The translations under genes were made by a program, and so were the position numbers. Positions 1 to 64,000 of a stretch of DNA of 64,000 nucleotides are shown here, one piece after another. The stretch is from Candidatus Tayloriibacteriota bacterium (GTDB lineage Bacteria; Patescibacteriota; Minisyncoccia; Phycocordibacterales; PALSA-1337): the NCBI GenBank assembly GCA_016215455.1, contig JACRJP010000004.1:21132-85131 (forward strand). The letters are read 5' to 3'. Below the pieces are notes generated by a model. The model saw only the letters and a list, made by a program, of their open reading frames with translations, was not told where the DNA came from and searched no databases. Positions within the stretch are counted from its first letter, which is position 1. The number at the start of each line of letters is the position of its first letter.

Positions 1-1
1 A

Positions 2-256
2 CTTGCAGTTGAACAACTTCAGGGTGCCGAGCCAAAATTTGTTCTCGTATTCAACTGTATCGCACGTAATAAGCTTTTTGGTGATCGTGGAGGAGATGAA
101 ATTAACGCTATTCAAGAATCAATTGGCAAACAAGTACCACTCATCGGTTTCTATACGTATGGTGAACAAGCTCCTTTGTATGGAGAAGTAAAAAATCTTG
201 AGAAATGTTCTCCAGGATTTCATAATGAAACAGTCGTAATCGCAGTAATTGCTTAA
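2..256 (+). CDS. FIST domain protein, C-terminal part only. It is cut off at the 5' end by the window edge.
   Basis: The frame-2 translation reads LAVEQLQGAEPKFVLVFNCIARNKLFGDRGGDEINAIQESIGKQVPLIGFYTYGEQAPLYGEVKNL... and ends at TAA 254-256. The GFYTYGEQAP ending is typical of the FIST_C domain. The ORF track missed it because there is no Met inside the window. Confidence 0.6.
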   Translation, partial: LAVEQLQGAEPKFVLVFNCIARNKLFGDRGGDEINAIQESIGKQVPLIGFYTYGEQAPLYGEVKNLEKCSPGFHNETVVIAVIA

Positions 257-1088
257 TCACATGAAAACTACCTACACCCAAGAAGAAGTACAGAAAATAT
301 TTGATCAACAGGAGGTAAGTTCAAAGATGTTAGTTCGTCGAGATCTCGAATTGACTCGTGCAAATGAAATGCTTCGTGAGCTCGACAAACGAAAGTCAGA
401 CTTTCTCTCTGTTATGGCTCACCAATTACGAACTCCTCTTGCCGGTATCAAATGGACATTTAACATTCTCTTGAGTGAAGATCTTGGAACTCTCAATGAA
501 GAACAGAAGAAATTTCTCATGAAAGGATATGAGAGTAATCAACGCATGATTAATCTCATTGAAGATATGCTTGGTGCTGAACGTATTGGTTCGGGACGAG
601 CTCATTTCGACTTTGAGACAACTGGTATTCATCAAGTTCTTGAGACCGTGATGTTTGAACTTACTCCTCAAGCTGCTAATCGTGATGTAAGTATCAAGGT
701 AGAAGGAATTAATGAAAAACTCACGCCAGTAGTGGCTGACAGTGAGAAACTTAAGGCAGTATTTCAGAATCTCATTGATAATGCTATCAAGTACACTCGT
801 GCTGGTGGTACGGTAACAGTACGTTGTACTGACAACGGAGAATTTTTTGTAATTGCTATCAAAGATACTGGTATCGGTATTCCTCAGGAACAACAAAAGT
901 ATATTTTCAACCGTTTCTATCGAGCGCCGAATGCTATTAAAGAACAAACAGATGGATCTGGTCTCGGTCTTTTCATTGTGAAGGGTATCGTCGAAAAACA
1001 TGGAGGTACGGTATGGTTTGATAGTGAAGAGGGTAAGGGAACAACCTTTTACTTTACTCTTAGGAAGGAGTACAATAAAAGCGAATAA
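249..1088 (+). CDS. Soluble sensor histidine kinase. It has a coiled coil, HisKA and HATPase_c, with no transmembrane or sensor domain.
   Basis: The H-box is DFLSVMAHQLRTPL. N, G1 and G2 boxes are present: NLIDNAIKYT, IKDTGIGIP, GSGLGLFIVK. It overlaps the FIST gene end by 8 nt. Confidence 0.85.
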   Translation: MLNHMKTTYTQEEVQKIFDQQEVSSKMLVRRDLELTRANEMLRELDKRKSDFLSVMAHQLRTPLAGIKWTFNILLSEDLGTLNEEQKKFLMKGYESNQRMINLIEDMLGAERIGSGRAHFDFETTGIHQVLETVMFELTPQAANRDVSIKVEGINEKLTPVVADSEKLKAVFQNLIDNAIKYTRAGGTVTVRCTDNGEFFVIAIKDTGIGIPQEQQKYIFNRFYRAPNAIKEQTDGSGLGLFIVKGIVEKHGGTVWFDSEEGKGTTFYFTLRKEYNKSE

Positions 1089-1094
1089 AACTAT

Positions 1095-1913
1095 ATGTCA
1101 CAGCGCGTTCTCGTAATTGAAGATGATGTTTTTCTAGGAGATCTTCTCCTTGAGAAACTTAACAAAGAAGGCTACGATACCCATCTTGTACGAGATGGTG
1201 CGTTAGGTATTCCTTCAATCACTCAATTAAAGCCAGATATTATCCTACTTGATATTATTCTCCCGAATGTTAATGGATATGAGATTCTCGAGGCAAAACG
1301 AAAAGATCCAAACATCGCAGCAATTCCTGTTATTGTTATTTCAAACTCAGGCCAACCGGTTGAAGTAAGTCGTGTACTTGCCCTTGGAGTGAAAGACTAC
1401 CTCATCAAGGCTCGTTTTGATGTGAATGATGTGATTTATAAGATGCGTGAGGTATTGGGACAAGGACAACCAGCAGCCCAACCTTCAATAACTTCTTCTA
1501 CGGAACAGAAAGCTGCCGGAGGGGTTCCACAAGACCAAGGACTTTCAGGTAAGCATCTCTTATGGGTAGAAGACGATAAATTTCTTGGAGATATCCTTTC
1601 TCGAAAGCTTACTGCGCAAGGTGCTATCGTCTATCGTGCAAAAAATGCTGACGAAGCGTATGCATCAATCGAAAAAGATATACCTGATATGATTCTTCTT
1701 GATGTCATTCTACCTGGAGCAGATGGTTTTGAAATTCTACAGAAAGTTAAGATTTCTCCTCGAACAAAACAAGTACCTGTTATTATGCTTTCAAATGTTA
1801 GTCAAAGTGGTGAAATAGAGAAGAGTAAACTCCTTGGAGCACATAAGTTTCTCGTGAAGGCTGCAGTCACTCTCGACCAGATCATTCGTGAAATAAAAAC
1901 AGTTCTTGCATAG
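1095..1913 (+). CDS. Response regulator with two tandem receiver (REC) domains and no output domain.
   Basis: Two REC units are visible: VLVIEDD...ILLDIILP...K and LWVEDD...ILLDVILP...K. The gap to the kinase is 7 nt. Confidence 0.85.
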   Translation: MSQRVLVIEDDVFLGDLLLEKLNKEGYDTHLVRDGALGIPSITQLKPDIILLDIILPNVNGYEILEAKRKDPNIAAIPVIVISNSGQPVEVSRVLALGVKDYLIKARFDVNDVIYKMREVLGQGQPAAQPSITSSTEQKAAGGVPQDQGLSGKHLLWVEDDKFLGDILSRKLTAQGAIVYRAKNADEAYASIEKDIPDMILLDVILPGADGFEILQKVKISPRTKQVPVIMLSNVSQSGEIEKSKLLGAHKFLVKAAVTLDQIIREIKTVLA

Positions 1914-1964
1914 TCCTCGGTTACTGGTATAGTGGTGAGAACGTCCTAACCATTCCACACTACA

Positions 1965-4562
1965 ATGGCTAATAAAAGCAACAAAACAGACGGCCCCCGG
2001 CGTAATGACGAGATGATTATCGTTAAAGGTGCACGTACCCACAACCTCAAAAATATTACGGTGGAAATGCCTCGTAATAAGATGATTGCTATTACCGGTC
2101 TCTCAGGATCAGGTAAGTCGTCACTCGCATTCGATACTATCTTTGCTGAAGGGCAGCGACGATACGTTGAGTCTCTTTCTTCATATGCTCGTCAATTCCT
2201 TCGTCAGATGCAAAAACCCGATGTTGATGAAATCATAGGTCTTTCACCAGCTATTTCTATTGATCAGAAATCTCGATCAAATAATCCTCGATCAACTGTC
2301 GCAACAATCACTGAAATTTACGATTACCTCCGTATCCTATTTGCTCGTGTTGGTAAGCCACACTGTCTTGAGTGTAATCGAGAGATTAAACGTATTACAA
2401 AAGAAGAAATTCTTGATGTCATCTTAAAACAAGTAGCGAGTCATGCTGCAGGAGGAAAAAAGGTACTCGGCGTTGAGCTATCTGATGCAAAAATTAAAAT
2501 ATATGCTCCTGTGGTACTTGGTCGTAAGGGTGAATACTATCAGCTTCTCTACGATCTTCTTGGAAAAGGATATACAAAAGTAAAGGTAGACGGCATAGCA
2601 CATCTACTCCGTGAACAAATTGTACTTGATAAGAATAAGAAACACAGTATTGATGTTTTGGTTGACGAACTCTTTCTGAGTGAATTTACCAACAAGAAAC
2701 AGTCAGCGAATGCTAAAGAACGTCTTTCAGAAGCACTCGAACGAGCTATTGAAGAAGCTAATGGCCTTATCCGTATCGAATTCCCGAATGATGAAAAGCT
2801 CATGTCGGTTAAATTCATGTGTCCTTACGATGGATTTTCATATCCTGAAATTGAACCTCGCTTATTCTCATTTAACTCACCATATGGCGCATGTCCTGAA
2901 TGTAATGGTCTCGGTACTCAAGTATTCTTTGGTGATGAACCGTGTGGGGTGTGTAAGGGAGCACGACTTCGTCCCGAAGCACTTCATGTAAAGATAGGTA
3001 ATCATAACATTGTTGATACTACGGCACTTTCAATTGATACAGCCAAGAAATTCTTTGAAGATGTAGAACTTACTGATACTGAAAAAGAAATTGCTAAGGT
3101 GATTCTCAAAGAGATTGAATCTCGACTTCAATTCATGCTAAATGTCGGTATCGAATACCTTACACTCGATCGTCGAGCTCATACACTTTCAGGTGGAGAA
3201 GCTCAACGTATTCGCCTTGCTTCACAGCTTGGATCAGGTCTTGTGGGAGCTCTCTATGTACTCGATGAACCAACAATTGGTCTTCATCAACGAGACAACG
3301 ATCGTTTGATTAAAACTCTCATATCACTTCGTGACCTTGGTAATACTATTATCGTCGTCGAACACGATGAAGATACGATGTTTGCCTCTGACTATATGAT
3401 CGATATCGGGCCAAAGGCTGGAGTTCATGGCGGTAATGTAGTCGTAGCGGGATACCTTGAAGATCTTCTTACCGCTAAGAAAAATGATTCTGGCTCATTA
3501 ACCCTTTCATATCTTCGTGGAGAAACAAAGATTCCTGTTCCTCATAAGCGTCGTGAACCGAAAGGTAAGATCATGGTTCGTGGTGGAAATGTTTTCAATA
3601 TTAAAAATATGGATGTTGATATACCACTCGGTTGTTTCAATGTCATTACCGGTGTTTCAGGATCGGGTAAATCATCATTGATGTATGAAATTCTTCACAA
3701 AAATCTTGAAGGACGACTTGAACGACGACATCGAACTGCACAGTTATATAACTGTAAGAGTTTTGAAGGTACTGAATACCTTAGTCGTACTATTCTCATC
3801 GACCAATCTCCGATTGGACGAACTCCACGATCAAATCCAGTGACATATACTGGGGCATGGACACATATCCGAGATCTTTTTGCTGCATCACCTGAAGCTC
3901 GAGCTCGTGGTTGGGGTCCTGGAAGATTTTCATTCAATGTGAAGGGTGGACGTTGTGAAGCATGTCAGGGTAATGGTGAAATTGCTGTTGAAATGCATTT
4001 CTTGCCGACAGTATATGTGCCCTGTGAAGTCTGTGCTGGTAAGCGCTTCATGAAAGAAACTCTTGATATCAAGTATAAAGGTAAGAGCGTGTATGACGTG
4101 CTCCATATGACAATTGAGGAAGCCCTCGTATTCTTTGAAGACATTCCAGCTGTGTCAGATCGACTTCAAACTCTTGGTGAAGTAGGTCTTGGATATCTTA
4201 AACTTGGACAATCAGCAACCACTCTCTCTGGTGGAGAGGCTCAACGTGTCAAAATTTCATCAGAACTCTATCGTGCGCATTTGCAAAAGACTATCTATCT
4301 TCTCGATGAACCTACCGTCGGTCTCCATTATGAGGATGTACGAAAACTCATTGAGATTCTCGAACGACTCGTCGAAAAGGGAAATACTGTTGTGGTGATT
4401 GAACACAATCTTGATCTCATTAAGTGTGCAGACTACGTGGTTGATGTTGGTCCAAACGGAGGAACTGGAGGAGGAAATATTGTTGCTAAAGGAACACCTG
4501 AAGATGTTGCACGAAATGCAAAATCATACACAGGACAGTATTTGAAGAAGTTGTTGAAATAA
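1965..4562 (+). CDS. uvrA: Excinuclease ABC subunit A (UvrA).
   Basis: Two ABC ATPase modules with [10 protein letters not shown] and [15 protein letters not shown] signatures, and zinc-finger Cys clusters. Length 865 aa. Confidence 0.97.
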
Positions 4563-4593
4563 AAAAACAAACAAAAGTATACTGGGTAGCATC

Positions 4594-5136
4594 CTAGTGA
4601 ACTACTCCCAGGAGATTGAAAACCTCATAGCCCTCGTGATGCACTCTCGTATTGCCATGCTGGAGCAAAGCGATTGCGAGGAATGCTCGTGCGCGCCGGA
4701 TGAAGTCGTTGGGGTTACTTGCGCAAATCTCCACTTCGAGCTGAACTAAGTCAGCGGCTTTCTCCAGTGTCTCGCAGAAACGATCTGCGTTCGGCGCTGA
4801 TGTTGTCGGGACACGGAAGTAGAGAATTCCGCCAATCACGATGATCGCAATGAATGGGATCGACAGGCCGATAAGCCCATACTTTTCCAGGGCCATGACC
4901 GACAGGTCACCTTTCAGTATCACGAGCAGAAGAAGGAGAAGAGATGCGATGATCATTCTGATTCCGATTCTCGAGCGGCAGCGGTTTTCTTTTTCCTGTG
5001 CCATGATCGTCAATCGAGCTTCCTCGATCGGGTTCACGCCAAAGCGCTTCGTGAAAGAACTTACCCAGCCTGATGGCAGGATACCTTGGTCATGTAACTG
5101 GACCAAGCGACAGAGAGCGAGAGGGCGAGTGTTCAT
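4594..5136 (-). CDS. Hypothetical membrane protein encoded in a GC-rich insert between uvrA and uvrC. The start is uncertain.
   Basis: The minus-strand ORF has a hydrophobic stretch MIIASLLLLLLVILKG...IPFIAIIVIGGILYF. The segment 4600-5130 is visibly GC-richer than its flanks. I preferred the start at the Met of MNTRPL (5136) because the longer ORF runs into the uvrC start. Confidence 0.35.
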   Translation of the reverse strand: MNTRPLALCRLVQLHDQGILPSGWVSSFTKRFGVNPIEEARLTIMAQEKENRCRSRIGIRMIIASLLLLLLVILKGDLSVMALEKYGLIGLSIPFIAIIVIGGILYFRVPTTSAPNADRFCETLEKAADLVQLEVEICASNPNDFIRRARAFLAIALLQHGNTRVHHEGYEVFNLLGVVH

Positions 5137-5209
5137 ACATGAGATTGTGGTTTTCAAGCCAACTCTGTATACTATTGAAGCACTAATATAGAATCTGTCA
5201 AGGAATACT

Positions 5210-6439
5210 GTGAAATTAGAAAACTTTGAACAATTACATATACCTGACAACCCTGGAGTATACCTATTCTATGGTTCAACATCAGATACTCAGCCACTAT
5301 ACATTGGTCGAGCAACCTCTCTTCGTGACCGTGTACGAAGCTATTTTGGTGATGATCTCATACATACTCGTGGTCCACTACTTGTTGATCTTGTAACTAA
5401 GGCTGAAACTATCAAATGGCAAGAAACCGACTCTGTTCTTGAGGCGATTATCCTTGAAGCTAATCTCATTAAGAAGTATCAACCATATTACAATACCAAA
5501 GAGAAGGATAATAAGAGTTTTAATTATGTTGTGATTACCAAAGAAGATTTTCCTCGAATACTTGTGGTGCGTGAGAGAAATTTGGAAAAAGATGCAACAG
5601 AAAAGAATTTTAAGGTACTTCATAAGTTTGGGCCGTATCCTCACACAGGAACTTTAGTTGAAGTCCTCAAGATTATTCGAAAGATGTTTCCATATCGAGA
5701 CAAATGTACACCAAATTCTGGTAAGCCATGTTTCAATCGTCAGATCGGTCTTTGTCCTGGGGTATGTAACGGGGACATTACCTCAAAAGAGTATAAAAAG
5801 AGCATTGCTCGTATAGTTCTATTTTTTGAAGGTAAGCGTTCAAAACTCATTGCAGATCTCGAAAAGGATATGACACAAGCTGCTCATGAAGAATGCTTTG
5901 AAAAAGCAACCTCACTTCGGGGTGTACTGTACAAGATCACTCATATTCATGACATGGCAATTCTTAAAGATGAACGCAATGAGACTTCAGATACTGGTTT
6001 TCGTATTGAAGCATACGATGTGGCACATCTCGGTGGTACAAATATTGCAGGGGTCATGGTGGTTGCGCATGACGGTATTCTCGAAAAAGGAGAGTATCGA
6101 AAATTTAAAATAACAACAGCAAAGAATGCTCACGAGACTCAATCACTTCGAGAGATTTTGACTCGTCGATTTTCTCATCCTGAATGGAGATTAGCTAATA
6201 TCATCGTTGTGGATGGTAATGATGTACAGAAGAATGCAGCAGAAGCGGTTCTTGCTGAGCTTAAACTGACCATTCCTGTACTCGCAGTAGTCAAAGATGC
6301 TCGTCATAAGCCACGAGATTTTATCGGTGATCCTGAACTTATTACACAGCATCGAGCAACTATCCTTAAACTTAATGCTGAGGCACACCGTTTCTCGATT
6401 TCATACCACCGTCTTTTGCGTTCACGAATTATTCGGTGA
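5210..6439 (+). CDS. uvrC: Excinuclease ABC subunit C, short form (UvrC). It has GIY-YIG, a Cys-rich/UVR region and the RNaseH-like endonuclease domain, but no C-terminal HhH.
   Basis: GVYLFYG...YIGRATSLRDRVRSY is a GIY-YIG motif. EAYDVAHLGG marks the endonuclease domain. The start codon is GTG. The protein is 409 aa, against about 600 for a canonical UvrC. Confidence 0.85.
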   Translation: MKLENFEQLHIPDNPGVYLFYGSTSDTQPLYIGRATSLRDRVRSYFGDDLIHTRGPLLVDLVTKAETIKWQETDSVLEAIILEANLIKKYQPYYNTKEKDNKSFNYVVITKEDFPRILVVRERNLEKDATEKNFKVLHKFGPYPHTGTLVEVLKIIRKMFPYRDKCTPNSGKPCFNRQIGLCPGVCNGDITSKEYKKSIARIVLFFEGKRSKLIADLEKDMTQAAHEECFEKATSLRGVLYKITHIHDMAILKDERNETSDTGFRIEAYDVAHLGGTNIAGVMVVAHDGILEKGEYRKFKITTAKNAHETQSLREILTRRFSHPEWRLANIIVVDGNDVQKNAAEAVLAELKLTIPVLAVVKDARHKPRDFIGDPELITQHRATILKLNAEAHRFSISYHRLLRSRIIR

Positions 6440-6456
6440 TATAATGATTGTCATAT

Positions 6457-7422
6457 ATGGCACTTATTAATGTCGGCGTCCTCCGTGGAGGTCCAAGTAA
6501 TGAATATGAAGTGTCTCTCCAAACAGGGGGAGTTGTTTTACGTCATCTCGATACTAATAAATATAAACCTCATGATATTTTTATTGATAAAGAAGGTGTG
6601 TGGCATATGGGAGGTACTCCTCGCCAGCCTGAGAATATTCTTTCTCAAGTTGATGTCTTGTTTAATGCTCTGCATGGAGAATATGGTGAAGATGGTAGAA
6701 TCCAACAACTTCTTGAGAGTCATGGTGCACGCTATACCGGTTCAGATGCTCTTGGTTCTGCTTTGGGAATGAATAAAGCACTCGCAAAGCAAATATTTAA
6801 GGATCACGGGATTAAAACTGCTCACTATACGGTCATCTCAGATGCAAGTAATCTTCACCAAACAGCCGTTGAACTCTTTAGAAAGTTTCCTATGCCTGCT
6901 GTTGTTAAACCTCTCGCAAGTGGTTCATCAGTAGGGGTAACAATTGCAAAAGATTTTCATAGTCTTGAAGCAGGACTTCGTCATGCATTTCAATTTGGTG
7001 ATGCTGTTATCGTCGAAGAATTTATTCCAGGCATTGAAGCAACTTGTGGAGTTATTGAAGGATATCGAGATCATGACTTATACGCTTTACCACCAGTCGA
7101 GATTCGACCTCATGGTGATCGTTTCTTTGATTATGAAGCAAAATATCAAGGGAAGTCAGAAGAGATTTGTCCTGGTAATTTTGACCATGATACAAAGGCG
7201 ATGATTGAACACTTAGCGAAAGCGGCACATAAAGCTCTTGGTTTACGACACTATTCTCGTTCAGATTTCATTGTTTCACCACGTCGAGGTGTATATATCC
7301 TTGAAGTGAACACTCTACCCGGACTTACTGAAGAATCTCTTTTCCCAAAATCACTCAATGCTGTAGGGAGTAATCTTTCGCATTTCTTTGATCATCTCAT
7401 TGAACTTGCGTTGCAAAAATAA
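6457..7422 (+). CDS. ddl: D-alanine--D-alanine ligase.
   Basis: ATP-grasp fold with VLRGGPSNEYEVSL and EVNTLPG. The ORF track starts it at TTG 6448. The ATG at 6457 is more likely. Confidence 0.9.
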   Translation: MALINVGVLRGGPSNEYEVSLQTGGVVLRHLDTNKYKPHDIFIDKEGVWHMGGTPRQPENILSQVDVLFNALHGEYGEDGRIQQLLESHGARYTGSDALGSALGMNKALAKQIFKDHGIKTAHYTVISDASNLHQTAVELFRKFPMPAVVKPLASGSSVGVTIAKDFHSLEAGLRHAFQFGDAVIVEEFIPGIEATCGVIEGYRDHDLYALPPVEIRPHGDRFFDYEAKYQGKSEEICPGNFDHDTKAMIEHLAKAAHKALGLRHYSRSDFIVSPRRGVYILEVNTLPGLTEESLFPKSLNAVGSNLSHFFDHLIELALQK

Positions 7423-7466
7423 AAAAAAGAAGGTAGAATGTTTTGCGTTATAGTATGTGCTGTATT

Positions 7467-7539
7467 GGGCCCTTAGCTTAGTTGGTAGAGCGCCTCATTT
7501 GCAATGAGGAGGTCGCCGGTTCGAATCCGGCAGGGTCCA
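7467..7539 (+). tRNA. tRNA-Cys (anticodon GCA). The CCA tail is not encoded.
   Basis: It folds as a cloverleaf: acceptor GGGCCCT/AGGGTCC, anticodon stem CCTCA/TGAGG, loop TTGCAAT, T-arm GCCGG-TTCGAAT-CCGGC. Confidence 0.85.
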
Positions 7540-7568
7540 CAAAACAAATCGGTAGAGCAAATAATATT

Positions 7569-8225
7569 ATGAATATTGAAAACGGAATAAATGCAAAAGA
7601 GCAACTAAATCCGGTTTCAATAGAAGAACCTACCTATATTTATAAAAGAAGTGGAGAAACCCTTACTGTTACTCCCGAAGATGAAAAAAGATATAGTGAA
7701 GCAGTTACTGCATTTATTGCAGCCAAGAATCAATTTGAAAACGACAGAGAAAGTAGTGTAATTATTGAAGAATACGTTGAAAAGTTTTGGCGAAGTGCTT
7801 ATGAGAATCTTCCTGAGATACCAGCAGGATATGTGCGTCTTTTACATCATACATTTAGTTCAAGTCAGGCAGAAGGAATCCGTCAAAATGGATTAAGATA
7901 CGGGGGAACCACTATGGGTAGTTATAGTTATCTTAATAAGATTGCATACACCGCTAATATTGTGCGAGATATGAATGAAAGGGATGAAAGCGGAAATCGT
8001 ATTTTGTATAACAGTCGTGTAGAGACCCAGAAAGAAGGGGTTGTTGTGATTTTCGATCTTCCAGAAGAAGATTTGAAGAAATATGAATATAACAATGGAG
8101 CACCTGGTGTGATCCCAGCTGAATTTTTTGTAGCTGCTTTACCAGAAAGAACACCTATTGTTTGGATTAACTACGAAAAAAGAATTTTTGCCCCGTTATC
8201 GCAAAGATTTAATGAGAAACTGTGA
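7569..8225 (+). CDS. Hypothetical protein. It is the only gene inside the tRNA-Cys-flanked insert.
   Basis: The ORF begins MNIENGINAKEQ. The track ORF 7482..8225 starts inside the tRNA, so I trimmed it to the first Met after the tRNA. The sequence is AT-rich and K/E-rich, with no recognisable domain. Confidence 0.5.
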   Translation: MNIENGINAKEQLNPVSIEEPTYIYKRSGETLTVTPEDEKRYSEAVTAFIAAKNQFENDRESSVIIEEYVEKFWRSAYENLPEIPAGYVRLLHHTFSSSQAEGIRQNGLRYGGTTMGSYSYLNKIAYTANIVRDMNERDESGNRILYNSRVETQKEGVVVIFDLPEEDLKKYEYNNGAPGVIPAEFFVAALPERTPIVWINYEKRIFAPLSQRFNEKL

Positions 8226-8231
8226 TTTCTA

Positions 8232-8268
8232 GATGAGGTTGCTGGTTCGAATCCGGCAGAGTCTATAA
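8232..8268 (+). repeat. Degenerate direct repeat of the 3' half of tRNA-Cys (an att-like site).
   Basis: gatgagg..ttgctGGTTCGAATCCGGCAGagtctat aligns with tRNA positions 7505-7540. The 16 nt GGTTCGAATCCGGCAG match exactly. Both copies are followed by aaaa. Confidence 0.7.
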
Positions 8269-8314
8269 AATATCTCTCCTATACTAATCTTGGTTTTAAT
8301 GATTAAATTATAGT

Positions 8315-9403
8315 ATGAAAAAAATCATTTGGTCTGCAGTTGTTGTTATTATAATTGTGATAGGTTGGTTATTTACTAACAACAAACAGTCTAAATTAGT
8401 AACTAGTCACTCAATTAAGATTGGTGTCATAGCTCCACTTTCTGGCCCTCTAGCAGAATACGGAGAAGCATTTCAGAATGGTATCATCCTTGCGCAAGAG
8501 AAACTTAAGAATAACAAACTCCAATTTGTTTTTGAGGATAGTGCATATGACTCAGGTAAGGCAATTGCTGCTTTTAACAAGCTAAAAGATTTTGATAAGG
8601 TAAATGTGATTATCAACTGGGGTGATCCTACATCGCAAGCCATTGCACCTCTTGTGAAAACTAATTCGATTCCTTTTATCGCGGTGACAACTATTCCATC
8701 AGTTGCTGAACAAAGTCCGTATATCATCAGAACCCTAAATCGTTCAGAAGACGCGGCGGGAGCAACTTGGGAATATTTAAGGTCAAAAAACTTTAAAAAT
8801 GTTGGTATTGTAAAGCTTGAAACACCGTATTTTAATAGTCTTGTAGATTCGCTTATCAAGACAAAACAAACTGACGAAAAAGTTACTATTATTGATACCT
8901 ATCTTTCATTTGGTGATAAAGATTTCAGAACATCGATTAGTAAAATAAAAAATACATCGAAGTATGATGTTATTGGTGTATTCCTTGCGGGAGGTCAAAT
9001 CAGCCAGTTTTATAAACAGGCAAGTACTCTCGAAATGAAAACTCCTACATTTGGGACGGATTTTTTTGAAAGTCAGAGTGATATTGATGCCGCAGGAACA
9101 ACTATGAATGGAGTGGTGTATGTAAACTATGATGTTTCAGATGATTTTAGAACTGAATATCAAAATAGATTCAAAAATATAAGCCAAATTGCATACGCTG
9201 GTAATGGGTACGATACTGTAATGATGCTTAATAGTATTCCAGACGCAGATAAAGATTCAGTTATTAATACTCTTAAGGCTGTAAAAGATTACTCGGGAGT
9301 AGTTGGAAAATGGAATTTACTCGAAACAACCACTGATCGCTATCTTTCATCACCGTTCCATATAAAAATTATCCAGGACGGGATAATAAAAACTCTTAAT
9401 TAA
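8315..9403 (+). CDS. ABC transporter substrate-binding protein, type-1 periplasmic binding fold, resembling Leu/Ile/Val-binding proteins.
   Basis: An N-terminal TM or signal anchor is followed by IGVIAPLSGPLAEYGEAFQNG, characteristic of the Peripla_BP_6/LivJ family. Confidence 0.7.
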   Translation: MKKIIWSAVVVIIIVIGWLFTNNKQSKLVTSHSIKIGVIAPLSGPLAEYGEAFQNGIILAQEKLKNNKLQFVFEDSAYDSGKAIAAFNKLKDFDKVNVIINWGDPTSQAIAPLVKTNSIPFIAVTTIPSVAEQSPYIIRTLNRSEDAAGATWEYLRSKNFKNVGIVKLETPYFNSLVDSLIKTKQTDEKVTIIDTYLSFGDKDFRTSISKIKNTSKYDVIGVFLAGGQISQFYKQASTLEMKTPTFGTDFFESQSDIDAAGTTMNGVVYVNYDVSDDFRTEYQNRFKNISQIAYAGNGYDTVMMLNSIPDADKDSVINTLKAVKDYSGVVGKWNLLETTTDRYLSSPFHIKIIQDGIIKTLN

Positions 9404-9568
9404 GAGTGTGCATATCTATATTTGACAAGTCTACAATATATAGTATTGTAATTTACATGACTTTTTACGGGTCAAACCAAATAAATAACCTCAACCGATC
9501 ACACTCATCTTTGTGTGAAAGCGGGCATTTGTGGCGTTCTGAGTACTAACATCTATTTTCAGTATTTT

Positions 9569-9590
9569 AAACGCCACATATGTGGCGTTT
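9569..9590. promoter_or_regulatory. Perfect 22 bp palindrome, probably an operator. It lies about 35 bp upstream of the ABC exporter start.
   Basis: AAACGCCACATATGTGGCGTTT. A half-site copy ATTTGTGGCGTT occurs again at 9527-9538. Confidence 0.45.
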
Positions 9591-9627
9591 AATTTTTGCT
9601 CTTTAACTTCAACAGAAAGGTGTCCGT

Positions 9628-11394
9628 GTGAAAAAAAGATTCATTACCAACCCTGTCGGCTACCTCTTTGATAAAGTATGGAGGTATTCTGAGGGTAATC
9701 GACGCAAAGTTGCGATATTCTGGTGTATGTTCACACTTGCAAGCGTTGTTTCTCTCGTCTCACGACCATATGTCATGTCAAAAGTGATGAACATTGTTCA
9801 GACTGAGGGAATACATCCGAACAATCTTCCACGACTCATGTGGCTTCTTGTAGGGGTATTCATGTGCTCCGTCGCGTTCTGGATATTACATGGCCCTGCA
9901 CGGGTTATGGAACAGAACAATGCTTTTCTCCTCAGATTAAATTACCGAAAGTTTTTCTTGTGGGGAGTTACGCATTTGCCCATGCAATGGCATTCAGATC
10001 ACCACTCGGGTGATACCATTGATCGCATAGAAAAGGGAACGGGTGCGCTCTACCTATTCGCAAGTGATTCTTACGAATTGTTGTATACGTTCGTAAAACT
10101 CATTGTATGCTATGGAGTCCTTACCTACTTTAACCCCACAGCGGGATTGATAGCATTGTTTTTCATTGTCATATCGGCGATGATCACTATCAAAATTGAT
10201 TCGATACTCGTCAAGAACTATACGATACTTGCTCGTGGAGAAAACACCGCAAGCAAAGGGGTATTCGACATGTTGTCGAATATCACAACGGTCATCATCC
10301 TACGTGTCGAAAAACATGTTTTTGATGCGGTGATCAGTAAGATACGCGCACAAACCGAACTTACCTCACAAACAAACCGACTCGCAGAATTTAAGTGGTT
10401 CCTTACGAGCCTCTGCTGCGCCGGAATGAGTGTGAGTGTGCTCGCGAGTTATATGTATACTCAATCAAAAAGCAGTATTCCTGTGTTGATTGGGTCTGTG
10501 TATCTTTTGCTTGCATATTTGGATAATGTTGATGAAGTGTTCTATCGCTTCACCAGCTTCTACTCAAATATCGTCAAATGGAGGGTGCGTGCAAACAATG
10601 CAGAAGAACTTGCGGTAGATTTTTCTCCCCATGACTTTGACAGCGATAAGCTGCCAGACGATTGGCAGAATATTGATATTAGAGGTCTTTCCTTTGCCTA
10701 CCAAGGCTCAGGAGTTGATCAGCTTAACAATATCAACCTTCAGTTACATCGGGGTAGCAAAGTCGCATTGATTGGTGTAAGTGGTGGTGGAAAAACCACG
10801 CTTCTCAAAGTCATACGCAATCTATATGAACCACGTAGTGGTGAGGTGAGGGTTGACGGAAGACTTTGTCAAAATTGGTTTGGAGACTTCAGTGAATCAG
10901 TGGCATTACTGCCACAGAATCCTGAAATTTTCGACGCAACAGTCTTACACAACATAACTCTTGGTGCAGATTATCCAATGGAACTTATTCAGCAAGCCAT
11001 GAAAGTGGCATGCTTTGATGAGGTTCTTCCTAATCTTCCTCGAGGTCTTGAATCTTTAGTGAACGAGAAGGGGGTAAATCTCTCCGGTGGACAGAATCAA
11101 CGCCTCGCATTAATACGCGGAATTCTTGCATCTGGTGATAAGCCGGTAGTGTTACTCGACGAGCCGACAAGTAGTCTCGATATGGTGACTGAACACAAAG
11201 TGTTTGAACGCCTGTTTAAGCTATTCGAAGGAAAGCTTATCATTTCAACACTCCACCGTTTACATCTACTGCCGCTATTTGATCACATTGTGCTTTTTGA
11301 TGACGGTCGGATTATCGCACAAGGTTCACTTGAACATCTGTTGGAGACGTGCCCACAATTTCAGTATATGTGGAAGATGCACGGAGGGGAATAA
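9628..11394 (+). CDS. ABC transporter with fused permease and ATP-binding domains (type I exporter half-transporter).
   Basis: The N-terminal half is a 6-TM domain. Walker A is GVSGGGKTT, the signature is LSGGQNQR, and Walker B is VVLLDEPTSSLD. The start is GTG after GAAAGG. Confidence 0.85.
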   Translation: MKKRFITNPVGYLFDKVWRYSEGNRRKVAIFWCMFTLASVVSLVSRPYVMSKVMNIVQTEGIHPNNLPRLMWLLVGVFMCSVAFWILHGPARVMEQNNAFLLRLNYRKFFLWGVTHLPMQWHSDHHSGDTIDRIEKGTGALYLFASDSYELLYTFVKLIVCYGVLTYFNPTAGLIALFFIVISAMITIKIDSILVKNYTILARGENTASKGVFDMLSNITTVIILRVEKHVFDAVISKIRAQTELTSQTNRLAEFKWFLTSLCCAGMSVSVLASYMYTQSKSSIPVLIGSVYLLLAYLDNVDEVFYRFTSFYSNIVKWRVRANNAEELAVDFSPHDFDSDKLPDDWQNIDIRGLSFAYQGSGVDQLNNINLQLHRGSKVALIGVSGGGKTTLLKVIRNLYEPRSGEVRVDGRLCQNWFGDFSESVALLPQNPEIFDATVLHNITLGADYPMELIQQAMKVACFDEVLPNLPRGLESLVNEKGVNLSGGQNQRLALIRGILASGDKPVVLLDEPTSSLDMVTEHKVFERLFKLFEGKLIISTLHRLHLLPLFDHIVLFDDGRIIAQGSLEHLLETCPQFQYMWKMHGGE

Positions 11395-11416
11395 CTCCCA
11401 ATATCTGATGATTTTG

Positions 11417-11440
11417 CCTCACTCTGTGTGAGGTTTTTTA
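11417..11440 (+). terminator. Intrinsic terminator.
   Basis: Stem CCTCAC/GTGAGG with loop tctgt, followed by TTTTTT. Confidence 0.6.
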
Positions 11441-11515
11441 TTTAAATATTTTCTTTGACTTCTTTCGAGAACTGATCTAGTCTTACTATTCAGACATCCT
11501 CGACCATTACAGCAT

Positions 11516-12025
11516 ATGACGATTGACGCCAATGCTCTAGCAGACATCACCTCCAGAAGAACTACTGGAAACATCGTCGCTCATGAGGAATTCAGTATTG
11601 AGCCTTTTCTCCCAGCACGTGCCTGTGCACGTGATTGGACTGTCGTTTATGACGGAGACCTGTTACAACGTCCGACTCTCACGACAAGTTTTTCATACGG
11701 GCTTAAACTTAGAGAGCACTCCGATCCAGCTCCAGATACACGACAATTTCATTCGTGTGGGGGACTGACCCTTATGCATCTTTGGAGAAACCCACATCTC
11801 ATTCCATTGTCATGGCAGAATACAGAGATGTATGAAGAGTTCTTTTTCGATGGACTCACTCTACGTCGACAAAAGAAATCACCACGTAGAACAACTGATT
11901 TTGTGATTTCCTTGTTCTATGATCCCAGGAAAAGACGCTGGTTCTCTAGCTTAAAAATATTTGGTGCTGAACGGTATGCTGGACAGATGTCAGTCGTCCT
12001 TCCGTTACATCAAGTCACTGTTTGA
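11516..12025 (+). CDS. Hypothetical protein in a GC-rich segment.
   Basis: 169 aa ORF. Codon usage is rich in CGC, GGC and GCG, unlike the flanking genes. Confidence 0.4.
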   Translation: MTIDANALADITSRRTTGNIVAHEEFSIEPFLPARACARDWTVVYDGDLLQRPTLTTSFSYGLKLREHSDPAPDTRQFHSCGGLTLMHLWRNPHLIPLSWQNTEMYEEFFFDGLTLRRQKKSPRRTTDFVISLFYDPRKRRWFSSLKIFGAERYAGQMSVVLPLHQVTV

Positions 12026-12128
12026 TTTTTATTATTTCGAATTCAGTAGACACCTTGACTACGTAGTATATTCTGTGTTAATTTCACAAATAGACCGTTA
12101 CTCACATTCACCAAAAAAGAAGCTACGC

Positions 12129-12905
12129 ATGGCAAAAACGAAAGAATCAGGACGGCTTAGGAAAGAACGGGTCGTCTGGAAGGCACACGAATTGCAAGCT
12201 GTCATCGACGCTGCGGTTCTCGCTAGCCTTGAAGACATTGAGCATGTTTGGGTCTATTTGGCTCGCGGACAGCAAGTCCTACCCAAGGAACGCCACCGTG
12301 TCATAGGTGGTAAACATGTTGTCACCCCAGAGATTCTCGCTGCTTTTCAAGTAGCTCGGAAAGCACTGATCGACAGAGAAGTGCCTGCTCCGCCGCCGCC
12401 AGTTGAGATTCCTGTGCCGGTTGAACAAAGTCGGGAACAAGTTCTTGAAAGCCTGACTGATGCCGAGCTTATCCAGCTTGCAGTGAAGCGATTTACTCCT
12501 CTCATCGAAGGCCTTCGAGCGCTCGGTGAAGTTGGAGGAAAAAAAGAAACCCCACCACCAAAGCCGGTGGTAGAATGTCCTCCCGCTGCAATCCTGACTC
12601 CGAGTCCAGCAAAACTCCCGAAGCCAACGGTAGTATTTCTGTTCGGATTCGCCCCTGATCAAGAGGTTGAGATTCGAAGGAGGGCCGGCAGTTTCAACCT
12701 GCAACTCATCTTCGCACGACAAGAAAGGGGAGATGCGCCTCCCAAGGTGCCGGTATGCAACTGGTGCATCGTTGCGGAGTCAGATCTGAGTAGGCGGGCG
12801 AGAACCGCCATTAAGGCGCGTATCGATGATGCGCATATACTTTACATTCGTAACGTGGATACGACAATGCAAAAATTGGCAGACATCAATTCTCGAACGA
12901 AATGA
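12129..12905 (+). CDS. Hypothetical protein with a Pro-rich linker, in a GC-rich segment.
   Basis: The ORF begins MAKTKESGRL and contains PAPPPPVEIPVPV and KKETPPPKP. I trimmed the track ORF 11961..12905 to the first Met after the upstream stop. Confidence 0.45.
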   Translation: MAKTKESGRLRKERVVWKAHELQAVIDAAVLASLEDIEHVWVYLARGQQVLPKERHRVIGGKHVVTPEILAAFQVARKALIDREVPAPPPPVEIPVPVEQSREQVLESLTDAELIQLAVKRFTPLIEGLRALGEVGGKKETPPPKPVVECPPAAILTPSPAKLPKPTVVFLFGFAPDQEVEIRRRAGSFNLQLIFARQERGDAPPKVPVCNWCIVAESDLSRRARTAIKARIDDAHILYIRNVDTTMQKLADINSRTK

Positions 12906-12994
12906 ATGTCGATCTCCTGTAGGAACGTCACTACACGAGGTCATTTTTATTTACATCCGTAAGGGTTTTTGTTATCATTCTTGCTCACAACAAT

Positions 12995-13204
12995 ATGGAT
13001 GTATTCATGGAATTACTCGGAGAGATCTTTAGCCAAACTTTGAAATTGGCGGGAGCTGCTATAAGTGCTGTATTTGAAAATGGATCAAAATTATTCCAGT
13101 TTATTTGTTGGATTATTGCTGGTATCGTGATTATCCCAAGTCTTTTTATTTCAGGGACACTCTATCCTATGTGGGAGAAGTGGGGAGAAAATATCAAAAA
13201 ATAG
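12995..13204 (+). CDS. Small hydrophobic protein of 69 aa, upstream of a MacB-type ABC pair.
   Basis: MDVFMELLGEIFSQTLKLAGAAISAVFENGSKLFQFICWIIAGIVIIPSLFISGTLYPMWEKWGENIKK. It has an amphipathic N-terminus followed by a TM helix. Confidence 0.3.
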   Translation: MDVFMELLGEIFSQTLKLAGAAISAVFENGSKLFQFICWIIAGIVIIPSLFISGTLYPMWEKWGENIKK

Positions 13205-13242
13205 CTGCGCAGGGATATTTGAGTATGTTATGATACTTTTGC

Positions 13243-14535
13243 ATGAAACTACGCACTACGCACGAAAAGAAAGAAGGGGTTAAGGGCTTCTTTCGATCAT
13301 TATCGATCGGTTTCTTCCTAGCATACCGAGATGTGCGCAAAGCCAATATTTGGACAACTCTCCTTATCATCACTGTGATGGTGCTCACATTTCTTAATCT
13401 TATTGTCGTAAGTGGTATTCTCGTCGGTCTTATCCAAGGATCAAGTGACGCAAATCGACAACGATATGCTGGTGATGTTATTGTCTCAACATTACCTAAG
13501 AAAACATACATTGAACGAAGTGCCGATACCATTCGCTTCATACAGAGTCTTCCTGGAGTTACTGCTGTATCGGCTCGCTATATTGAAAGTGGAAAAATTG
13601 AAGCGAACTACAAAAATAGAACTCGATTGAGCGATAAAGTTGACCAAGCAGGAGGATTGGTAGTTGGAATTGTTCCTGAAGACGAGATTGCTGTAAGTCA
13701 GCTTAATAAATATGTGATTGAGGGAGATTTTCTTGAAGAAGGTGATAGTGATGAGGTACTTCTCGGTGCTAATCTTCTCTTCAAATACACTCCGATAGAT
13801 TCACCTGGTATTTCAACGCTTAAAAACGTTGAAGTGGGTTCAAAAGTACGTCTCATTATCAATGGCACAAGTCGTGAAGTAACAATTAAAGGGGTAATTA
13901 AAAGTAAGGTAGGAGAGAACGACCAGCGTATCTATATGGTTGCAAGTGAGTTACGTAAGATCATTGGTCGCAATGATTACAACGTTGATGAAATCTCAAT
14001 TCGACTTGTCCCTGGTGCTGATGCAAGTAAGATTACTTCAGCTCTTATATCACAAGGTATTGATCAAACTGCAAAAGTACAAACATGGGAACAATCTGAA
14101 CCAAAATTTCTTAAAGATATCAAAGCAACATTTGCTATCCTAGGAAATCTCATCGGGAGTATCGGTCTCGCAGTTGCTTCGATTACCATTTTCATCATTA
14201 TCTTCGTTAACGCTATTACACGTCGACGATTTATCGGAATATTAAAAGGAATTGGTATTCGATCTCTAGCAATCGAAATTTCGTACATTATACAATCACT
14301 CTTCTATGCACTTTGTGGAATTGTTCTTGGATCAGCAATTATCTTTCTCTTCTTAAAGCCATATATCCTTGCCCATCCAATCAACTTTCCATTCAGTGAC
14401 GGTATTCTCGTAGCAACACTCTCAGGAACATTACTCCGTGCCGGAATTCTTATCGTCGCAACACTCATCGCGGGGTATATTCCAGCACGCTTGGTCGTTA
14501 AACAAAATACTCTTGATGCCATACTTGGCAGATAA
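13243..14535 (+). CDS. ABC transporter permease of the FtsX/MacB family.
   Basis: An N-terminal TM is followed by a large extracytoplasmic domain and three C-terminal TM helices, which is the FtsX-like arrangement. Confidence 0.8.
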   Translation: MKLRTTHEKKEGVKGFFRSLSIGFFLAYRDVRKANIWTTLLIITVMVLTFLNLIVVSGILVGLIQGSSDANRQRYAGDVIVSTLPKKTYIERSADTIRFIQSLPGVTAVSARYIESGKIEANYKNRTRLSDKVDQAGGLVVGIVPEDEIAVSQLNKYVIEGDFLEEGDSDEVLLGANLLFKYTPIDSPGISTLKNVEVGSKVRLIINGTSREVTIKGVIKSKVGENDQRIYMVASELRKIIGRNDYNVDEISIRLVPGADASKITSALISQGIDQTAKVQTWEQSEPKFLKDIKATFAILGNLIGSIGLAVASITIFIIIFVNAITRRRFIGILKGIGIRSLAIEISYIIQSLFYALCGIVLGSAIIFLFLKPYILAHPINFPFSDGILVATLSGTLLRAGILIVATLIAGYIPARLVVKQNTLDAILGR

Positions 14536-14550
14536 CAAGGGAATACATAT

Positions 14551-15237
14551 ATGCTTATATCAACAAAAAATCTCACACGACGATACCAAAGCGGAAATTC
14601 AACAACGACCGCTCTCAATCGTGTCGATCTCACTCTTAATGCGGGAGAATTCCTTGCTATTACAGGTCGTTCTGGTTCGGGTAAGAGTACATTGTTATAT
14701 CAATTAGGTCTTCTTGATCGACCAACCGAAGGTTCCATTATCATTGAAGGGAAAGATGTTCTCAAAATGAATGAGGAAGATCGAACATTCTTTCGACTTT
14801 CTGAACTTGGTTATGTATTTCAAGACTACGCAGTTCTTCCGGCACTTACAGCACTTGAAAATACCATGCTTCCACTTCTCATGCTTGGACTGTCAAACAA
14901 AGACGCAGAACAAAAAGCTGCATATGCCCTTACACGTGTAGGTCTTGCTGATCGTATGAAAAATTATCCTTCACAACTTTCAGGAGGACAACAACAACGA
15001 GTTGCGATTGCACGAGCCATTGCACACGATCCAAAAATCCTCTTTGCCGATGAACCGACAGCAAACCTTGATAGCGAAACATCAGAAGTGGTTCTTGGTG
15101 TATTTCTCGATCTTCATAGAGAAGGTCAGACCATTGTCATGGTGACACACGAAAAAGACTACGCAGCCCTTACTGATCGCGTTATAGAGCTTTCTGATGG
15201 TAAGATTGTAAGTGACCACAAAGTTACCAAGCACTAA
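14551..15237 (+). CDS. ABC transporter ATP-binding protein of the MacB/LolD type.
   Basis: [37 protein letters not shown]. Confidence 0.92.
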
Positions 15238-15245
15238 AACGACCT

Positions 15246-16643
15246 ATGCAACATTCTCAGACTCAGAACTCAGCTCCAACAATATTTGTGATATTTGGTA
15301 TCACAGGTGATCTTGCTGGACGCAAACTTCTTCCTGCGCTTCTCAATCTATATGTTAAAAAAGTACTTCCTCAGAAATTCGCTATCGTAGGATTTTCTCG
15401 TAGAAATTTTACTCGTGAAGAATTTCGTCAATATATACGTGATAATATCAATATCAAACCTGGTCAATTCAAGGAAGAAGACGTAAAGCACTTCCTTGAT
15501 CATATGTCATATGAACAGGGATTGTTTGATACACCAGAATCGTATCATCGTCTTGCCGAAAAACTTCAATCAATTGATGAGAGTTTTAAGCAATGTTCAA
15601 ATAAACTATTTCATCTCTCAGTACCACCAACACTCTACGAAGGAATTCTCGAAAACCTTTCTTCTTCAGGACTTACTATTCCATGTGGTGGTGATCTTGG
15701 TTGGACACGTGTCCTCATCGAGAAGCCTTTTGGTAATGATATCGAGACTGCTAAAAAGCTCGACAAACGTATCGGTGATCTTTTCTCAGAAGAACAGATA
15801 TTTCGTATTGATCACTATCTCGCAAAAGAGGCATTACAAAATGTTCTCGCATTTCGTTTTGCTAATACACTTTTTGAGCCACTCTGGAATCGTCATCATG
15901 TTGATAAGGTACACATTAAACTTCTCGAAAAGATTGATATTGAAGATCGTGGTGAATTCTATGACAAAGTTGGTGCCCTCAAAGATGTTGGACAAAACCA
16001 TGTACTTCAAATGCTTGCACTTGTTGCCATGGAATCACCAGAAGAATTTGATGCTGAACATATTCGTAAGGAACGAGCAAAAGTTTTGAAACATCTCATG
16101 CCGATCACATCAAAAAATATTAATGATCTTGCGGTACGTGGACAATATGAAGGGTACCTTCATGAAAAGGGAGTTCGACCAGAATCACAAACAGAAACAT
16201 ATTTCCGCCTTGAAACATATATTGAAAATGCTCGCTGGAAAGATGTTCCATTCTTTCTTGAAAGTGGAAAAGCATTGTCTGAGTCAAAAGCTGAAATTGA
16301 TATCTATTTTAAAAATGAGAATGAGGAAGAACGTCAAAATATTCTCACATTCCGTATTCAACCTGATGAGGGTATCAAGATTCGTTTTTGGGTCAAAACT
16401 CCAGGTTTTGGTCTTCAGGTAGAACCGAAAACTCTTAAATTTAAATATAGTGATTTTGATTCACTCTCAACACTTCCTGATGCATATGAAAAAGTCCTCT
16501 TCGATGCATTCGTCGGAGATCAAACACTTTTCACAAGTACTGATGAGGTAGTACACGCCTGGAAGTTCATTTCTCCAATCGTAGAACTCTGGAATCACGT
16601 ACCAATGACACGCTACAAGAAGGGAAGCTCATACGTGTATTAA
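15246..16643 (+). CDS. zwf: Glucose-6-phosphate 1-dehydrogenase.
   Basis: GITGDLAGRKLLPAL, RIDHYLAKE, and the substrate-binding motif region. Confidence 0.92.
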   Translation: MQHSQTQNSAPTIFVIFGITGDLAGRKLLPALLNLYVKKVLPQKFAIVGFSRRNFTREEFRQYIRDNINIKPGQFKEEDVKHFLDHMSYEQGLFDTPESYHRLAEKLQSIDESFKQCSNKLFHLSVPPTLYEGILENLSSSGLTIPCGGDLGWTRVLIEKPFGNDIETAKKLDKRIGDLFSEEQIFRIDHYLAKEALQNVLAFRFANTLFEPLWNRHHVDKVHIKLLEKIDIEDRGEFYDKVGALKDVGQNHVLQMLALVAMESPEEFDAEHIRKERAKVLKHLMPITSKNINDLAVRGQYEGYLHEKGVRPESQTETYFRLETYIENARWKDVPFFLESGKALSESKAEIDIYFKNENEEERQNILTFRIQPDEGIKIRFWVKTPGFGLQVEPKTLKFKYSDFDSLSTLPDAYEKVLFDAFVGDQTLFTSTDEVVHAWKFISPIVELWNHVPMTRYKKGSSYVY

Positions 16644-16682
16644 AGGTCTCAACAGAGAGGTATTTTGTCGTTTTACCATATA

Positions 16683-16711
16683 TTGACATTATGTGTTTTT
16701 TGGTATATAAT
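16683..16711 (+). promoter_or_regulatory. Consensus sigma70 promoter for the GC-rich gene at 16844.
   Basis: TTGACA (16683-88), 17 bp spacer, TATAAT (16706-11). A leader of about 130 nt follows. It contains a 16-codon uORF (16750-16800) and a perfect 8 bp hairpin CACACGCA-tgt-TGCGTGTG (16778-16796). Confidence 0.6.
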
Positions 16712-16843
16712 GTATATCAGCAAACTGGTATTACCGAAAGGTAACCAACATGACTCTTTTGAAACCTTGGACTACTACACACGCATGTTGCGTGTGGTAA
16801 GCCTTGGTGAGTTTCGAGTCAGATAAGCACATCGAAGTTACCT

Positions 16844-17653
16844 ATGAAGACGCCTAAAACGTCCCCGCGCAAACGCTCCGTCACGCCTGCACCTCCGACT
16901 AACGGGACACGCTCCCGTGGCGACATTGAATCGGTTCTGAAACAAACGGGCGATAAGAAGCCTGTGGCAAAGAAGAAGGCTGCGAAGTCTTCTACTGCCA
17001 CTGAGGTCCCGCCTCCGCCTTTCAGCCGGGAGACGGCACCACATGCCGTCACTGCCGAAGCCCGGAAGTGGCTCAGCAACGAGCGGGCAATTTACGGGGC
17101 TGGTTATGCTCCGATTCTCTGGGTCAGCGCCCCGAAATTGTGGGATCTCGCTGAGACCTTGGGTCGCGAACTCACGTTGGATGAGGTCAAATTCCTCGTC
17201 CAGGCAGATGGGGATATGGAGCAGTGCTTCATCGGAAAGGCTCCTTTCCAGCCGATTCGCTACTTGGTGATCACGCGAGTGACCCTGGATCTGCTGAAAA
17301 AAGCAGGAGCATTCGAAAAAATCCCCAAAGAAAAACTTCTCTGGGGCGGCGCGTTCGCCATCAATCAGGAAGGGAATGGTCTCATTCCCCTGTCTGGTGC
17401 GCGCTTCTGGAACGTGCGTGGTGACTTTGCGCTCAAGGATAGCGCGATGGTGCGTGCCTGGCTTATTTCGAACGAAAATCCTGCTCTGCGTTCATGGCCC
17501 CAGAGTCGGGCCGATGCAGAAGAAGGTATTCGGCGGATTGCCGATGCCAAGGCACGAGCCCGGCACACCCACGAGAACTTGGTTCAGGTGGACATCGTGC
17601 TTGCTGGGGCGATCCGTAGTCGTCCCAAGCATAAGCATGGCAATAAGAAGTAG
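16844..17653 (+). CDS. Hypothetical protein encoded in a strongly GC-rich segment of about 60% GC. It has a basic K/P-rich N-terminal tail.
   Basis: I counted 36 G+C in the first 60 nt. The N-terminus reads MKTPKTSPRKRSVTPAPPTNGTRSRGD...KKPVAKKKAAKSS, and a globular domain follows. Confidence 0.6.
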   Translation: MKTPKTSPRKRSVTPAPPTNGTRSRGDIESVLKQTGDKKPVAKKKAAKSSTATEVPPPPFSRETAPHAVTAEARKWLSNERAIYGAGYAPILWVSAPKLWDLAETLGRELTLDEVKFLVQADGDMEQCFIGKAPFQPIRYLVITRVTLDLLKKAGAFEKIPKEKLLWGGAFAINQEGNGLIPLSGARFWNVRGDFALKDSAMVRAWLISNENPALRSWPQSRADAEEGIRRIADAKARARHTHENLVQVDIVLAGAIRSRPKHKHGNKK

Positions 17654-17692
17654 CTGAGCATCTACAGAAAAATAAAGAAGATCTGCTCTCAA

Positions 17693-17726
17693 GCTCCCCG
17701 CATACAACTGCTGGGAGCCTTTTATT
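17693..17726 (+). terminator. Terminator-like hairpin.
   Basis: Stem GCTCCC/GGGAGC, followed by CTTTTATTT. Confidence 0.45.
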
Positions 17727-17784
17727 TATATGCTATACTGTCGCCATAATAATTAAGAAATCGCGTAAACCGCAAACAATTACG

Positions 17785-18012
17785 ATGTTCAAGAATTTTT
17801 TAATGAAACAAATGCTCAAGCGCCAGATGAAGGGCGTTCCTGAAGCTGAACAAGAAAAAATCTTCAAAATGATTGAAGATAATCCTGATTTCTTTACTAA
17901 AATTGCCGAAGAAACTCAAGAAAAAATCAAAGGGGGTATGAGTCAGCAAGACGCTATGATGGCAGTAATGCAAAAAAATCAAGACCAGCTTAAGAAGATT
18001 TTAGGGAAATAA
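17785..18012 (+). CDS. Small K/E/Q-rich hypothetical protein.
   Basis: 75 aa with host-like low-GC codon usage. A TATACT -10 element lies upstream. Confidence 0.4.
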   Translation: MFKNFLMKQMLKRQMKGVPEAEQEKIFKMIEDNPDFFTKIAEETQEKIKGGMSQQDAMMAVMQKNQDQLKKILGK

Positions 18013-18048
18013 TTGAAACTCAGGCTGTAATAAGCTAGTATAGTCTCC

Positions 18049-19161
18049 ATGTCACTATCAATCGGTATTGTAGGACTTCCAAACGTTGGTAAGTCAACAC
18101 TTTTTAATGCTCTGACCAAAAAGTCAGTGCCTGCAGAAAACTATCCATTTTGTACCATCGATCCATCAGTTGGTGTAGTTGCGGTACCTGATGAACGACT
18201 CTACAAACTTGCTGCTTTTTCTCAAACTAAAAAAATAGTTCCTGCGGCTGTTGAATTCGTTGATATTGCAGGTCTCGTCAAAGGTGCGTCAGCAGGTGAA
18301 GGTCTTGGAAACCAATTCCTTTCTAACATTCGAGAAACAGATGCTATCGCTGAAGTAGTTCGAATATTCGAAGATGATAACGTCATCCATGTCGATGGTA
18401 AGATTAATCCTGTATCAGATATTGAAGTTATTAATCTCGAACTCATTCTTGCTGATCTTCAAACAGTGAGTAAACGACTTGCCAACCTTACCAAAGAAGT
18501 AAAGTCGGGTAAAAAAGAAGCGATTATCGAAGCAGGACTCGCGGAGCGTCTTAAAGCTGCACTCGAAGATGGAAAGCTTGCACGAACAGTTACTGCAAAT
18601 GAATTTGAGATGCCATTTCTCAAACACCTACACCTTCTAACATCAAAACCGATTCTCTACGTACTCAACAAGAAAGCAGGAGGGAAGAATCTTGATGAAA
18701 TGACCGTAGATGGAGCAGCTGATCCTCGCTATACCAAACTCATGGATTTCATCAAAAACTCTGGCTCACAATGGGTACTCGTTGATGCGGGAGTAGAGCA
18801 TGAAATGAAAGACCTTTCAGATACTGATAAAAAGGAAATGCGTGAGGGACTCGGTGCAAAAGATGACGGTATCGATGCTCTCATTCGAGCTGGATATGAA
18901 ACACTCAATCTCATTACCTACTTCACAACAGGTGAAGTTGAAACTCGAGCATGGACTATTCAGAAAGGTTGGACAGCACCAGAAGCAGGTACTGCAATTC
19001 ATGGTGACTTCAAAGACAAATTTATCCGTGCAGAAGTAATTGAATGGGATAAGTTACTTGAAGCAGGATCATTTGGTGCAGCTCGAGAAAAAGGACTTCT
19101 TCGTACAGAAGGAAAGGAATACATCGTTAAGGATGGTGATGTGATGGAGTTTAAAATCTAA
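18049..19161 (+). CDS. ychF: Ribosome-binding ATPase YchF.
   Basis: [18 protein letters not shown], and a TGS domain at the C-terminus. Confidence 0.95.
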
Positions 19162-19172
19162 ATAAAAAGTAG

Positions 19173-19189
19173 AGGTTATAAAATACCTC
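19173..19189. terminator. Bidirectional hairpin between convergent genes.
   Basis: GAGGT-tataaaat-ACCTC. Confidence 0.4.
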
Positions 19190-19706
19190 AACAAGTTTGC
19201 GCAGGAACAGTAGCACCACCAAGACTTCTGAAGATCTCCGTCGCATCATACGCAGCATCCGAACCAATGAGTCGCATAACAGCAACGGCAAGGTTCTCTA
19301 TTCGTTGGGGTGAGACATCAATCGGCTCAATACGTAAATGTGCCTTTTGAGTGGCGATGTTGAATTTATGACCGTGGAGCACTAAGTCGAATGTGACTAC
19401 TCTCATCCGACCACGATGCTTAACACAGAAAAAACCATCGATTCCGTAGTCTCTATCAAGCACGGTATTGACCGCACAATAGATATCGAGATGTCTTTGA
19501 ACCAATTTTCGAACTTCCGCATGAACACTGTCTCGAATACCACCTTTTCGATAGTGGCGATTGCCACGACGATGTAAGATGATCACTTCTGAGAGAGCTT
19601 CTTCAAATGTCATACTCCCGACAGGTATGCCTCGATGGTATTCCCAGCAAAGAGACTTACCGAAGAATTCTCGTTCGAATAAACGGCCTCGTTCAGGTCT
19701 ATTCAT
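19188..19706 (-). CDS. Hypothetical protein in a GC-richer islet.
   Basis: 172 aa ORF. I tested the Thg1 and metallophosphoesterase motifs and neither fits. Confidence 0.45.
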   Translation of the reverse strand: MNRPERGRLFEREFFGKSLCWEYHRGIPVGSMTFEEALSEVIILHRRGNRHYRKGGIRDSVHAEVRKLVQRHLDIYCAVNTVLDRDYGIDGFFCVKHRGRMRVVTFDLVLHGHKFNIATQKAHLRIEPIDVSPQRIENLAVAVMRLIGSDAAYDATEIFRSLGGATVPAQTC

Positions 19707-19878
19707 GGTACACTTTTTTCATTGAAAAGGGTTCTTTCGAAACGCCGAAAGAATACTACCCAGATCTAAATACTTTATACATTAAATACATAGGCATGTC
19801 AATTTTTATTAGTCCACGTTTGACATTTCATCAACGAACCTTATAGTAACCATAGCTGATCAAACACTGGAGGATGCA

Positions 19879-20157
19879 ATGGCAAAATCTAAAGCCCCTT
19901 TACATAAGGTAATCATCGAGATTGAATGTGAAAGCTGTTACGGTTCCGGTATACACCGGATTTCCTACTATCCAGCGAAAGTGGGAGTTACCTGCAGGAA
20001 ATGTGAGGGTAACGGCTTTATCTTTTTTTCCTACATACCTTTCACAGGCCTCAAAACACGGACTGATGTAACTAAAGTCTTCAGAAACAACCCCATGGCA
20101 AGTGGAGCAAATCCATTTGTTTCTGCACAACAATTTCATGCTGGCAAAAGACCTTAA
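19879..20157 (+). CDS. Small Cys-rich protein, a putative zinc ribbon.
   Basis: CESC...16...CRKCEGNG. Confidence 0.3.
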   Translation: MAKSKAPLHKVIIEIECESCYGSGIHRISYYPAKVGVTCRKCEGNGFIFFSYIPFTGLKTRTDVTKVFRNNPMASGANPFVSAQQFHAGKRP

Positions 20158-20211
20158 AGCTTTGCAAAATTTTTAATTAAAAATGCCACCGGATGGTTAA
20201 GAGGGGTAAAC

Positions 20212-20739
20212 CTACTGTCGGTGACGCAGAATTTCTGCCAAACTTCCCAGTGAACCAGGACCTTCGAGAGTGATTCGAACGACATGAGCACCTGCGGGAA
20301 CCTCATCTTTGTCAGAATTGATCCAGACCACCTGAAAGTCTTCACGCACCCCAATTTGAGGTTTTGTCAGGATCTCAGGGAACTGAAGTCGCACCGCTGC
20401 CCAGAAGACTTGCTTGAGAAGATCGGCGTGAGCTGAGTCCCTTTCAAACGTCTGGAGATCAAGGGTCATCTCAGCATGAAAAGCTGCACAATCATGCTTC
20501 TTCACTTCTGCGGTTTCATGAAGAGCTTGATGAGCCTCCTGTTTAATGCGGAGATTATTGGCCTGCACTTCGAGTGAGTTTCTGGCCTCAACGAATAGGT
20601 GCCAGAGCCGTTTGTTGGTATCGTTGAGCTTACCCACCACGGTCTCGCCTTCGCCAACTTTGGTGGTGCTCGCCTTAATCTTGACGATATGAACACTTGT
20701 GATGAGTTCAATAAGGTCGAGCAGTTCTTCGGTGTTCAT
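20212..20739 (-). CDS. Hypothetical protein in a GC-richer islet.
   Basis: 175 aa ORF with no recognisable motifs. Confidence 0.45.
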   Translation of the reverse strand: MNTEELLDLIELITSVHIVKIKASTTKVGEGETVVGKLNDTNKRLWHLFVEARNSLEVQANNLRIKQEAHQALHETAEVKKHDCAAFHAEMTLDLQTFERDSAHADLLKQVFWAAVRLQFPEILTKPQIGVREDFQVVWINSDKDEVPAGAHVVRITLEGPGSLGSLAEILRHRQ

Positions 20740-20901
20740 GTGGTAATGTTTTGAGAATACAACTCTTTCATATCACACCTGCGGGTACGATTGCCGCTAG
20801 TTCTGAGATGGTAAAGAGCTTCAAATACACATTTAACACTTAAATATACACATGTCAACCATACAGACTTTTTTACTAAAATATGGTATTTTAATTCCAT
20901 C

Positions 20902-23900
20902 ATGAATCCTTACGACCACTCATACGTCGAAAAGAAATGGCAAAAAGAATGGGCCAAGAAGAAAATTTACACCACTAAAGAAAAGGGAAAGAAGTTCTAT
21001 GTTCTCGACATGTTTCCATATCCTTCAGGAGAAGGTCTCCATGTTGGACACCCAAAGGGATACATTGCAACTGATGTCATTTCTCGTATGAAGCGTATGC
21101 AGGGTCATAATGTTCTTCATCCTATGGGCTTTGATGCTTTCGGTCTTCCTGCAGAGAACTACGCAATCAAGATGAAAACAAACCCGATGATCTCGGTTGC
21201 AGAAAACATTGAACGATACAAACAACAACTCGAAATTCTCGGTTTTGACTATGATTGGTCACGCGAGATCAATACAACTGATCCAAAATACTATAAATGG
21301 ACACAATGGATTTTCAAAAAACTTCACGAAAAGGGGTTGGCATATGAATCATATGAACCTATCAACTGGTGTCCTTTTGATAAGACAGGGTTGGCAAATG
21401 AGGATGTTGAAGATGGTCGTTGTGAACGTTGTGGCACACTTGTAGAGAAAAAACCTCTTCGTCAGTGGGTACTTCGTATTACAGACTACGCAGAGCGTCT
21501 TCTTGCTGATCTTGATGCAAAAGATGTAAATGGTACACCTCTCCTTGATTGGCCAGAATCAATCAAAGAGGCTCAAAGAAATTGGATAGGTAAGAGCGAA
21601 GGTGCAGAAATTGAATTCGCTATCGATATACACGGTGAACCTTCTACGGAAAAGATAAAGGTATTTACCACTCGACCCGACACACTGTTCGGTGTCACCT
21701 ATGTCGTACTCGCTCCTGAACATGCTTTTGTTCAAAAACTCATTGAACAATCTCCAAACAAACAATCACTTCTCGATTACATCACTGCGACTAAAAACAC
21801 TTCACAGATTGATCGTACGGATGCTAAAAAAGAAAAAACTGGTGTTGAAATTACAGGAGTATCTGCAATTAATCCTGCAAACGGTACAAAAGTTCCTGTT
21901 TGGATCGCTGACTATGTGCTTGCTGACTACGGTACAGGTGCGGTCATGGCCGTCCCAGCGCATGACGAACGTGATTGGGTCTTTGCGAAAAAATACAATC
22001 TTCCCATCATCGATGTTGTAACACCGATCGAAGGAGAACCTCATGCTGGTTCAGAATTCCGTAAAACAATCTCAGCGATTGTACACCGAAAGAGTGATAA
22101 TAAATTTCTTGCTCTCAAATGGAAGAAGTTCGGTTGGACATCAGTACCAGTTGGAGGTATAGAAGGGGATGAATCACCTGAAATAACAGCAGAACGTGAG
22201 GTTCTTGAAGAGACTGGATATGTCACAAAAGCTGTACGCACACTCGGTGGTACAGTAGAGTCACATTTCTTTGCTGAGAATAAGAATGTTTGGCGAGCAC
22301 GAGTTGATCAACCAGTTCTTCTTGAACTTGTTGATGAAAATAAAAAAGAAGTTGCTGTCGATGAACTTGAAAAGCATGAATGTGTTTGGCTCACCTCTGA
22401 AGAACTTCTCAAACAAATTACTCATCGTTACAATGCAATTGGTCTTGAACGCTTTATAGCCAAGAATGATGCATACACCGAAGCTGGCAAACTCATCAAT
22501 TCAGGAAAATTTGATGGTCTACGATCAGAAGAAGCAAAGAAAAAGATTACAACCGCAGTTGGAGGAAATTGGGTTACAAAATATAAACTTCGTGACTGGG
22601 TTTTCTCACGCCAACGATATTGGGGTGAACCGTTCCCGATTATTCACTGTGAGAAACATGGTGTTGTCCTTGTTCCTGAAAAAGAATTACCTGTCGAGCT
22701 TCCAAAAGTTGAATCATACGAACCAACAGGTACCGGTGAATCACCTCTTGCTGGTATTTCAGAATGGGTGAATACAAAGTGTCCTCAGTGTATTGCTGAT
22801 AAAAAGAAACCACACTATCTCATCTTTGATTTTGATGGAGTTCTTGGTGATACATGGACTGCAACACTTAAAGCAAAAGTATTGATGGGAGATAGCAAAA
22901 CAGAAGAAGAGGCTCAACAGGCAATCCTCGAATATTTTGATAAAAAACCATTTCACGCAAAAAACGTCCCTATTACACAAGAGAAATCGAACGCCGCGAC
23001 TAAATGGAGCAGAGACTTTGGAGAAAAAATGGCAACGATTGATTTTGATCTCTTCCATGAATTCATCAAAGAAATCAAAAAATATAAGAAAGTAAAAATT
23101 GCTGTAGTTTCATCAGGATCACGCCAATATGTGATCAAAGCAATGAAAAAATCAGGTCTCAAACCGACCCATATTCTCGCATTCGAAGATAGTCACTCAA
23201 AAGAAGAGAAGATCGAGCGTATTTGTAAGGACTGGAAAGTGGATGTAAAGGATATATATTACTTCACCGATACAAAAGCTGATGTCTACGAGCTTGAAGA
23301 TCTACTTGATCGAAACAAACTCATTGGTTGTGCTTGGGGTTATCAAGGTTTTACAAAACTCAATGAAGTTCTTCCTGATAAACAGATTCTCAAAGACTTC
23401 GCTGATATTCATCGCATTCTTAATATAGAATGTTCAGGGAAGCGCGAAACAAATACCATGCCACAATGGGCAGGTTCATCATGGTATCACCTCCGCTATA
23501 TGGATCCTACGAACAAAAAAGTACTCGTCGATCCTAAAAAAGAGAAATTCTGGAACTCTGTTGATCTCTACGTAGGTGGAGCTGAACATGCAACACGACA
23601 CCTTATCTACGCTCGTTTTTGGCACAAATTCTTATATGATATCGGGGTAGTATCGACAATTGAACCATTCTCAAAACTTCAATCCGTTGGTCTCATCATG
23701 GCAGAAGATGGTCGTAAGATGTCAAAACGTTTCGGTAATGTTGTAAATCCCGATGAAATTGTTCGTATCTACGGAGCCGATACATTGCGTCTCTATGAAA
23801 TGTTCATGGGTCCATTTGATCAAGCGATTAGTTGGAGTACCGATAGTATGGTTGGCTCACGAAGATTCATTGAGCGTGTATGGAAGATGGGCCACAAAGT

Positions 23901-24405
23901 ACTTACACAACCTCTATCACAAAAAGATGGTTCAACACTGACTCCAAGTGCTCGCACCGCACTTCATAAAGCAATTAAAAAGGTAGGAGAAGATATTGAA
24001 GACTTCCGTTTCAACACAGCAATCAGTACACTCATGATTACCTTGAATGAACTTGAAAAGGAAGCGATCGTGTCTCGTTCAGATTTTGAAGTATTTCTTA
24101 AATTAGCAGCTCCGTTCATACCACACGTTGCAGAAGAATTATGGAATGAATTAGGTAATAAGAAATCAATTCATCTCTCTGAATGGCCAACACACAATCC
24201 TGAATATCTTGTAGAAGCGGAAATAAAGATTGTCGTTCAAATAAATGGAAAGGTTCGAGCAACATTCACAACGGAAAAGGGAACAAGCGACGAAACCCTT
24301 CAAGAGACTGCTTTAAACCTCCCAGAGACCAAAAAATGGCTCAATGGTGGAACCCCTAAAAAAGTCATTATTATCAAAGAAAAGCTCGTAAATATCGTAA
24401 TATAG
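20902..24405 (+). CDS. leuS: Leucine--tRNA ligase with two inserted domains, one Nudix-like and one HAD-like.
   Basis: HVGH (HIGH) and KMSKR (KMSKS) are present. The editing domain shows TTRPDTLFG...VPAHDERD. At 1167 aa it is far longer than the roughly 820-880 aa of a typical bacterial LeuRS. The two inserts lie at aa ~375-525 and ~636-848. Confidence 0.97.
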   Translation: MNPYDHSYVEKKWQKEWAKKKIYTTKEKGKKFYVLDMFPYPSGEGLHVGHPKGYIATDVISRMKRMQGHNVLHPMGFDAFGLPAENYAIKMKTNPMISVAENIERYKQQLEILGFDYDWSREINTTDPKYYKWTQWIFKKLHEKGLAYESYEPINWCPFDKTGLANEDVEDGRCERCGTLVEKKPLRQWVLRITDYAERLLADLDAKDVNGTPLLDWPESIKEAQRNWIGKSEGAEIEFAIDIHGEPSTEKIKVFTTRPDTLFGVTYVVLAPEHAFVQKLIEQSPNKQSLLDYITATKNTSQIDRTDAKKEKTGVEITGVSAINPANGTKVPVWIADYVLADYGTGAVMAVPAHDERDWVFAKKYNLPIIDVVTPIEGEPHAGSEFRKTISAIVHRKSDNKFLALKWKKFGWTSVPVGGIEGDESPEITAEREVLEETGYVTKAVRTLGGTVESHFFAENKNVWRARVDQPVLLELVDENKKEVAVDELEKHECVWLTSEELLKQITHRYNAIGLERFIAKNDAYTEAGKLINSGKFDGLRSEEAKKKITTAVGGNWVTKYKLRDWVFSRQRYWGEPFPIIHCEKHGVVLVPEKELPVELPKVESYEPTGTGESPLAGISEWVNTKCPQCIADKKKPHYLIFDFDGVLGDTWTATLKAKVLMGDSKTEEEAQQAILEYFDKKPFHAKNVPITQEKSNAATKWSRDFGEKMATIDFDLFHEFIKEIKKYKKVKIAVVSSGSRQYVIKAMKKSGLKPTHILAFEDSHSKEEKIERICKDWKVDVKDIYYFTDTKADVYELEDLLDRNKLIGCAWGYQGFTKLNEVLPDKQILKDFADIHRILNIECSGKRETNTMPQWAGSSWYHLRYMDPTNKKVLVDPKKEKFWNSVDLYVGGAEHATRHLIYARFWHKFLYDIGVVSTIEPFSKLQSVGLIMAEDGRKMSKRFGNVVNPDEIVRIYGADTLRLYEMFMGPFDQAISWSTDSMVGSRRFIERVWKMGHKVLTQPLSQKDGSTLTPSARTALHKAIKKVGEDIEDFRFNTAISTLMITLNELEKEAIVSRSDFEVFLKLAAPFIPHVAEELWNELGNKKSIHLSEWPTHNPEYLVEAEIKIVVQINGKVRATFTTEKGTSDETLQETALNLPETKKWLNGGTPKKVIIIKEKLVNIVI

Positions 24406-24424
24406 CCTTAATATATAAGACGAT

Positions 24425-24453
24425 TTGACAAGAAACTCAGGGTACGGTATAGT
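24425..24453 (+). promoter_or_regulatory. Sigma70-like promoter.
   Basis: TTGACA, 17 bp spacer, TATAGT, upstream of 24484. Confidence 0.5.
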
Positions 24454-24483
24454 CGATACAACAATAAATTATTACCAAAGCAC

Positions 24484-25533
24484 ATGGCCCCAATCACGTT
24501 TAAACCAAAGCAAACAACAAAGCGTCTTCTCGCAGTTCTTCCTGAACGAGCACGAGACGTACTTGTACATCGCTATGGTTTAGGCAAAAGTGATGAACGA
24601 ATGACTCTTGATGCGATTGGAAAGCTCTATGGTATCACTCGTGAACGTGTTCGACAGATCGAAAATTACGCAATTAATAATATTCGAAAATCAGACGCAT
24701 ATAAGTCTGAGAAGTCTGCATTCGCTGAACTCGAAGAAGTACTTCATTCTCTTGGAGGAATTATCGTTGAAGATGATCTCTTTGCACATCTTTCAAAGGA
24801 TATAGCAACTCAAAATCATATTCACTTCCTCCTTGTTCTTGGTGAATCATTTAAGAAACGAAAAGAAGATGGTGAATTTAAGCATCGATGGCATGTAAGC
24901 GACGAACTCGCTAAAAAGGTTGAAGATTCTCTCCGTAAACTCTATGAAGGACTTGGTGACCAAGATCTTCTTCCAGAATCAGAGATTGTTAATGCTTTCC
25001 TTGATCACGTTAAGGAACTTTCTGAGAAATACAAGAACCAAGAAATTCTCAAGCGATGGTTGTCACTTTCAAAGCGTGTAGGTAAGAACCCTATGGGAGA
25101 TTGGGGAGTTTCTCACTCATCAAACATCAAGACTAAGGGTATGCGTGACTATGCATTCCTTATCATCCGAAAGCATGGTTCTCCGATCCACTTCCGTGAA
25201 GTAGCAAAAAATATCGAAAAGATATTTAAGAAAAAGGCTCACGTAGCAACATGTCACAACGAACTCATCAAGGATCCTCGATTCGTTCTTGTTGGACGAG
25301 GTCTCTATGCTCTTGCTGAATGGGGATACATGAGTGGTGTCGTTAAAGATGTTATTAAGAAGATTCTTGATAAGAATGGTCCTCTTACAAAAGATGAGAT
25401 CATCGATAAAGTTCTCAAAGAACGTTACGTAAAGGAAAACACCATCATGGTAAACCTCCAGAATCAGAGATTCTTCAAAAAAGACAAAGAGGGACGTTAC
25501 TCAATCATCGAGACAGCACAAATCGAAAAGTAA
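24484..25533 (+). CDS. Protein with an N-terminal sigma-70 region-4-like HTH and an unknown C-terminal domain.
   Basis: RARDVLVHRYGL...TLDAIGKLYGITRERVRQIENYAINNIRK resembles RpoD region 4. Confidence 0.6.
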   Translation: MAPITFKPKQTTKRLLAVLPERARDVLVHRYGLGKSDERMTLDAIGKLYGITRERVRQIENYAINNIRKSDAYKSEKSAFAELEEVLHSLGGIIVEDDLFAHLSKDIATQNHIHFLLVLGESFKKRKEDGEFKHRWHVSDELAKKVEDSLRKLYEGLGDQDLLPESEIVNAFLDHVKELSEKYKNQEILKRWLSLSKRVGKNPMGDWGVSHSSNIKTKGMRDYAFLIIRKHGSPIHFREVAKNIEKIFKKKAHVATCHNELIKDPRFVLVGRGLYALAEWGYMSGVVKDVIKKILDKNGPLTKDEIIDKVLKERYVKENTIMVNLQNQRFFKKDKEGRYSIIETAQIEK

Positions 25534-25586
25534 TCCCACAAAAACACTCCACAACGGGGTGTTTTTGCTATATACTTATAGACGAC

Positions 25587-26867
25587 ATGGAATTTGCTAC
25601 TCTTTTCAATGAGCTTAATCAGCAATTGCACTCAGACATCATCCCTCAGGTGATTTCTATCGTCGCAAATAGTGCACCACTTTGGCTCCCAATTATTCTT
25701 TGGAAAATATTTTGGCCTCTATGGGTTGACTATGTGCGTGCAGAATACTTTCTCAGTGAAGCGTATACACTGCTTGAAATAAAGCTTCCCAAAGAAACTC
25801 TCAAATCTCCTCTAGCGATGGAACTTTTCCTCACATCACTTCACCAGACAAGTGGTGAAGGAAACCTCTACGATAAGTTTTGGCTTGGTAAAACTCGACC
25901 ATGGTTTTCTCTTGAAATCGTATCCATCGAAGGTGACGTGCATTTCTTTATATGGATGAGAAAATCATGGAAAAATTTTATTGAATCATCTCTCTATGCT
26001 CAATTCCCAGGAATAGAAATATACGACCGTGAACATAGTGACTATGCACGTGCACTTCATTTTGATGGAAAGACAATGGCTGCATGGCCATGTGAACTCG
26101 AACTTACAAAACCGGATCCATATCCAATCAAGACATATGTTGACTATGGTCTCGATAAAGATCCTAAAGAGGAATTTAAAGTTGATCCCCTTGCTCCTTT
26201 GATTGAATTTCTTGGTTCAATGGGTGCAAATCAGCAGATATGGATTCAGATCATTGTACGTGCTCACAAATCAGAACGTCTTAAGGCTGGACATTTCTTT
26301 AAATACGAAGATTCATGGAAAGAAGATGCAAAGAAAGAAATCAACACCATACTCGTACGTGATGCAAAAACAAAAGTTGCAGGAACTGAAAATGAACAAG
26401 GTTTTCTTGTATCACCAACTATAACTAAAGGTGAGCAGGATGTCGTTGCTGCTCTTGAACGTTCTCTTACAAAACAAGCGTTTGATGTTGGTATTCGAGG
26501 TATATACATTGCTAATAAAAAAGAATTTTTCAGTAAATCAAACATCAGTGGACTTACAGGGTCTTTCAAACAGTTTAGTTCAGAACATTTAAATGGTTTC
26601 AAACCAAATGGAAGTGTATGGGGACCATCATTTAGTTTTCCATGGCAGGACTTTAGAGATTATCGAAAAAATAGGATGATTTCTCGTTTCCTTGCTGCAT
26701 ATCGACGACGAGCATTTTTCTTTCCACCAGAGGTGGGGAAGGCAATGGTCCTCAATACTGAAGAATTAGCAACTATCTTCCATTTCCCAGGCCAAGTAGC
26801 AGCTGCACCAACTTTGACACGTATTGGTTCAAAGAAGTCAGAAGCTCCGTCAAACCTCCCTATATAA
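25587..26867 (+). CDS. Hypothetical protein of 426 aa.
   Basis: A long ORF with no recognised motif. It overlaps the mltG start by a few nt. Confidence 0.55.
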   Translation: MEFATLFNELNQQLHSDIIPQVISIVANSAPLWLPIILWKIFWPLWVDYVRAEYFLSEAYTLLEIKLPKETLKSPLAMELFLTSLHQTSGEGNLYDKFWLGKTRPWFSLEIVSIEGDVHFFIWMRKSWKNFIESSLYAQFPGIEIYDREHSDYARALHFDGKTMAAWPCELELTKPDPYPIKTYVDYGLDKDPKEEFKVDPLAPLIEFLGSMGANQQIWIQIIVRAHKSERLKAGHFFKYEDSWKEDAKKEINTILVRDAKTKVAGTENEQGFLVSPTITKGEQDVVAALERSLTKQAFDVGIRGIYIANKKEFFSKSNISGLTGSFKQFSSEHLNGFKPNGSVWGPSFSFPWQDFRDYRKNRMISRFLAAYRRRAFFFPPEVGKAMVLNTEELATIFHFPGQVAAAPTLTRIGSKKSEAPSNLPI

Positions 26868-26868
26868 C

Positions 26869-27846
26869 ATGGATCCAATTACTCCGGCCCCTTTCTTCAG
26901 TCGATTTAAAAAAATACTTGCGACCACTATCTGTGCAGCTGTCGCTGTTGGTATTATCGCAACCTATATTATTTTCCTTCAATCTCCAAAAAACTTTCCC
27001 GAACCTGGATATATTCATATTTCCAAAGGAGAACTTTTGAGTGATGTTGCTTACCGATTAGCACAAGAGGGATACATTAAGTCTCCTTTGTTTTTTACTG
27101 TATCAGCAACTCTTCTTGGTGGTGACAAAGGAATTCTCGCTGGAGATTATTATCTTGAAAAGAAAATTAACACTCTCGCTCTTGCAGATAGATTAGCTCG
27201 TGGAGATTTTCGATTAGTTCCTATCAAGGTAACACTACCTGAAGGTACTACCGTAAGTGACATGGCAATGATTCTCATGAAAAGAATACCAGGATTTGAT
27301 GGAGCAAAGTTTGCAGCTCTTGCCCAGACTCAGAAAAAAGAAGGATATCTTTTTCCTGACACATATTTCTTTCTTCCTAACGTTACTGCTGAAGAAGTTA
27401 TTAAAGTTCTTTCTGAAAATTTCACAAAGAAGACAGAAATTCTTAAGATAGCGAAAAATAAACTTGCAGCAACTGTCATTCTTGCTTCAATTATTGAAGA
27501 AGAAGGCGCAACAACAGAATCACGTCGAATGATTTCAGGTATATTACAAAAACGTCTTGCAGAAGGCATGCTACTGCAGGTAGATGCTCCTTTTGCATAT
27601 GCTATAGGTAAGTCTACCTATGATCTTACCCTAGAAGATCTCAAGAGTACTTCACCGTACAATACCTATCGTTATAAAGGGCTTACACCTACCCCTATCA
27701 GTAATCCTGGCCTTGATTCATTACAAGCAGCTATCACACCAACACCTTCTCCTTACTATTTCTATCTCACTGAACGTGACGGAACTATCCACTATGCACG
27801 TACCTATGAAGAACATTTGGTAAATAAAGCAAAATATATCAAATAG
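26869..27846 (+). CDS. mltG: Endolytic murein transglycosylase MltG (YceG family).
   Basis: An N-terminal TM is followed by a YceG-like domain with GMLLQVDAPFAY and YNTYRYKGLTPTPISNPG. I chose the start at MDPITPAPFF. Confidence 0.85.
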   Translation: MDPITPAPFFSRFKKILATTICAAVAVGIIATYIIFLQSPKNFPEPGYIHISKGELLSDVAYRLAQEGYIKSPLFFTVSATLLGGDKGILAGDYYLEKKINTLALADRLARGDFRLVPIKVTLPEGTTVSDMAMILMKRIPGFDGAKFAALAQTQKKEGYLFPDTYFFLPNVTAEEVIKVLSENFTKKTEILKIAKNKLAATVILASIIEEEGATTESRRMISGILQKRLAEGMLLQVDAPFAYAIGKSTYDLTLEDLKSTSPYNTYRYKGLTPTPISNPGLDSLQAAITPTPSPYYFYLTERDGTIHYARTYEEHLVNKAKYIK

Positions 27847-27880
27847 TGACGAGGTGTATATGCTGTGATATAACCATCAT

Positions 27881-28975
27881 ATGAATATTCCTCGAGGGAA
27901 CAATCAAAAAGTATATGTTGGTATGTCAGGTGGAGTTGATAGCTCTGTCTCTGCGGCGCTACTTAAAGAAGCTGGGTACGATGTCACTGGTGTGTTCATC
28001 AAGGTATGGCAACCTGATTGGGTAACCTGTACATGGAAAGAAGATCGTCTTGATGCTCTCCGTGTAGCTGCACAGCTTGATATTCCTTTCATAACCCTTG
28101 ATCTTGAAGCTGACTACAAAAAACATGTTGTCGACTATATGGTAAGCGAATATACCGCAGGACGAACCCCTAACCCTGATGTAATGTGTAATAAGTACGT
28201 TAAGTTCGGAGCATTTTTCGATTGGGCAATCAAACAAGGCGCTGACTATGTAGCAACAGGACACTATGCGCAAACAGTTACACGTGCTGATGGAACATAT
28301 CTTGCTAAAGGAAATGACCCGACTAAAGATCAATCATATTTCCTTTGGACACTACACAGTACTCATCTCAAGAAAACTCTTTTTCCTGTCGGGGATATCG
28401 AAAAAACAGAAGTACGAAAATTAGCACAAAAATTTAAACTTCCGAATGCAACCAAAAAAGACAGTCAAGGGCTTTGCTTCATTGGTAAAGTAGAACTTAA
28501 AGAATTTCTATCTCATTTTGTGACATCTACAAAAGGAAATGTCATATCAGAAACAGGTAAGGTACTGGGAAGTCATGATGGTGCAGTATTTTATACCATA
28601 GGTCAGCGACATGGCTTTACCGTCGATCAATCTTCACCAAATGAACTTCCATATTTTGTGATTAATAAAAATATTGATCAGAATACTATTACCGTATCAC
28701 ATGATGATCCTCGATCTCTCGTACATTCACCAACACTTTGGAAAGTAATTCGTCTACACAATACTCTTTGGTCGAATAATCCTCCTCAAGAAGGGAAGGT
28801 GTACCAGGTACGTGCTCGGTATCGTCAAGAACTCGTTGAGTGTGTATTCAAGAAGATTGTCGGCCAAGAGAATGAGTGGCTTGCAGAAGTATCTCAACCA
28901 CTAGGTGCTACACCAGGACAGTCACTCGTCGTATACGATCAAAATATCTGTATTGGCGGTGGTAGTATCATCTAG
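27881..28975 (+). CDS. mnmA: tRNA-specific 2-thiouridylase MnmA.
   Basis: The PP-loop is VGMSGGVDSSV. Catalytic Cys residues are present. Confidence 0.93.
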   Translation: MNIPRGNNQKVYVGMSGGVDSSVSAALLKEAGYDVTGVFIKVWQPDWVTCTWKEDRLDALRVAAQLDIPFITLDLEADYKKHVVDYMVSEYTAGRTPNPDVMCNKYVKFGAFFDWAIKQGADYVATGHYAQTVTRADGTYLAKGNDPTKDQSYFLWTLHSTHLKKTLFPVGDIEKTEVRKLAQKFKLPNATKKDSQGLCFIGKVELKEFLSHFVTSTKGNVISETGKVLGSHDGAVFYTIGQRHGFTVDQSSPNELPYFVINKNIDQNTITVSHDDPRSLVHSPTLWKVIRLHNTLWSNNPPQEGKVYQVRARYRQELVECVFKKIVGQENEWLAEVSQPLGATPGQSLVVYDQNICIGGGSII

Positions 28976-28988
28976 TATACTTGGAGGC

Positions 28989-29591
28989 ATGAATAAGCGA
29001 GATTCTCTCAAAAAAATCGAAGACAAACTACGTGTTTTGAAAGAATCTCCTCTCTACGAATATCGCACAACAAACAACTACTTTCCTGTTGCAGGTGAAG
29101 GTAGTCATGATGCAACTATTATGTTCGTAGGTGAGGCTCCAGGACGCAATGAAGCCAAAACAGGACGACCTTTCTGTGGTGCAGCAGGTAAAATTCTCGA
29201 TACTCTGCTTACAAGTGCTGGTATTAAACGAGAAGATGTCTTCATTACTAATATCGTTAAAGATCGACCTCCAGAGAATCGTGACCCGTCTCCACGAGAA
29301 ATAGAAGTATATGGTCCACTTCTTGATCAACAGATAGAGAGTATTCAACCGAAAGTAATCGCAACTCTTGGCCGCTATGCCATGGGATATATCATGAAAA
29401 ACTTCAATCTCGAGGAATCTCTCGAACCTATAGGGAAAGCACACGGAAAAGCATATAAAGCTCAAGCTTCATACGGTCCCATCACTATCATTGCACTCTA
29501 CCATCCTTGTGTTGCGATCTATAACAACAAAACTCTTCCCACACTCACGGCAGATTTTGCAACTCTCGGCAAGTACGCCAATAAAAGCTAA
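28989..29591 (+). CDS. Uracil-DNA glycosylase, family 4.
   Basis: GEAPGRNEAKTGRPFCGAAGKILD and HPCVAIYN. GGAGG lies upstream of the ATG at 28989. Confidence 0.85.
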   Translation: MNKRDSLKKIEDKLRVLKESPLYEYRTTNNYFPVAGEGSHDATIMFVGEAPGRNEAKTGRPFCGAAGKILDTLLTSAGIKREDVFITNIVKDRPPENRDPSPREIEVYGPLLDQQIESIQPKVIATLGRYAMGYIMKNFNLEESLEPIGKAHGKAYKAQASYGPITIIALYHPCVAIYNNKTLPTLTADFATLGKYANKS

Positions 29592-29608
29592 TCTGATATA
29601 CTGTTGCC

Positions 29609-30448
29609 ATGAATCATCCCGTATATATTCTCAAAGCAGATGGAGTTCGAGAACCGTTTGATCCAAGTAAGCTTATTTATTCACTTCACAATGCAGGAGT
29701 TACTGGAAATACCGTTGATGATGTTGTGCAGCATGTACAAACACACATCAAAGATGGAATGACCACTGGTGAAATATACTCATACGCTTTTCACTATCTC
29801 CGTAGTCATTCATTACCAATCGCTCTTCGATATTCACTTCGACGTGCACTTTCAGAACTTGGTCCTAATGGTTTTCCTTTTGAAAAATTTGTTGCTGAGA
29901 TTTTCAAAGCAAAAGGCTACGAGGTACTTACCGATCAAGTAGTACAAGGAGCTTGTGTACAACATGAAATAGATGTCGTTGCATGGAATGACAAAGAACT
30001 CATCATGGTAGAAGCAAAATTTCATAATGAATTTGGCCTCAAATCAGACTTGAAGGTAGCATTGTACATTAAGGCTCGATTTGATGACTTACGACATCAA
30101 ACATTCACATTTGGAGGGAAATCTCGTACCATGACAGACGGCTGGCTTGTGACAAATACAAAATTCACTGATCAAGCTATCAAATATGGTTCATGCCAGC
30201 AACTCAAGATGGTTGGTTGGAACTATCCGCATGGAGCATCACTTCAAGACTTGATTGAAGGTTCAGGACTCCACCCATTTACATGTCTTGGTACGCTCAC
30301 TGCAAATCACAAGAAACAGCTTCTTGATAAAGGGATTATTCTTTGCCGCGACATTAAGAGAAATCCTCATGTTCTTAAGGAAATATCTATGTCAACCGAA
30401 GAGATTGCTAAAGTATTTGCTGAAATTGATACCGTGTGCGGTGCATAA
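29609..30448 (+). CDS. Protein with an ATP-cone domain fused to an Mrr-like (PD-(D/E)xK) restriction-endonuclease fold.
   Basis: The N-terminal VYILKADGVREPFDPSKL... is an ATP-cone. The C-terminal FEKFVAEIFKAKGYEV...EIDVVAW...IMVEAKFH gives the D...E.K core. Confidence 0.7.
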   Translation: MNHPVYILKADGVREPFDPSKLIYSLHNAGVTGNTVDDVVQHVQTHIKDGMTTGEIYSYAFHYLRSHSLPIALRYSLRRALSELGPNGFPFEKFVAEIFKAKGYEVLTDQVVQGACVQHEIDVVAWNDKELIMVEAKFHNEFGLKSDLKVALYIKARFDDLRHQTFTFGGKSRTMTDGWLVTNTKFTDQAIKYGSCQQLKMVGWNYPHGASLQDLIEGSGLHPFTCLGTLTANHKKQLLDKGIILCRDIKRNPHVLKEISMSTEEIAKVFAEIDTVCGA

Positions 30449-30461
30449 GTAACATTACACT

Positions 30462-31247
30462 ATGTCTGATTACTACATGGCAAAAAAGACACGGGGCATC
30501 TACTCTCCTTCATCGAGTGAGCCTTTTCGTTTGTCTCGTTCAAAAATTGATCTCTTCACTGAATGTCCTCGATGTTTCTACCTTGATCGTAGACTTGGAG
30601 TAGGACGTCCGCCTGGATTTCCTTTTACCCTGAATAGTGCTGTTGATGCGCTTCTCAAAAAAGAATTCGATATTCATCGAAAAGCTCAATCATCACATCC
30701 TCTCATGGAACAATATGCTGTAGATGCAGTACCATTTCAACATAAAGACATGGAAATTTGGCGTGAAAACTTTAAAGGTGTACAAGCGATCCATGAACCA
30801 ACCAATTTTCTCATCACAGGAGCAGTTGATGATGTATGGATTAATCCTAAACAAGAGCTCATTGTTGTAGACTATAAATCAACAAGTAAGGATACTGAAG
30901 TAAATCTTGATGCTGAATGGCAGGATGGCTACAAACGACAAATGGAAGTCTATCAATGGCTTCTACGCCAAATTGGATTCGAAGTTTCTTCTACTGGCTA
31001 CTTTGTCTATGCAAATGGACAAAAAGATCGTAAAGCCTTTGATGGTAAGCTTGAATTTGATATTACCCTCATTCCATACACAGGATCGGATGACTGGATT
31101 GAACCAACTCTAAAGACCATCAAGGCATGTCTTGATGATGATCGAGTACCACTAGCAGGTGAGCATTGTGACTATTGTGCCTACCGCCAAGCAGCAGGTG
31201 AGTCTCTTCGTGATGCAGTTACTGGAACAAAGGCAAAAAAGAAATAG
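30462..31247 (+). CDS. PD-(D/E)xK nuclease with a four-Cys cluster, Cas4/RecB-like.
   Basis: CPRCFYL ... IVVDYKS ... GEHCDYCAY. Confidence 0.65.
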   Translation: MSDYYMAKKTRGIYSPSSSEPFRLSRSKIDLFTECPRCFYLDRRLGVGRPPGFPFTLNSAVDALLKKEFDIHRKAQSSHPLMEQYAVDAVPFQHKDMEIWRENFKGVQAIHEPTNFLITGAVDDVWINPKQELIVVDYKSTSKDTEVNLDAEWQDGYKRQMEVYQWLLRQIGFEVSSTGYFVYANGQKDRKAFDGKLEFDITLIPYTGSDDWIEPTLKTIKACLDDDRVPLAGEHCDYCAYRQAAGESLRDAVTGTKAKKK

Positions 31248-31263
31248 TACTAAACGACAACAT

Positions 31264-33111
31264 ATGAAAATAACTCCCGCACTCCAAAAGAAAAGTAATA
31301 AAGAATTTCTTGATATTCTCAACAAGACGCTTCGCAAACTTCACACGACATATGAAAATGCTTTTTGGCGTTTTAATATGGGAGAAGCAAAGTATGCAAA
31401 AATCCAAGACACAGCACTTGCGGCACGAGATCACTTTTCAGGAAGTATTGAAATATTAAACGAGGTACAACGCCGTCTTGTACAAGCAAAAGGAGTTGAA
31501 AAAAATCGACTGATGTATTGGCAACGATACTTCAAGAAAAACACAACGCCACCTGAGGTTCGAGAGCTCCGTGCAAAAATAGCTGAGCTTGAGAGTAAGG
31601 TTGCTGTCATCCGAGGTACACGAAAAGAAGGATATATTGATCCAACTACAGGTCTATTCGTCGAAGCGTCAGAACTTGCACTACGAGGACTTGTACGCAC
31701 ATCACCTGATGAAGCTATTCGTAAGGCATGTTTTGAGGCTACAGAAAAACTTATTTCAACAACCATCAATGAATATGTTGAGCTAGTGCAACTTCGAAAT
31801 AAATTTGCACAACAACTTGGTTTTTCTGATTTCTATGCATACAAAGTTGATGGTGATGAAGAAATGAGTACTTCTGAACTTTTTGCTATATTCGATCCGA
31901 TATACAACCAAACAAAATACGTTTTTGATACTATCCGTCAACTTGAAAAAGAAAAACCAGGTCTGCGCAAACCATGGAACTTTAATTACATGATGGCAGG
32001 TAATTTTACCAAAGAAGAAGATCCATATTTCCAATTTGATCAAGCTCTCCCTATGTGGGCAAAAACATTTGCTGCACTTGGTATAGATTTTAAAGGAGGA
32101 ACAATCACTCTTGACCTTCTTGATCGAAAAGGAAAAACAAATAATGGTTTCTGCCACTGGCCTCGCACAGTAGCATATAAAAAGAATCGTAGGATACCTG
32201 GTGCAAGTAATTTCACTTGTACTCTTGTTCCAGGTCAGATAGGGGAAGGAAGTAACGGCCTTCACACACTCTTTCATGAAGGTGGTCATGCAGCACACCT
32301 CCTCAACTCAGAAGAACGTGATGTGTGTAACAGTCATGAATACGCACCTATGTCGATGTCCTGGGCTGAGACCCAATCAATGTCGATGGATAGTATCTCA
32401 AGCAGTATTGAGTGGCGTATAAGATATGCAAAAAATAAAGAGGGTGCTCCGTATCCATTCGAACTTTTTGAAAGAAAAACTAAGGCACTAGCACCTCTTC
32501 TTCCGCTCGGTATGATGAGTATGCTTGCGATGATGTCATTTGAACGAAATGTGTATGAATATCCAAGCGATACACTCACAGCAGAGAAAGTAATGGAATT
32601 TGCGCGTGAAGCTTCAAAAAAATATTTTGATCGAGATGGTGATTCTCATTGGCCTCTTAGTGTATTTCATATTTACTCATGGGATAGTGCTGCTAATTAC
32701 TACGGATACGCTTTAGCAGACATCGTTGTTGCTCAATGGAGAGATTATTTCTATAAAAAATATGGATATATTGTTGATAATCCAAAAGTAGGAAAAGAAA
32801 TGGCAAAAGTATGGAAGTTTGGTGGTCGCTATTCAACAAAGGAATTTGTACGTACAGCAATGAATACTGAATTCAATGTTCAACCATATATAGATTCAAT
32901 TACTCGTACAGTGCCCGAACGTATCACTCTTGCACAAGAACGCATTGCGCGCCTCGCAAAGGTAAAACCGTATACAAAACCAATAGATTTAAAAGCAAAA
33001 ATCACTCTTGTACATGGTCGTAAAAAGATAGCTGACAACAGTAAAGGTTTTGATGCAATGACCAAAAAATACGCAGCGTGGCTTAAGAAACAAGAACCTA
33101 AAAGTAAGTAA
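31264..33111 (+). CDS. M3-family metallo-oligopeptidase, oligoendopeptidase F-like.
   Basis: The zinc motif is HEGGHAAH. I trimmed the start to MKITPALQ. Confidence 0.8.
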   Translation: MKITPALQKKSNKEFLDILNKTLRKLHTTYENAFWRFNMGEAKYAKIQDTALAARDHFSGSIEILNEVQRRLVQAKGVEKNRLMYWQRYFKKNTTPPEVRELRAKIAELESKVAVIRGTRKEGYIDPTTGLFVEASELALRGLVRTSPDEAIRKACFEATEKLISTTINEYVELVQLRNKFAQQLGFSDFYAYKVDGDEEMSTSELFAIFDPIYNQTKYVFDTIRQLEKEKPGLRKPWNFNYMMAGNFTKEEDPYFQFDQALPMWAKTFAALGIDFKGGTITLDLLDRKGKTNNGFCHWPRTVAYKKNRRIPGASNFTCTLVPGQIGEGSNGLHTLFHEGGHAAHLLNSEERDVCNSHEYAPMSMSWAETQSMSMDSISSSIEWRIRYAKNKEGAPYPFELFERKTKALAPLLPLGMMSMLAMMSFERNVYEYPSDTLTAEKVMEFAREASKKYFDRDGDSHWPLSVFHIYSWDSAANYYGYALADIVVAQWRDYFYKKYGYIVDNPKVGKEMAKVWKFGGRYSTKEFVRTAMNTEFNVQPYIDSITRTVPERITLAQERIARLAKVKPYTKPIDLKAKITLVHGRKKIADNSKGFDAMTKKYAAWLKKQEPKSK

Positions 33112-33128
33112 CGTTAATAAAAATCTAC

Positions 33129-33542
33129 TCAAGCATTCCACTCAAGATCAAGACGAGACTCGGGAGGAGGATGCCGAAACCGCCTATCCTTCTGTTGTAG
33201 ACGAAGGCCAATTACGTCAATGATGTCAGACGGGGTATAGTTCAACAAAATTGCTACCGGAATGACCTTTGGAAACATAGCGGCATACAGCTTATTAAAC
33301 TTCCTTACACCCCATGGAGAAGACTTGATCTGCAGTGGTATTTCACCAAAAGGTGTATTGAGCCAAATATCTGTTTTTAAATCCATGTCATCTCTTAGAC
33401 TACCTTTTCGAGCACCCAAAAGCCAAAAAGGTTTGTCGGGGGATGTCATCGTATCCATTAAGGCAGCAAGAGCTCTTCGTTCGGTTTCTTCACCAATCCG
33501 CAAACTTTCAAGATCATCGGCTTCAAAAGAAAAATCGGCCAT
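33129..33542 (-). CDS. Hypothetical protein.
   Basis: 137 aa ORF on the minus strand. Confidence 0.4.
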   Translation of the reverse strand: MADFSFEADDLESLRIGEETERRALAALMDTMTSPDKPFWLLGARKGSLRDDMDLKTDIWLNTPFGEIPLQIKSSPWGVRKFNKLYAAMFPKVIPVAILLNYTPSDIIDVIGLRLQQKDRRFRHPPPESRLDLEWNA

Positions 33543-33613
33543 AGAGCATAGAATCTATCTTTGAAAGTAACATACAAACACCACTATCGTCAATATTCTG
33601 ATAAAATCCTTAT

Positions 33614-35503
33614 GTGTGCTATATTTTCTCCATGAATTCCCACGAGATCCGCAAAAAATACCTCGATTTTTATGCTTCAAAAAAGCATACCATCATCCCG
33701 TCTTCATCACTTGTTCCTGATAACGATCCTACAACTCTCTTTACTGGATCAGGAATGCAACCTCTCATTCCATATCTTCTTGGAGCAAAGCATCCACAAG
33801 GAACACGTCTTGTTGACTCACAGAAATCTTTCCGTAGTGGTGACATCGAAGATATTGGGGATAATCGCCATACAACATTTTTTGAAATGCTTGGTAACTG
33901 GTCACTTGGTGACTATTTCAAAAAAGAACAACTCCCGTGGGTATTTGAATTTCTCATTGACCATGTAGGGCTCGATCCCAAGAAACTTTACGTTACCGTC
34001 TTCATCGGGGATGAAAAAAATAATCTTCCTCGTGATACTGATTCAGTGGCCATTTGGAAAGATCTTTTTGCACAAAAAGGAATTGAGGCAAAGGATGTAG
34101 AAATGGGAAGTGAAGCGGAAGCGGCCGAAAAAGGCATGCAGAATGGCCGTATTTTCTACTATGACGGTAAGAAAAACTGGTGGTCACGTTCAGGTGAGCC
34201 AAGTAAAATGCCAGCAGGTGAACCAGGTGGTCCTGACTCTGAGTTGTTCTATGAATTCGACTTCGTACAACACGATCCAAAATTTGGTACACATTGTCAT
34301 CCAAATTGTGACTGTGGTCGTTACCTTGAAATCGGTAACTCAGTATTCATGGAATACAAAAAGAATGCCGACGGAACATTTTCAAAACTTCCACAACAAA
34401 ACGTTGACTTCGGTGGAGGGCTTGAACGTATTGCAATGGCGTCAGTATATTCTTCAGATATTTTTGATATTGATCTTCTCAAGGGAATCGTAACAACTCT
34501 TGAATCTCTTTCAGGGAAGTCATATAAAGATGCTGCATACACTGCAGCTTTCCGTGTTGTAGCCGACCATATTCGATCTGCCACATTTCTCATCGGAGAT
34601 GGAGTAAGTCCATCAAATAGTGAACGTGGATATTTTGTCCGACGACTTCTTCGACGAGCTATTCGCTTCTGGGATACACTTGGTATTGCAAACGGTGGAC
34701 TCTCACAAATTGTTCTTCCTCTTTTAGAGAAATATAAAGAAGCATATCCTGAAACATACGCACAATCAGCTCGTATCATCACAGAAATCGATACTGAAGA
34801 GAAAAAATTCCGAGCAACACTTCGCCAAGGCCTTAAAGAATTTGAAAAACTTGCTCAGAATAAACAAATCAGTGGTGAACAGGCCTTCGCACTCTTTTCA
34901 AGTTATGGTTTTCCTATAGAAATTACTCTTGAGCTTGCAAAGGAAAAGAATATTACCGTCGATCGTGAAGCTTTTGATACTGAAATGAAAAAACACCAGG
35001 ATCTCTCACGTGCTGGATCTGAAAAGAAATTCAAAGGAGGGCTTGCAGACACAAGTGAGATGTCACTTAAGTATCATACCGCTACACATCTTTTGAATGC
35101 GGGTCTTCGTGCTGTACTCGGAAATCATATTGGTCAAAAGGGAAGTAATATCACTCCTGAACGTCTTCGTTTTGATTTCAATCATGTTACAAAACTCACT
35201 GATGAAGAAAAAAAGAAGGTGGAAGATTTTGTTAACGAGGCAATTGCACGTAAACTTCCTGTTTCATGGAAAGAGATGCCAAAGACTGAAGCAGAAAAGC
35301 TTGGAGCAATTCATGCATTCGGAGAAAAATATGGTGACATTGTAAAGGTATACAGTGTTGGAGATGAGACAACTGGAGTACTCAGTCGTGAATTTTGTGG
35401 AGGACCACATGTGGAAAACACAGGGGTACTTGGTCACTTCAAAATAGCTAAAGAAGAGGCCGTATCTGCTGGGGTACGACGCATCAAGGCGGTGTTGGAG
35501 TAG
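33614..35503 (+). CDS. alaS: Alanine--tRNA ligase, short form: catalytic, tRNA-recognition and editing domains without the C-Ala domain.
   Basis: FTGSGMQP, GNWSLGDYFK, and the editing HxxxH...CxxxH region (HTATHLL, CGGPHV). It is 629 aa. The start could instead be ATG 33632. Confidence 0.9.
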   Translation: MCYIFSMNSHEIRKKYLDFYASKKHTIIPSSSLVPDNDPTTLFTGSGMQPLIPYLLGAKHPQGTRLVDSQKSFRSGDIEDIGDNRHTTFFEMLGNWSLGDYFKKEQLPWVFEFLIDHVGLDPKKLYVTVFIGDEKNNLPRDTDSVAIWKDLFAQKGIEAKDVEMGSEAEAAEKGMQNGRIFYYDGKKNWWSRSGEPSKMPAGEPGGPDSELFYEFDFVQHDPKFGTHCHPNCDCGRYLEIGNSVFMEYKKNADGTFSKLPQQNVDFGGGLERIAMASVYSSDIFDIDLLKGIVTTLESLSGKSYKDAAYTAAFRVVADHIRSATFLIGDGVSPSNSERGYFVRRLLRRAIRFWDTLGIANGGLSQIVLPLLEKYKEAYPETYAQSARIITEIDTEEKKFRATLRQGLKEFEKLAQNKQISGEQAFALFSSYGFPIEITLELAKEKNITVDREAFDTEMKKHQDLSRAGSEKKFKGGLADTSEMSLKYHTATHLLNAGLRAVLGNHIGQKGSNITPERLRFDFNHVTKLTDEEKKKVEDFVNEAIARKLPVSWKEMPKTEAEKLGAIHAFGEKYGDIVKVYSVGDETTGVLSREFCGGPHVENTGVLGHFKIAKEEAVSAGVRRIKAVLE

Positions 35504-35858
35504 GGTAATTGCAAAATTTTCTTATTCTCTGTAAAATATTTCCCAGACCCACCAGTATGATCAGTATGATTGCAACCCTGAGAACCGAAGAATTCTTCAG
35601 ACGCATTTCCCGAGTGGAATTATTTCCGGTATCCGACGTAGCACGACGATTGACAGGTATGTTGGAAAAGTGTCCAGGCCCTGGGTATGAAAACGCGGGG
35701 CTGCACCGAACATCAACTGACACGAAACCGAACTCTTGTCCTCAAAGGTTTGGCCTACTTGCCAGAACGATCTCGTCCGGAGATTAGTTTCCAAAGAAGA
35801 AATCAAATCCCCATTCCGCGCAGGAGGAGCAATTTTTATTTATGCTATACTTTTAGGG

Positions 35859-36998
35859 ATGTTTTCTTTTTTTAAAAAGCCTACTCAAAGTTATGCAGTA
35901 TTCTTGAGTCTCACCTCAAGTGGGGCAACTGGCGCTCTTGTAGAAACAAGCTCTACTATTCCATCAGTCATTGAAACATATACCGAGTATATTCCTGTGC
36001 GAAAAGAGATGGATACAACAACGATTGCTAAAAATATTGAAACCTCTGCTGAAAGAGTTCTTTCAAAACTCACCAAAGGTCGTCCTGAAATAAAATACAT
36101 TAATTCAATCCACTGTGTTCTCTCATCACCGTGGGTAGTCACACAAACAAAAACAGTTATTTCAAATTTTGATCAACCGAAAGAAATTAACCGTAATAAT
36201 ATTCTTCAGATCATTGATCATGAAAAAGACGGAATACAGAATAGTTATTCCGATATTAAATTTATCGAAGAAAAAATCTGTCTCACAAAAGTAAATGGAT
36301 ACGAGGTTGAATCTATTAACAAAGTAGTAGCAAAAAGTCTTGAAGTTTCTTTCATTGTAAGTACTACTGCAACCTCAATCTCTGATGCTCTCCAGAATGC
36401 AGCTCATGCGACCCTTCCTAAGGTGGCTATTGAATACCACTCAGCTATTCTTCTTGAATACTCAACTCTCTCTCGACTCTACCCGGATATAAAAGACTGT
36501 GTATTTATCGATATTCATGGAGAAGTAACCGACGTTGTGGCTCTTGGAGGTGGTGTACCACGCTATACCGGCTCATTTCCTTTAGGAACTCGTGAATTCA
36601 TACAAACAGTGGCTCGTCGACTCAAAGTCTCTCATGGAATTGCAGACTCAAAATTAACACTTCACGCCGAAGAGTCACACGATCCTCTGACATCATCAAA
36701 AATACAAGAAGCGGTGACGAAAACAGGTGATGCATGGATTAATCACATAACAGAAAGTATGCGAGAAATTGGTGACACCATGATTGTGCCATGTAAAATT
36801 ATGATAAGTGCTGATAAATATCAAAGTGCTTTTGTAACACTTGTGGAAAAAGAATGTAAGGAGGGAAGACTCAGTAACTTTTGTGACATCATTGAGTATT
36901 CACACGATATTTTTGGACGACAGATTTCTTTTGTTCCAGCAACACGTGAAGATGGAAGACTCGCTGCATATATACTTGGAGTAAGAGATTTGATATAA
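35859..36998 (+). CDS. Actin-like ATPase of the FtsA/PilM family.
   Basis: Phosphate-1-like LSLTSSGATGALV and phosphate-2-like IDIHGEVTDVVALGGGV. The start is uncertain. The track gives 35736. Confidence 0.55.
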   Translation: MFSFFKKPTQSYAVFLSLTSSGATGALVETSSTIPSVIETYTEYIPVRKEMDTTTIAKNIETSAERVLSKLTKGRPEIKYINSIHCVLSSPWVVTQTKTVISNFDQPKEINRNNILQIIDHEKDGIQNSYSDIKFIEEKICLTKVNGYEVESINKVVAKSLEVSFIVSTTATSISDALQNAAHATLPKVAIEYHSAILLEYSTLSRLYPDIKDCVFIDIHGEVTDVVALGGGVPRYTGSFPLGTREFIQTVARRLKVSHGIADSKLTLHAEESHDPLTSSKIQEAVTKTGDAWINHITESMREIGDTMIVPCKIMISADKYQSAFVTLVEKECKEGRLSNFCDIIEYSHDIFGRQISFVPATREDGRLAAYILGVRDLI

Positions 36999-37020
36999 TA
37001 ATTTCAACCTAGAATTTTCT

Positions 37021-38364
37021 ATGGAAAAACGTACCTTTCATGATGTGGTTCCACCTACCGAGCGCAGTGTGCGCAGGATTCCTATTGCCGGACGTCAGGC
37101 AACAATTCGACCTACATCTCAACCCGCACAAGATACATTTACTCCTCCAACATATCAGGAACGTCCTTCACGAGAACGACATTTTTCTCCTCTCACTGAA
37201 TCAAAACCTCGTAATCACAAAAAACTCACGATAGGAGCTCTTATCCTTGTGGGTGGTATTGCTCTCGTTGCTGTTCTTTCAGCATTGTTGGGAACAGTCG
37301 AGGTTCGAGTTACTCCTAAACACGCTGAAGTAAAAATTAATGATGTCTACACAGCAACCGCAAGTGGAAGTACACCGGGTCTCCGCTATATCATTGCAAC
37401 AAGTACTGCTATCGTCTCAGAAGTGGTTCCTGCAACAAAGGGAGGTATCGTTCAAACAAAAGCAAAGGGTAAAGTCCTCATTACCAATACCTCATCAACA
37501 GTACCTCAGAAACTCGTAGCAACTACCCGTCTACAGGCTCTTGATGGCACTATATACAGACTCGATACAGCTGTCACCGTCCCTGCAGCGACAAATTCAG
37601 GTGATAAGCTCATTCCTGGAACCATTACAGCCTCAGTAACAGCTGATCAGTATGGTGATAGCTACAATCTACGTCTCAGTGATGGTCCTTTTACCTTTAC
37701 CTTTCCTGGCTTTAAGGGAAGTAAGAAGTTTGATGTATTTACTGCAAAAGCAGTCACTGACATTACAGGTGGATACTTTGGTACAAAGAACATCATTAGT
37801 CCAACTGTAGCTCAAGAAGCAACTGCTCGTCTCCAGAAAAAACTCAGTGAAACACTCGTGGCTCAGAGTAAAGCATACGCATCGTCAACATATGTGATGT
37901 ATGACACTGGTTATGCACTTGAGATAGAACGCTTGGTTGATATTTCAAAAGGTACTAACAGTTCAGAAATTCGTTACTCAGGAACTATCTATGTACCAAT
38001 GTTTGAACCAAAAAATCTCGTTGCACATATCGCAAAAACAGAATCAGAACGTATAGGTGGAGCTGCAAATATCCGTATAGAAGGACTACAGGAACTTGCG
38101 TTTACTGCACGAGATCTTAAGGTAACAACACTAAAAAAACGTGAACCATTTTCATTCGCTCTCCGTGGAAATATAAAGCTCACTGGTAATGTGGCAGTAG
38201 ACGCTCTCAGAGAGAACCTTAAGGGCCTTTCACTTTCAGAAAGTAATGCTATTTTTGCTAAATATTCAACGATTGCAAATGCTGATGTTGTAACTATTCC
38301 AAGTTGGATTCGATGGTTCCCGAAGTCAGATTCTCGCATCAAAATTAGCGTACAGGAACCGTAA
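37021..38364 (+). CDS. Bitopic membrane protein with a large extracytoplasmic domain.
   Basis: A disordered N-terminal tail of about 80 aa, one TM (LTIGALILVGGIALVAVLSALLG), then a domain of about 350 aa. Confidence 0.6.
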   Translation: MEKRTFHDVVPPTERSVRRIPIAGRQATIRPTSQPAQDTFTPPTYQERPSRERHFSPLTESKPRNHKKLTIGALILVGGIALVAVLSALLGTVEVRVTPKHAEVKINDVYTATASGSTPGLRYIIATSTAIVSEVVPATKGGIVQTKAKGKVLITNTSSTVPQKLVATTRLQALDGTIYRLDTAVTVPAATNSGDKLIPGTITASVTADQYGDSYNLRLSDGPFTFTFPGFKGSKKFDVFTAKAVTDITGGYFGTKNIISPTVAQEATARLQKKLSETLVAQSKAYASSTYVMYDTGYALEIERLVDISKGTNSSEIRYSGTIYVPMFEPKNLVAHIAKTESERIGGAANIRIEGLQELAFTARDLKVTTLKKREPFSFALRGNIKLTGNVAVDALRENLKGLSLSESNAIFAKYSTIANADVVTIPSWIRWFPKSDSRIKISVQEP

Positions 38365-38389
38365 TTAGATATGAATGTAGATATACCTA

Positions 38390-38419
38390 TTGACTCAATA
38401 GGGTATCTTCTGCTACTAT
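38390..38419 (+). promoter_or_regulatory. Promoter-like element with an overlapping inverted repeat, upstream of infA and the ribosomal cluster.
   Basis: TTGACT, 18 bp spacer, TACTAT. The inverted repeat CCTATTG-act-CAATAGG (38386-38402) overlaps the -35. Confidence 0.4.
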
Positions 38420-38451
38420 ACGCAAACGCGCTAAATAACCTTTAGCTGAAT

Positions 38452-38691
38452 TTGATGGAGGAACAAAAAAAGAACCTACAAGTTAACGACAAAGAAACAA
38501 CCTACGGCGGAGTAGTAGAAGCTCTCCCCAATACATTGTTTCGAGTCAAACTTGACGGTTCTGAAGAAATTATCCTCGCTTACCTCGCAGGTAAGATGAG
38601 AATGAACAGAATTCGTGTGCTCATTGGGGATAGAGTAGAACTCAAACTCGATTCATACGGTGGACGAGCACGAATTATCAAGCGACTATAA
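38452..38691 (+). CDS. infA: Translation initiation factor IF-1.
   Basis: S1-like fold with [26 protein letters not shown]. Confidence 0.92.
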
Positions 38692-38697
38692 TAAAAA

Positions 38698-38814
38698 ATG
38701 AAAGTACGAGCTTCAGTAAAAACAATGTGTGCAAAATGCAGCGTAGTTCGCCGAAAGGGCTACGTGTATGTAGTGTGCAAATCAAATCCGCGACATAAGC
38801 AGCGACAAGGTTAA
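38698..38814 (+). CDS. rpmJ: 50S ribosomal protein L36.
   Basis: [38 protein letters not shown]. The ORF is under 60 aa and is absent from the ORF track. Confidence 0.9.
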
Positions 38815-38834
38815 TCTCAATATTATTTATTTCC

Positions 38835-39215
38835 ATGCGTATCCTAGGTATCACACTTCCAGATAATAAAAGAATTGAAATGGCTCTCACCGCACTCTAC
38901 GGTATTGGCCGTTCACGAGCTCAATACATTCTCGACCAAGCAAAGGTAGACTATGGAATGAAAGCAAAAGACATTACGGTAGAACAAGAGAATACGATTC
39001 GAAAGATTATCGAATCATTCCGAATCGAAGGTGATCTCAAGCGAGAAGTAGCATCAAATATCAAGCGACTCAAAGACATCAAGGCATACCGTGGTACTCG
39101 CCACGCAAAACGCCTCCCAGCTCGAGGTCAACGAACAAAGACTAACTCACGAACTCTTCGTGGAAACGTTCGAAAGACTATGGGTTCAGGACGTAAGAAG
39201 GAAGAAAAGAAGTAA
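38835..39215 (+). CDS. rpsM: 30S ribosomal protein S13.
   Basis: MRILGITLPDNKRIEMALTALYGIG. Confidence 0.95.
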   Translation: MRILGITLPDNKRIEMALTALYGIGRSRAQYILDQAKVDYGMKAKDITVEQENTIRKIIESFRIEGDLKREVASNIKRLKDIKAYRGTRHAKRLPARGQRTKTNSRTLRGNVRKTMGSGRKKEEKK

Positions 39216-39239
39216 CATAATCAAACAGACCACACCACT

Positions 39240-39665
39240 ATGGGAAAGAAACGAATTGTATCAACAGGTGAGGCGGCTTCAAAAGAAGCAAAGCCAGCAC
39301 AAACATCAAGCAAAAAGCGTCTTGATGCAGGTGTTTTGTATGTTCAATCAACATACAACAACACAAAAGTACTTCTCACTGATACTAAGGGAGATGCTAT
39401 TATGTGGTCTTCAAGTGGAGCTCTTGGTTTCAAGGGTGCTAAGAAAGGAACACCTTTTGCAGCTGCAAAGGTAGGTGAAACTCTCGCAGCAAAGGCAGCT
39501 CTCCTTGGTCTCAAGGAAATCTCTGTTGTAGTGAAGGGGGTTGGCTCAGGTCGTGAATCAGCGATCCGAGGTTTTATTTCAAAAGGAGTAACAATTGCAG
39601 CAATCAAAGACGAAACTCCAGTTCCGTTTAATGGACCGAAGCCACCTAAGCCTCGACGAGTATAA
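39240..39665 (+). CDS. rpsK: 30S ribosomal protein S11.
   Basis: GVLYVQSTYNNTKVLLTDTKGDAI. Confidence 0.95.
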   Translation: MGKKRIVSTGEAASKEAKPAQTSSKKRLDAGVLYVQSTYNNTKVLLTDTKGDAIMWSSSGALGFKGAKKGTPFAAAKVGETLAAKAALLGLKEISVVVKGVGSGRESAIRGFISKGVTIAAIKDETPVPFNGPKPPKPRRV

Positions 39666-39676
39666 TATTTATTAAT

Positions 39677-40288
39677 ATGAAAATAGGAGCGAAATACAAA
39701 ATTGTTCGACGACTTGGAGGAGCTACAGTGTTTGAAAAAACACAGGGCCCAAAGTATGCACTTCGTGCACAGAACCGAGCGATGTCATCAAAATCAAAGC
39801 CTAAGGCTAAAAGTGATTTTGCACTTCGTTTGATGGAAAAGCAGAAGGCTCGTTATACATACTGTGTTACAGAACGACAGTTTTCTAAGTACGCAAAGAA
39901 ATCTCTTGAAAAGGGAGGAAATGCTGGTGCACTTCTTATTCAAACTCTCGAAAGTCGTCTCGACAACGTAGCACTCCGATCAGGTCTTGCTTCAACTCGA
40001 CTTGCAGCACGTCAGATGGTTTCTCATGGTCATCTTTTGGTTAATGGAAAGATCGTAACTATCCCTTCATACCAGGTTTCTGTAGGGGAAGTTATTACGA
40101 TTCGTGAGGGTAGTAAAAAGAAGCCTCTCTTTGCAACAATCGAAGAGAAGCTCAAAGCAGCAAAGGTTCCTGCATGGCTCAAGGTGAATATTGAAAAGAA
40201 GGAAATTACTATCGACGGAGTACCGACTGCACAGGCTTCAGAGTTACTCTTCAATGTTGGCTCAGTTCTTGAGTTTTACACGAGATAG
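39677..40288 (+). CDS. rpsD: 30S ribosomal protein S4.
   Basis: S4 domain with LESRLDNVALRSGLASTRLAARQMVSHGH. Confidence 0.95.
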   Translation: MKIGAKYKIVRRLGGATVFEKTQGPKYALRAQNRAMSSKSKPKAKSDFALRLMEKQKARYTYCVTERQFSKYAKKSLEKGGNAGALLIQTLESRLDNVALRSGLASTRLAARQMVSHGHLLVNGKIVTIPSYQVSVGEVITIREGSKKKPLFATIEEKLKAAKVPAWLKVNIEKKEITIDGVPTAQASELLFNVGSVLEFYTR

Positions 40289-40350
40289 AGTTGCAATTAT
40301 CAAGAAAGTAGTGTAAAGTATTGTATATTTTATAAAGCCCCAATAAACCT

Positions 40351-41313
40351 ATGTCGAACAAAGTACTATTGCCTTCAAAGCCAAAAATTATCAAAGAAGA
40401 GGGGACAAGTGGCATTTATGAGATCGATGGTCTCTATCCTGGATACGGCCATACTCTCGGCAACTCACTTCGCCGCATCATTCTTTCATCTATCCCTGGT
40501 GCAGCAGTCACTAAGGTTAAGATCGCTGGCGTAAGTCACGAATTTTCTACAATTGAAGGTGTAAAAGAAGATGTTATCAACATCCTTCTCAATCTAAAGC
40601 AGCTCCGTGTTCGACTCACAGGAGATGAAGCACAGATTATTTCTATAAAGGCAAAGGGAATCAAGTCAATCAAGGCAAAGGACATTGAAGTTCCAGGACA
40701 AGTTGAAATTCTTAACCCTGAACTCCATATTGCTGAACTTACTGACAAGGGATCAGAACTTGATATCGAAATGACAGTTCAAGTAGGTCTTGGATATGTT
40801 CCAAAGGAAACTCTTGAAAAAGAACGAGTTGATATCGGAAGTATTTCTCTCGATGCAATCTTCACTCCGATCAAGAAAGTAAACTACGAAGTTGAGAACA
40901 TGCGTGTTGGTGATCGAACAGACTTCAACCGACTCCGCCTCAACATTGAAACTGATGGTACTCTTTCTCCTCACGAAGCTCTTGAATATTCAATCGGCGT
41001 TATGATTGAACAACTTAAGGCAATCGTTGGATTTAAGGAAGAAGAAATTGTTCCAGAAGCTCCTGCAGAGGAAGCGACTTCAACAAAGTCAGAGTCAAAG
41101 AAAGAACTCGACGTAGAATTCCTCAAGACTCGAACAGATTCTATTGGACTTTCTCCTCGAACAGTAAAGGCTCTTGCTAACGCAAACATTCGAACTATTG
41201 GAGGTCTCGCTCGAAAGAAGGAAGCAGACATCCTCGACATCGAAGGTCTTGGAAGTAAGGGGATCCAGGAGATCAAGAAAGTTCTTTCGAACTACGGCAT
41301 TACCCTCAAATAA
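40351..41313 (+). CDS. rpoA: DNA-directed RNA polymerase subunit alpha.
   Basis: GYGHTLGNSLRRILLSS is present, and the C-terminal alpha-CTD is intact. Confidence 0.95.
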   Translation: MSNKVLLPSKPKIIKEEGTSGIYEIDGLYPGYGHTLGNSLRRIILSSIPGAAVTKVKIAGVSHEFSTIEGVKEDVINILLNLKQLRVRLTGDEAQIISIKAKGIKSIKAKDIEVPGQVEILNPELHIAELTDKGSELDIEMTVQVGLGYVPKETLEKERVDIGSISLDAIFTPIKKVNYEVENMRVGDRTDFNRLRLNIETDGTLSPHEALEYSIGVMIEQLKAIVGFKEEEIVPEAPAEEATSTKSESKKELDVEFLKTRTDSIGLSPRTVKALANANIRTIGGLARKKEADILDIEGLGSKGIQEIKKVLSNYGITLK

Positions 41314-41333
41314 GTTACGATTGATTTACTACG

Positions 41334-41684
41334 ATGAACCACCATTCTAAAACACGAAAATTCGGACGAGAAGAAGGACAGCGAGACGCGCTCATGAAGT
41401 CTCTTGCTCTTGCTCTTATTACTCACGAAAAGATTGAGACGACTCATGCTAAGGCAAAGTCTCTTCGACCATATGTTGAACACCTTGTAACAAAGGCAAA
41501 GATGAATACTCTAGCAGCACGCCGACACATCATTTCAAAGACAGGTAGTGAGATTGCTGCAAAGACTCTCGTAGAAACAGTTGCTCCAAAGTATAAGACT
41601 CGCCAGGGTGGTTACACTCGTATTATCAAACTTCCACGCCGTGAGGCTGATGGTAGTGCGATGGCACAGATTGAGTTTGTATAA
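41334..41684 (+). CDS. rplQ: 50S ribosomal protein L17.
   Basis: FGREEGQRDALMKSL...GGYTRIIKL. Confidence 0.95.
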   Translation: MNHHSKTRKFGREEGQRDALMKSLALALITHEKIETTHAKAKSLRPYVEHLVTKAKMNTLAARRHIISKTGSEIAAKTLVETVAPKYKTRQGGYTRIIKLPRREADGSAMAQIEFV

Positions 41685-41694
41685 TATTAAGACC

Positions 41695-42039
41695 ATGATT
41701 CACACTATTGACGCACAAGGAAAGAAAATCGGACGAGTTGCTACACAAGCAGCGGCTCTTCTTCTTGGAAAGGCTTCTGTTGATTTCTCTAAGAACAAAG
41801 TAGCAGACGTAAAGGTACACATTACAAATGCTTCAAAAGCAGAAATTACTGCAAAAAAGAAGTCTGATAAGGAATACGTAACATTCACAGGTTTCCGAGG
41901 TGGTTTGGACACAGAAAAGCTTTCTGATCTCATCGCTCGAAAGGGATACAGTGAAGCTTTCACACGAGCTGTACACGGTATGATTCCAAATAATAAGCTC
42001 AAGAAGAAGATTATCTTGAACCTCACAGTTAGTGAATAA
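41695..42039 (+). CDS. rplM: 50S ribosomal protein L13.
   Basis: MIHTIDAQGKKIGRVATQAAALLLGK. The track ORF 41581..42039 overlaps rplQ, so I trimmed it to ATG 41695. Confidence 0.9.
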   Translation: MIHTIDAQGKKIGRVATQAAALLLGKASVDFSKNKVADVKVHITNASKAEITAKKKSDKEYVTFTGFRGGLDTEKLSDLIARKGYSEAFTRAVHGMIPNNKLKKKIILNLTVSE

Positions 42040-42044
42040 TTTAT

Positions 42045-42473
42045 ATGATTAAAGAACCCGTAAAAATGTCAGACCATAAGGACACAAAATATATCGAAGC
42101 CGTTGGACGACGAAAGACTTCAGCTGCTCGAGTACGTATTTCTGAAGCTTCAAAGACTTCATACAGTATCAATGGTAAGGCACTCGAAGTATACTTCCCA
42201 ACAAAAGAACTCCAGGCTACTGTAGCTTCTCCATTTGTTACATCTAAGGTTGTTGGTAAGTTCAAAGTTACAGCTATGGCAAAGGGAGGTGGTGTTGCTT
42301 CACAAGCTGATGCAGTACGACACGGTATTTCTCGAGCTCTCATCATTCATGATGCAGAACTCCGAAAGACTCTCAAGAAGGCAGGACTCTTGAAGCGAGA
42401 TCCTCGAGCAAAGGAACGACGAAAGTTCGGTTTGAAGAAGGCTCGAAAGGCTCCACAGTGGTCAAAGCGATAA
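42045..42473 (+). CDS. rpsI: 30S ribosomal protein S9.
   Basis: GRRKTSAARVRI...GGGVASQADAVRHGISRAL...KFGLKKARKAPQWSKR. Confidence 0.95.
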   Translation: MIKEPVKMSDHKDTKYIEAVGRRKTSAARVRISEASKTSYSINGKALEVYFPTKELQATVASPFVTSKVVGKFKVTAMAKGGGVASQADAVRHGISRALIIHDAELRKTLKKAGLLKRDPRAKERRKFGLKKARKAPQWSKR

Positions 42474-42485
42474 TACGAAACACAT

Positions 42486-42510
42486 ACACCAGCCACAAGC
42501 TGGTGTTGTG
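42486..42510. repeat. Palindromic hairpin motif, copy 1.
   Basis: ACACCAGC-cacaa-GCTGGTGT followed by TGTG, 13 nt after the rpsI stop. The motif recurs at 47646-47675. Confidence 0.5.
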
Positions 42511-42518
42511 GTGTATAC

Positions 42519-43085
42519 TTGTTAATATTTCACAACTATATGATCAACATTATTTTTGAAGCGCACGGTACGACTTTTGACAACGAGGCACATCTCTCAT
42601 CAGGTCATAACGATGTAGCTCTTTCACCCTTAGGAATTAAACAATCAAAGGAAATGGGTGAGCGCTATGCTAACGATCATTTTGATGCCATATTCTGCTC
42701 AGACTTACAACGTGCCTACAAAAGTGCTGAAATAGGATTTGGAACAAAATGGCCTATCATTCAAGATGCACGACTTCGTGAATGTAACTATGGAGATTTT
42801 ACTCAAAATCCAAGTGAATTAGTTGATACTCAAAAACCTCTTCGAATTAACGAGCCATTCCCGAACGGAGAAAGCTACAAACAGACAACTGCACGAATGA
42901 AAAGTTTTCTCGATGATCTTCTCAAAAACTATCAGGGTAAGCGGATCATGATCATTGGGCACCGAGCAACACAGTACGGTCTCGACCATCTCATTAATGG
43001 GGTTCCTCTAGAAAAACTCGTTACATCTCATTTCAAATGGCAACCAGGATGGGAGTATACATTTGAACATTATTTTAAAAATTAA
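42519..43085 (+). CDS. Histidine phosphatase (phosphoglycerate mutase-like) family protein. Its RHG motif is replaced by AHG.
   Basis: IIFEAHGTTFDNEAHL where family members have RHGE. The C-terminal IIGHRATQ is present. Confidence 0.7.
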   Translation: MLIFHNYMINIIFEAHGTTFDNEAHLSSGHNDVALSPLGIKQSKEMGERYANDHFDAIFCSDLQRAYKSAEIGFGTKWPIIQDARLRECNYGDFTQNPSELVDTQKPLRINEPFPNGESYKQTTARMKSFLDDLLKNYQGKRIMIIGHRATQYGLDHLINGVPLEKLVTSHFKWQPGWEYTFEHYFKN

Positions 43086-43151
43086 GGATAAAATTTTAAT
43101 AAAAATATAATCACGCAATCTATTCACAACCATTCATCAAATCTGTATACT

Positions 43152-43778
43152 ATGACCATGAATAACGATCAAGAATTCGAACTCACTGAAGAAGGTAAGA
43201 AGGCTGCGAAAAGCGCTGCCGCGCAAGGTGATTCTGATATTGTCATCGATGCTGATGCTGCAGAAAATCTTGGTGTAGGAGCACAAGGCATGACAGATTC
43301 TATTGCTGCACTTCGAGAGAAACTCAAGAAAGCAATTGCTGAAAAACAAGAGTATCTTGATGGTTGGCAGCGAACAAAAGCTGAGATCATAAACTACAAA
43401 AAGCGGAATGAAGAAGATATGAAAGAATTCCGTAAGTTTGCTCAAGAAGGCCTCATTGAAGAACTTCTCCCAACTCTCCAAAGTTTTGACATGGCAATGA
43501 ATAATAAAGAAGTCTGGGAGAAGGTTGATAAGAACTGGCGAGTAGGTGTTGAGTATATCTACAACCAACTTAAATCAACTCTTGAAAACGCAGGTCTCAA
43601 GGAAATCAATCCTATAGGCCTTCCATTTGACCCTATGCGCGATGAAGCTATCGAACATACACCTGTGACCGATGAGAGTCAGAATAACGTTGTAACAGCC
43701 GTCATACAGAAAGGTTATTTACTCAATGGTAAATCTCTCCGTGCACCGAAAGTTAAAGTAGGGGAGTTCAAAAAGTAA
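43152..43778 (+). CDS. grpE: Nucleotide exchange factor GrpE.
   Basis: A coiled coil followed by the beta domain. The spacing matches the GrpE family. Confidence 0.9.
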   Translation: MTMNNDQEFELTEEGKKAAKSAAAQGDSDIVIDADAAENLGVGAQGMTDSIAALREKLKKAIAEKQEYLDGWQRTKAEIINYKKRNEEDMKEFRKFAQEGLIEELLPTLQSFDMAMNNKEVWEKVDKNWRVGVEYIYNQLKSTLENAGLKEINPIGLPFDPMRDEAIEHTPVTDESQNNVVTAVIQKGYLLNGKSLRAPKVKVGEFKK

Positions 43779-43781
43779 CCC

Positions 43782-43808
43782 TTGACTAACCTGTAAATTT
43801 GGTATAAT
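43782..43808 (+). promoter_or_regulatory. Strong sigma70-like promoter between grpE and dnaK.
   Basis: TTGACT, 15 bp spacer, TATAAT. An ATG sits 10 nt downstream at 43818, so the transcript would be essentially leaderless. Confidence 0.45.
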
Positions 43809-43817
43809 TACAACGTA

Positions 43818-44111
43818 ATGCTCACACTACGTCCACAACAGAAAATTGTTGAAAAAATCCTCATTGCACGCAATGGTGGGCGTGTTCGTGTTACCTTCGC
43901 TGTTATTGAAACAGCAGGAAATATTGAGTTCAAAGTACTCAAAGTAACCCCTATAGTCGCATCGATCAAGGGACCTACAATCCTCGCACTCCCTGGTAAA
44001 ATCAAAGATTCTGTAGCACCAGCAACTACAGCAACTTTCACAACATTCGTATCGCCATACGTATCTCTTTTCTTCTTTGATAGTCAACCTACACGCGCTC
44101 CATCTTTTTAA
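43818..44111 (+). CDS. Hypothetical small protein of 97 aa.
   Basis: The ORF follows directly after the promoter. The ORF itself is weakly supported. Confidence 0.3.
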   Translation: MLTLRPQQKIVEKILIARNGGRVRVTFAVIETAGNIEFKVLKVTPIVASIKGPTILALPGKIKDSVAPATTATFTTFVSPYVSLFFFDSQPTRAPSF

Positions 44112-44125
44112 TAAAAATTGTCTGA

Positions 44126-44344
44126 TTATTCACAGACTTTCGTAAGTTCATCAACTCGACACCACGTCATCCTTAGGCCTTCTTGGAACTGAATACAGAT
44201 CGTGAGTCCTTCAGGAAAGATGTGTTTCAAAGATGTCTTTCGAACCTCAATAATTTTGGCTCTTAAGCCATTAATCGGGCAATCATGCCAATGAACAGAC
44301 GTAAAGGTGACAAGATCACCCTCCTTGAAAGGAACAGCGTTCAT
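44126..44344 (-). CDS. Hypothetical small protein of 72 aa.
   Basis: MNAVPFKEGDLVTFTSVHWHDC... has protein-like composition. This is an alternative to, or an addition to, 43818-44111. Confidence 0.3.
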   Translation of the reverse strand: MNAVPFKEGDLVTFTSVHWHDCPINGLRAKIIEVRKTSLKHIFPEGLTICIQFQEGLRMTWCRVDELTKVCE

Positions 44345-44390
44345 GGCGATAACACTATCACTATTTACTAATTAATCAACTAAACTATAT

Positions 44391-46313
44391 ATGTCTAAAA
44401 TCATAGGAATCGACTTAGGAACAACAAACTCAGCAGTTGCGGTCATGGAAGTAGGAACACCAAAGATCCTCGAGAACGCAGAAGGTGCGCGTACAACTCC
44501 ATCTATCCTTGCTCTCTCAAAGACAGGTGATCGCATGGTAGGACTTCTTGCTAAACGACAAGGTGTTACTAATCCAAAAAATACTATCTATCAGATCAAG
44601 CGCTTCATTGGTCACAACTTTGATGATCCAGCAGTACAGAAGGATCGTGCATCAGTACCATTTGAAATGCAGAAATCTGCAAGTGGTGGTATTGAAGTGA
44701 AGATGGGAGATAAGTGGTATCGACCTGAAGAAATTTCAGCGATGATCCTCACCAAGCTCAAGACTGATGCAGAAGCACGTCTTGGAGAAAAGATTACTGA
44801 AGCGGTCATTACTGTCCCAGCATACTTCAACGATGCTCAGCGACAAGCAACAAAAGATGCGGGTAAGATTGCAGGTCTCGATGTAAAGAGAATCATTAAC
44901 GAACCTACAGCCGCAGCTCTCGCATACGGCTTCAACAAAAAGAAGGATGAAAAGATCGTAGTCTTCGACTTCGGTGGAGGTACTTTCGATATTTCAGTTC
45001 TTGAAGTAGGCGATGATGTTGTTGAAGTAAAATCAACCGACGGTGACGCACACTTGGGAGGAAAGGATATTGATCAAAAAATCATCAACTGGCTTGCAGA
45101 AGAATTTAAGAAAGCATCAGGTATTGATGTTCGTAAGGATGCACTTGCTCTTCAGCGACTCGATGAAGCTGCTGAAAAAGCAAAAATCGAACTCTCAACA
45201 GCAGTTCAGACAGAAGTAAACATTCCATTCATCACATCTGGTGCAGATGGTCCTCAGCACCTTCTCATCACTATGACTCGTGCAAAACTCGAAGAACTCA
45301 CTCGTGAATTCATCGATCGAGCAATGGAAATCACAAAGCGAGCAATGGAAGCTTCTCCATTCAAGATTGGTGACATTAATGAAATCATTCTTGTCGGAGG
45401 GCAGACACGAATGCCTGCTATTCAGGCAGCTGTTAAAAGTTACTTTGGTAAGGATCTTCATATGGGTGTAAACCCTGATGAAGTGGTTGCGGTGGGTGCC
45501 GCTATTCAAGGAGGTATTCTTGCAGGAGATGTGAAAGATGTTCTTCTCCTCGATGTTATCCCTCTTTCTCTTGGTATTGAAACAATGGGACAGGTTGCTA
45601 CAAAACTCATTGAAAAGAACACAACAATTCCAACATCACGTTCTCAAACATTCTCAACGGCTGCTGATAATCAGACAGAGGTAACGATTCACGTTGTGCA
45701 AGGGGAGCGAACAATGGCAAAGGATAACAAGTCGCTTGGTCAGTTTAATCTCGGTGGTATTGCTCCAGCTCCACGAGGAACACCTCAAATCGAAGTTACG
45801 TTTGATATCGATGCAAACGGTATCTTGAGTGTATCTGCAAAGGATAAGGCGACGGGTAAATCAAACTCAATTAAGATCACTGCAAGTTCAGGTCTTTCAA
45901 AAGAAGAAGTTGAAAAGATGAAGAAAGATGCTGAAATGAATGCAGCAGACGATCAGAAGAAAAAAGAAGAGATTGAAATAAAGAACGGTGCAGAACAAAT
46001 GATCTACACTGCAGAAAAATCTCTCAAGGATTACAAAGACAAAATCCCTGCAGATACAGCAAAGTCTATTGAAGAAAAGATCGCTGCTGCAAAAACAACA
46101 AAAGAAGGAAGTGATATGGCTGCAATTAAAACTGCAACTGAGGCACTTTCAACAGAGCTCTCAAAGATTGGTGAAATTATCTCGAAGGCACAGCAAGCTG
46201 CTGGTCCAGGAGCTGGTGCAGAAGGTGCGCAACCAGGAACAAATGGTACTGATGCCGGAGCAGGCGGTACAGGAGATAACGTTCGCGATGCAGAGTTTAA
46301 AGAGAAGAAATAA
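44391..46313 (+). CDS. dnaK: Chaperone DnaK (Hsp70).
   Basis: [18 protein letters not shown], and the remaining Hsp70 signatures. Confidence 0.98.
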
Positions 46314-46649
46314 AAAAGGGATTATCGGCGACAAGCACAGTCGTAATTGAGGAGAAACTTATCGGACGAAAGTTTACCTTCACTGTCCAAAGCAAACCTC
46401 AAACACGACAAGATGCTAGCTGCACGAAAGACTGCCGAAATGTCAGATTGCTCAGCGTAAAGTTCGATGAGTAGCGGTCCCAGTCCAATAGGTAGGGTAT
46501 ACAGCAATTCTGCACGAGCTGCGACTGACAAGCTTCTCCAGGCAGCCTTAATGAGAGATTCGGTGTCCATAGAAGGGAGCAGATTATGTGACCTAGCAAA
46601 ATACTACAATATCAAGTAAGATTGTCAACATTCGCGACACAAATATACA

Positions 46650-47516
46650 ATGGCTCAAAAAGACTATTACAAAATCCTAGGTGTTGATAAAAATGCATCA
46701 AAGGAAGACATAAAAAAGGCTTTCCGAAAGCTCGCTCACGAACATCATCCTGATAAGAATGGTGGTAATGATGCTAAGTTTAAAGAGGCTAACGAGGCCT
46801 ATAGTATTCTCTCTGACGACACAAAACGTCGCCAGTATGACACCTATGGTAGTGATGGTCCGAGCTTCACGGGTGGTGGACCTTTCGGAGGAGCAGGCGG
46901 CTTCGGGGGTTTCGATTTCTCAGGTTTTGCCAATGGTCAAAATGGTCAACAGTTTGAATTTGATCTCGGAGACATCTTCGGAGAATTCTTTGGAGGTGGA
47001 GGACGCCGACCACGAAAGGGTCGCAACATCACCATTGATATCCAACTCACTCTTAAAGAATCAATCTTTGGTATTGAACGTGAAATCTCAACAGGTAAAG
47101 AGAAATTCTCTATCAAAATCCCTGCTGGTATCAATCACGGAGAAGGTCTTCGTGTTCCTGGAAAAGGTGAACAGGGAGAAGCAGGACCTGGAGATCTTGT
47201 TGTTCGAGTATGGGTTGAGGATCATAAGACAATTCGTCGTGAGAATTACAATCTCATTACTGAACTCAAGATTAAACTCACTCAGGCACTCTTAGGTGAC
47301 ACCGTAAACATTGAAACTCTTGATGGTCCAATTGAGATGAAAATTCCTCAAGGAGTGACTCATGGAGAGATTCTTCGTGTTAAAGGAAAGGGTGTGACAA
47401 TCGAGCGCACTGGAAAACGTGGTGATTTCTTGGTTATTATTCACATCGATCTTCCACGAAAACTCTCACGTAGTGCAGCAAAGCTCGTAGAACAATTGAA
47501 GGAAGAGGGGATATAG
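46650..47516 (+). CDS. dnaJ: DnaJ-family co-chaperone. It has a J domain, a G/F region and C-terminal domains, but no Cys-rich zinc finger.
   Basis: YYKILGV...HPDKN is the HPD motif. [15 protein letters not shown] run follows. No CxxCxGxG repeats are present. Confidence 0.85.
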
Positions 47517-47645
47517 TCTATACTACATATACATGAAATCTGTCACGCAACAATCAACTTCTTGGCTTTGGTCAACCACACATCGTACATATCTGGTGCG
47601 TGCTTTGTCCCTATAAACCATTCTCACAATTGAGCTTTGCAAATC

Positions 47646-47675
47646 ACACACCAGCTTTGTACAGCTGGTGTTGTG
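47646..47675. repeat. Palindromic hairpin motif, copy 2.
   Basis: ACACCAGCT-ttgtaca-AGCTGGTGT followed by TGTG. The 3' arm plus tail GCTGGTGTTGTG matches copy 1 exactly. Confidence 0.5.
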
Positions 47676-48011
47676 CTATGTGGCCGACAAGCTCTTTATT
47701 GTTATGTTTCCAACATACCACTGCTATAAATGTAATGTGAATACATCTGGTATACCAGAGAAAATACCTGATTCGAACAACAAAACATGGCATTGCCCAA
47801 TATGCCATTCATTGTTACGCCAATGTCTACAATGCCTTTGTTTTGCATCAATAACCAATGAAAAGTGCGACGCATGTGTTCCTGGTGTAAAAAAAGTTTA
47901 CCCGAATCAAAAGAGAGGTGGCTGGGATGCATGTTGGTAGACGTAGATTAAGCTCTCATATGAGCATTTTTAGTTGAGACAAAGATTATTATATTTGCTA
48001 TTATTACCCAC

Positions 48012-49004
48012 ATGTCATCACAACCAAAAACTCTACTTTCTGGCGTTAAGCCGACAGGACGACCACATATTGGAAACTACTTCGGAGCAATGAAACAGTT
48101 TGTTGATCTTCAGGCAGCTCATAAGGATGCGCGGAAATTCTTCATGATTGCTGACTATCATGCATTGAACTTCATTCAAGATGGAGCAAAGATGCATGAC
48201 CTCATCATTGATCTCGCTCTCGATTATCTCGCAATTGGACTCGATCCGAAACAATCAGTAATCTTCAAGCAATCAGATGTATCAGCACACACTGAACTTG
48301 CGTGGGTATTCGACACGATCACTACGATCCCATATCTCGAACGAGCACATGCCTATAAAGATGCTGAAGCAAAAAATAAAGAGATAAGTGTTGGTACGTT
48401 CAACTATCCAATGCTCATGGCAGCAGATATTCTTTTGTATGATGCAAATATCGTTCCTGTAGGGCAAGATCAAAAACAACATATCGAATATGCTCGTGAT
48501 ACAGCACTCAAGTTCAACCATATCTTCTGTGGAGGAGAAAAAGAAAATGGAGGCGCTCCACTTTTCATACTTCCTGAACCTCTCATCATGAAAGACGTTG
48601 CGACTGTCCCAGGTATCGATGGTCAAAAAATGAGTAAGAGCTACAACAATACGATTCCACTCTTTGCAACGGAAGAGGAAATGACAAAAGCTGTCATGGG
48701 AATTGTTACTGATTCAGGAAGTGGAATTCCAAAGAACGTCTACGATATTCATCGACTCTTCCGTACTGAAGCTGAACTTGCAGTGATCTACGAAGAGCAC
48801 AAAGGGAAGTACAAAGCTCTCAAGGATGCTCTTCTTGCTGATCTTAAAGCATTTATCAATCCACTCCGTACTCGACGAGAAGAACTCGCAAAGGACAAAG
48901 AAGCAGTCCTCAAAATTCTCAAAGAGGGAGGTGAACGAGCTCGTTCTGTCGCTGAACCAAAGATGCAGGAAGTGAGAAAAACTATTGGTGTTGGACTCTA
49001 TTAA
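48012..49004 (+). CDS. trpS: Tryptophan--tRNA ligase.
   Basis: GVKPTGRPHIGNYFG is the HIGH-type motif and KMSKS is present. Confidence 0.95.
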   Translation: MSSQPKTLLSGVKPTGRPHIGNYFGAMKQFVDLQAAHKDARKFFMIADYHALNFIQDGAKMHDLIIDLALDYLAIGLDPKQSVIFKQSDVSAHTELAWVFDTITTIPYLERAHAYKDAEAKNKEISVGTFNYPMLMAADILLYDANIVPVGQDQKQHIEYARDTALKFNHIFCGGEKENGGAPLFILPEPLIMKDVATVPGIDGQKMSKSYNNTIPLFATEEEMTKAVMGIVTDSGSGIPKNVYDIHRLFRTEAELAVIYEEHKGKYKALKDALLADLKAFINPLRTRREELAKDKEAVLKILKEGGERARSVAEPKMQEVRKTIGVGLY

Positions 49005-49541
49005 CTAACCTTTATACTATTGAGATTATGAAATACGTCATGGTAGCCCTCATCATTCTTGCAGGACTTATCGTTGTAGCACTTCTCATCATGTCAGGAC
49101 TTAAGGCTGCATAGGATTGCTTGTTTTTATTCAAAAAATGTGATATATTATTCAACGGAGAGAGCAGTTGGGCCGTTGACATTATGTGCATTGCGCACGT
49201 CACACAGGACCACGTCTTTTTGTTGGGCTGTCATCTTTGATAGCCAAACCGAGGGACTGCACCCCTTCTGAGACACAACGCGTGCCCATAATGCACATTC
49301 GGCTTCGGCTGACGCGATTGGGTTCTTTTCATGATTCGAGCTTTCGTTTGTACGATTGCTCCATATAACACTCGTTTGTTATATGTCATGTTCTTTCTGA
49401 ATTCCTTGGCTCGGCCTTGTGAATTCTTCTGGTCATGATTTCTTTGATTTCACGACCTCCTTATGACCGCCATGTTGCTCACGCACCATGGTTTTGTCTT
49501 TTTATGTAATATAGGCAAATCTCACCTACGACTGCTATACT

Positions 49542-50279
49542 ATGGTCATGTCGTTTGTTGTAAAGCACGAACAATTTGAAGGTCCTCTCGATCTACTTCT
49601 ATCTCTTATTGAAAAGAGAAAGCTTTTTATTAATGATATTTCACTTGCAAAAGTGACTGACGACTACATCAATCACATTAGTCAGTTTGAGAAGAGACCT
49701 CTCAATGAATCAGCCCACTTTATTCTTGTCGCATCAACATTACTTCTCATAAAGTCTCGTTCACTCCTTCCAACCCTTACTCTCACTGAAGATGAAGAGA
49801 AAGATATTCACGATCTCGAAACACGATTGAAGATTTATCAAACAATCAAAGAGGCGAGTGTGCACGTTAAAGCGCTGTTTGGTCAGAAGATGCTCTTCGC
49901 GCCATCACAAGCAAAAAAACGTGATCCTATCTTTTCTCCCGATGCATCAATGACCCTTACCAATATCTCTGAAGCAATGAAAACCATCATTGCCAATCTC
50001 CCTAAAACAGAAGCACAAGTTCCAAAAGCCATCATTCGTAAAGTCATTAGTCTTGAAGAGATGATGGACACACTCACTACTCGCATCACATCAAATCTCA
50101 AGATGTCATTCAAGGATTTTAGTCGTAGTCACCAAGCAGAGAAGGTAAATGTCATTGTTGCTTTTCTTGCGGTACTTGAATTAGTCAAACAGGGAATGGT
50201 CCATGTTAATCAACACGAAGAATTTGGTGATATTCACATGGAAACAAAAGAAATTGGTATTCCGCGTTATAATAACTAG
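49542..50279 (+). CDS. scpA: Segregation and condensation protein A.
   Basis: FEGPLDLLLSLIEKRKL. Confidence 0.9.
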   Translation: MVMSFVVKHEQFEGPLDLLLSLIEKRKLFINDISLAKVTDDYINHISQFEKRPLNESAHFILVASTLLLIKSRSLLPTLTLTEDEEKDIHDLETRLKIYQTIKEASVHVKALFGQKMLFAPSQAKKRDPIFSPDASMTLTNISEAMKTIIANLPKTEAQVPKAIIRKVISLEEMMDTLTTRITSNLKMSFKDFSRSHQAEKVNVIVAFLAVLELVKQGMVHVNQHEEFGDIHMETKEIGIPRYNN

Positions 50280-50284
50280 CACAC

Positions 50285-50857
50285 ATGACTCAACAACTTC
50301 CACTCAACACCCGTATTGAAAGCCTTCTGTTCTGGAAAGCCGAACCTATGACTCTCAAGAAAGTAGCTGAGGCTCTCGATGTATCACTTGATGAAGTAAA
50401 GGCAGCAATCGTCACACTTCGTGAACAACTCAATGGTCGCGGAATCACTCTTATTGAATTTAATGATGAGGTTACTCTTGGTACTGCTCGTAGTATGTCA
50501 GAGGATATTGAGAAATGGACCAAAGAAGAACTCTCTCGTGATCTTGGAAAAGCAGGACTTGAAACACTTGCCATTATTCTGTATCAAGGTCCAATCTCTC
50601 GTGCTGATATCGACTATATACGTGGAGTTAATTCAACATTCATTCTCCGTAATCTTCTCATTCGAGGTCTTGTAGAAAAGGTTTCAAATCCAAAAGACCA
50701 GCGTAGTTTTCTCTATCAAACAACTCTTGAATTACTGTCACATCTCGGTATATCAAAACTTGACGAGCTTCCTGATCTCGAGAAAGTAACAACAACTATC
50801 GCGGCATTCAAAGCGGGAACAGATACTACAACCCCACCTGAACCTCAACAACCCTAA
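50285..50857 (+). CDS. scpB: Segregation and condensation protein B.
   Basis: LESLLFW...EPMTLKKVAE followed by a winged helix. Confidence 0.9.
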   Translation: MTQQLPLNTRIESLLFWKAEPMTLKKVAEALDVSLDEVKAAIVTLREQLNGRGITLIEFNDEVTLGTARSMSEDIEKWTKEELSRDLGKAGLETLAIILYQGPISRADIDYIRGVNSTFILRNLLIRGLVEKVSNPKDQRSFLYQTTLELLSHLGISKLDELPDLEKVTTTIAAFKAGTDTTTPPEPQQP

Positions 50858-50860
50858 ACT

Positions 50861-52780
50861 ATGAACCGTTCTATTTTCTATTTTTTCGGAGGATCACTTC
50901 TTCTCATTATCCTCATCACTTCTTCATCAAAACTACTTGGTGTATATTCACCAAACCAAACAAAGGTATCTGCCTCATCAAAAGTACAAAATTTTCCATA
51001 TCTTAGAGAAAATTCATTACCACCGGTTCTCTCAGCTGAAAATGCTTTTTCATTACTTGTATATAAAAATGCAGCGAAAAATCCTGAAAAGGTTCTCTTT
51101 GAAAAAAATCCTGATCAACGTGTACCTATCGCTTCAGTAACTAAACTTGCAACAGCAAGTGCTGTAATCGAATCAATAGGACCTGAAACACTTATCACTA
51201 TCTCTCCTGATGCAGTAGCACAACCTGAAGGAGCAGGGCAGCTTATACAAGGAGAAGTATATCGACGCGATGAACTTCTACATCCACTTCTTATCGAATC
51301 AAGTAACGATGCTGCATATGCTTTTTCTGAAAAATTAGGTAGTACAAAATTCGTTACTGCAATGAACGCCTTCGCCCAAAGAGCAGGTATGGCATCGACG
51401 ACGTTTGCCAATCCAAGTGGTCTTGATCGGCCAGGACCCAATCTTTCAACAGCGCGTGACGTTGCTCATCTTGCTCAATATTTTTCTCAAAAACATCCTG
51501 ATCTTCTCAAGCTCACCGCCACAAAAACATATACATTCACCACAACAGCAGGAGTAACAAAAACTCTTCGTTCAACAAACGATCTTCTTAATGATACAAG
51601 CGTTCCTTTTACCATTCTCGGTGGCAAGACAGGGGAAACAAAAGCAGCAAAACAAGCACTTGTCATCGTTACGGATTCACCAATTCCTGATACGGTACTC
51701 ATTCATGTTGTCTTGCGTTCTGATAACAGAGAAAGTGACATGCGTACACTCATGAAATGGGTTCGAAATTCATATGTATGGAACAAAGAGGAAGCTTCTC
51801 TACCGACACCAAAGGTATCGGTTGATCCTTTAACAAAATTACAATGGGTAGCAGCAACAACATCAGCTCCTTGGACAGCACGCGACGCTCACTCGATTGC
51901 AATATTCAAAAATACCATGTATCTCATCGGAGGAGTTTTTGGTAATGGACTTGTTGAGAAAAACGGTATGGTGGAATACTGGAATGCTCCGCATGGAAGT
52001 GACATTTGGACAACACCAGATGGTTTCAATTGGAACAAGACAACAGATGTTGCTCCATGGTACAACCGACGTTCCGTGGGAACTATTGTTTTCCAAAATA
52101 AGTTATGGCTCATGGGAGGTTGGAGTCAGTATGATTATAAATATGACAATCGCATCTGGTGGACAGAAGATGGTGTCAAATGGAATCTTGCAACATCAAC
52201 GTCTCCTCGTTGGGAAGGACGTGAGGGTCATACTCTCAATGAATACAACGGCAAACTCTATCTCATGGGTGGTGTTGATTTCGTAAAGAGAATTACCTAC
52301 AACGATGTATGGGAATCGAGTGATGGTATTACCTGGAAACAAGTAACTGCTAATTCCGAATGGACACCTCGTTATGATCACGCTGTTGCTGTTTTTAATA
52401 ACAAACTGTATCTCACGGGAGGACTTCACATTAATACCCACGAAACAGAAAGTGAGGTATGGACTTCAACTGATGGTGCTCATTGGATAAAAAGTACTCC
52501 GGAATGGCCTTCACGCCACGGACATATTTCTCTTGCATTCAAAGATGCTCTCTGGGTCATTGGTGGTTGGCATGAAGGGAAGGGAGCTGAAAACAAAGGA
52601 ATCAATGATACCTGGTTTACTCGCGATGGTCTTCATTGGACAAAGACACAGACTGATGGTCCATGGCTCGGTCGAGAAGATCACATGGGGGATGTATTCC
52701 AAGGTACAATGTGGGTAACAGGTGGAATGGATACTAACGAACATTGGAATAATGACGTTTATTACGCCAAATTTGAATAA
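50861..52780 (+). CDS. D-alanyl-D-alanine carboxypeptidase (PBP5/S11 type) fused to a C-terminal Kelch-repeat beta-propeller.
   Basis: An N-terminal membrane anchor. SxxK is ASVTKL, SxN is ESSNDAA, KTG is GGKTGET. Six Kelch-like repeats follow, for example WTARDAHSIAIFKNTMYLIGG and WTPRYDHAVAVFNNKLYLTGG. Confidence 0.8.
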   Translation: MNRSIFYFFGGSLLLIILITSSSKLLGVYSPNQTKVSASSKVQNFPYLRENSLPPVLSAENAFSLLVYKNAAKNPEKVLFEKNPDQRVPIASVTKLATASAVIESIGPETLITISPDAVAQPEGAGQLIQGEVYRRDELLHPLLIESSNDAAYAFSEKLGSTKFVTAMNAFAQRAGMASTTFANPSGLDRPGPNLSTARDVAHLAQYFSQKHPDLLKLTATKTYTFTTTAGVTKTLRSTNDLLNDTSVPFTILGGKTGETKAAKQALVIVTDSPIPDTVLIHVVLRSDNRESDMRTLMKWVRNSYVWNKEEASLPTPKVSVDPLTKLQWVAATTSAPWTARDAHSIAIFKNTMYLIGGVFGNGLVEKNGMVEYWNAPHGSDIWTTPDGFNWNKTTDVAPWYNRRSVGTIVFQNKLWLMGGWSQYDYKYDNRIWWTEDGVKWNLATSTSPRWEGREGHTLNEYNGKLYLMGGVDFVKRITYNDVWESSDGITWKQVTANSEWTPRYDHAVAVFNNKLYLTGGLHINTHETESEVWTSTDGAHWIKSTPEWPSRHGHISLAFKDALWVIGGWHEGKGAENKGINDTWFTRDGLHWTKTQTDGPWLGREDHMGDVFQGTMWVTGGMDTNEHWNNDVYYAKFE

Positions 52781-52782
52781 AA

Positions 52783-53901
52783 ATGAGCTTAAAATCACAA
52801 CCACGAGCAAAGGGAACCTATATCGATACACCGCTTCTAGCGAGCATTTTAGGCCTTGTTATTGCTGGTTTCTTGGTATTCGTATCAGCATCACTCGGCC
52901 TTCTTGCTCGTGACACTGCTCAGTTTGGCTCAGTTGCCATGAATCAAACTATTAGTCTTATTTTAGGACTTACTTTATTCTGGATCATGAGTCGTGTGAA
53001 TTATCGTTATGTACGAAAGTACGCTTTCTATATTCTTGTTGGGGCACTTCTTTCAAACCTACTTCTCTTTATTCCAGCACTTTCACTACATCACGGAGGA
53101 GCAACACGCTGGCTCGATTTTGGTTTCGTAACCTTCCAACCATCAGAACTTTTGAAAATTGGTTTTATCATTTACGTCGCTGCATGGTTGTCCATGATTA
53201 AAGAAAAAGTTACCACACTTGGATCGGGTATAATTCCTTTCTGTATTCTTCTTGGAATCCTGAGTGTACTTCTCCTCATCCAATCAGATACCAACACACT
53301 TGCAGTGGTGGCATTTACCGGTATCTGTATGCTCTATGCTGCTGGAGCGAAACTTCGCCATATTGCTATTATTATTTTTATAGGGATTGCAGGAATCGCA
53401 ATGGTCGCTATGCTTCGACCTTACGCCCAGCAACGTATCATGACCTTCTTAAATCCTGCGAATGATCCACAAGGAGCGGGTTATCAAATCCAACAATCTC
53501 TCATTGCTATTGGTTCAGGTGGGATGTGGGGACGAGGATTCGGTCAAAGTGTCCAGAAGTTTGAATATCTTCCTGAACCAATTGGAGATTCCATTTTTGC
53601 AGTACAAGCAGAGGAGTTCGGATTCATTGGAAGTACGGTCCTTGTTCTCCTATTTGTATTCTTTGCTGTCCGATCTTTGAAAATTGCTTCCAATACCGAA
53701 GACTCCTTTGGTGGACTCTTTGTGATTGGACTTGTTATACTTATCATCACCGGATCATTCATCAATATCGGTGCGATGCTCGGACTTGTTCCACTGACCG
53801 GAAAACCACTGTTGTTTGTAAGTCATGGAGGAAGTGCCTTAATGATTATCCTCGCAAGTGTCGGTATCATCGCAAATATTTCAAAACACCAAAAATCATG
53901 A
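52783..53901 (+). CDS. ftsW: SEDS-family peptidoglycan glycosyltransferase (FtsW/RodA).
   Basis: Polytopic, with conserved SEDS motifs, and located directly upstream of murG. Confidence 0.9.
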   Translation: MSLKSQPRAKGTYIDTPLLASILGLVIAGFLVFVSASLGLLARDTAQFGSVAMNQTISLILGLTLFWIMSRVNYRYVRKYAFYILVGALLSNLLLFIPALSLHHGGATRWLDFGFVTFQPSELLKIGFIIYVAAWLSMIKEKVTTLGSGIIPFCILLGILSVLLLIQSDTNTLAVVAFTGICMLYAAGAKLRHIAIIIFIGIAGIAMVAMLRPYAQQRIMTFLNPANDPQGAGYQIQQSLIAIGSGGMWGRGFGQSVQKFEYLPEPIGDSIFAVQAEEFGFIGSTVLVLLFVFFAVRSLKIASNTEDSFGGLFVIGLVILIITGSFINIGAMLGLVPLTGKPLLFVSHGGSALMIILASVGIIANISKHQKS

Positions 53902-55025
53902 AAATACTTTTTACAGGAGGCGGTACCGGAGGACACTTCTATCCCATCATAGCGATCACTGAAGCTCTACGAGAACGAGCAAAGAATCAAAAGATTCTTA
54001 TGCCAGAACTCTATTACATGGCGCCGACGGAGTACAATCCACGGGCTCTGTTTGATAATGAACTTATTTTCGTCCCTGTTACAGCAGGGAAGATACGTCG
54101 TTATTTTTCTCTGCTCAATTTCTTCGATCTTTTCAAAACAGCCTGGGGAGTATGTTCTGCTCTATCAAGTCTCTATAAAATATATCCTGATGTTGTTTTT
54201 GGAAAAGGTGGCTATGCAAGTTTTCCAACACTTTTTGCAGCACGGCTTCTCCGTATTCCGGTTGTCATCCATGAATCAGACAGTGTTCCTGGACGAGTTA
54301 ATACATGGGCAGGAAAATTTGCTCGAAAAATCGCTATCTCATATCCGGAAGCTGCTCAATACTTCAAGAACAAAGATAGAGTTGCTTTCACGGGTAATCC
54401 AATACGTAAAGAAATAATCGCACCTCTTTCAAATGGTGCTCATGAATTCCTTGGACTCGAACAAGGTATTCCAACAATCCTTGTCCTTGGAGGTTCTCAA
54501 GGATCTCAGGTTATCAATGATGCAATCGTTGAAAGTCTCCCCAAACTTCTCGAAAACTATCAAGTCATTCACCAGACAGGAAAAAATAACTACAAAGCAG
54601 TTGAACAATTGGTGAAACTTATTCTCGATAAGGATCCAAACATTGGTCGTTACAAATCATTTGATTACCTCAACGACCTTGCTCTTCGTATGTCAGCTGG
54701 TATTGCTGATGTTGTAATATCACGTGCTGGTTCAACAATATTTGAAATAGCAGCATGGGGAGTTCCTTCAATCATCATTCCTCTATCAGAGAAAATCAGT
54801 CACGATCAGACAAAAAATGCTTTTGCATATGCTCGTTCTGGAGCGTGTATGGTTATCGAAGAACAGAATATTAGTGATACTGTCCTTACGTATGAAATAG
54901 ATACTCTCATCAAAAATACAGAACTCCGCACAAAGATGAAAGATGCTGCTCATAAATTTTCTCGACTCGATAGTGCTGATATCATTGCTCAAGCACTTCT
55001 CGAAATTGCACTCGAACACGAATAG
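53898..55025 (+). CDS. murG: UDP-N-acetylglucosamine--N-acetylmuramyl-(pentapeptide) pyrophosphoryl-undecaprenol N-acetylglucosamine transferase.
   Basis: ILFTGGGTGGHFYP and LVLGGSQGS. It overlaps ftsW by 4 nt. Confidence 0.93.
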   Translation: MKILFTGGGTGGHFYPIIAITEALRERAKNQKILMPELYYMAPTEYNPRALFDNELIFVPVTAGKIRRYFSLLNFFDLFKTAWGVCSALSSLYKIYPDVVFGKGGYASFPTLFAARLLRIPVVIHESDSVPGRVNTWAGKFARKIAISYPEAAQYFKNKDRVAFTGNPIRKEIIAPLSNGAHEFLGLEQGIPTILVLGGSQGSQVINDAIVESLPKLLENYQVIHQTGKNNYKAVEQLVKLILDKDPNIGRYKSFDYLNDLALRMSAGIADVVISRAGSTIFEIAAWGVPSIIIPLSEKISHDQTKNAFAYARSGACMVIEEQNISDTVLTYEIDTLIKNTELRTKMKDAAHKFSRLDSADIIAQALLEIALEHE

Positions 55026-55410
55026 AAGAATAAAAAGGCACACAAGTCAGACGATGGGTCTCTTTAACGGTCCCGATCATCACGTGACGGATACCGTCGC
55101 CGTGGACGCTGACAGATCCAGAGAAAACCAATGACCAAGAGCCCTACGACATCGAGGATTCTCACCACATTGGTGGTCTCTGCAAGATCTTGAGGAGTAA
55201 AAACCCCAGCAACTTTGTCAGCAAAAAGAAAGACCAGCACTAACACCGTCCACGCTATCCGAAAAAAAATACGCATACCTGTAAAAAAGGGAGGGATAAT
55301 GAATCTGTCGTATATTATGACATATAAAATATAGATAAGTCAACAATGACACCTCGACGACGTAGCGTGCTATAATAGAGACCTTACCAGCTAATTTAAA
55401 TATTTTAAAT

Positions 55411-55911
55411 ATGCAACCAAATAATTCGGGCATCAAACCATGGCAATGGACAGTGACAATCATTGTCATCATTGCCCTCATTGTATTGGGTGTATTTGTG
55501 GCTACACGAAATGACGATACGGAAACGACTAACGACCAGCAACCAGCTCAACCACAAATCGCTCAGGAAAGTAATCGTCTTGTTGTTACCGATCAATTTC
55601 CAGGAAATATCGTGTACATAACAACTGTGCAGCTTGCTCAAGATGGCTTTGTTGTCATCCACAAAGATAACGCTGGTGCACCCGGTGCTGTAATCGGTAG
55701 TGTCTATTTCCCAAAGGGAATAGGTCCTACTAAAGTTACCCTTACAGAAAAAACGGTTGATGGTGGTACTTACTATGCAATGCTCCACAGTGATAGTAAT
55801 GCGGATAAACAATTCTCTGAAACAACAGACGCAACTCTCAAAGATACAAAGGGAATGGTTATCATGAAGTCTTTCAAGGCTCGTCTTGATCTTCCCGAAG
55901 ACAAAGGTTAG
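55411..55911 (+). CDS. Membrane-anchored hypothetical protein.
   Basis: One N-terminal TM (WTVTIIVIIALIVLGVFVA) and an extracytoplasmic domain of about 120 aa. Confidence 0.55.
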   Translation: MQPNNSGIKPWQWTVTIIVIIALIVLGVFVATRNDDTETTNDQQPAQPQIAQESNRLVVTDQFPGNIVYITTVQLAQDGFVVIHKDNAGAPGAVIGSVYFPKGIGPTKVTLTEKTVDGGTYYAMLHSDSNADKQFSETTDATLKDTKGMVIMKSFKARLDLPEDKG

Positions 55912-56007
55912 AGCGTAGAGCAAAAAGGGAAGTGACTCCCCCAACTCACCCATAAAAAGGGTGAGTTTTGCATGGTATACTTGAGAGCGTTTCTACTGAT
56001 ATATTTC

Positions 56008-57312
56008 ATGAAAATATCCACTCCAACATTACAAATTATCATCACTTGTATTCTTCTTGCAGGTATCGCTCTGAGTCAATCGTTACTTCCACACACAGAA
56101 ATAGCTCGAGCTCAATCGGTTGATGAATTGAAACAAAAGATCGATACGAGTGCAGCGAATATCAAGAAACTTGAGGAGGAAATCGCTCATTATCAAACAC
56201 AACTTACCGAAACAAGTAAGCAAGCAAACACCCTCCAAAATACCATCAAAACTCTCGATATCTCAAAAAAGAAACTTCAGACTGACATTACTCTCACACA
56301 AGGGAAAATAAGTCTTACGAGTAGTCAGATACAGCAACTCAATAAGGATATTATTGCAAAAGAAAATCAGATTGGTAAAAACTTCGACTCTGTAGGGGTG
56401 AGCCTTCGTAGTATTTACAAAGATAGTTCTGAGAGTGTCGTGGAATCGTTATTAGGTGCTGATACTCTTGCAGGATTTACAAGTAACATCGAAACTCTTT
56501 CTCGACTTCAGGTTGAGGTTCGTAATCATATTGATGAACTTACTGAATACAAAAAAGATCTTGAGCGCTCAAAGAAATCTCTTGAGGGCAAGAAACAAGA
56601 TCTAGTACTCTATACTAATGATTTAAGTGATCAGAAACGTCTCGTTGAAAACACAACACAAGAAAAAGCTTCTATTCTGACTCAGACAAAAAACCAAGAG
56701 TCTGCATATAAAACAATTCTAAAAAATAAACAGTTACAAAAAGAACAGTTTGAAAAAGAAATGTTCGCATACGAATCTGCACTTAAGATTGCTGTTGACC
56801 CTAATAGTATTCCTTCAGCTGGTACTGGAGTGCTTTCATGGCCTCTAGCTAAGGTTATCATTACCCAGTATTTCGGTAATACTTCTTTTGCAACAAAAAA
56901 TCCTCAAATCTACAACGGTAAAGGCCACACTGGTGTCGACTTTGGAGCTCCAACTGGTACGAAAGTAAATGCTGCTCTCACAGGTATTGTCACCGGTACT
57001 GGTAACACTGACGAAATCCGTGGGTGCTATTCATATGGTAAATGGGTCTTCATTAAACATCCAAACGGTCTATCAACCCTATACGCACACCTTTCACTCA
57101 TCAGTGTCAAAGTCGGTGATGTTGTCGCCACAGGTCAATTGATTGGATACAGTGGTAATACCGGCTACTCTACAGGTCCACACCTTCATTTCGGTGTATA
57201 TGCAACCCAAGGTGTGCGCATTACTCGATTTGAGAATAGTGTGAATTGTAAAGGTGCACTCATTCCACTTGCTGATCCAACCGCATACCTTAATCCACTG
57301 TCATTCCTTTAA
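56008..57312 (+). CDS. M23-family peptidoglycan metalloendopeptidase with an N-terminal coiled coil (EnvC/LytM-like).
   Basis: A signal or TM segment, a long coiled coil, then HTGVDFGAP...HLHFGVY for the LytM domain. The track start is 55972. Confidence 0.85.
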   Translation: MKISTPTLQIIITCILLAGIALSQSLLPHTEIARAQSVDELKQKIDTSAANIKKLEEEIAHYQTQLTETSKQANTLQNTIKTLDISKKKLQTDITLTQGKISLTSSQIQQLNKDIIAKENQIGKNFDSVGVSLRSIYKDSSESVVESLLGADTLAGFTSNIETLSRLQVEVRNHIDELTEYKKDLERSKKSLEGKKQDLVLYTNDLSDQKRLVENTTQEKASILTQTKNQESAYKTILKNKQLQKEQFEKEMFAYESALKIAVDPNSIPSAGTGVLSWPLAKVIITQYFGNTSFATKNPQIYNGKGHTGVDFGAPTGTKVNAALTGIVTGTGNTDEIRGCYSYGKWVFIKHPNGLSTLYAHLSLISVKVGDVVATGQLIGYSGNTGYSTGPHLHFGVYATQGVRITRFENSVNCKGALIPLADPTAYLNPLSFL

Positions 57313-57342
57313 TTAGACTTCAAGGCGGGCTATAATAGTCAT

Positions 57343-57666
57343 ATGAAAAATTTAGTTCGCGGAAGTATTCTTCGCACCGTCCTTATCGTCGTAGGTATCA
57401 TCCTCGTCATTAGTTATTTTGGTTTTGATCTAAAAGGAATCGTAGAATCTCCTCAGAGTCAGAAAAACTTCTCGTATGTGACCACTCATGTCGTAGAATT
57501 CTGGAATAAATATCTCGAACGACCAGCAAAGTACGTATGGAATGATGTCTTCATAAAACTAATCTGGAATACCGCAATAGAAAACTTAGAAAATATTCGT
57601 GATAAGAAACCAACAACGATCGAAAACCAGGGTCCAGCACTACCAGTAGCACCAAAAGTAAACTAG
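57343..57666 (+). CDS. Small membrane protein of 107 aa.
   Basis: N-terminal TM ILRTVLIVVGIILVISYFGF. Confidence 0.45.
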   Translation: MKNLVRGSILRTVLIVVGIILVISYFGFDLKGIVESPQSQKNFSYVTTHVVEFWNKYLERPAKYVWNDVFIKLIWNTAIENLENIRDKKPTTIENQGPALPVAPKVN

Positions 57667-57688
57667 TATCGTAAATAAAAAATCATCA

Positions 57689-57716
57689 AACCATGCCACT
57701 ATGCGTGGTTTTTTGA
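57689..57716. terminator. Bidirectional intrinsic terminator.
   Basis: Stem AACCATGC/GCGTGGTT with one G-T wobble, followed by TTTTTT. It sits between convergent genes. Confidence 0.55.
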
Positions 57717-57718
57717 TA

Positions 57719-58333
57719 TCAAAACAAAGGTTCAACCATTCGACTTCTTCTCTTGGGTTTTTTCGGCTCCTTCGGAAGGTCTTTCTTGAGGATACCGAAC
57801 CTCTCGATGGTTCTCATGAAGAACGAGTCTTCACCTGGCGCAAACGGCTTGTTAATGCGAACCTTATCGGAAGTCTCGAGGATTGATTCTGCTTCAGGCC
57901 GCAGCGGAGCAATACCGAGCATACAGGCGCCCCAATACTGAAAATGAGGACAACGAATCTGGAATGTGGTGCAACCCTTGTCTCCACACCAATACACAGT
58001 AGGTCGTGCAACAACAGAGTGCACAAGAATTCCTTGAGCATCATGAGGTGTAACGAATTCCTGAAACGCCATCACCACGAGTTGTGGTGAACCGTCTTCC
58101 CATGTTCCAAGATACCGAGTGATGTCTGGAAATATCAGAGGTGCCAAATGATAGTGGATCGAAAGCTCGATATCTTTCGCCCCGTTATGCTCCTCAAAAT
58201 ACTTCGGGCGAAGCTTTTTGGGTAATTGATCAAATCTCCAATTGGGATATATAGCCTGCTTCTGTGTCAGCCACTCAGGGTAAGTGAAGAATGGAAATCT
58301 ACACACCAACGGAGGATATTTTGTGGACGGCAT
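57719..58333 (-). CDS. Hypothetical Cys-containing protein in a GC-richer segment.
   Basis: 204 aa ORF with CGDKGC...C and no recognised domain. Confidence 0.45.
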   Translation of the reverse strand: MPSTKYPPLVCRFPFFTYPEWLTQKQAIYPNWRFDQLPKKLRPKYFEEHNGAKDIELSIHYHLAPLIFPDITRYLGTWEDGSPQLVVMAFQEFVTPHDAQGILVHSVVARPTVYWCGDKGCTTFQIRCPHFQYWGACMLGIAPLRPEAESILETSDKVRINKPFAPGEDSFFMRTIERFGILKKDLPKEPKKPKRRSRMVEPLF

Positions 58334-58702
58334 AATCTTTTGTCGAAATGTGAAGGGAAGGGGAAGTACCCTTCCGGTGGTCTAAATTTAGACTATCGAT
58401 GAATCAGTTGAATGTCAACAAATATACCAAGAGTAAATTTTGAGAGGTAAGTAGAATGATTACTTACATTAGTTTTAATTAAAATAAAAATTGTTTCAGA
58501 AATAAATAACAGGAATGAATACAGTTATTAAATAATACCAATCAAGACATTACCGGCCTTTCTTATATATAGAACATGTCGTAAAAGATATATTGTACGA
58601 CATTACTATATAAGGAAGCTGGCTGGTTAATTCAGCTCCTAATACTGCCCCTTTCTGTTTCGTTCAGACTATTTTTTGCTTTTGTATAGAATACATACAT
58701 AA

Positions 58703-58735
58703 CAAAAACCACGACCTTGCGATCGTGGTTTTTGT
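58703..58735. terminator. Bidirectional intrinsic terminator.
   Basis: AAAAACCACGA-ccttgcga-TCGTGGTTTTTGTT. Confidence 0.65.
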
Positions 58736-58754
58736 TATGTATTAGAGTTATAAA

Positions 58755-59246
58755 TTACTTGTTCGCAATCGCTAAAGGATGCTGTGAAAGTGCTGCCACT
58801 TTCTTACCCCAACATGGCTTTGAAGCGTTCCATGGGGTTGAACCCTGCTTACCATAGAGGTACTTAGCATACGCCAAGTTACCTTCTACTGTACGAATAT
58901 CGAAACCGAGTTTAGTAGCTTGATCATCATGGTAACGTTCGTTGATTTGCATCACACCAACGTCAGTAGGATCAACCATACCTCGAACGACACGCCCCTT
59001 CTTATCGTAGTGCATAAATGTGGATTCACACTTAGCAATCTCAACAAGAGCAGGAGTATCTGCGAAATAAACTCGGAGATAAGCTTCAAGCGTCATAGCT
59101 TGAGTAGTAGTGGCTGCTGCGACAATTGGAGTTGTGACAGTAGCGAGTGTTTTAATTTGAATGTCCTTAGCAATATCAGCATCTGTTGTAGTTGCTCCGA
59201 CAATTGATGACGTGAGCAACGCAATACCGGTCATAAGTTCAATCAT
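58755..59246 (-). CDS. Secreted lysozyme-like (lytic transglycosylase fold) protein.
   Basis: An N-terminal hydrophobic signal, AKCESTF with a catalytic Glu context, and VGVMQIN, which together resemble the SLT/GEWL core. This is a tentative call. Confidence 0.45.
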   Translation of the reverse strand: MIELMTGIALLTSSIVGATTTDADIAKDIQIKTLATVTTPIVAAATTTQAMTLEAYLRVYFADTPALVEIAKCESTFMHYDKKGRVVRGMVDPTDVGVMQINERYHDDQATKLGFDIRTVEGNLAYAKYLYGKQGSTPWNASKPCWGKKVAALSQHPLAIANK

Positions 59247-59455
59247 AAATTTAAAATCAGGTATTCGTAACTTAACGTTACTTGTACCTGATTACGTAGA
59301 TAATATTAGCACTTTTAGAAAGCATTGTCAAGTATTTTTACTGATAAAATATGTAATATATGGCTCTATATAGCTGTATTATTTAAGTTATGATTAGGCC
59401 ATATTTTAGAGCTTTTAGCAAAAGGGTGGCTTTTTAGCATCTAACTCCCCTATCC

Positions 59456-59800
59456 CTACCCTCCGACCAGACCCCGACATCCCTTGGCGGGTCGAAAACC
59501 GGCTGTAATAGCTTCTTTTTCGCTCAAAAATATCCTTCTATTACTTCGTTGTATACGAAAAGCATTGCCGCACCACGGAAGATAGTAGGTTGTACCCTTC
59601 TTTGAGGCTACATACCCTCCAGCAAGTAGATTCTCTTCCCTGTTGGACCATTCCGTGAGGAATATGGGTGGTTTCTGGCTCAATATATGAACAACATACC
59701 CCACCAAGATCCCTGCACTACAGATCAAGAGACCAGAAACTATAGTAAGTATCCGAATACTCTTTCCCCAACCCCGTAGTCGACCTATCCATATGTGCAT
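59456..59800 (-). CDS. Membrane-anchored protein with an Ada-like metal-binding domain.
   Basis: One TM, then YYLPWCGNAFRIQRSNRRIFLSEKEAITAGFRPAKGC, which matches the Ada_Zn_binding pattern C...F.S..EA...GFRPCK.C. Confidence 0.55.
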   Translation of the reverse strand: MHIWIGRLRGWGKSIRILTIVSGLLICSAGILVGYVVHILSQKPPIFLTEWSNREENLLAGGYVASKKGTTYYLPWCGNAFRIQRSNRRIFLSEKEAITAGFRPAKGCRGLVGG

Positions 59801-59936
59801 GGCAATAAGTATCCAATTTTGACCATGAAATCCCTATAAACAAAGAATAAACTACAAATAAAGGCTTTATCGGCCAAAAGGGTTGATTTTTTATCGCACG
59901 TACGGTATAGTGGTAGGACCAAATTTATAGACGACT

Positions 59937-60209
59937 ATGGCAACCAAAAAATCCGCAGGTGTATCAAAAAACGGTAGAGATTCAGGTCCTAAATACCTGG
60001 GTGTGAAGATCAATGCTGGTCAGACAGCTCGCATTGGGGAAATCATTCTTCGACAGCGTGGAACTCAAGTTATGCCAGGTAAGAATGTTGGCATCGGACG
60101 AGATCATACTCTTTTCGCTCTCAAAGAAGGTAAGGTAGAGTTTGGAACAAAGCGAAAGACAAACTTCGACAACACAATGACACGAAAGAACATTGTGCAC
60201 GTGATGTAA
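59937..60209 (+). CDS. rpmA: 50S ribosomal protein L27.
   Basis: [17 protein letters not shown]...[21 protein letters not shown]. Confidence 0.95.
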
Positions 60210-60230
60210 GGAGACAAACTCATCAACAAC

Positions 60231-60256
60231 AAAAAAGACCCTCGAGGGTCTTTTTT
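60231..60256 (+). terminator. Intrinsic terminator after rpmA.
   Basis: AAAAAAGACCCTCGAGGGTCTTTTTT. Confidence 0.8.
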
Positions 60257-60339
60257 GTTGTGCACAGAAATTGACAGAATCAAGATATATGGTAATTTTT
60301 GGAAAGAACACTACTCTTTTCCAACCACTAGGTTAGATC

Positions 60340-60948
60340 ATGCACTACATCCTACGACCAAAGAAAAGTCCTTCTGATGGTCTTTTTCTTTCTAGCATTC
60401 CACCCCTGTTCTTTGCCGGACCTGTGAGGGGTGGTGATGACTGGCAAAGCATTGCTTTCTCGAGACTCAGACATCTGCTGCCAAGTTTCTGCGCTGTGAT
60501 TCCAATTCCTGATGACGCGGAACGTCTTGGGATGTTATCCTATGGCAAAAACCATCTTCTCGCACGACATTTCATCGGTTTAGACCACGGTGATTTTGAT
60601 CGCCAACTCAATTGGGAGCGGCACTTCATGCGCTACGCCGCTTTGCATGGATGTCTCATCTTTTGGCTTCCTGCCGAGAGCACGACCAATCCTCGTCCTG
60701 AAGGATACTTTGGTCGAGACACCATGGGTGAGCTCGGCGAATGGCGAGGGCGTCTGTTTGAAAATTCTCAACGACGAGCAAACGTTATGCGCGGCTATCG
60801 TGTAGTCATTGGTGGTGAACCCGGATTTCCTGGATTCGATACCATTGAACGGAATTTCAAACTCGCCCTCGGTAACCAATTCCCCATCTACCCAACACTC
60901 GACGAAACACTCGAGGCTGCGGTAGCCTTACTACAGGGTGGTAAATAA
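60340..60948 (+). CDS. Hypothetical protein in a GC-rich segment of about 55% GC. It may have a nucleoside 2-deoxyribosyltransferase-like or SLOG-like fold.
   Basis: LFFAGPVRGGDDWQ...YRVVIGGEPGFPG. The fold guess is weak. Confidence 0.5.
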   Translation: MHYILRPKKSPSDGLFLSSIPPLFFAGPVRGGDDWQSIAFSRLRHLLPSFCAVIPIPDDAERLGMLSYGKNHLLARHFIGLDHGDFDRQLNWERHFMRYAALHGCLIFWLPAESTTNPRPEGYFGRDTMGELGEWRGRLFENSQRRANVMRGYRVVIGGEPGFPGFDTIERNFKLALGNQFPIYPTLDETLEAAVALLQGGK

Positions 60949-61000
60949 ACAAAATCCTGCACGAAGCAGGACTATGTTTAATTTTTATTATTTTTTTAAC

Positions 61001-61444
61001 TTAAGCTGCCTTCACAACGAGGGTAAACTTTGCACTCTTCTGTCCAACTTTTACGGTAACCTGATGTTCCCCCACTTCCTTGATTGGCTTCTCAAGCGCA
61101 AGATGTTCTGGAGCAATTGTTACACGTGCTTGCTGAGCAAGTGCGGGGATAATTTCAGCAGCATGAAGCCCAGCAAAAAGATGTCCCTTATCATTCGCTT
61201 TACCTGTAAGCGTAATACTTACACTACTGAGTTGATTGAGATTCTGTGTAAGGAGTTCATCCTGAACCTTTCTCTCCCCTTCTTCACGAGATCGTTCTAG
61301 ACCTATACGCTTTTCTGCATCAGGTGTTGCGATAACTGCGTGTTTATTAGGTATAAGAAAGTTGAGAGCATAGCCGTCTGAAACATTCTTTGTCTCATAC
61401 TTTCGACCTATTTTGGGCACATCCTTAAGAAAAATGACTTTCAT
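61001..61444 (-). CDS. rplI: 50S ribosomal protein L9.
   Basis: [32 protein letters not shown]. Confidence 0.93.
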
Positions 61445-61479
61445 ACTGTAATACTTATTGATTGATTAATATCTGCATC

Positions 61480-62754
61480 TTACGGCAAAGCACGTAATAT
61501 CTCAACTGCCTTATCAAACTGTGGATCTTTCTTTGCATCAAGATCTTTTTGAGTAATTTCTACCTTAACATCAGGATTCAAACCGTCATGTGAGAGGTTG
61601 TGACCATCTGGGGTAAGCCATCGAGCAACAGTAACCTTAAGAGATGTATCTGAGGTAAGTTTAATTAATTCTTGAACAGAACCCTTACCGAATGTTTTTG
61701 TTCCAACAAGCTGTGCAATACCGTGTTCACGAAGTGCTCCAGCAAGAATCTCTGATGCCGAAGCTGAACCACCGTTGACGAGGATAATCATCTTGAAACG
61801 ATCATGATTAAAGATGTCATACCCCTTACTTCGAAACACGATAGGACTTTGTTTTGCACCAAAATCTTCAGTTACAATTATCTTTCCAACCGGAAGGAAC
61901 CAACTTGCAATATCCTGAGCTGCTTCAAGATATCCACCGGGGTTACCTCGAAGATCAAGAATCATCTTATGAGAACCTGACGCAATAAAGTCACGGAGAG
62001 CTCCTCTAAAGAGATTTGGAGATTTTTCAGTAAAGCTGAAGAGTTTGATAACAAATATTCCATCTTTTCGAAGTCCTACAGTACTACTTGCTGTTCCATC
62101 AGAAGAATCTCCACTACCTGATTTTAATTGTGTCTCAACTGTTGGGACATCAATCACGTCACGAGTAATTTCTTTATCAACAACACCCGCAGTCCCTTCA
62201 CGAGCAAAAGAGATCTTTACCTTTGTTCCCTTCTTTCCTCGTATGAGTTTTACTGCTCGATCAACTCCAAGATCATTCGTTGTTTGACCATCAATACTCA
62301 AAATCTTATCACCACTTCGTACCCCTGCACGCTCAGCTGGACTTCCTTTAATTGGAGATACAACTGTAAGGATGTTATCTTTGATACCAATCTCCATACC
62401 TACCCCTTCAAAATTTCCGGCAATATCTCCTTCAAAAAGTTTTGATTCCTCAGGTGGGAAAAAGACCGTATACGGATCACCATTTGATGCAGCTAGTCCT
62501 TTGATTGCTCCCCAAACTTTCGTTTGTGCATCAGTTGATGTACCAACAAATTTATCATCAAGAATTTTCCATGCTTTCCAAAAAGGAGCAAATTGTGCTT
62601 CCGTCAGAGTATTCAAACCAGAAATTGCTGGTAGATTAGAGGATTTTGATGAGGCAGATTGATTTCCCACATAGGTACCAATACCAAAACTCATCAGCAA
62701 CAAAGCAGCTACAACAATTACTTTGGCGGTTATTTTTTCATGGGATGTATTCAT
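61480..62754 (-). CDS. Carboxyl-terminal processing peptidase (S41 family).
   Basis: A PDZ domain, ILDLRGNPGGYLEAA, and the Ser/Lys dyad context. I chose the start at MNTSHEK. The track ORF extends to 62793. Confidence 0.88.
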   Translation of the reverse strand: MNTSHEKITAKVIVVAALLLMSFGIGTYVGNQSASSKSSNLPAISGLNTLTEAQFAPFWKAWKILDDKFVGTSTDAQTKVWGAIKGLAASNGDPYTVFFPPEESKLFEGDIAGNFEGVGMEIGIKDNILTVVSPIKGSPAERAGVRSGDKILSIDGQTTNDLGVDRAVKLIRGKKGTKVKISFAREGTAGVVDKEITRDVIDVPTVETQLKSGSGDSSDGTASSTVGLRKDGIFVIKLFSFTEKSPNLFRGALRDFIASGSHKMILDLRGNPGGYLEAAQDIASWFLPVGKIIVTEDFGAKQSPIVFRSKGYDIFNHDRFKMIILVNGGSASASEILAGALREHGIAQLVGTKTFGKGSVQELIKLTSDTSLKVTVARWLTPDGHNLSHDGLNPDVKVEITQKDLDAKKDPQFDKAVEILRALP

Positions 62755-62829
62755 AGGTCGCTCTATTATGTCAAAAACCGTGCAATCGCACAAATAAATA
62801 TGTATAATAACAGCACATAATTACGTCAT

Positions 62830-63750
62830 ATGCTACATACCTATACATATAAGAGACTTACGTGGATTGATCTTGAGGCACCAACAACCGATGAGGTGGC
62901 TAAAGTAATGAATGACTACCGTCTTCACCCTCTTGTAGCAGAAGAACTCGTCAACCCAACACTGAAGCCTAAAGTAGATTTCTATAAGGACTATATATAT
63001 GTGGTGCTTCGTTTTCCTTTCAGAAAGCGTAATCTCCATAGTTATGTTGCTGTGGATAAAGAAGTCGACTTTGTTATTTCAAAAGATTTCATTATCACCA
63101 CTCATTACGACACTGTCGAACCTCTTCATAATTTCTCAAAGATGTTTGAGGTGAATTCTATAGTTGATAAAGGAGGTATGGGTGAACATGCAGGCTATGT
63201 ATTCTACTATATGCTCAAACACATTTATAAGAATATGTTGAGTGAACTCGATAGTATCAAAACAGCTCTCGGTGACGCTGAAGAACTTGTATTCACTGGT
63301 CGTGAAAAAGAAATGGTACGAACTATCTCAGAACTATCACGCGAGCTCATCAACTTCCGACAATCAGCTCGAGCTCATAAGGATGTTCTTGAGAGTTTTG
63401 CTATAGCAAGTAAAGAACTCTTCGGTGAAAACTTTAGTTACTATGTGAGTGACTTACAATCAGAATACATGAAGACCTACGAAGTTATTAATAATTCACG
63501 AGAATTAGTGAATGATCTTCGAGAAACGAATGACTCACTTCTTTCTACAAAACAAAATGAGACCATGAAGACACTTACCATCATGGCATTCATTACCTTC
63601 CCCCTCTCTCTCATCACTGATATTTTCTCAATCCCCACAGAACATACACCAATTATCGGATACCTCTTCGACTTTGAGATTATTCTCGGTATTATGGTTC
63701 TGTTTACGATAGGTATGTTCTTCTTCTTTAAATACAAGAAGTGGCTCTAA
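62830..63750 (+). CDS. corA: CorA-family divalent cation transporter. It is divergent and I see no canonical GMN motif.
   Basis: A cytoplasmic N-terminal domain and two C-terminal TM helices with a KK-rich tail. Confidence 0.65.
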
Positions 63751-63760
63751 TATAGTTCGT

Positions 63761-64000
63761 ATGAAGATACATAACACACTGACAGGCAAACTCGAAGAAT
63801 TTATTCCCCTCACCAAGAATCATGTTGGTATGTATCACTGTGGTCCGACAGTATACGACACAGCCCATATTGGTAACTTCCGTACATTCATAATGAACGA
63901 TATTGTACGTCGTGTTTTTGAATACAATAACTACCATGTCATGCAAGTGATGAATGTCACTGACATTGATGATAAGACAATTCGACGAAGTCGTGATGAA
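63761..64000 (+). CDS. cysS: Cysteine--tRNA ligase, N-terminal part only. It is cut off at the 3' end by the window edge.
   Basis: [20 protein letters not shown] is the HIGH-type motif. Confidence 0.85.

Follow-up and report, generated by a model that had tools for sequence, protein, structure and literature searches.

A conserved FIST, histidine kinase and tandem-receiver gene trio in Patescibacteria as a probable cytoplasmic signalling operon of the NosP type

Can a free-standing FIST protein serve as the input of a histidine kinase lacking its own sensor, and does such a pair operate in bacteria with reduced genomes? The question is raised by the 5' end of the DNA analysed here, a 64,000-nucleotide stretch from a Candidatus Tayloriibacteriota bacterium (hereafter the window), which opens with three co-oriented genes for a FIST protein, a histidine kinase and a response regulator made of two receiver (REC) domains. 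No further kinases or regulators were found in the 64-kb window.

2..256, + strand: FIST protein, C-terminal 84 codons plus stop; 312 N-terminal codons precede the window
261..1088, + strand: soluble class-I histidine kinase of 275 aa, with an N-terminal helix, HisKA and HATPase_c
1095..1913, + strand: response regulator of 272 aa, with two receiver domains (Pfam Response_reg) and no output domain

The three genes are tightly packed. The FIST stop codon occupies positions 254-256 and the kinase ATG lies at 261, leaving a gap of 4 nt, while the kinase stop ends at 1088, 6 nt ahead of the regulator ATG at 1095. The preliminary description, made from the letters of the window, had placed the kinase start within the FIST gene, with an overlap of 8 nt, and had put 7 nt between the kinase and the regulator; both distances need correction. 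The overlap requires initiation at a TTG at position 249, and since in an 83% identical relative (L046) this TTG does not share the frame of the kinase ORF that begins at the ATG, we retain the ATG at 261, which is conserved and was chosen by the gene caller to give the 275-residue product. No terminator-like site was detected between the three genes, the promoter and terminator scans gave results at or below shuffle expectation, and a TGGTATART motif was not significant.

To obtain the part of the FIST gene that precedes the window, we used a Logan contig (SRR12113407_478456, L001), which matches the window without a single mismatch over 7,496 nt and carries the complete gene at its positions 7972-9162. 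The encoded protein of 396 residues matches both Pfam models of the FIST family in the order N then C: FIST_N (PF08495) over residues 36-226 (E 3.7e-48, 164 bits, cut-off 23.2) and FIST_C (PF10442) over residues 228-370 (E 1.9e-35, 122 bits, cut-off 28.5). The FIST_C ending that had been recognised in the window is therefore genuine and belongs to a complete FIST protein, not to an unrelated one; the in-window fragment alone (2-253, 84 aa) scores 50.7 bits against the same FIST_C cut-off (E 2.5e-13).

26-175, + strand: FIST_C match (Pfam)

A PDB sequence search with this protein gave nothing meaningful. Fold comparison, by which alone the FIST domain of FBXO22 was found, shows a three-repeat YjgF-like fold, as in the sole solved FIST structure; this fold has relatives among small-molecule enzymes with YjgF-like repeats, and its neighbours include barbiturase and chorismatase. 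No PADLOC match to anti-phage defence was obtained for the FIST protein, and the kinase and regulator gave generic HATPase and REC domain matches only.

Among the NCBIfam models, the only named match of the FIST protein is the equivalog NosP (NF041558), which aligns over essentially its full length (FIST residues 19-369 against model positions 8-353 of 368) at E 9.1e-26. This match, together with an operon logic shared with NosP systems, raises the possibility that the protein is a true NosP, that is, a heme-binding sensor of NO (or of heme), and that the operon responds to NO as in Pseudomonas, Legionella, Vibrio and Burkholderia; the nearly invariant His201 of the family could, speculatively, ligate heme. 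The score of 90.8 bits, however, does not reach the model's cut-off of 450 bits, and the ten nearest FIST relatives tested from outside the candidate phyla radiation (CPR) likewise fall at 62-106 bits, so that the biochemistry of NosP cannot simply be transferred to this subfamily. Patescibacteria, moreover, usually lack heme synthesis and respiratory chains, the regulator has no domain that metabolises c-di-GMP, and the kinase is not a hybrid. We consider an NO or heme sensor quite improbable for these reasons; on sequence, the FIST protein is best described as a distant relative of NosP.

An indication that the three genes work together comes from their recurrence. The order FIST, kinase, REC-only regulator is found in 38-39 of 42 species-level Patescibacteria genomes, most of the missing members being accounted for by contig ends, and it is identical in the two closest relatives. 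Two loci (L038 and L040) have no REC gene downstream. The trio forms the only conserved neighbours across the 42 genomes, where the flanking genes vary, and a recurrence of this kind is far beyond chance. The FIST protein is also the best conserved of the three: its median identity among the Patescibacteria loci is 65%, whereas the kinase reaches 51% and the regulator 49%. In one third of the loci the trio lies between uvrB and uvrA. Wherever both genes occur (39 loci), FIST and the kinase are encoded by two distinct ORFs, which rules out a single frameshifted gene; with the gene order kept in 38 of 42 genomes, this argues for one module, and the proposal of the preliminary description that FIST acts as a separate sensor within it gains support from co-occurrence in related genomes and from the NosP precedent. 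Giant FIST proteins were considered as Rosetta-stone fusions to kinases and were discarded, as they contain repeated FIST units only.

The arrangement might nevertheless reflect inherited gene order only, with a FIST protein whose function, enzymatic or that of a protein adaptor for instance, has nothing to do with the kinase. The enzymes among its fold neighbours, the role of the FBXO22 FIST domain in protein recognition, the stronger conservation of FIST than of its partners and a Legionella plasmid FIST gene that has no signalling neighbour would all fit such a scenario. It is hard to reconcile with a trio that stays together, a few nucleotides apart, amid changing flanks, and with the more distant FIST relatives: outside the CPR (29-33% identity), a kinase or adenylate cyclase gene begins within 4-8 nt of the FIST gene, and such signalling enzymes directly downstream are seen in cyanobacteria and alphaproteobacteria. 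In addition, NosP provides a direct experimental precedent for a stand-alone FIST protein that binds and controls an adjacent sensor-less kinase, NosK/NahK (PMC12570481, PMC8846402). We therefore regard mere adjacency as very unlikely.

A few variant operons help to define what FIST might contribute. In three loci (L026, L028 and L040) FIST is still the first gene, and the kinase carries a dCache-HAMP sensor and is accompanied by a solute-binding protein of the LivJ (Peripla_BP_6) or ABC_sub_bind type, encoded between FIST and the dCache kinase. The retention of FIST where the kinase has acquired its own sensor suggests that FIST is a separate input and not a lost domain of the kinase. A Peripla_BP_6 gene in the window (8315-9403) was examined as an orthologue of these solute-binding proteins and rejected, the two being only 23% identical.

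These variants also bear on the nature of the ligand. The original description of the FIST domain reportedly proposed amino acids, as the preliminary description did tentatively, and the operon might accordingly sense an amino acid or a related metabolite and report on the nutrient supply from a host. Besides the solute-binding proteins and the relationship of the fold to small-molecule enzymes, this idea could draw on a gene for a DAO-family FAD oxidoreductase that ends 14 nt upstream of FIST both here and in L046. The oxidoreductase is absent from all 42 other loci, though, and was dropped as a general fourth component; the solute-binding proteins, for their part, are extracytoplasmic and more likely to serve the dCache kinase than a cytoplasmic FIST protein. 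Amino acid sensing in this form appears improbable to us.

The kinase itself consists of HisKA (residues 45-112, E 6.6e-16, window 393-596) and HATPase_c (residues 160-269, E 1.4e-32, window 738-1067), with no further Pfam domain in 261-1085 and hence neither a sensor nor a receiver domain. Hydropathy analysis revealed no hydrophobic or membrane segment (maximum KD19 0.90), in agreement with the earlier view of a soluble kinase that lacks a sensing domain. All catalytic boxes are present: H54, N174, the G1 motif DTGIGI (202-207), the F box FNRFYR (216-221) and the G2 motif GSGLGL (232-237). Ahead of the H-box, where the preliminary description had proposed a coiled coil, residues 7-57 are modelled as one helix running into His54, in a single-sequence AlphaFold prediction of poor quality (pLDDT 36 overall, about 70 over residues 1-40). 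This helix carries a conserved motif that directly precedes the phospho-acceptor region.

330..365, + strand: helix motif L24-x-R26-R27-D28-x-E30-L31-x-x-A34-N35, directly preceding the H-box
420..434, + strand: H-box core H54-Q55-L56-R57-T58, with the phospho-acceptor His54, Gln at His+1 and Thr at His+4

Across 40 kinases, including bare, 426-aa and dCache-HAMP types, R27 is present in every one and L24, R26, D28 and L31 in 39 each. On the strength of this pattern, we infer that the motif is a candidate docking segment for FIST or a segment through which the signal enters.

The H-box departs from the usual pattern at His+1. His54 and Thr58, the latter at the phosphatase position His+4, are found in 40 of 40 kinases, and the residue at His+1, usually an acidic Glu or Asp, is Gln in all 39 FIST-linked kinases; the five nearest solved kinases carry His-Glu at the same place. 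The acidic residue is needed for autokinase activity and serves as the general base in autophosphorylation, whereas phosphatase activity is stimulated by the nucleotide-bound ATP-binding domain (PMC3510030, PMC7005713, the latter for the general base and the stimulation). In CrdS E372Q and NtrB E140Q, which likewise combine a Gln beside the phospho-histidine with a Thr or Asn at His+4, kinase activity is lost and phosphatase activity kept (PMC3510030). By analogy, the conserved Gln predicts poor autokinase activity, and the enzyme may be intrinsically a weak kinase and a strong phosphatase.

Taken further, this observation leads to an alternative in which the enzyme is naturally kinase-off and phosphatase-on. 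It would then be a FIST-controlled phosphatase for a regulator that is phosphorylated elsewhere, by acetyl phosphate or another kinase, or else binding of FIST would be needed to switch on a crippled autokinase. The invariance of Gln beside an equally invariant His54, Thr58 and ATP-lid motifs is in keeping with this. Yet CrdS E372Q and NtrB E140Q are laboratory mutants of kinases that evolved with an acidic residue, whereas the Gln seen here is natural and conserved in 39 orthologues, and its lineage may have compensated for it; the strictly kept His54 and the full ATP-binding domain also fit a working kinase. Furthermore, a Patescibacteria kinase with no link to FIST (L021) has Lys at His+1, so the substitution may be a lineage trait unrelated to FIST. 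We judge this alternative, in either form, to be unlikely.

Downstream, the regulator (1095-1910) shows no domain other than two Response_reg stretches (E 2.2e-35), as the preliminary description had it. The two receivers are 36% identical to each other, and the roughly 30 residues that link them are not conserved.

about 1104-1448, + strand: REC1 (Response_reg)
1251..1253, + strand: REC1 phospho-acceptor Asp53, accompanied by D10, D11, S83 and K105
about 1554-1898, + strand: REC2 (Response_reg)
1701..1703, + strand: REC2 phospho-acceptor Asp203, accompanied by D160, D161, S233 and K255

Each receiver keeps all five D-D-D-S-K positions in at least 95% of 32 tandem orthologues, which are 240-300 aa long and share a common layout; judged by these residue sets, both receivers are catalytically intact. 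Three loci (L010, L018 and L031) encode a single REC instead. With neither an enzymatic nor a DNA-binding output, the regulator would have to act through protein contacts or buffer phosphate. The first of these modes has precedents in the REC-only proteins FrzZ and DrdR, the latter acting on PilB and PilT (PMC13507683, PMC4546325), and a role as phosphate sink is possible. No candidate target was found in the window, whose annotated parts showed no type IV pilus genes.

Taken together, these observations are best explained by a NosP-type operon in Patescibacteria (Parcubacteria/Paceibacteria) whose three proteins signal in the cytoplasm, a reading to which we assign a probability of roughly 60%. 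In this operon FIST would be the input: by analogy with NosP, it would bind an intracellular ligand and contact the kinase, probably through the latter's invariant N-terminal helix, which bears the motif L-x-RRD-x-EL-x-x-AN and runs into the phospho-histidine, and the contact would shift the balance between kinase and phosphatase activities. The bare kinase would in turn set the phosphorylation state of the double-receiver regulator, which may work in the manner of FrzZ and DrdR, by contacts between proteins, or as a phosphate buffer. A more speculative version, which we hold to be rather doubtful, is that the small genomes of Parcubacteria keep one strongly conserved unit whose kinase naturally lacks the catalytic acid beside its phospho-histidine. 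FIST would then be the obligatory activator, or the switch, of a phosphatase-biased enzyme acting on the double receiver. In this version the ligand of FIST would be something other than heme, perhaps a metabolite from the host, and the recurrent location of the trio between uvrB and uvrA could point to a link with the physiology of DNA damage or stress.

Signal transduction in Patescibacteria is almost unexplored, and no paper linking FIST domains to these bacteria was found in the literature searched. A module that is kept in dozens of reduced genomes, and whose sensor is more conserved than its kinase, is a good candidate for a central switch in environmental or host sensing. With three proteins that are small and soluble (396, 275 and 272 aa), the clade is also suited to studies of the ligands of FIST domains outside the NosP clade, the communication between FIST and kinase, and autophosphorylation by a natural His-Gln HisKA kinase. 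Should the answers prove conventional, the operon would simply be a new branch of the NosP-type systems.

The combination of a stand-alone FIST protein with a bare kinase is already known from NosP and from the pair VpsV-VpsS, the equivalent in Vibrio cholerae, in both of which binding of FIST changes the autophosphorylation of the kinase (PMC12570481, PMC8846402, PMC4398556). The NosP-NosK/NahK-NosR/NarR systems compared here, Burkholderia pseudomallei BPSS1647-1646-1648, Pseudomonas aeruginosa PA1975-PA1976 and that of Legionella pneumophila, share with VpsV-VpsS and with our locus a FIST_N plus FIST_C protein beside a cytoplasmic kinase made up of DHp and catalytic domains only, and a response regulator in the same operon. 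As in NosP operons, the stand-alone FIST gene adjoins a co-oriented sensor-less kinase, an arrangement conserved in 39 loci; in contrast to them, the regulator has no c-di-GMP-metabolising output and there is no hybrid kinase to feed a phosphorelay. The differences extend to each component: the FIST protein is remote and the heme/NO link is established for the NosP side only, the regulator is a REC-REC protein, the non-hybrid kinase has a His-Gln H-box, and the host is a reduced-genome Patescibacterium.

Among other accessory-sensor systems, H-NOX-HnoK resembles the locus in that the autokinase activity of a neighbouring kinase without a sensor is governed by a separate soluble sensor protein, although this sensor has an unrelated fold, the HNOB heme domain (PMC8846402). 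The FIST domain of FBXO22 (PDB 8ua3; 19% identity to our FIST protein) serves to recognise a protein degron in a eukaryotic F-box fusion; no ligand pocket is obvious in it, which indicates that FIST domains do not necessarily sense small molecules. On the output side, FrzZ of Myxococcus xanthus and DrdR of Xanthomonas campestris are likened to the regulator by layout, having two REC domains and no output domain, but the N-terminal REC of DrdR is a degenerate pseudo-receiver, whereas both receivers are intact here, and FrzZ is served by a CheA-type kinase, whereas a HisKA-class kinase is encoded alongside the regulator in our locus. Against this background, the new points are the natural His-Gln H-box, the two intact receivers and the recurrent position between uvrB and uvrA.

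The window opens within the first of three consecutive genes, and the missing upstream part was supplied by a 24.4-kb Logan contig (SRR12113407_478456, hereafter L001), found by an exact-protein look-up of the regulator and identical to the window across the 7,496 nt that they have in common. The three genes and the neighbouring uvr genes are arranged as follows:

FIST gene, C-terminal part: window from 2, frame 2, stop TAA 254-256; 84 residues, Pfam FIST_C (E 2.5e-13)
FIST gene, complete (L001): 396 aa; FIST_N residues 36-226 (E 3.7e-48), FIST_C residues 228-370 (E 1.9e-35)
Kinase: window, ATG 261 to 1088; 275 aa, Pfam HisKA residues 45-112 and HATPase_c residues 160-269
Regulator: window 1095-1913; 272 aa, two Pfam Response_reg stretches
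uvrA: window 1965-4562
uvrC: window 5210-6439
uvrB: L001 3583-5700

The FIST_C match bears out the assignment made in the preliminary description and, with FIST_N present upstream, the gene encodes a complete FIST protein rather than an unrelated ORF. The Pfam search returned no further domain in the kinase or the regulator, in agreement with the earlier reading of a kinase without its own sensing domain and a regulator of two REC domains without an effector; hydropathy revealed no membrane-helix-compatible hydrophobic segment in any of the three proteins. The proposed spacings had to be revised. An 8-nt overlap between FIST and kinase needs a TTG start at 249; the gene caller took ATG 261 and, since the TTG is out of frame and the ATG conserved in an 83%-identical relative (L046), the two genes are 4 nt apart. 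The gap between kinase and regulator measures 6 nt, not 7.

A scan with FIST peptides, in which each GTDB species was represented by a single genome, yielded 42 loci, all from Patescibacteria MAGs, most of them labelled as Parcubacteria-type (Nomura-, Kaiser-, Zambryski-, Taylor- and Niyogibacteria, Paceibacterota) and many bearing just a generic "Saccharibacteria" or "bacterium" label. After ORFs had been called in all loci and clustered into families, only three proved broadly shared, namely FIST (42 loci), the kinase (39) and the REC protein (38), followed by uvrB (12), uvrA (10) and others present in at most 6. FIST and kinase are separate genes at all 39 loci that have both, and the alternative of a single frameshifted gene was rejected. 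Gene order is invariably FIST, kinase, regulator on one strand, as it is in the two closest relatives retrieved from the protein database (83% and 70% identity). Contig ends account for most absent members (L004, L016, L021), while L038 and L040 apparently have no REC gene downstream. The earlier proposal that the three genes form one signalling module is supported by this comparative genomics and by experimental precedent. Among orthologues from 34 genomes, median identity to the window protein is 65% for FIST, 51% for the kinase and 49% for the regulator, and FIST orthologues in the protein database make up at least 120 clusters (64-83% identity, all about 397-400 aa). This slower evolution of the sensor than of the transmitter suggests either that the ligand is conserved or that an interaction surface is under strong constraint.

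The variant operons bear on how the input is organized. Kinases of at most 353 aa, as in the window, occur in 29 of 40 cases. A gene for a Peripla_BP_6 solute-binding protein separates FIST from a 625-642-aa dCache(-HAMP) membrane kinase in L026, L028 and probably L037. The L040 operon encodes a dCache kinase together with an ABC_sub_bind protein, and in L020, L032 and L039 the kinase is 426 aa long and accompanied by a small membrane protein. Two FIST genes stand in tandem in L028, and the regulator has a single REC domain in L010, L018 and L031. FIST is the first gene with or without an extracytoplasmic sensor on the kinase, which fits a separate cytoplasmic input. The solute-binding proteins are membrane-anchored (L026 7607-8824, L028 8194-9486, L037 2005-3201, L040 8220-9236).

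Upstream of the trio, a DAO-family FAD oxidoreductase gene (L001 6599-7957, 452 aa; L046 1-258) stops 14 nt short of the FIST start, with a divergent PEGA gene and then uvrB further out; downstream, uvrA starts 51 nt after the regulator. The spacings from DAO to regulator are thus 14, 4 and 6 nt, and our scan found no terminator-like site between these genes. Extended -10-like elements of the form TGGTATA(A/G)T lie 32 nt upstream of the uvrA start (TGGTATAGT, window 1925-1933) and 7 nt upstream of the DAO ATG (TGGTATAAT, L001 6583-6591), the latter distance suggesting a leaderless transcript; a third is found at window 43800-43808, just upstream of an ORF at 43818. These elements are a hint only, because the motif is not significantly enriched (its count was reached in 17 of 100 shuffles). 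The DAO protein, whose N-terminal part gives weak matches to models of pipecolate and aminophosphonate oxidases, is present in the source genome and the 83% relative and absent from the other 42 loci. At 13 of 41 species-level loci, and in the two closest relatives as well, the trio is flanked by uvrB and uvrA or immediately precedes the uvrB-uvrA pair (uvr-linked loci: L003, L005, L006, L008, L013, L017, L028, L030, L035, L036, L039, L046 and L047), frequently with uvrC just beyond the cluster; this position could have been inherited as synteny, or it could tie the trio functionally to DNA-damage physiology. Elsewhere, window 20902-24405 encodes a 1,167-aa class-I aminoacyl-tRNA synthetase with leucyl-type domains and, as an unusual insertion, precomputed Pfam NUDIX and HAD_2 matches between the synthetase segments, and 50861-52780, directly upstream of ftsW and murG, a 639-aa Peptidase_S11 (D-Ala-D-Ala carboxypeptidase) with Kelch-type beta-propeller repeats.

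The kinase possesses H54, N174 and the G1, F and G2 boxes. Immediately before the H-box, the segment L24-x-R26-R27-D28-x-E30-L31-x-x-A34-N35 is conserved in 39-40 of 40 kinases, independently of what precedes it N-terminally, and residues 7-57 form a single helix in a single-sequence model of low confidence; FIST or HAMP, whichever provides the input, would act on this segment. All 39 FIST-linked kinases have Gln directly after the phospho-histidine, where the five nearest solved kinases all have Glu. In HisKA kinases, Glu or Asp at this position is the general base for autophosphorylation (PMC7005713), and the substitutions CrdS E372Q and, by phenotype, NtrB E140Q abolish kinase activity while sparing phosphatase activity, which requires Thr or Asn at His+4 (PMC3510030). 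This residue, Thr58, is invariant in the FIST-linked kinases. A second Patescibacteria HisKA kinase that is not FIST-linked (L021 1066-2670) has Lys at His+1 (THKLRTPL), so the acidic residue may have been lost in these kinases across the lineage as a whole. The FIST-linked kinases may autophosphorylate by themselves, depend on FIST for it or act chiefly as phosphatases.

Both receivers of the regulator retain a complete catalytic set (D10, D11, D53, S83 and K105 in REC1; D160, D161, D203, S233 and K255 in REC2), conserved in at least 95% of 32 tandem orthologues; they are 36% identical and joined by an unconserved linker, and every regulator orthologue examined lacks an output domain. Documented stand-alone tandem-receiver proteins work via protein contacts: DrdR raises the activity of the ATPases PilB and PilT (PMC13507683), and FrzZ plays a role in Myxococcus polarity control (PMC4546325). 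The first receiver of DrdR is degenerate, however, whereas both are catalytically complete here. The 64-kb window contains no other kinase or regulator genes, and its parts annotated via identical contigs hold housekeeping genes and no pilus genes.

The AlphaFold model of the FIST protein (126-sequence alignment; pLDDT 95.2, pTM 0.93) agrees with the published fold of three YjgF-like repeats in pseudo three-fold symmetry, a fold most similar to those of chorismatases and cyanuric acid hydrolases (PMC11185555). Since FBXO22 has no obvious ligand pocket (PMC11185555), the fold alone is no proof of small-molecule binding. The polar positions that hardly vary among the 126 aligned sequences are D164, H201, T213, Y232, R270, R334, E345 and E367.

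The FIST family at large comprises 7,967 cluster representatives at E ≤1e-3 and 1,048 at E ≤1e-30. Members of the same subfamily as the window protein on cyanobacterial and alphaproteobacterial plasmids (29-33% identity) are likewise followed 4-8 nt downstream by a kinase, PAS kinase or adenylate cyclase, and one Legionella plasmid copy is followed by no such gene. Outside Patescibacteria, the products of three genes that immediately follow a FIST gene, two kinases and an adenylate cyclase (L044 5075-6148, L049 4567-5634, L050 4567-5403), have a long, charged N-terminal helix with the motif L-[KR]-[KR]-[KR]-L-E-R, which loosely resembles the RRDLEL helix of the window kinase and may be a common FIST-docking element. 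Six further proteins (P0121, P0125, P0127, P0131, P0155, P0188; 1,200-2,400 aa), about 30-33% identical to the window FIST, consist of two to four complete FIST_N plus FIST_C units and have no kinase domain.

The proposed logic of a FIST sensor feeding a bare kinase is already an established design. NosP is a stand-alone FIST protein encoded with a kinase of DHp and catalytic domains only and a regulator; in Burkholderia pseudomallei it binds NosK and suppresses autophosphorylation of this kinase, an effect that depends on NO (PMC12570481), and further cases are Legionella NosP-NahK-NarR and Vibrio VpsV-VpsS (PMC8846402, PMC4398556, PMC8738867). The NosP equivalog model is the sole named NCBIfam match of the window FIST and aligns along the whole protein, yet its score of 90.8 bits falls far short of the 450-bit cut-off, as do the 62-106 bits obtained for ten of the nearest non-Patescibacteria relatives. 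On these scores the window protein belongs to a FIST subfamily that is large and separate from NosP. The trio is a new clade of the NosP-type design of FIST sensor plus bare kinase, distinguished by broad and strong conservation in Patescibacteria, a REC-only and mostly double-receiver output, a natural His-Gln H-box and a recurrent uvrB-uvrA site.

Follow-up and report, generated by a model that had tools for sequence, protein, structure and literature searches.

A tRNA-Ala(UGC) gene, a displaced copy of its 3' half and a single enclosed gene in a Paceibacterota genome: probable relic of integration at a tRNA site

In this Paceibacterota genome an intact tRNA gene is followed, some way downstream, by a second and damaged copy of its own 3' half, and the DNA in between holds just one gene. 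Is this arrangement the trace of an element that once integrated into the tRNA gene, and what is the gene that it encloses? We examined the locus within the whole 64-kb stretch of DNA that was analysed (the window), in other assemblies of the same species and in related genomes. The features of the locus are collected in Table 1.

Table 1. Features at and around the repeat-bounded interval (positions in the window)
Feature	Position	Strand	Basis
ddl (D-Ala-D-Ala ligase), left flank, last gene of the uvrC-ddl-tRNA-Ala(UGC) block	6448..7422	+	tblastn synteny
Promoter-like site TTGCAA-17-TAGAAT upstream of the tRNA	7411..7439	+	consensus scan; number of sites not above shuffles
Intact tRNA-Ala(UGC), G3:U70, CCA not encoded	7467..7540	+	ARAGORN; Rfam RF00005, 74.3 bits; direct sequence reading
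Direct repeat copy 1 (attL-like)	7506..7544	+	repeat search; alignment
24-nt spacer / 5' leader, from the repeat to the ORF start	7545..7568	+	DNA alignment with the L001 ortholog
Cargo gene, 218 aa, intact, of a rare uncharacterised family	7569..8225	+	ORF list; homologs; dN/dS; AF2 model
Direct repeat copy 2 (attR-like), displaced and decaying 3' fragment of tRNA-Ala(UGC)	8232..8270	+	repeat search; alignment
Substrate-binding protein (SBP) gene, Peripla_BP_6, right flank	8315..9403	+	Pfam

The tRNA-Ala(UGC) gene and the displaced copy of its 3' half

The tRNA gene, the only one that ARAGORN finds in the window, had been called intact in the first-pass annotation, in agreement with ARAGORN and Rfam (the end lies at 7539/7540), and had been named tRNA-Cys(GCA), which was a mistake caused by reading the anticodon loop one base out of place. 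Read directly, the loop has the sequence TT-TGC-AA, and a G3:U70 pair is present in the acceptor stem (GGGCCCT/AGGGTCC). G3:U70 is the identity pair of alanine tRNAs, and it is because of this pair and the loop that we assign the gene to tRNA-Ala(UGC) and reject the cysteine identity.

The two copies of the direct repeat can be aligned over 39 nt, of which 33 are identical (85%), and they have the same orientation and a spacing of 726. Copy 1 includes some of the anticodon stem's 3' strand as well as the variable loop and the T arm, and further the 3' acceptor strand, the discriminator and a CAAAA trailer. In copy 2 the similarity sets in within the 3' strand of the anticodon stem, at tRNA positions ~40-41, and ends 4-5 nt beyond the discriminator. 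Directly upstream of copy 2 the tRNA 5' half is absent, and the sequence found there instead codes for the C-terminal end of the protein, which is conserved in the ORF family; neither strand of the window holds a 5'-half copy of tRNA-Ala, and local alignment revealed no further att copies and no larger island in the 64 kb.

The 16-mer GGTTCGAATCCGGCAG occurs exactly twice in the 64 kb, with 0 occurrences expected by chance at ≤2 mismatches. Upon local alignment of the tRNA 3' half with the whole window, copy 2 scores 24, compared to a maximum of 12 for shuffles (n = 20) and about 10 at most for the next-best real match. The degenerate downstream copy that was described in the first-pass annotation is thus real and stands far above the shuffles. 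That it would nevertheless be a chance similarity or an assembly artefact has next to no probability: T-arm sequences are conserved among tRNAs, so that short matches to GGTTCGAATCC can arise, but no matches at this level are expected from shuffles and the alignment score is twice that of the best shuffle; and the same arrangement as in the window is found in three independent assemblies of the species that come from other samples (L014, L095 and L096).

Among 102 tRNAs (those of the window and of related loci) the best match of the remnant is the tRNA-Ala(UGC) of this very genome, and the match includes the lineage-specific ATGAGG/GAGG strand of the anticodon stem and the CCGGCAG T-stem. In relatives, tRNA-Ala(UGC) is often followed shortly by tRNAs for Val(CAC), Pro or Ala(GGC/CGC), and the comparison with the 102 tRNAs rules out that the remnant is what is left of one of these. 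The first-pass annotation had considered that the copy might stem from an unrelated tRNA; this is not what the comparison gave. A displaced 3' fragment of this kind is the usual scar of the insertion of a mobile element into a tRNA gene.

In all four strains, every difference between the remnant and the tRNA is a change from GC to AT: three changes are common to the four strains, three more are found in the window and L095, and two more in L014 and L096. Because all differences are of this one kind and are partly strain-specific, the remnant must have begun as a faithful copy of the 3' half of this tRNA and is now unconstrained; it derives from this tRNA gene and is decaying. A stretch of 35 nt that spans the stop codon of the ORF and the remnant's 5' part contains 8 positions that differ between strains, at a synonymous divergence of the ORF of ~0.03; these 8 differences may reflect either a recombination tract or local hypermutation. 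The possibility that the remnant acts as a terminator or a structured RNA was considered and rejected: the region holds no terminator-like site and its folding energy shows no excess over shuffles (z = +0.32).

The enclosed gene and its family

The interval between the repeats is filled by a single ORF, which starts 24 nt after copy 1 and stops 6 nt before copy 2. It is the same and only ORF that had been reported for the interval, its length being 218 aa and not 219 aa. The bracketed DNA had also been called AT-rich, which holds marginally: its GC content is 35.6%, compared to 41% for the window, but that of the adjacent SBP gene region is 35.2%. The ORF is conserved over its full length with its close homologs, and a dN/dS of 0.16-0.38 in all pairwise comparisons is the mark of purifying selection; the gene is intact and under selection. 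The promoter-like site upstream of the tRNA, which comes from a scan that gave no more sites than shuffles did, might serve as promoter of the tRNA and, via read-through, of the ORF. A scan for terminator-like sites found none within 7300-8450, and because no terminator separates the two genes, transcription from the tRNA promoter probably continues into the ORF, which would then be co-transcribed with the tRNA.

The family is extremely small: only 5 close homologs were found among 5.8 billion proteins, and searching 1.84 billion cluster representatives with a profile gave 8 matches. In three other lineages the homolog lies directly downstream of an adenylate-kinase-like gene of 355 aa. This gene is 91% identical between the lineages of the ORF proteins P0004 and P0005, which themselves are only 66% and 60% identical to the window protein. 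A functional link to this upstream gene was considered and rejected, as it is a highly conserved gene of a housekeeping type that is missing from the window. In a fourth lineage the homolog is part of a variable region with DDE transposase, NYN, HD and GIY-YIG genes. The DNA homology between these contexts and the window ends at the borders of the ORF, except for about 12 nt upstream (the last ~12 nt of the spacer, AAATAATATT, are common to the L001 ortholog in a DNA alignment), and we therefore consider that a bare gene was relocated. The L001 context has no convincing terminal repeats around the gene, and the other close homologs have neither a tRNA fragment nor flanking repeats.

More distant relatives of the gene could be recognized as well. 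In another bacterium with a small genome, an intact tRNA-Leu(CAA) is followed at a distance of 5 nt by one of these remote members, and in a phage tape-measure protein of 1,890 aa (PF10145, PHROG tape-measure families) a copy of the domain occupies residues 237-384. Other remote members are stand-alone genes in ordinary neighbourhoods, and most members of the family are not found beside a tRNA. A search of phage and viral collections gave no family members.

The core of the family is an alpha/beta domain of about 115-130 aa that spans residues ~80-205 of the window protein and carries the conserved motifs G-Y-x-R-L-L-H-x-T, S-T-A, VVFD[LV]P and PG[VI]IPA. Residues R90, H93, T128 and P183 are invariant in the family, and T95 and D163 are nearly so. 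R90, H93 and T95 are located on the first core strand, which is followed by a helix that ends in G-L, and T128 belongs to the S/Y-T motif of a later strand; ahead of the VVFD strand, about 10 of the 13 members have an acidic residue at ~156. An AF2 model based on an alignment of 13 sequences reached a pLDDT of 78 (with 6 sequences the pLDDT was 37).

Pfam, PHROGs, PADLOC and NCBIfam gave no family match for the ORF nor for the 13 family members, and the statement in the first-pass annotation that the ORF has no recognisable domain is thereby upheld. The profile search of the PDB with the family gave chance SH3 matches only; Foldseek of the model against PDB and BFVD retrieved nothing. In our proposal the gene encodes a small alpha/beta protein that is cytosolic and belongs to a very rare family. 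The suggestion that such cargo would be a toxin, an immunity or a defence gene found no support in PADLOC, Pfam, PHROGs or NCBIfam, and a partner gene of a defence or toxin system was not found either: PADLOC reported 0 families, the insert has no second ORF, and the partners differ in every other context.

The nearest fold comparison is with the minimal ADP-ribosyltransferase (ART) toxins TreTu and TreX and with the RNA 2'-phosphotransferase Tpt1, which has the ART fold. The catalytic triads of ARTs (H-H-h, H-Y-[QED], R-[ST]-E) lie on beta1, beta2 and beta5, and TreTu is not detectable by sequence analysis (PMC9825190). By its motif pattern the cargo is possibly a divergent enzyme of this fold, which we regard as a weak lead on its biochemistry and not as a finding; none of the four family databases gave an ART match for the ORF or the 13 members.

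The ddl-linked tRNA-Ala site in other Paceibacterota

Ddl-based scans place the genome in the Paceibacterota (CPR/Patescibacteria). The synteny of uvrC and ddl was followed by tblastn across about 45 Paceibacterota loci, in most of which tRNA-Ala(UGC) comes after ddl; this block of uvrC, ddl and tRNA is conserved phylum-wide and the synteny stops exactly at the tRNA. Neither the SBP gene nor the ORF was found by tblastn downstream of tRNA-Ala in the other species sampled. The ORF is likewise absent from all other ddl loci that were sampled in this way, and its presence at the locus is thus specific for this lineage.

Every tRNA of 182 loci was checked for a displaced copy of one of its halves, and such self-fragments were recovered at about 9 of the 64 tRNA-Ala(UGC) loci. 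A break at the anticodon loop as in the window was found in L025, L031 and L132/L133. L025 has a 5' half ending in ...TTTGCAAT; behind it come a tyrosine integrase (PF00589, E = 5e-29) and, encoded on the opposite strand, a complete tRNA-Ala. The displaced tRNA-Ala 5' half of L132/L133 is broken at the anticodon loop, and precisely at this break starts an intact GIY-YIG gene of 79 aa, which extends into a complete tRNA-Ala. L031 contains the old 5' and old 3' halves of a tRNA on either side of an insert of ~118 nt that includes a complete, different tRNA-Ala; according to ARAGORN the two halves form a valid tRNA-Ala(UGC) when the one missing anticodon base G is added, and a tRNA-Val(UAC) when they are joined directly. 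A second group (L022, L126, L139 and L143) has a non-coding element of ~115-140 nt after the tRNA, which is closed by two copies, one inverted and one direct, of the final ~20 nt of this tRNA. These elements fold far better than shuffles (z -4.1 to -8.4), have no match in Rfam and represent a type that is absent from the window. The same tRNA site is thus used recurrently within the phylum, in one case by an integrase.

A recombinase gene was not found in the window itself. Pfam searches on the ten neighbouring genes identified ordinary functions only, there is no tyrosine or serine recombinase in the 64 kb, tblastn with the L025 integrase gave no match, and the sole ORF of the insert has no Phage_integrase match in Pfam; for the 64-kb window, the first-pass annotation was right in stating that no integrase is present.

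An empty or excised form of the site was sought in several ways. The predicted junction of an empty site consists of the tRNA 5' half, a single 3' half and the flank TATCTCTCC..., and that of a circle of ...AAACTGTGATTTCTA, the repeat and CAAATCGGTAGAGC.... All four available assemblies of the species are occupied. An exact-protein lookup of Ddl returned no record, and that of the SBP returned occupied strains only, on contigs that break inside the tRNA, probably as a result of k-mers that are shared in the assembly graph. A junction-pattern scan of metagenomes for the empty site gave 0 hits, and the Ddl-based scans of genomes and metagenomes yielded no empty site and no relative closer than 65% (the closest species representative) or 59% (the closest metagenome contig) in Ddl identity. 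The nearest other species (≤65% Ddl identity) have no ORF at the locus, but they also lack the downstream flank. Viral and phage records contain no member of the family, no attP-like copy of this tRNA end and no excised form. The comparison of the ddl-SBP interval between related genomes, as suggested in the first-pass annotation, thus gave other species that lack the ORF at this place, but no empty site.

Origin of the islet and likeness to known systems

The explanation that we favour, and that we consider somewhat more probable than all others taken together, is that a site-specific integration into tRNA-Ala(UGC) left this locus behind as a CIME-like remnant, which has no integrase and has kept one selected cargo gene. 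An element would have recombined with the tRNA gene at or beside the anticodon loop. The new 3' half would have come from the DNA of the element, by which the tRNA would have remained functional, and the previous 3' half would have been displaced 726 bp downstream and have decayed by GC to AT changes; we infer accordingly that the downstream copy is the original one. Everything between the att copies would then have been lost, or would never have been present, save the one gene, which selection maintains. The islet would now be fixed, because it has no recombinase of its own, and would at most be movable by the cognate integrase of another element, as is the case for a CIME. The gene itself is foreign to the locus, with its homologs residing in other contexts, which argues for integration. 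The reading of the two copies as attL and attR in the first-pass annotation is in line with the direct 3' fragment, the breakpoint at the anticodon, the origin from the genome's own tRNA and the integrase of L025; the decisive evidence, which would be an integrase in the window, an empty site or an excised form, was sought in vain. The action of an integrase at the window locus is what we infer from the former observations. Our confidence does not go much beyond even because the window has no recombinase, no empty site and no viral or excised form was found, and the repeats fit suspiciously snugly around the ORF: with repeats 24 nt before its start and 6 nt after its stop, decay from a larger island requires deletions that end almost exactly at the borders of the gene.

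Could the repeat have arisen without integration? A tandem duplication, in which the ORF arrived separately between tRNA-Ala(UGC) and a second tRNA-Ala(UGC) or another tRNA, whose 5' half was then lost through this insertion or through a deletion, agrees with the further tRNAs that relatives often have at this place and with the fact that ARAGORN still calls a tRNA-Ala when the intact 5' half is joined to the remnant. We nevertheless hold it to be unlikely, since the remnant resembles the genome's own Ala(UGC) more than it does Val, Pro or other Ala isoacceptors, a tandem Ala(UGC) pair was found in 0 of the 64 loci, the 3' end of the ORF consists of conserved family sequence that is not tRNA-derived, and the breakpoint coincides with the anticodon-loop breaks of L025, L031 and L132, which a random deletion would not predict. 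Somewhat less credit is given to a nuclease-driven (homing-type) insertion, in which an endonuclease would have cut at the anticodon loop, repair would have copied in the restored part of the tRNA together with the cargo, and the old 3' half would have been left behind. The GIY-YIG gene that starts exactly at the broken anticodon loop in L132/L133 makes such an event conceivable for this site, but the ORF has no nuclease signature in Pfam, PHROGs, NCBIfam and PADLOC or in the PDB profile and fold searches, the insert holds no nuclease gene, and homing normally replaces sequence and would not duplicate 39 nt of the target.

The snug fit of the repeats, which is a burden for the relic of an integrated element, is what one would expect of an active minimal cassette of an integron-like kind, that is a promoterless ORF with a tRNA 3' half that is inserted at anticodon loops by an integrase acting in trans and is expressed from the tRNA promoter. 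The remote homolog behind tRNA-Leu(CAA), the lack of a terminator between tRNA and ORF and the repeated use of the same site in the phylum are all compatible with it. The other close homologs without tRNA fragment or flanking repeats, the remnant without excess structure and the window without a second cassette or array speak against it, and the remnant is not a conserved recombination site, because it is decaying and differs between strains; we rate the active cassette as improbable, to the same degree as homing. At present none of these three main rivals has positive evidence at the window locus. The most far-reaching possibility, a living single-gene cassette that uses the ddl-linked tRNA-Ala(UGC) as a phylum-wide dock and whose cargo is a minimal effector of the ADP-ribosyltransferase type that also occurs in phage tape-measure proteins, is the least probable of the biological scenarios and in our view very doubtful; if it were true, the same dock would also take the integrase, GIY-YIG, replacement-tRNA and ~140-nt structured inserts of the relatives.

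Under the favoured reading, integration into the tRNA gene followed by decay, the mechanism is an ordinary textbook one, and the cargo is obscure and not demonstrably a toxin or defence gene; no general concept is changed. The locus documents integration at a tRNA site and decay to a one-gene islet in a CPR/Paceibacterota genome, a group in which mobile elements are, to our knowledge, poorly described. In relatives, insertions with different kinds of cargo recur at the conserved tRNA-Ala(UGC) next to ddl, which is thus a hotspot. The kept gene comes from an extremely rare, uncharacterised family on which selection acts and of which a phage tape-measure protein also has a copy; it may encode a cryptic ART-fold enzyme. 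The richer material for further work lies in the hotspot of the relatives, the inserts with a replacement tRNA, the structured elements of ~140 nt and the biochemistry of the cargo.

Of the known systems, the integron cassette, with its attC site and IntI/attI platform, does not agree with the locus: the window holds a single unit, without excess structure and without integrase. ICEs have, as far as we know, not been described in CPR bacteria. By definition the islet comes nearest to the CIMEs, att-flanked elements from which the genes for integration and transfer are gone (PMC6323972): it plausibly derives from a larger integrative element, and its att-like repeats surround a single gene, with neither a recombinase nor a transfer gene between them. 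CIMEs keep intact att sites and can be mobilised by a cognate ICE, whereas the distal site in the window is decaying and 85% identical; the one fact that speaks for mobilisation by a cognate element is that another species (L025) has an integrase at this tRNA site. In tRNA-dependent lysogeny an element disrupts a host tRNA and brings along a replacement (Guerrero-Bustamante & Hatfull 2024, PMC10865867). L025 and L031 resemble this mode, in that the anticodon loop is where the host tRNA-Ala was split, without being rebuilt, while a complete replacement tRNA-Ala is present in the insert, and these inserts show that the site is used by integrating elements in the phylum. The window has no split, unrebuilt tRNA; because there is no displaced 5' half and only one tRNA, it fits the classical mode in which the tRNA is restored and not the one with a replacement tRNA.

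A likeness in layout also exists with the genomic islands that are integrated into tRNA genes. The window shares with these the intact tDNA and a cognate 3' fragment on the same (+) strand, the fragment boundary at the canonical anticodon crossover with an extension past the tRNA 3' end, and bracketed DNA that is foreign to the locus. It differs from these in that the interval contains no tyrosine integrase, the att fragment is degenerate (85%) and the islands typically span several kb, whereas the interval in the window measures 0.73 kb and has one gene. Among the sublocation classes of Williams (2002), class A is reportedly the one centred on the anticodon. In the Islander collection 3760 of the 3919 islands carry a 3' fragment and 2083 are located at the anticodon-centred site A (PMC4383910), and the window shows the signature that Islander describes as the most frequent one.

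A structured element behind tRNA-Ala(UGC)

In four independent Paceibacterota (loci L022, L126, L139 and L143), a non-coding element of ~115-140 nt was observed after the tRNA-Ala(UGC) gene. It consisted of an inverted copy of the last ~20 nt of the tRNA, followed by internal hairpins and then by the tRNA 3' end repeated in direct orientation, and was opened by a terminator hairpin in three of the four loci (L126, L139 and L143). The internal hairpins share a motif resembling GTTGAGCATTTT and include a small hairpin whose loop reads UGUA; the inverted and direct copies of the tRNA end base-pair to form a long closing helix. The MFE z-scores of the elements ranged from -4.1 to -8.4 and none of the four had a match in Rfam. 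Such an element may represent either a structured RNA or a miniature element bounded by att sites.

Coordinates of the features described in the text
Locus	Coordinates	Feature
L022	5116-5278	structured element
L126	5309-5479	structured element
L139	5667-5828	structured element
L143	2711-2856	structured element
window	8205-8245	patch variable between strains
window equivalent	7467-7486	contig ends in L014, L095 and L096
window	11516-12905	overlapping ORFs, 169 and 314 aa
window	16844-17653	ORF, 269 aa
window	4594-5250(-)	ORF, 218 aa
L177	5206-5859	remote homolog P0006
L183	8001-10079	remote member P0011 and RtcB gene
L044	5029-5102	tRNA with anticodon UUC
L139	5420-5560	pseudo-5' part of tRNA
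L132	5674-6062	displaced tRNA-Ala 5' part, GIY-YIG gene and complete tRNA-Ala(UGC)
L133	1209-1587	displaced tRNA-Ala 5' part, GIY-YIG gene and complete tRNA-Ala(UGC)
L025	5373-6583	displaced tRNA-Ala 5' half, integrase gene and complete tRNA-Ala(UGC)
L031	4929-5140	interrupted tRNA-Ala

Strain variation and unmatched ORFs in the window

The conspecific strains (window and L095 versus L014 and L096) differed at 8 positions within ~35 nt, in a patch that covers the stop codon of the cargo ORF and the 5' part of the tRNA remnant, whereas the synonymous divergence of the ORF between these strains was only ~0.03. L096 is mosaic. The patch could be a recombination tract or the result of local hypermutation. 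The contigs of L014, L095 and L096, three independent Logan assemblies, all end inside the tRNA 5' half. The likely cause of these breaks lies in k-mers that this tRNA shares with the tRNA-Ala genes of co-occurring relatives; heterogeneity of the population at the site is a less likely one.

Elsewhere in the window, two overlapping ORFs without a Pfam match occupy a segment of raised GC content (44-48% vs 41%), flanked by an ABC transporter on one side and an FtsX-type permease on the other; the pair was also called in L095 and L096. Similarly, no Pfam match was found for the 269-aa ORF in the most GC-rich kilobase of the window (50%) and for the minus-strand ORF between uvrA and uvrC.

Remote relatives of the cargo protein

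The remote homolog P0006 lies on the same strand as an intact tRNA-Leu(CAA) and begins 5 nt past it; the N-terminus of its database entry is translated tRNA. Its stop is 82 nt from the end of the contig. In P0012, a phage protein of 1,890 aa identified as a tape-measure protein by PF10145 and PHROG tape-measure families, the ~120-aa core domain of the family (residues 237-384) sits within the N-terminal coiled-coil region. In a single instance, a remote member (P0011) was convergent with an RtcB RNA ligase gene, 16 nt apart.

Atypical and displaced tRNA-Ala genes in relatives

The tRNA after ddl in L044 carries the anticodon UUC (Glu) and matches the tRNA-Ala(UGC) of L042 and L030 at every other base, G3:U70 included. 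There are two explanations: a mistake in sequencing or assembly, or a tRNA of alanine identity whose anticodon has mutated naturally.

In other relatives a tRNA-Ala gene was broken at the anticodon loop. L132 and L133 contain a displaced 5' part that ends at this break and has a hairpin of 43 nt inserted in its D-loop. Immediately after it comes an intact GIY-YIG gene of 79 aa, the end of which overlaps with a complete tRNA-Ala(UGC). A similar pseudo-5' part, likewise with a D-loop insertion, was seen in L139. In L025 the displaced 5' half, broken after TTTGCAAT, occupies the conserved post-ddl position. Next comes a tyrosine integrase of 299 aa (PF00589), and beyond it a complete tRNA-Ala(UGC) encoded on the other strand. 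In L031 an insert of ~118 nt, essentially one complete, different tRNA-Ala(UGC), interrupts the anticodon of the old gene. Joined directly, the displaced halves were read by ARAGORN as Val-UAC; with the single missing anticodon base G added they give a valid tRNA-Ala. The arrangement in L031 looks like the relic of a 'replacement-tRNA' insertion, resembling tRNA-dependent lysogeny.

What the first reader, a model, noticed from the sequence alone, without database searches (positions are those of the whole stretch)
16650..17700. A 60%-GC foreign gene behind a perfect-consensus sigma70 promoter and a structured leader with a uORF
Gene 16844-17653 has about 60% GC against about 40% for its neighbours zwf and ychF. 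I counted 36 G+C in the first 60 nt. It encodes a protein with a histone-H1-like basic K/P/A-rich tail followed by a globular domain of unknown function. It is driven by TTGACA-17 bp-TATAAT at 16683-16711, a perfect consensus that is rare for native genes. Its leader of about 130 nt contains a 16-codon uORF (MTLLKPWTTTHACCVW, 16750-16800) whose end overlaps a perfect 8 bp hairpin CACACGCA-tgt-TGCGTGTG (16778-16796). An apparent terminator hairpin follows the gene at 17693-17726. The whole unit looks like a self-contained, recently acquired expression cassette, possibly regulated by attenuation.
Basis: seen in the sequence. Interest (0 to 1): 0.6.

Follow-up and report, generated by a model that had tools for sequence, protein, structure and literature searches.

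The report
Self-contained GC-rich orphan gene cassette
A single gene with its own very strong promoter, structured leader and terminator sits between two housekeeping genes of an ultra-small (Patescibacteria/CPR) bacterium. It belongs to an undescribed, fast-changing protein family that keeps about 55% GC and an unusually folded mRNA whatever genome it sits in, so it is not simply a recent foreign import.

Summary
ORF 16844-17653 (269 aa) has 56.9% GC and GC3 0.62, against GC3 0.23-0.35 in neighbours and ribosomal-protein genes. It lies behind the only perfect TTGACA-17-TATAAT in 64 kb and ends in a hairpin plus U-run terminator. The same locus occurs in two independent assemblies, so it is not a chimera.

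The "recent foreign gene with attenuation" reading is only partly right. The protein belongs to an undescribed Patescibacteria family: at least 70 clusters, no Pfam, PDB or fold match, AF2 pLDDT 86.6. Nearly every member is the same kind of cassette, with a TTGACA promoter, long leader and terminator.

Family GC3 stays at 0.43-0.69 in hosts of 34-60% GC. It is below host GC3 in a GC-rich host, and it holds at syntenic positions where housekeeping neighbours are 45-77% identical. Family mRNAs fold more stably than synonymous shuffles (mean z -3.15, controls about -1).

Two strain pairs show mosaic hyperdivergence inside near-identical flanks. Three lineages carry VirB2-like pilin arrays 3-4 kb downstream.

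The uORF is not conserved and the leader hairpin lacks a U-tract. Protein function is unknown; I infer nucleic-acid binding with low confidence.

The parts
16683..16711 (+). sigma70-type promoter TTGACA-17-TATAAT (perfect consensus)
   Evidence: scores it 12/12. One search shows it is the only perfect match in the window. Family members elsewhere carry TTGACA-16/17-TAnnnT, often with TGC just before the -10 element.
16718..16843 (+). 5' leader of about 126 nt. The TSS is inferred from the -10 position and has not been mapped.
   Evidence: Folding z = -2.3 against dinucleotide shuffles. It aligns with the leaders of L021, L032, L033 and L043, with a central hairpin that keeps pairing through two-sided changes. 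A covariance model built from these sequences hits only these leaders. There is no Rfam match.
16731..16744 (+). 5'-proximal hairpin TTACC-GAAA-GGTAA with a GNRA loop. Its 3' arm can pair instead with 16837-16843, just upstream of the start codon.
   Evidence: Read from the sequence. The MFE structure pairs 16739-16745 with 16837-16843. A role as a switch is inferred only.
16750..16800 (+). 16-codon uORF (MTLLKPWTTTHACCVW), probably incidental
   Evidence: Present. It is not conserved in homologous leaders; only L032 has an ATG uORF.
16751..16821 (+). long leader stem (16751-16756 with 16816-16821) capped by the perfect 8-bp hairpin 16778-16785/16789-16796
   Evidence: MFE and centroid structures. 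No U-run follows the hairpin, so it is not an intrinsic terminator.
16844..17653 (+). CDS of 269 aa, a member of an undescribed Patescibacteria protein family. It has a disordered basic N-tail (1 to about 60), a conserved alpha/beta core (about 60-220; invariant D122 G123 C128 Q136 P137 G169 G185), a long C-terminal helix (222-258) and a basic tail.
   Evidence: No family, sequence or fold match. mRNA folding z = -3.1 to -4.1 against synonymous shuffles.
16853..16981 (+). hyperdivergent segment between two strains that are otherwise 99% identical (N-tail coding region)
   Evidence: One search shows 15 substitutions plus in-frame indels of 6, 9 and 12 nt here. There are no differences in 16982-17694.
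17693..17729 (+). intrinsic terminator: GCTCCC...GGGAGC hairpin followed by CTTTTATTTAT
   Evidence: In strain L001 the stem and loop carry 8 substitutions and a 3-nt deletion, but the sequence can still be read as a GC-rich hairpin followed by the U-run; this was not folded.

Best explanation
The region is an autonomous, monocistronic expression cassette. It was inserted between the zwf stop codon and the promoter of the conserved p75-ychF pair in a Patescibacteria (Parcubacteria/Paceibacteria-like) chromosome.

It encodes a member of a previously undescribed, Patescibacteria-restricted protein family. The protein has a conserved core whose predicted fold matches nothing solved, and variable disordered tails. 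In this allele both tails are basic (pI 10.1).

The cassette design is inherited with the gene family. It consists of a consensus -35 and strong -10 promoter, a long structured 5' leader, a GC-rich self-complementary coding region, and a strong intrinsic terminator.

The high GC is not a leftover of recent import from a GC-rich donor. The family holds about 50-60% GC (GC3 about 0.45-0.69) whatever the host composition. I attribute this mainly to selection on the transcript for a compactly folded and presumably long-lived mRNA. Exchange of divergent alleles by homologous recombination between related populations probably adds to it.

Shown here: composition, cassette anatomy, insertion at this site, family membership, absence of known homologues, excess predicted mRNA structure, and mosaic divergence.

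Inferred: high transcription, mRNA stabilisation by the 5' hairpin, CDS structure and terminator, possible masking of the SD-less start by the 16739-16745/16837-16843 helix, and nucleic-acid binding by the protein.
For: **Anatomy and composition:**

**Insertion at this site:** relatives keep zwf-p75-ychF without the gene.

**Real locus:** it occurs in two further independent assemblies.

**Family:**
- 70 hits among 1.84 billion representatives, at 25-42% identity.
- Conserved motif LVQxDGx4Cx6FQPV[RK]Y.
- AF2 pLDDT 86.6, with the core above 90.
- One member is annotated as a hypothetical protein of a Patescibacteria group bacterium.

**Cassette is a family trait:** TTGACA promoter, 60-170 nt leader and terminator occur in nearly all loci.

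**Host-independent composition:**
- Gene GC exceeds flank GC in 18 of 19 non-redundant loci.
- In L041 the host core GC3 is 0.80-0.89 and the family gene is 0.63.
- At the orthologous L32/NusB position, L041 and L025 have NusB and L32 at 77% identity and the family protein at 34%, with family GC3 of 0.63 and 0.69.
- In the murD-murC neighbourhood, MurC/MurD are 45-59% identical and the family protein 33-46%. Family GC3 is 0.46-0.60, against 0.25-0.40 for host neighbours.

**mRNA structure:**
- Under a block-restricted synonymous shuffle, family mean z is -3.15 (n=19).
- 24 window genes give -0.91 (Mann-Whitney p=1.5e-4).
- The ten control genes from family loci that are not island neighbours, six of them identifiable housekeeping genes, give about -1.0.
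- The sense strand is more structured than the antisense (p=0.026).

**Mosaic alleles:** L028 against L030 is 95-100% identical through the flank, promoter, leader and first few tens of nt of the CDS, then 42-72%. W against L001 differs in the N-tail and the terminator only.
Against: - There are no expression data. The TSS, transcript level and half-life are all inferred.
- Folding z-scores are computational. Four of 19 members have z between -1 and +0.1 (L015, L022, L040, L041). L041, the one case in a GC-rich host, is among the weakest.
- Positional conservation of predicted pairs across the family is only modest: 278 shared pairs against 116-221 in shuffles. No single conserved RNA fold is shown.
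- Allele import from an unknown reservoir of about 55% GC could explain the composition without any selection on RNA.
- The codon usage is the worst in the window for this host, and the start codon lacks a Shine-Dalgarno sequence. Both sit badly with a simple 'make a lot of protein' reading.
- Unknown genes next to the family gene in L041 and L042 also have strongly negative z. The property may belong to a class of accessory genes rather than to this family.
- Protein function is not established by any test.
Confidence: 0.5

Rival explanations
1. This is plain recent horizontal acquisition. The gene arrived recently from a donor of about 60% GC, brought its own promoter, and has not yet ameliorated.
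For: - GC3 is 0.62 against about 0.28 in the host, and rare-codon load is 13.4 per 100 codons.
- It is absent from the zwf|p75 gap in all 12 related loci.
- Only one close homologue (95%) exists among 5.8 billion proteins.
Against: - The same offset is seen in 18 of 19 non-redundant family loci, and it is reversed in a GC-rich host.
- The offset is retained at syntenic positions whose housekeeping neighbours are only 45-77% identical. Synonymous sites should have equilibrated over that distance.
- No family member was found in a context of matching GC. There are no integrase, transposase, target-site duplication or terminal inverted repeats.
- The leader is homologous to those of copies resident in AT-rich hosts.
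Confidence: 0.2
2. The protein is a hypervariable host-interaction or T4SS-associated protein of an episymbiont. It would be exported or used with the VirB2-like pilin/T4SS apparatus and evolve under diversifying selection, which drives allele replacement.
For: - VirB2-like (PF18895) pilin arrays lie 3-4 kb downstream, in the same relative orientation, in three lineages: L041, L042 and L034/L025.
- Such arrays are widespread in Patescibacteria and essential for epibiotic growth in one cultured strain (PMC12102498).
- Alleles are mosaic and hyperdivergent within near-identical flanks.
- At one orthologous site the family protein is 34% identical while neighbours are 77%.
- C-terminal tails are positively charged in the sequences read in full. 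My own knowledge is that VirB/D4 substrates often carry such tails.
Against: - No pilin or T4SS genes lie near the gene in the window or in most other loci.
- There is no signal peptide and no homology to any effector.
- Linkage at 3-4 kb with unrelated genes in between may be plain synteny.
- This reading does not explain the base composition or the mRNA structure.
Confidence: 0.15
3. The gene is under leader-peptide (uORF) transcription attenuation. Translation of the 16-codon uORF would control formation of the 8-bp hairpin and hence read-through into the gene.
For: The uORF 16750-16800 overlaps the hairpin 16778-16796, and an AAGG lies 9-12 nt upstream of its ATG.
Against: - The hairpin is followed by GUAAGCCUUGG, not a U-run, so it is not an intrinsic terminator.
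- The uORF has no run of regulatory codons.
- Of the four other A4 leader sequences (L021, L032, L033, L043), only L032 has an ATG uORF. The nucleotides are conserved as stem elements instead.
- The two strains have identical leaders, so they give no test.
Confidence: 0.05
4. The transcript itself is the main functional product, or a co-equal one: a structured RNA that also codes. For example, the basic-tailed protein might bind or package its own mRNA, or the mRNA might act as a scaffold.
For: - GC of about 50-60% independent of genome GC in both directions is what rRNA and tRNA genes do (my own knowledge). The pattern is shown here.
- Excess folding is stronger on the sense strand.
- The promoter is very strong, yet codon usage is the worst in the window and this allele has no SD.
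- Several members lie directly downstream of tRNA-Lys(CTT) and tRNA-Leu(TAG) genes.
Against: - The protein is clearly conserved and folds confidently.
- There is no strongly position-conserved RNA structure and no Rfam hit.
- Alleles diverge fast at synonymous sites too.
Confidence: 0.08
5. The region is an assembly chimera or contaminant.
For: Only the sharp GC step at both gene borders.
Against: - The identical arrangement occurs in two other independent assemblies from different runs, with continuous 99-100% identity across both junctions.
- The promoter and terminator are AT-rich like the host. The downstream p75 -10 region appears, by my reading, to match the intergenic sequence in L003.
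Confidence: 0.01

Closest known systems
Phage 'morons' (autonomous extra transcription units described in lambdoid phages by Hendrix and colleagues; cited from my own knowledge)
   Same: A single gene with its own sigma70 promoter and factor-independent terminator is inserted between two genes that are adjacent in relatives, and its base composition differs from the flanks.
   Different: The setting is a bacterial chromosome between housekeeping genes, with no prophage context. There are no IMG/VR, PHROG or BFVD relatives. The compositional offset is a stable property of the whole gene family across hosts, not a mark of a particular transfer.
Un-ameliorated horizontally transferred ORFan genes or genomic islets (Lawrence and Ochman amelioration framework; my own knowledge)
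   Same: Atypical GC3 and codon usage, patchy distribution, variable genomic location.
   Different: Composition does not drift to the host value at syntenic positions over deep divergence, and it lies below the host in a GC-rich host. There are no mobility genes or insertion scars.
Stable-RNA genes (rRNA, tRNA), whose GC is largely independent of genomic GC, and long-lived mRNAs protected by 5' stem-loops and 3' terminator hairpins such as ompA-type leaders (my own knowledge)
   Same: GC of about 50-60% in hosts of 34-60% GC, excess predicted structure, a 5'-proximal GNRA hairpin, a strong terminator hairpin, and adjacency to tRNA genes in several lineages.
   Different: It encodes a conserved protein. 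No single conserved RNA fold was demonstrated, and stability has not been measured.
Basic-tailed nucleoid proteins (chlamydial Hc1, mycobacterial HupB/Hlp tails, histone H1)
   Same: In this allele the N-tail is K/P/A/T/S-rich and basic (pI 10.8), the C-tail is basic, and overall pI is 10.1.
   Different: There is no sequence or fold homology. The charge of the N-tail is not conserved in the family, being acidic in P0004/L043.
Leader-peptide attenuators (trp/his type)
   Same: A short uORF overlaps a stable leader hairpin.
   Different: There is no U-tract terminator, no regulatory codon run, and the uORF is not conserved.

Membership tests
Phage moron / autonomous transcription unit | Own sigma70-type promoter immediately upstream | tested here: met
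   Perfect TTGACA-17-TATAAT at 16683-16711. This is sequence-level evidence only; no TSS has been mapped.
Phage moron / autonomous transcription unit | Own factor-independent terminator immediately downstream | tested here: met
   Hairpin 17693-17718 followed by a U-run.
Phage moron / autonomous transcription unit | Inserted between genes that are adjacent in relatives, with different base composition | tested here: met
   In L003, zwf is followed by p75 after 70 nt. GC is 0.569 against 0.38-0.41 in the neighbours.
Phage moron / autonomous transcription unit | Resides in a phage or prophage genome | tested here: not met
   The flanks are zwf, ABC/FtsX, ychF and LeuRS. There are no PHROG hits and no relatives in IMG/VR or BFVD.
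Recent un-ameliorated horizontal transfer | Atypical composition and codon usage relative to the host | tested here: met
   GC3 is 0.62 against 0.23-0.35. Rare codons are 13.4 per 100 against 0-4.3 in housekeeping genes.
Recent un-ameliorated horizontal transfer | Homologues found in a donor lineage of matching composition | tested here: not met
   In 18 of 19 non-redundant loci the gene is GC-richer than its flanks, and in the GC-rich host L041 it is GC-poorer. No matched context was found.
Recent un-ameliorated horizontal transfer | Absent from sister genomes | tested here: inconclusive
   It is absent from the zwf|p75 gap of 12 related loci.
Recent un-ameliorated horizontal transfer | Mobility hallmarks (integrase or transposase, target-site duplication, terminal repeats) | tested here: not met
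   No flanking repeats. Neighbours in the long loci are housekeeping or unknown genes.
Leader-peptide transcription attenuator | Leader hairpin followed by a U-tract (intrinsic terminator) | tested here: not met
   16778-16796 is followed by GTAAGCCTTGG. It was not called by the terminator scan.
Leader-peptide transcription attenuator | uORF conserved in homologous leaders | tested here: not met
   Of the other A4 leaders (L021, L032, L033, L043), only L032 has an ATG uORF.
Known cis-regulatory or structured RNA family (Rfam 15) | Covariance-model match at or near the gathering score | tested here: not met
   Only tRNA-Ala was found in the window. The best hit in 16600-17800 scores 23.6 bits against a gathering score of 80.
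Histone-like / H1-like nucleoid protein | Homology to the H1, Hc1 or HU fold or domain | tested here: not met
Histone-like / H1-like nucleoid protein | Basic Lys/Ala/Pro-rich tail conserved in the family | tested here: not met
   The tail is basic here (pI 10.8) but acidic in P0004/L043 and neutral in others.
T4SS-associated protein or substrate | Genetic linkage to T4SS or VirB2-like pilin genes | tested here: inconclusive
   Pilin arrays lie 3-4 kb downstream in L041, L042 and L034. None lies near the gene in the window or in the other loci.
T4SS-associated protein or substrate | Translocation by the T4SS | not testable with these tools
   Requires experiment.
Diversity-generating retroelement target | Adenine-specific substitutions in the variable region | tested here: not met
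   Substitutions in 16853-16981 are of all types, and there are in-frame indels. A nearby reverse transcriptase was not searched for specifically; none is annotated in ±10 kb.

The most novel reading that the evidence does not exclude
This is a protein-coding gene family whose transcript behaves like a stable structural RNA. Its GC is fixed near 55% in genomes from 34% to 60% GC, and its mRNA carries selected, sense-biased self-complementarity. It has a consensus promoter, a structured leader and a terminator, yet host-discordant codons. On this reading the folded mRNA is itself functional, for example bound or packaged by its own basic-tailed protein, or acting as a scaffold. It would operate in a hypervariable module linked to the VirB2-pilin/T4SS apparatus through which CPR episymbionts deal with their hosts.
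Probability: 0.12. Interest if true: 0.85.

Novelty: new variant of a known kind. Interest (0 to 1): 0.6.

Why it matters
Patescibacteria make up a large share of bacterial diversity. They have tiny genomes, and almost nothing is known about their lineage-specific genes.

This is a family with no detectable relative in Pfam, PDB or the structure libraries that could be searched. It is packaged as an expression-optimised single-gene unit and changes alleles rapidly inside otherwise identical genomes. In several lineages it sits next to the pilin arrays known to be essential for epibiotic growth.

It also gives a clean counter-example to the standard inference that atypical GC means recent horizontal transfer. 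Here the atypical composition is held at syntenic positions over deep divergence and in both directions, which points to selection on the nucleic acid itself.

Both points can be tested directly with metatranscriptomes and with the few cultivable CPR systems.

Tried and rejected
**Searches that found nothing**
- Pfam, PHROGs, NCBIfam and PADLOC on the protein gave no hit.
- Pfam and PHROGs on 50 family members gave no Pfam hit and one stray PHROG hit at E=0.003.
- A profile search against PDB sequences gave nothing at E up to 10.
- IMG/VR was scanned with two sub-family profiles and one family DNA pattern, with no relatives.
- Rfam at gathering and E-value thresholds found nothing in the region.
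- A search for direct or inverted repeats at the cassette edges found no target-site duplication or terminal repeats.
- A co-occurrence search of the window's other orphan ORFs in family loci found only an unrelated conserved gene.
- Two literature searches for highly expressed or GC-rich CPR unknowns found nothing on this family.

**Searches limited by the tool**
- The word-indexed homologue search with the full and the core-only profile returned only 2 and 5 proteins. Its sensitivity is low for this family.

**Ideas tested and dropped**
- A covariance model of the leader recovers only its own training sequences and one identical copy (L038), so it does not extend to the other sub-families.
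- A test for one conserved mRNA fold showed only a modest excess of shared pairs. I therefore do not claim a specific conserved RNA structure.
- A DGR-type mechanism was rejected because the substitutions are not adenine-specific.
- Inversion of the terminator hairpin as the cause of its divergence was rejected by inspection.
Full report
**1. What is in the sequence**

The ORF at 16844-17653 (+, 269 aa) is real and is a sharp compositional island. In 300-nt windows GC rises from about 0.35-0.40 to 0.54-0.58 and falls back again. No other 1-kb bin of the 64-kb window exceeds 0.50.

GC3 is 0.619. For comparison, zwf has GC3 0.255, ychF 0.275 and the ribosomal-protein genes at 38.8-42.5 kb have 0.26-0.35. 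The excess therefore comes neither from amino-acid composition nor from expression-linked codon bias.

The gene is rich in codons the host almost never uses. CGG accounts for 7 of 21 Arg codons, against 0.00 in pooled core genes. CTG accounts for 6 of 22 Leu codons against 0.01, and GCC for 11 of 33 Ala codons against 0.08. Its load of seven host-rare codons is 13.4 per 100 codons, the highest in the window. Identifiable housekeeping genes carry 0-4.3 and ribosomal-protein genes 0-1.4.

The remaining features check out as follows.
- TTGACA-17-TATAAT at 16683-16711 is a 12/12 match and the only perfect one in 64 kb.
- The uORF (16750-16800), the perfect 8-bp hairpin (16778-16785/16789-16796) and the terminator (17693-17718 plus CUUUUAUUUAU) are all present.
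- The count of 36 G+C in the first 60 nt is exact.

**2. Not an artefact, and an insertion at this site**

The same arrangement is found in two independent assemblies. L002 (SRR12113407) encodes all nine window proteins tested at 100% amino-acid identity. L001 (SRR22388193) is 99.1% nucleotide-identical over 20 kb.

Pfam hits on the neighbours confirm G6PD (zwf) upstream and YchF downstream. Twelve genomes with 60-75% identical zwf are all Patescibacteria MAGs, labelled Parcubacteria, Paceibacterota, Taylorbacteria or Minisyncoccia. Many keep zwf-p75-ychF, but none has the gene there.

In L003, zwf is followed by the 75-aa gene after 70 nt. In other lineages the gap holds unrelated genes. The unit from about 16644 to about 17729 is therefore an insertion between the zwf stop and the p75 promoter. 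No target-site duplication or terminal repeats mark its edges.

**3. The protein**

No Pfam, PHROG, NCBIfam or PADLOC family matches. A word-indexed search of 5.8 billion proteins found only the 95% identical allele in L001.

An exhaustive phmmer search of 1.84 billion representatives found 70 relatives at 25-42% identity and 133-420 aa. They share a core with invariant D122, G123, C128, Q136, P137, G169 and G185, and the motif LVQxDGx4Cx6FQPV[RK]Y. Some members have CxxC at the Cys position.

N-terminal tails are disordered and variable. They are basic here and acidic in P0004. C-terminal regions form a long helix followed by a tail that is basic in the sequences read in full.

One member is NCBI MDE2037969.1, annotated as a hypothetical protein of a Patescibacteria group bacterium. 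Many loci come from 0.1-um groundwater fractions. No relative was found in IMG/VR.

**4. The cassette is a family trait**

A family-specific DNA pattern retrieved 22 metagenome loci, about 20 of them true members by hmmsearch. Five more came from contig look-ups.

Nearly all have TTGACA, then 16-17 nt, then TAnnnT, often with TGC just before the -10 element. Two others also have both hexamers at consensus: L035 with a 17-nt spacer and L043 with a 16-nt spacer, the latter by my reading of the sequence. They then have a 60-170 nt leader and a strong hairpin plus U-run terminator.

The window's leader aligns with those of L021, L032, L033 and L043. It shares a 5' CAG, TTTTAGAGG and GAGTTTTC, and has a central hairpin in which 5 of 7 pairs keep pairing through two-sided changes. 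A covariance model built from them finds only these leaders. Other sub-families have different leaders with GNRA-capped hairpins.

In the window's MFE structure, 16739-16745 pairs with 16837-16843, the seven bases before an AUG that has no Shine-Dalgarno sequence. The same segment can instead form the 5' GAAA hairpin. This looks like start-site masking, but that is inference only.

The 8-bp hairpin lacks a U-tract. Among the other aligned leaders only L032 has an ATG uORF. Leader-peptide attenuation is therefore not supported.

**5. Composition is independent of the host**

In 18 of 19 non-redundant loci the family gene is GC-richer than its flanks: 0.44-0.60 against 0.34-0.52, with GC3 0.43-0.69.

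The exception is informative. In L041 the host has 59.5% GC, core genes have GC3 0.80-0.89, and the family gene has 0.63.

L041 and L025 carry the gene at an orthologous position: L32, NusB-like, then the family gene, then further downstream VirB2-like pilins. NusB and L32 are 77% identical but the family protein only 34%. Family GC3 is 0.63 and 0.69, although the hosts differ by about 0.3 in GC3.

In a second clade the gene stays in the murD-murC neighbourhood (L033, L038, L043). There MurC and MurD are 45-59% identical and the family protein 33-46%. GC3 remains 0.46-0.60 against 0.25-0.40 for neighbours.

Over such distances synonymous sites are saturated. A leftover donor signature cannot explain the offset.

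**6. The mRNAs are unusually folded**

I compared each CDS with shuffles that permute synonymous codons only within 40-codon blocks. This keeps the protein, the codon counts and the local composition.
- The 19 family CDSs have mean z = -3.15 (window gene -3.08).
- 24 window genes, including six other GC-richer orphans, have mean z = -0.91 (Mann-Whitney p = 1.5e-4).
- Whole-gene shuffles gave the same picture.
- The ten control genes from family loci that are not island neighbours, six of them identifiable housekeeping genes of 45-63% GC, give about -1.0.
- Four unknown genes adjacent to the family gene in L041 and L042 give -2.5 to -5.0.
- The antisense strand is less extreme, at -2.12 (paired test p = 0.026). 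This is as expected if part of the signal acts on the sense RNA.

Predicted pairs are only modestly conserved in position across the family: 278 shared pairs against 116-221 in ten shuffles. I therefore claim general compaction, not one conserved fold.

**7. Mosaic, hyperdivergent alleles**

Between the window and L001, differences are about 0.2-0.9% in general. They then cluster in two places. In 16853-16981 there are 15 substitutions, both synonymous and non-synonymous, plus in-frame indels of 6, 9 and 12 nt. In the terminator stem-loop, 17695-17716, there are 8 substitutions and a 3-nt deletion, and the sequence can still be read as a GC-rich hairpin, though this was not folded. There are no differences in the 713 nt between them.

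Between L028 and L030, from the same aquifer, the flank, promoter, leader and first few tens of nt of the CDS are 95-100% identical. The rest of the CDS drops abruptly to 42-72%.

Such local divergence, at synonymous sites too, cannot arise by relaxed constraint against a background of 0.3-1%. It indicates import of divergent alleles by recombination.

**8. Context**

No integrase or transposase lies nearby. Neighbours are housekeeping or unknown genes.

Several members lie directly after tRNA-Lys(CTT) and tRNA-Leu(TAG). Three lineages have arrays of PF18895 (VirB2-like) pilins 3-4 kb downstream. Such arrays are common in Patescibacteria and essential for epibiotic growth in one cultured strain (PMC12102498). 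The window has no such array near the gene.

**9. Interpretation**

'Recently acquired' and 'attenuation' are not supported.

My best reading has confidence about 0.5. This is an inherited, relocatable, expression-optimised single-gene unit of an undescribed Patescibacteria family. Its composition is held by selection on a compact, probably long-lived transcript, with help from allele exchange. The protein is probably nucleic-acid-binding (pI 10.1 with basic tails), but this is untested.

Rivals:
- plain recent HGT (0.2);
- a T4SS-linked, diversifying host-interaction protein (0.15);
- a transcript that is itself functional (0.08);
- uORF attenuation (0.05);
- chimera (0.01).

**10. Limits**

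There are no expression, stability or binding data. All RNA structure is predicted. Whole genomes of the relatives could not be scanned. AFDB was not available. Family size is a lower bound. Family members are not phylogenetically independent, although most share only about 30% amino-acid identity.

Noticed in passing
window 4594-5136 (-), 20212-20739 (-), 11976-12905 (+), 33129-33542 (-), 57719-58333 (-): Other small ORFs with no Pfam hit have raised GC3 (0.37-0.61) and a raised load of host-rare codons (6-10 per 100). Those tested (all but 33129-33542) do not show the strong mRNA-folding excess of the focal family; z ranges from -1.3 to +0.4.
   Followed up: partly
window 19774-19802 (-) and 24425-24453 (+): These are the only two other near-consensus promoters in the window (TTGACA-17-TATAAA and TTGACA-17-TATAGT). 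The first lies upstream of the 172-aa orphan at 19188-19706 (-). The second lies upstream of the Sigma70_r4/HARE-HTH gene at 24484-25533.
   Followed up: no
window 20902-24405 (+): A 1167-aa leucyl-tRNA synthetase-like protein has precomputed Pfam hits that include NUDIX and HAD_2 between the tRNA-synt_1 segments. This is an unusual inserted module.
   Followed up: no
window 16644-17784 compared with L003-L013: The zwf|p75|ychF intergenic gaps hold different, unrelated genes in different relatives: a 576-aa membrane protein in L004/L005, a 119-aa ORF in L006, a 345-aa ORF in L008 and a 365-aa ORF in L003. The site is a recurrent insertion hot spot.
   Followed up: partly
window 8000-8500 (within ORF 7569-8225) and 11500-12000: Two further local clusters of differences occur between the window and strain L001, with 12 and 7 differences per 500 nt against a background of 0-8.
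   Followed up: no
L019, L020, L025/L034, L031, L039: In five loci the family gene starts within about 170-550 nt downstream of a tRNA-Lys(CTT) and tRNA-Leu(TAG) pair. In L019 and L031 the TTGACA promoter abuts the 3' end of the tRNA, and in L020 it lies 3 nt after it.
   Followed up: partly
L041 7064-9903, L042 3777-6377, L025 206-1930: The unknown genes lying between the family gene and the VirB2-like pilin arrays also evolve fast. The L041 331-aa and L025 574-aa proteins are 32% identical where NusB is 77%. These genes also have strongly negative mRNA-folding z-scores (-2.5 to -5.0), which suggests a larger module with shared properties.
   Followed up: partly
window 17323-17346: A 10-bp intragenic hairpin (CCCCAAAGAAAAACTTCTCTGGGG) spans the codons of the conserved WGG motif. 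On the minus strand the scan calls it terminator-like.
   Followed up: no
window 60340-60948 (+) and L030 5486-6124 (-): A conserved gene of about 200 aa with the motif FFAGPVRGGDDWQ has no Pfam hit at E<=0.01. The two copies are 43% identical and GC3 is moderately raised (0.44).
   Followed up: no
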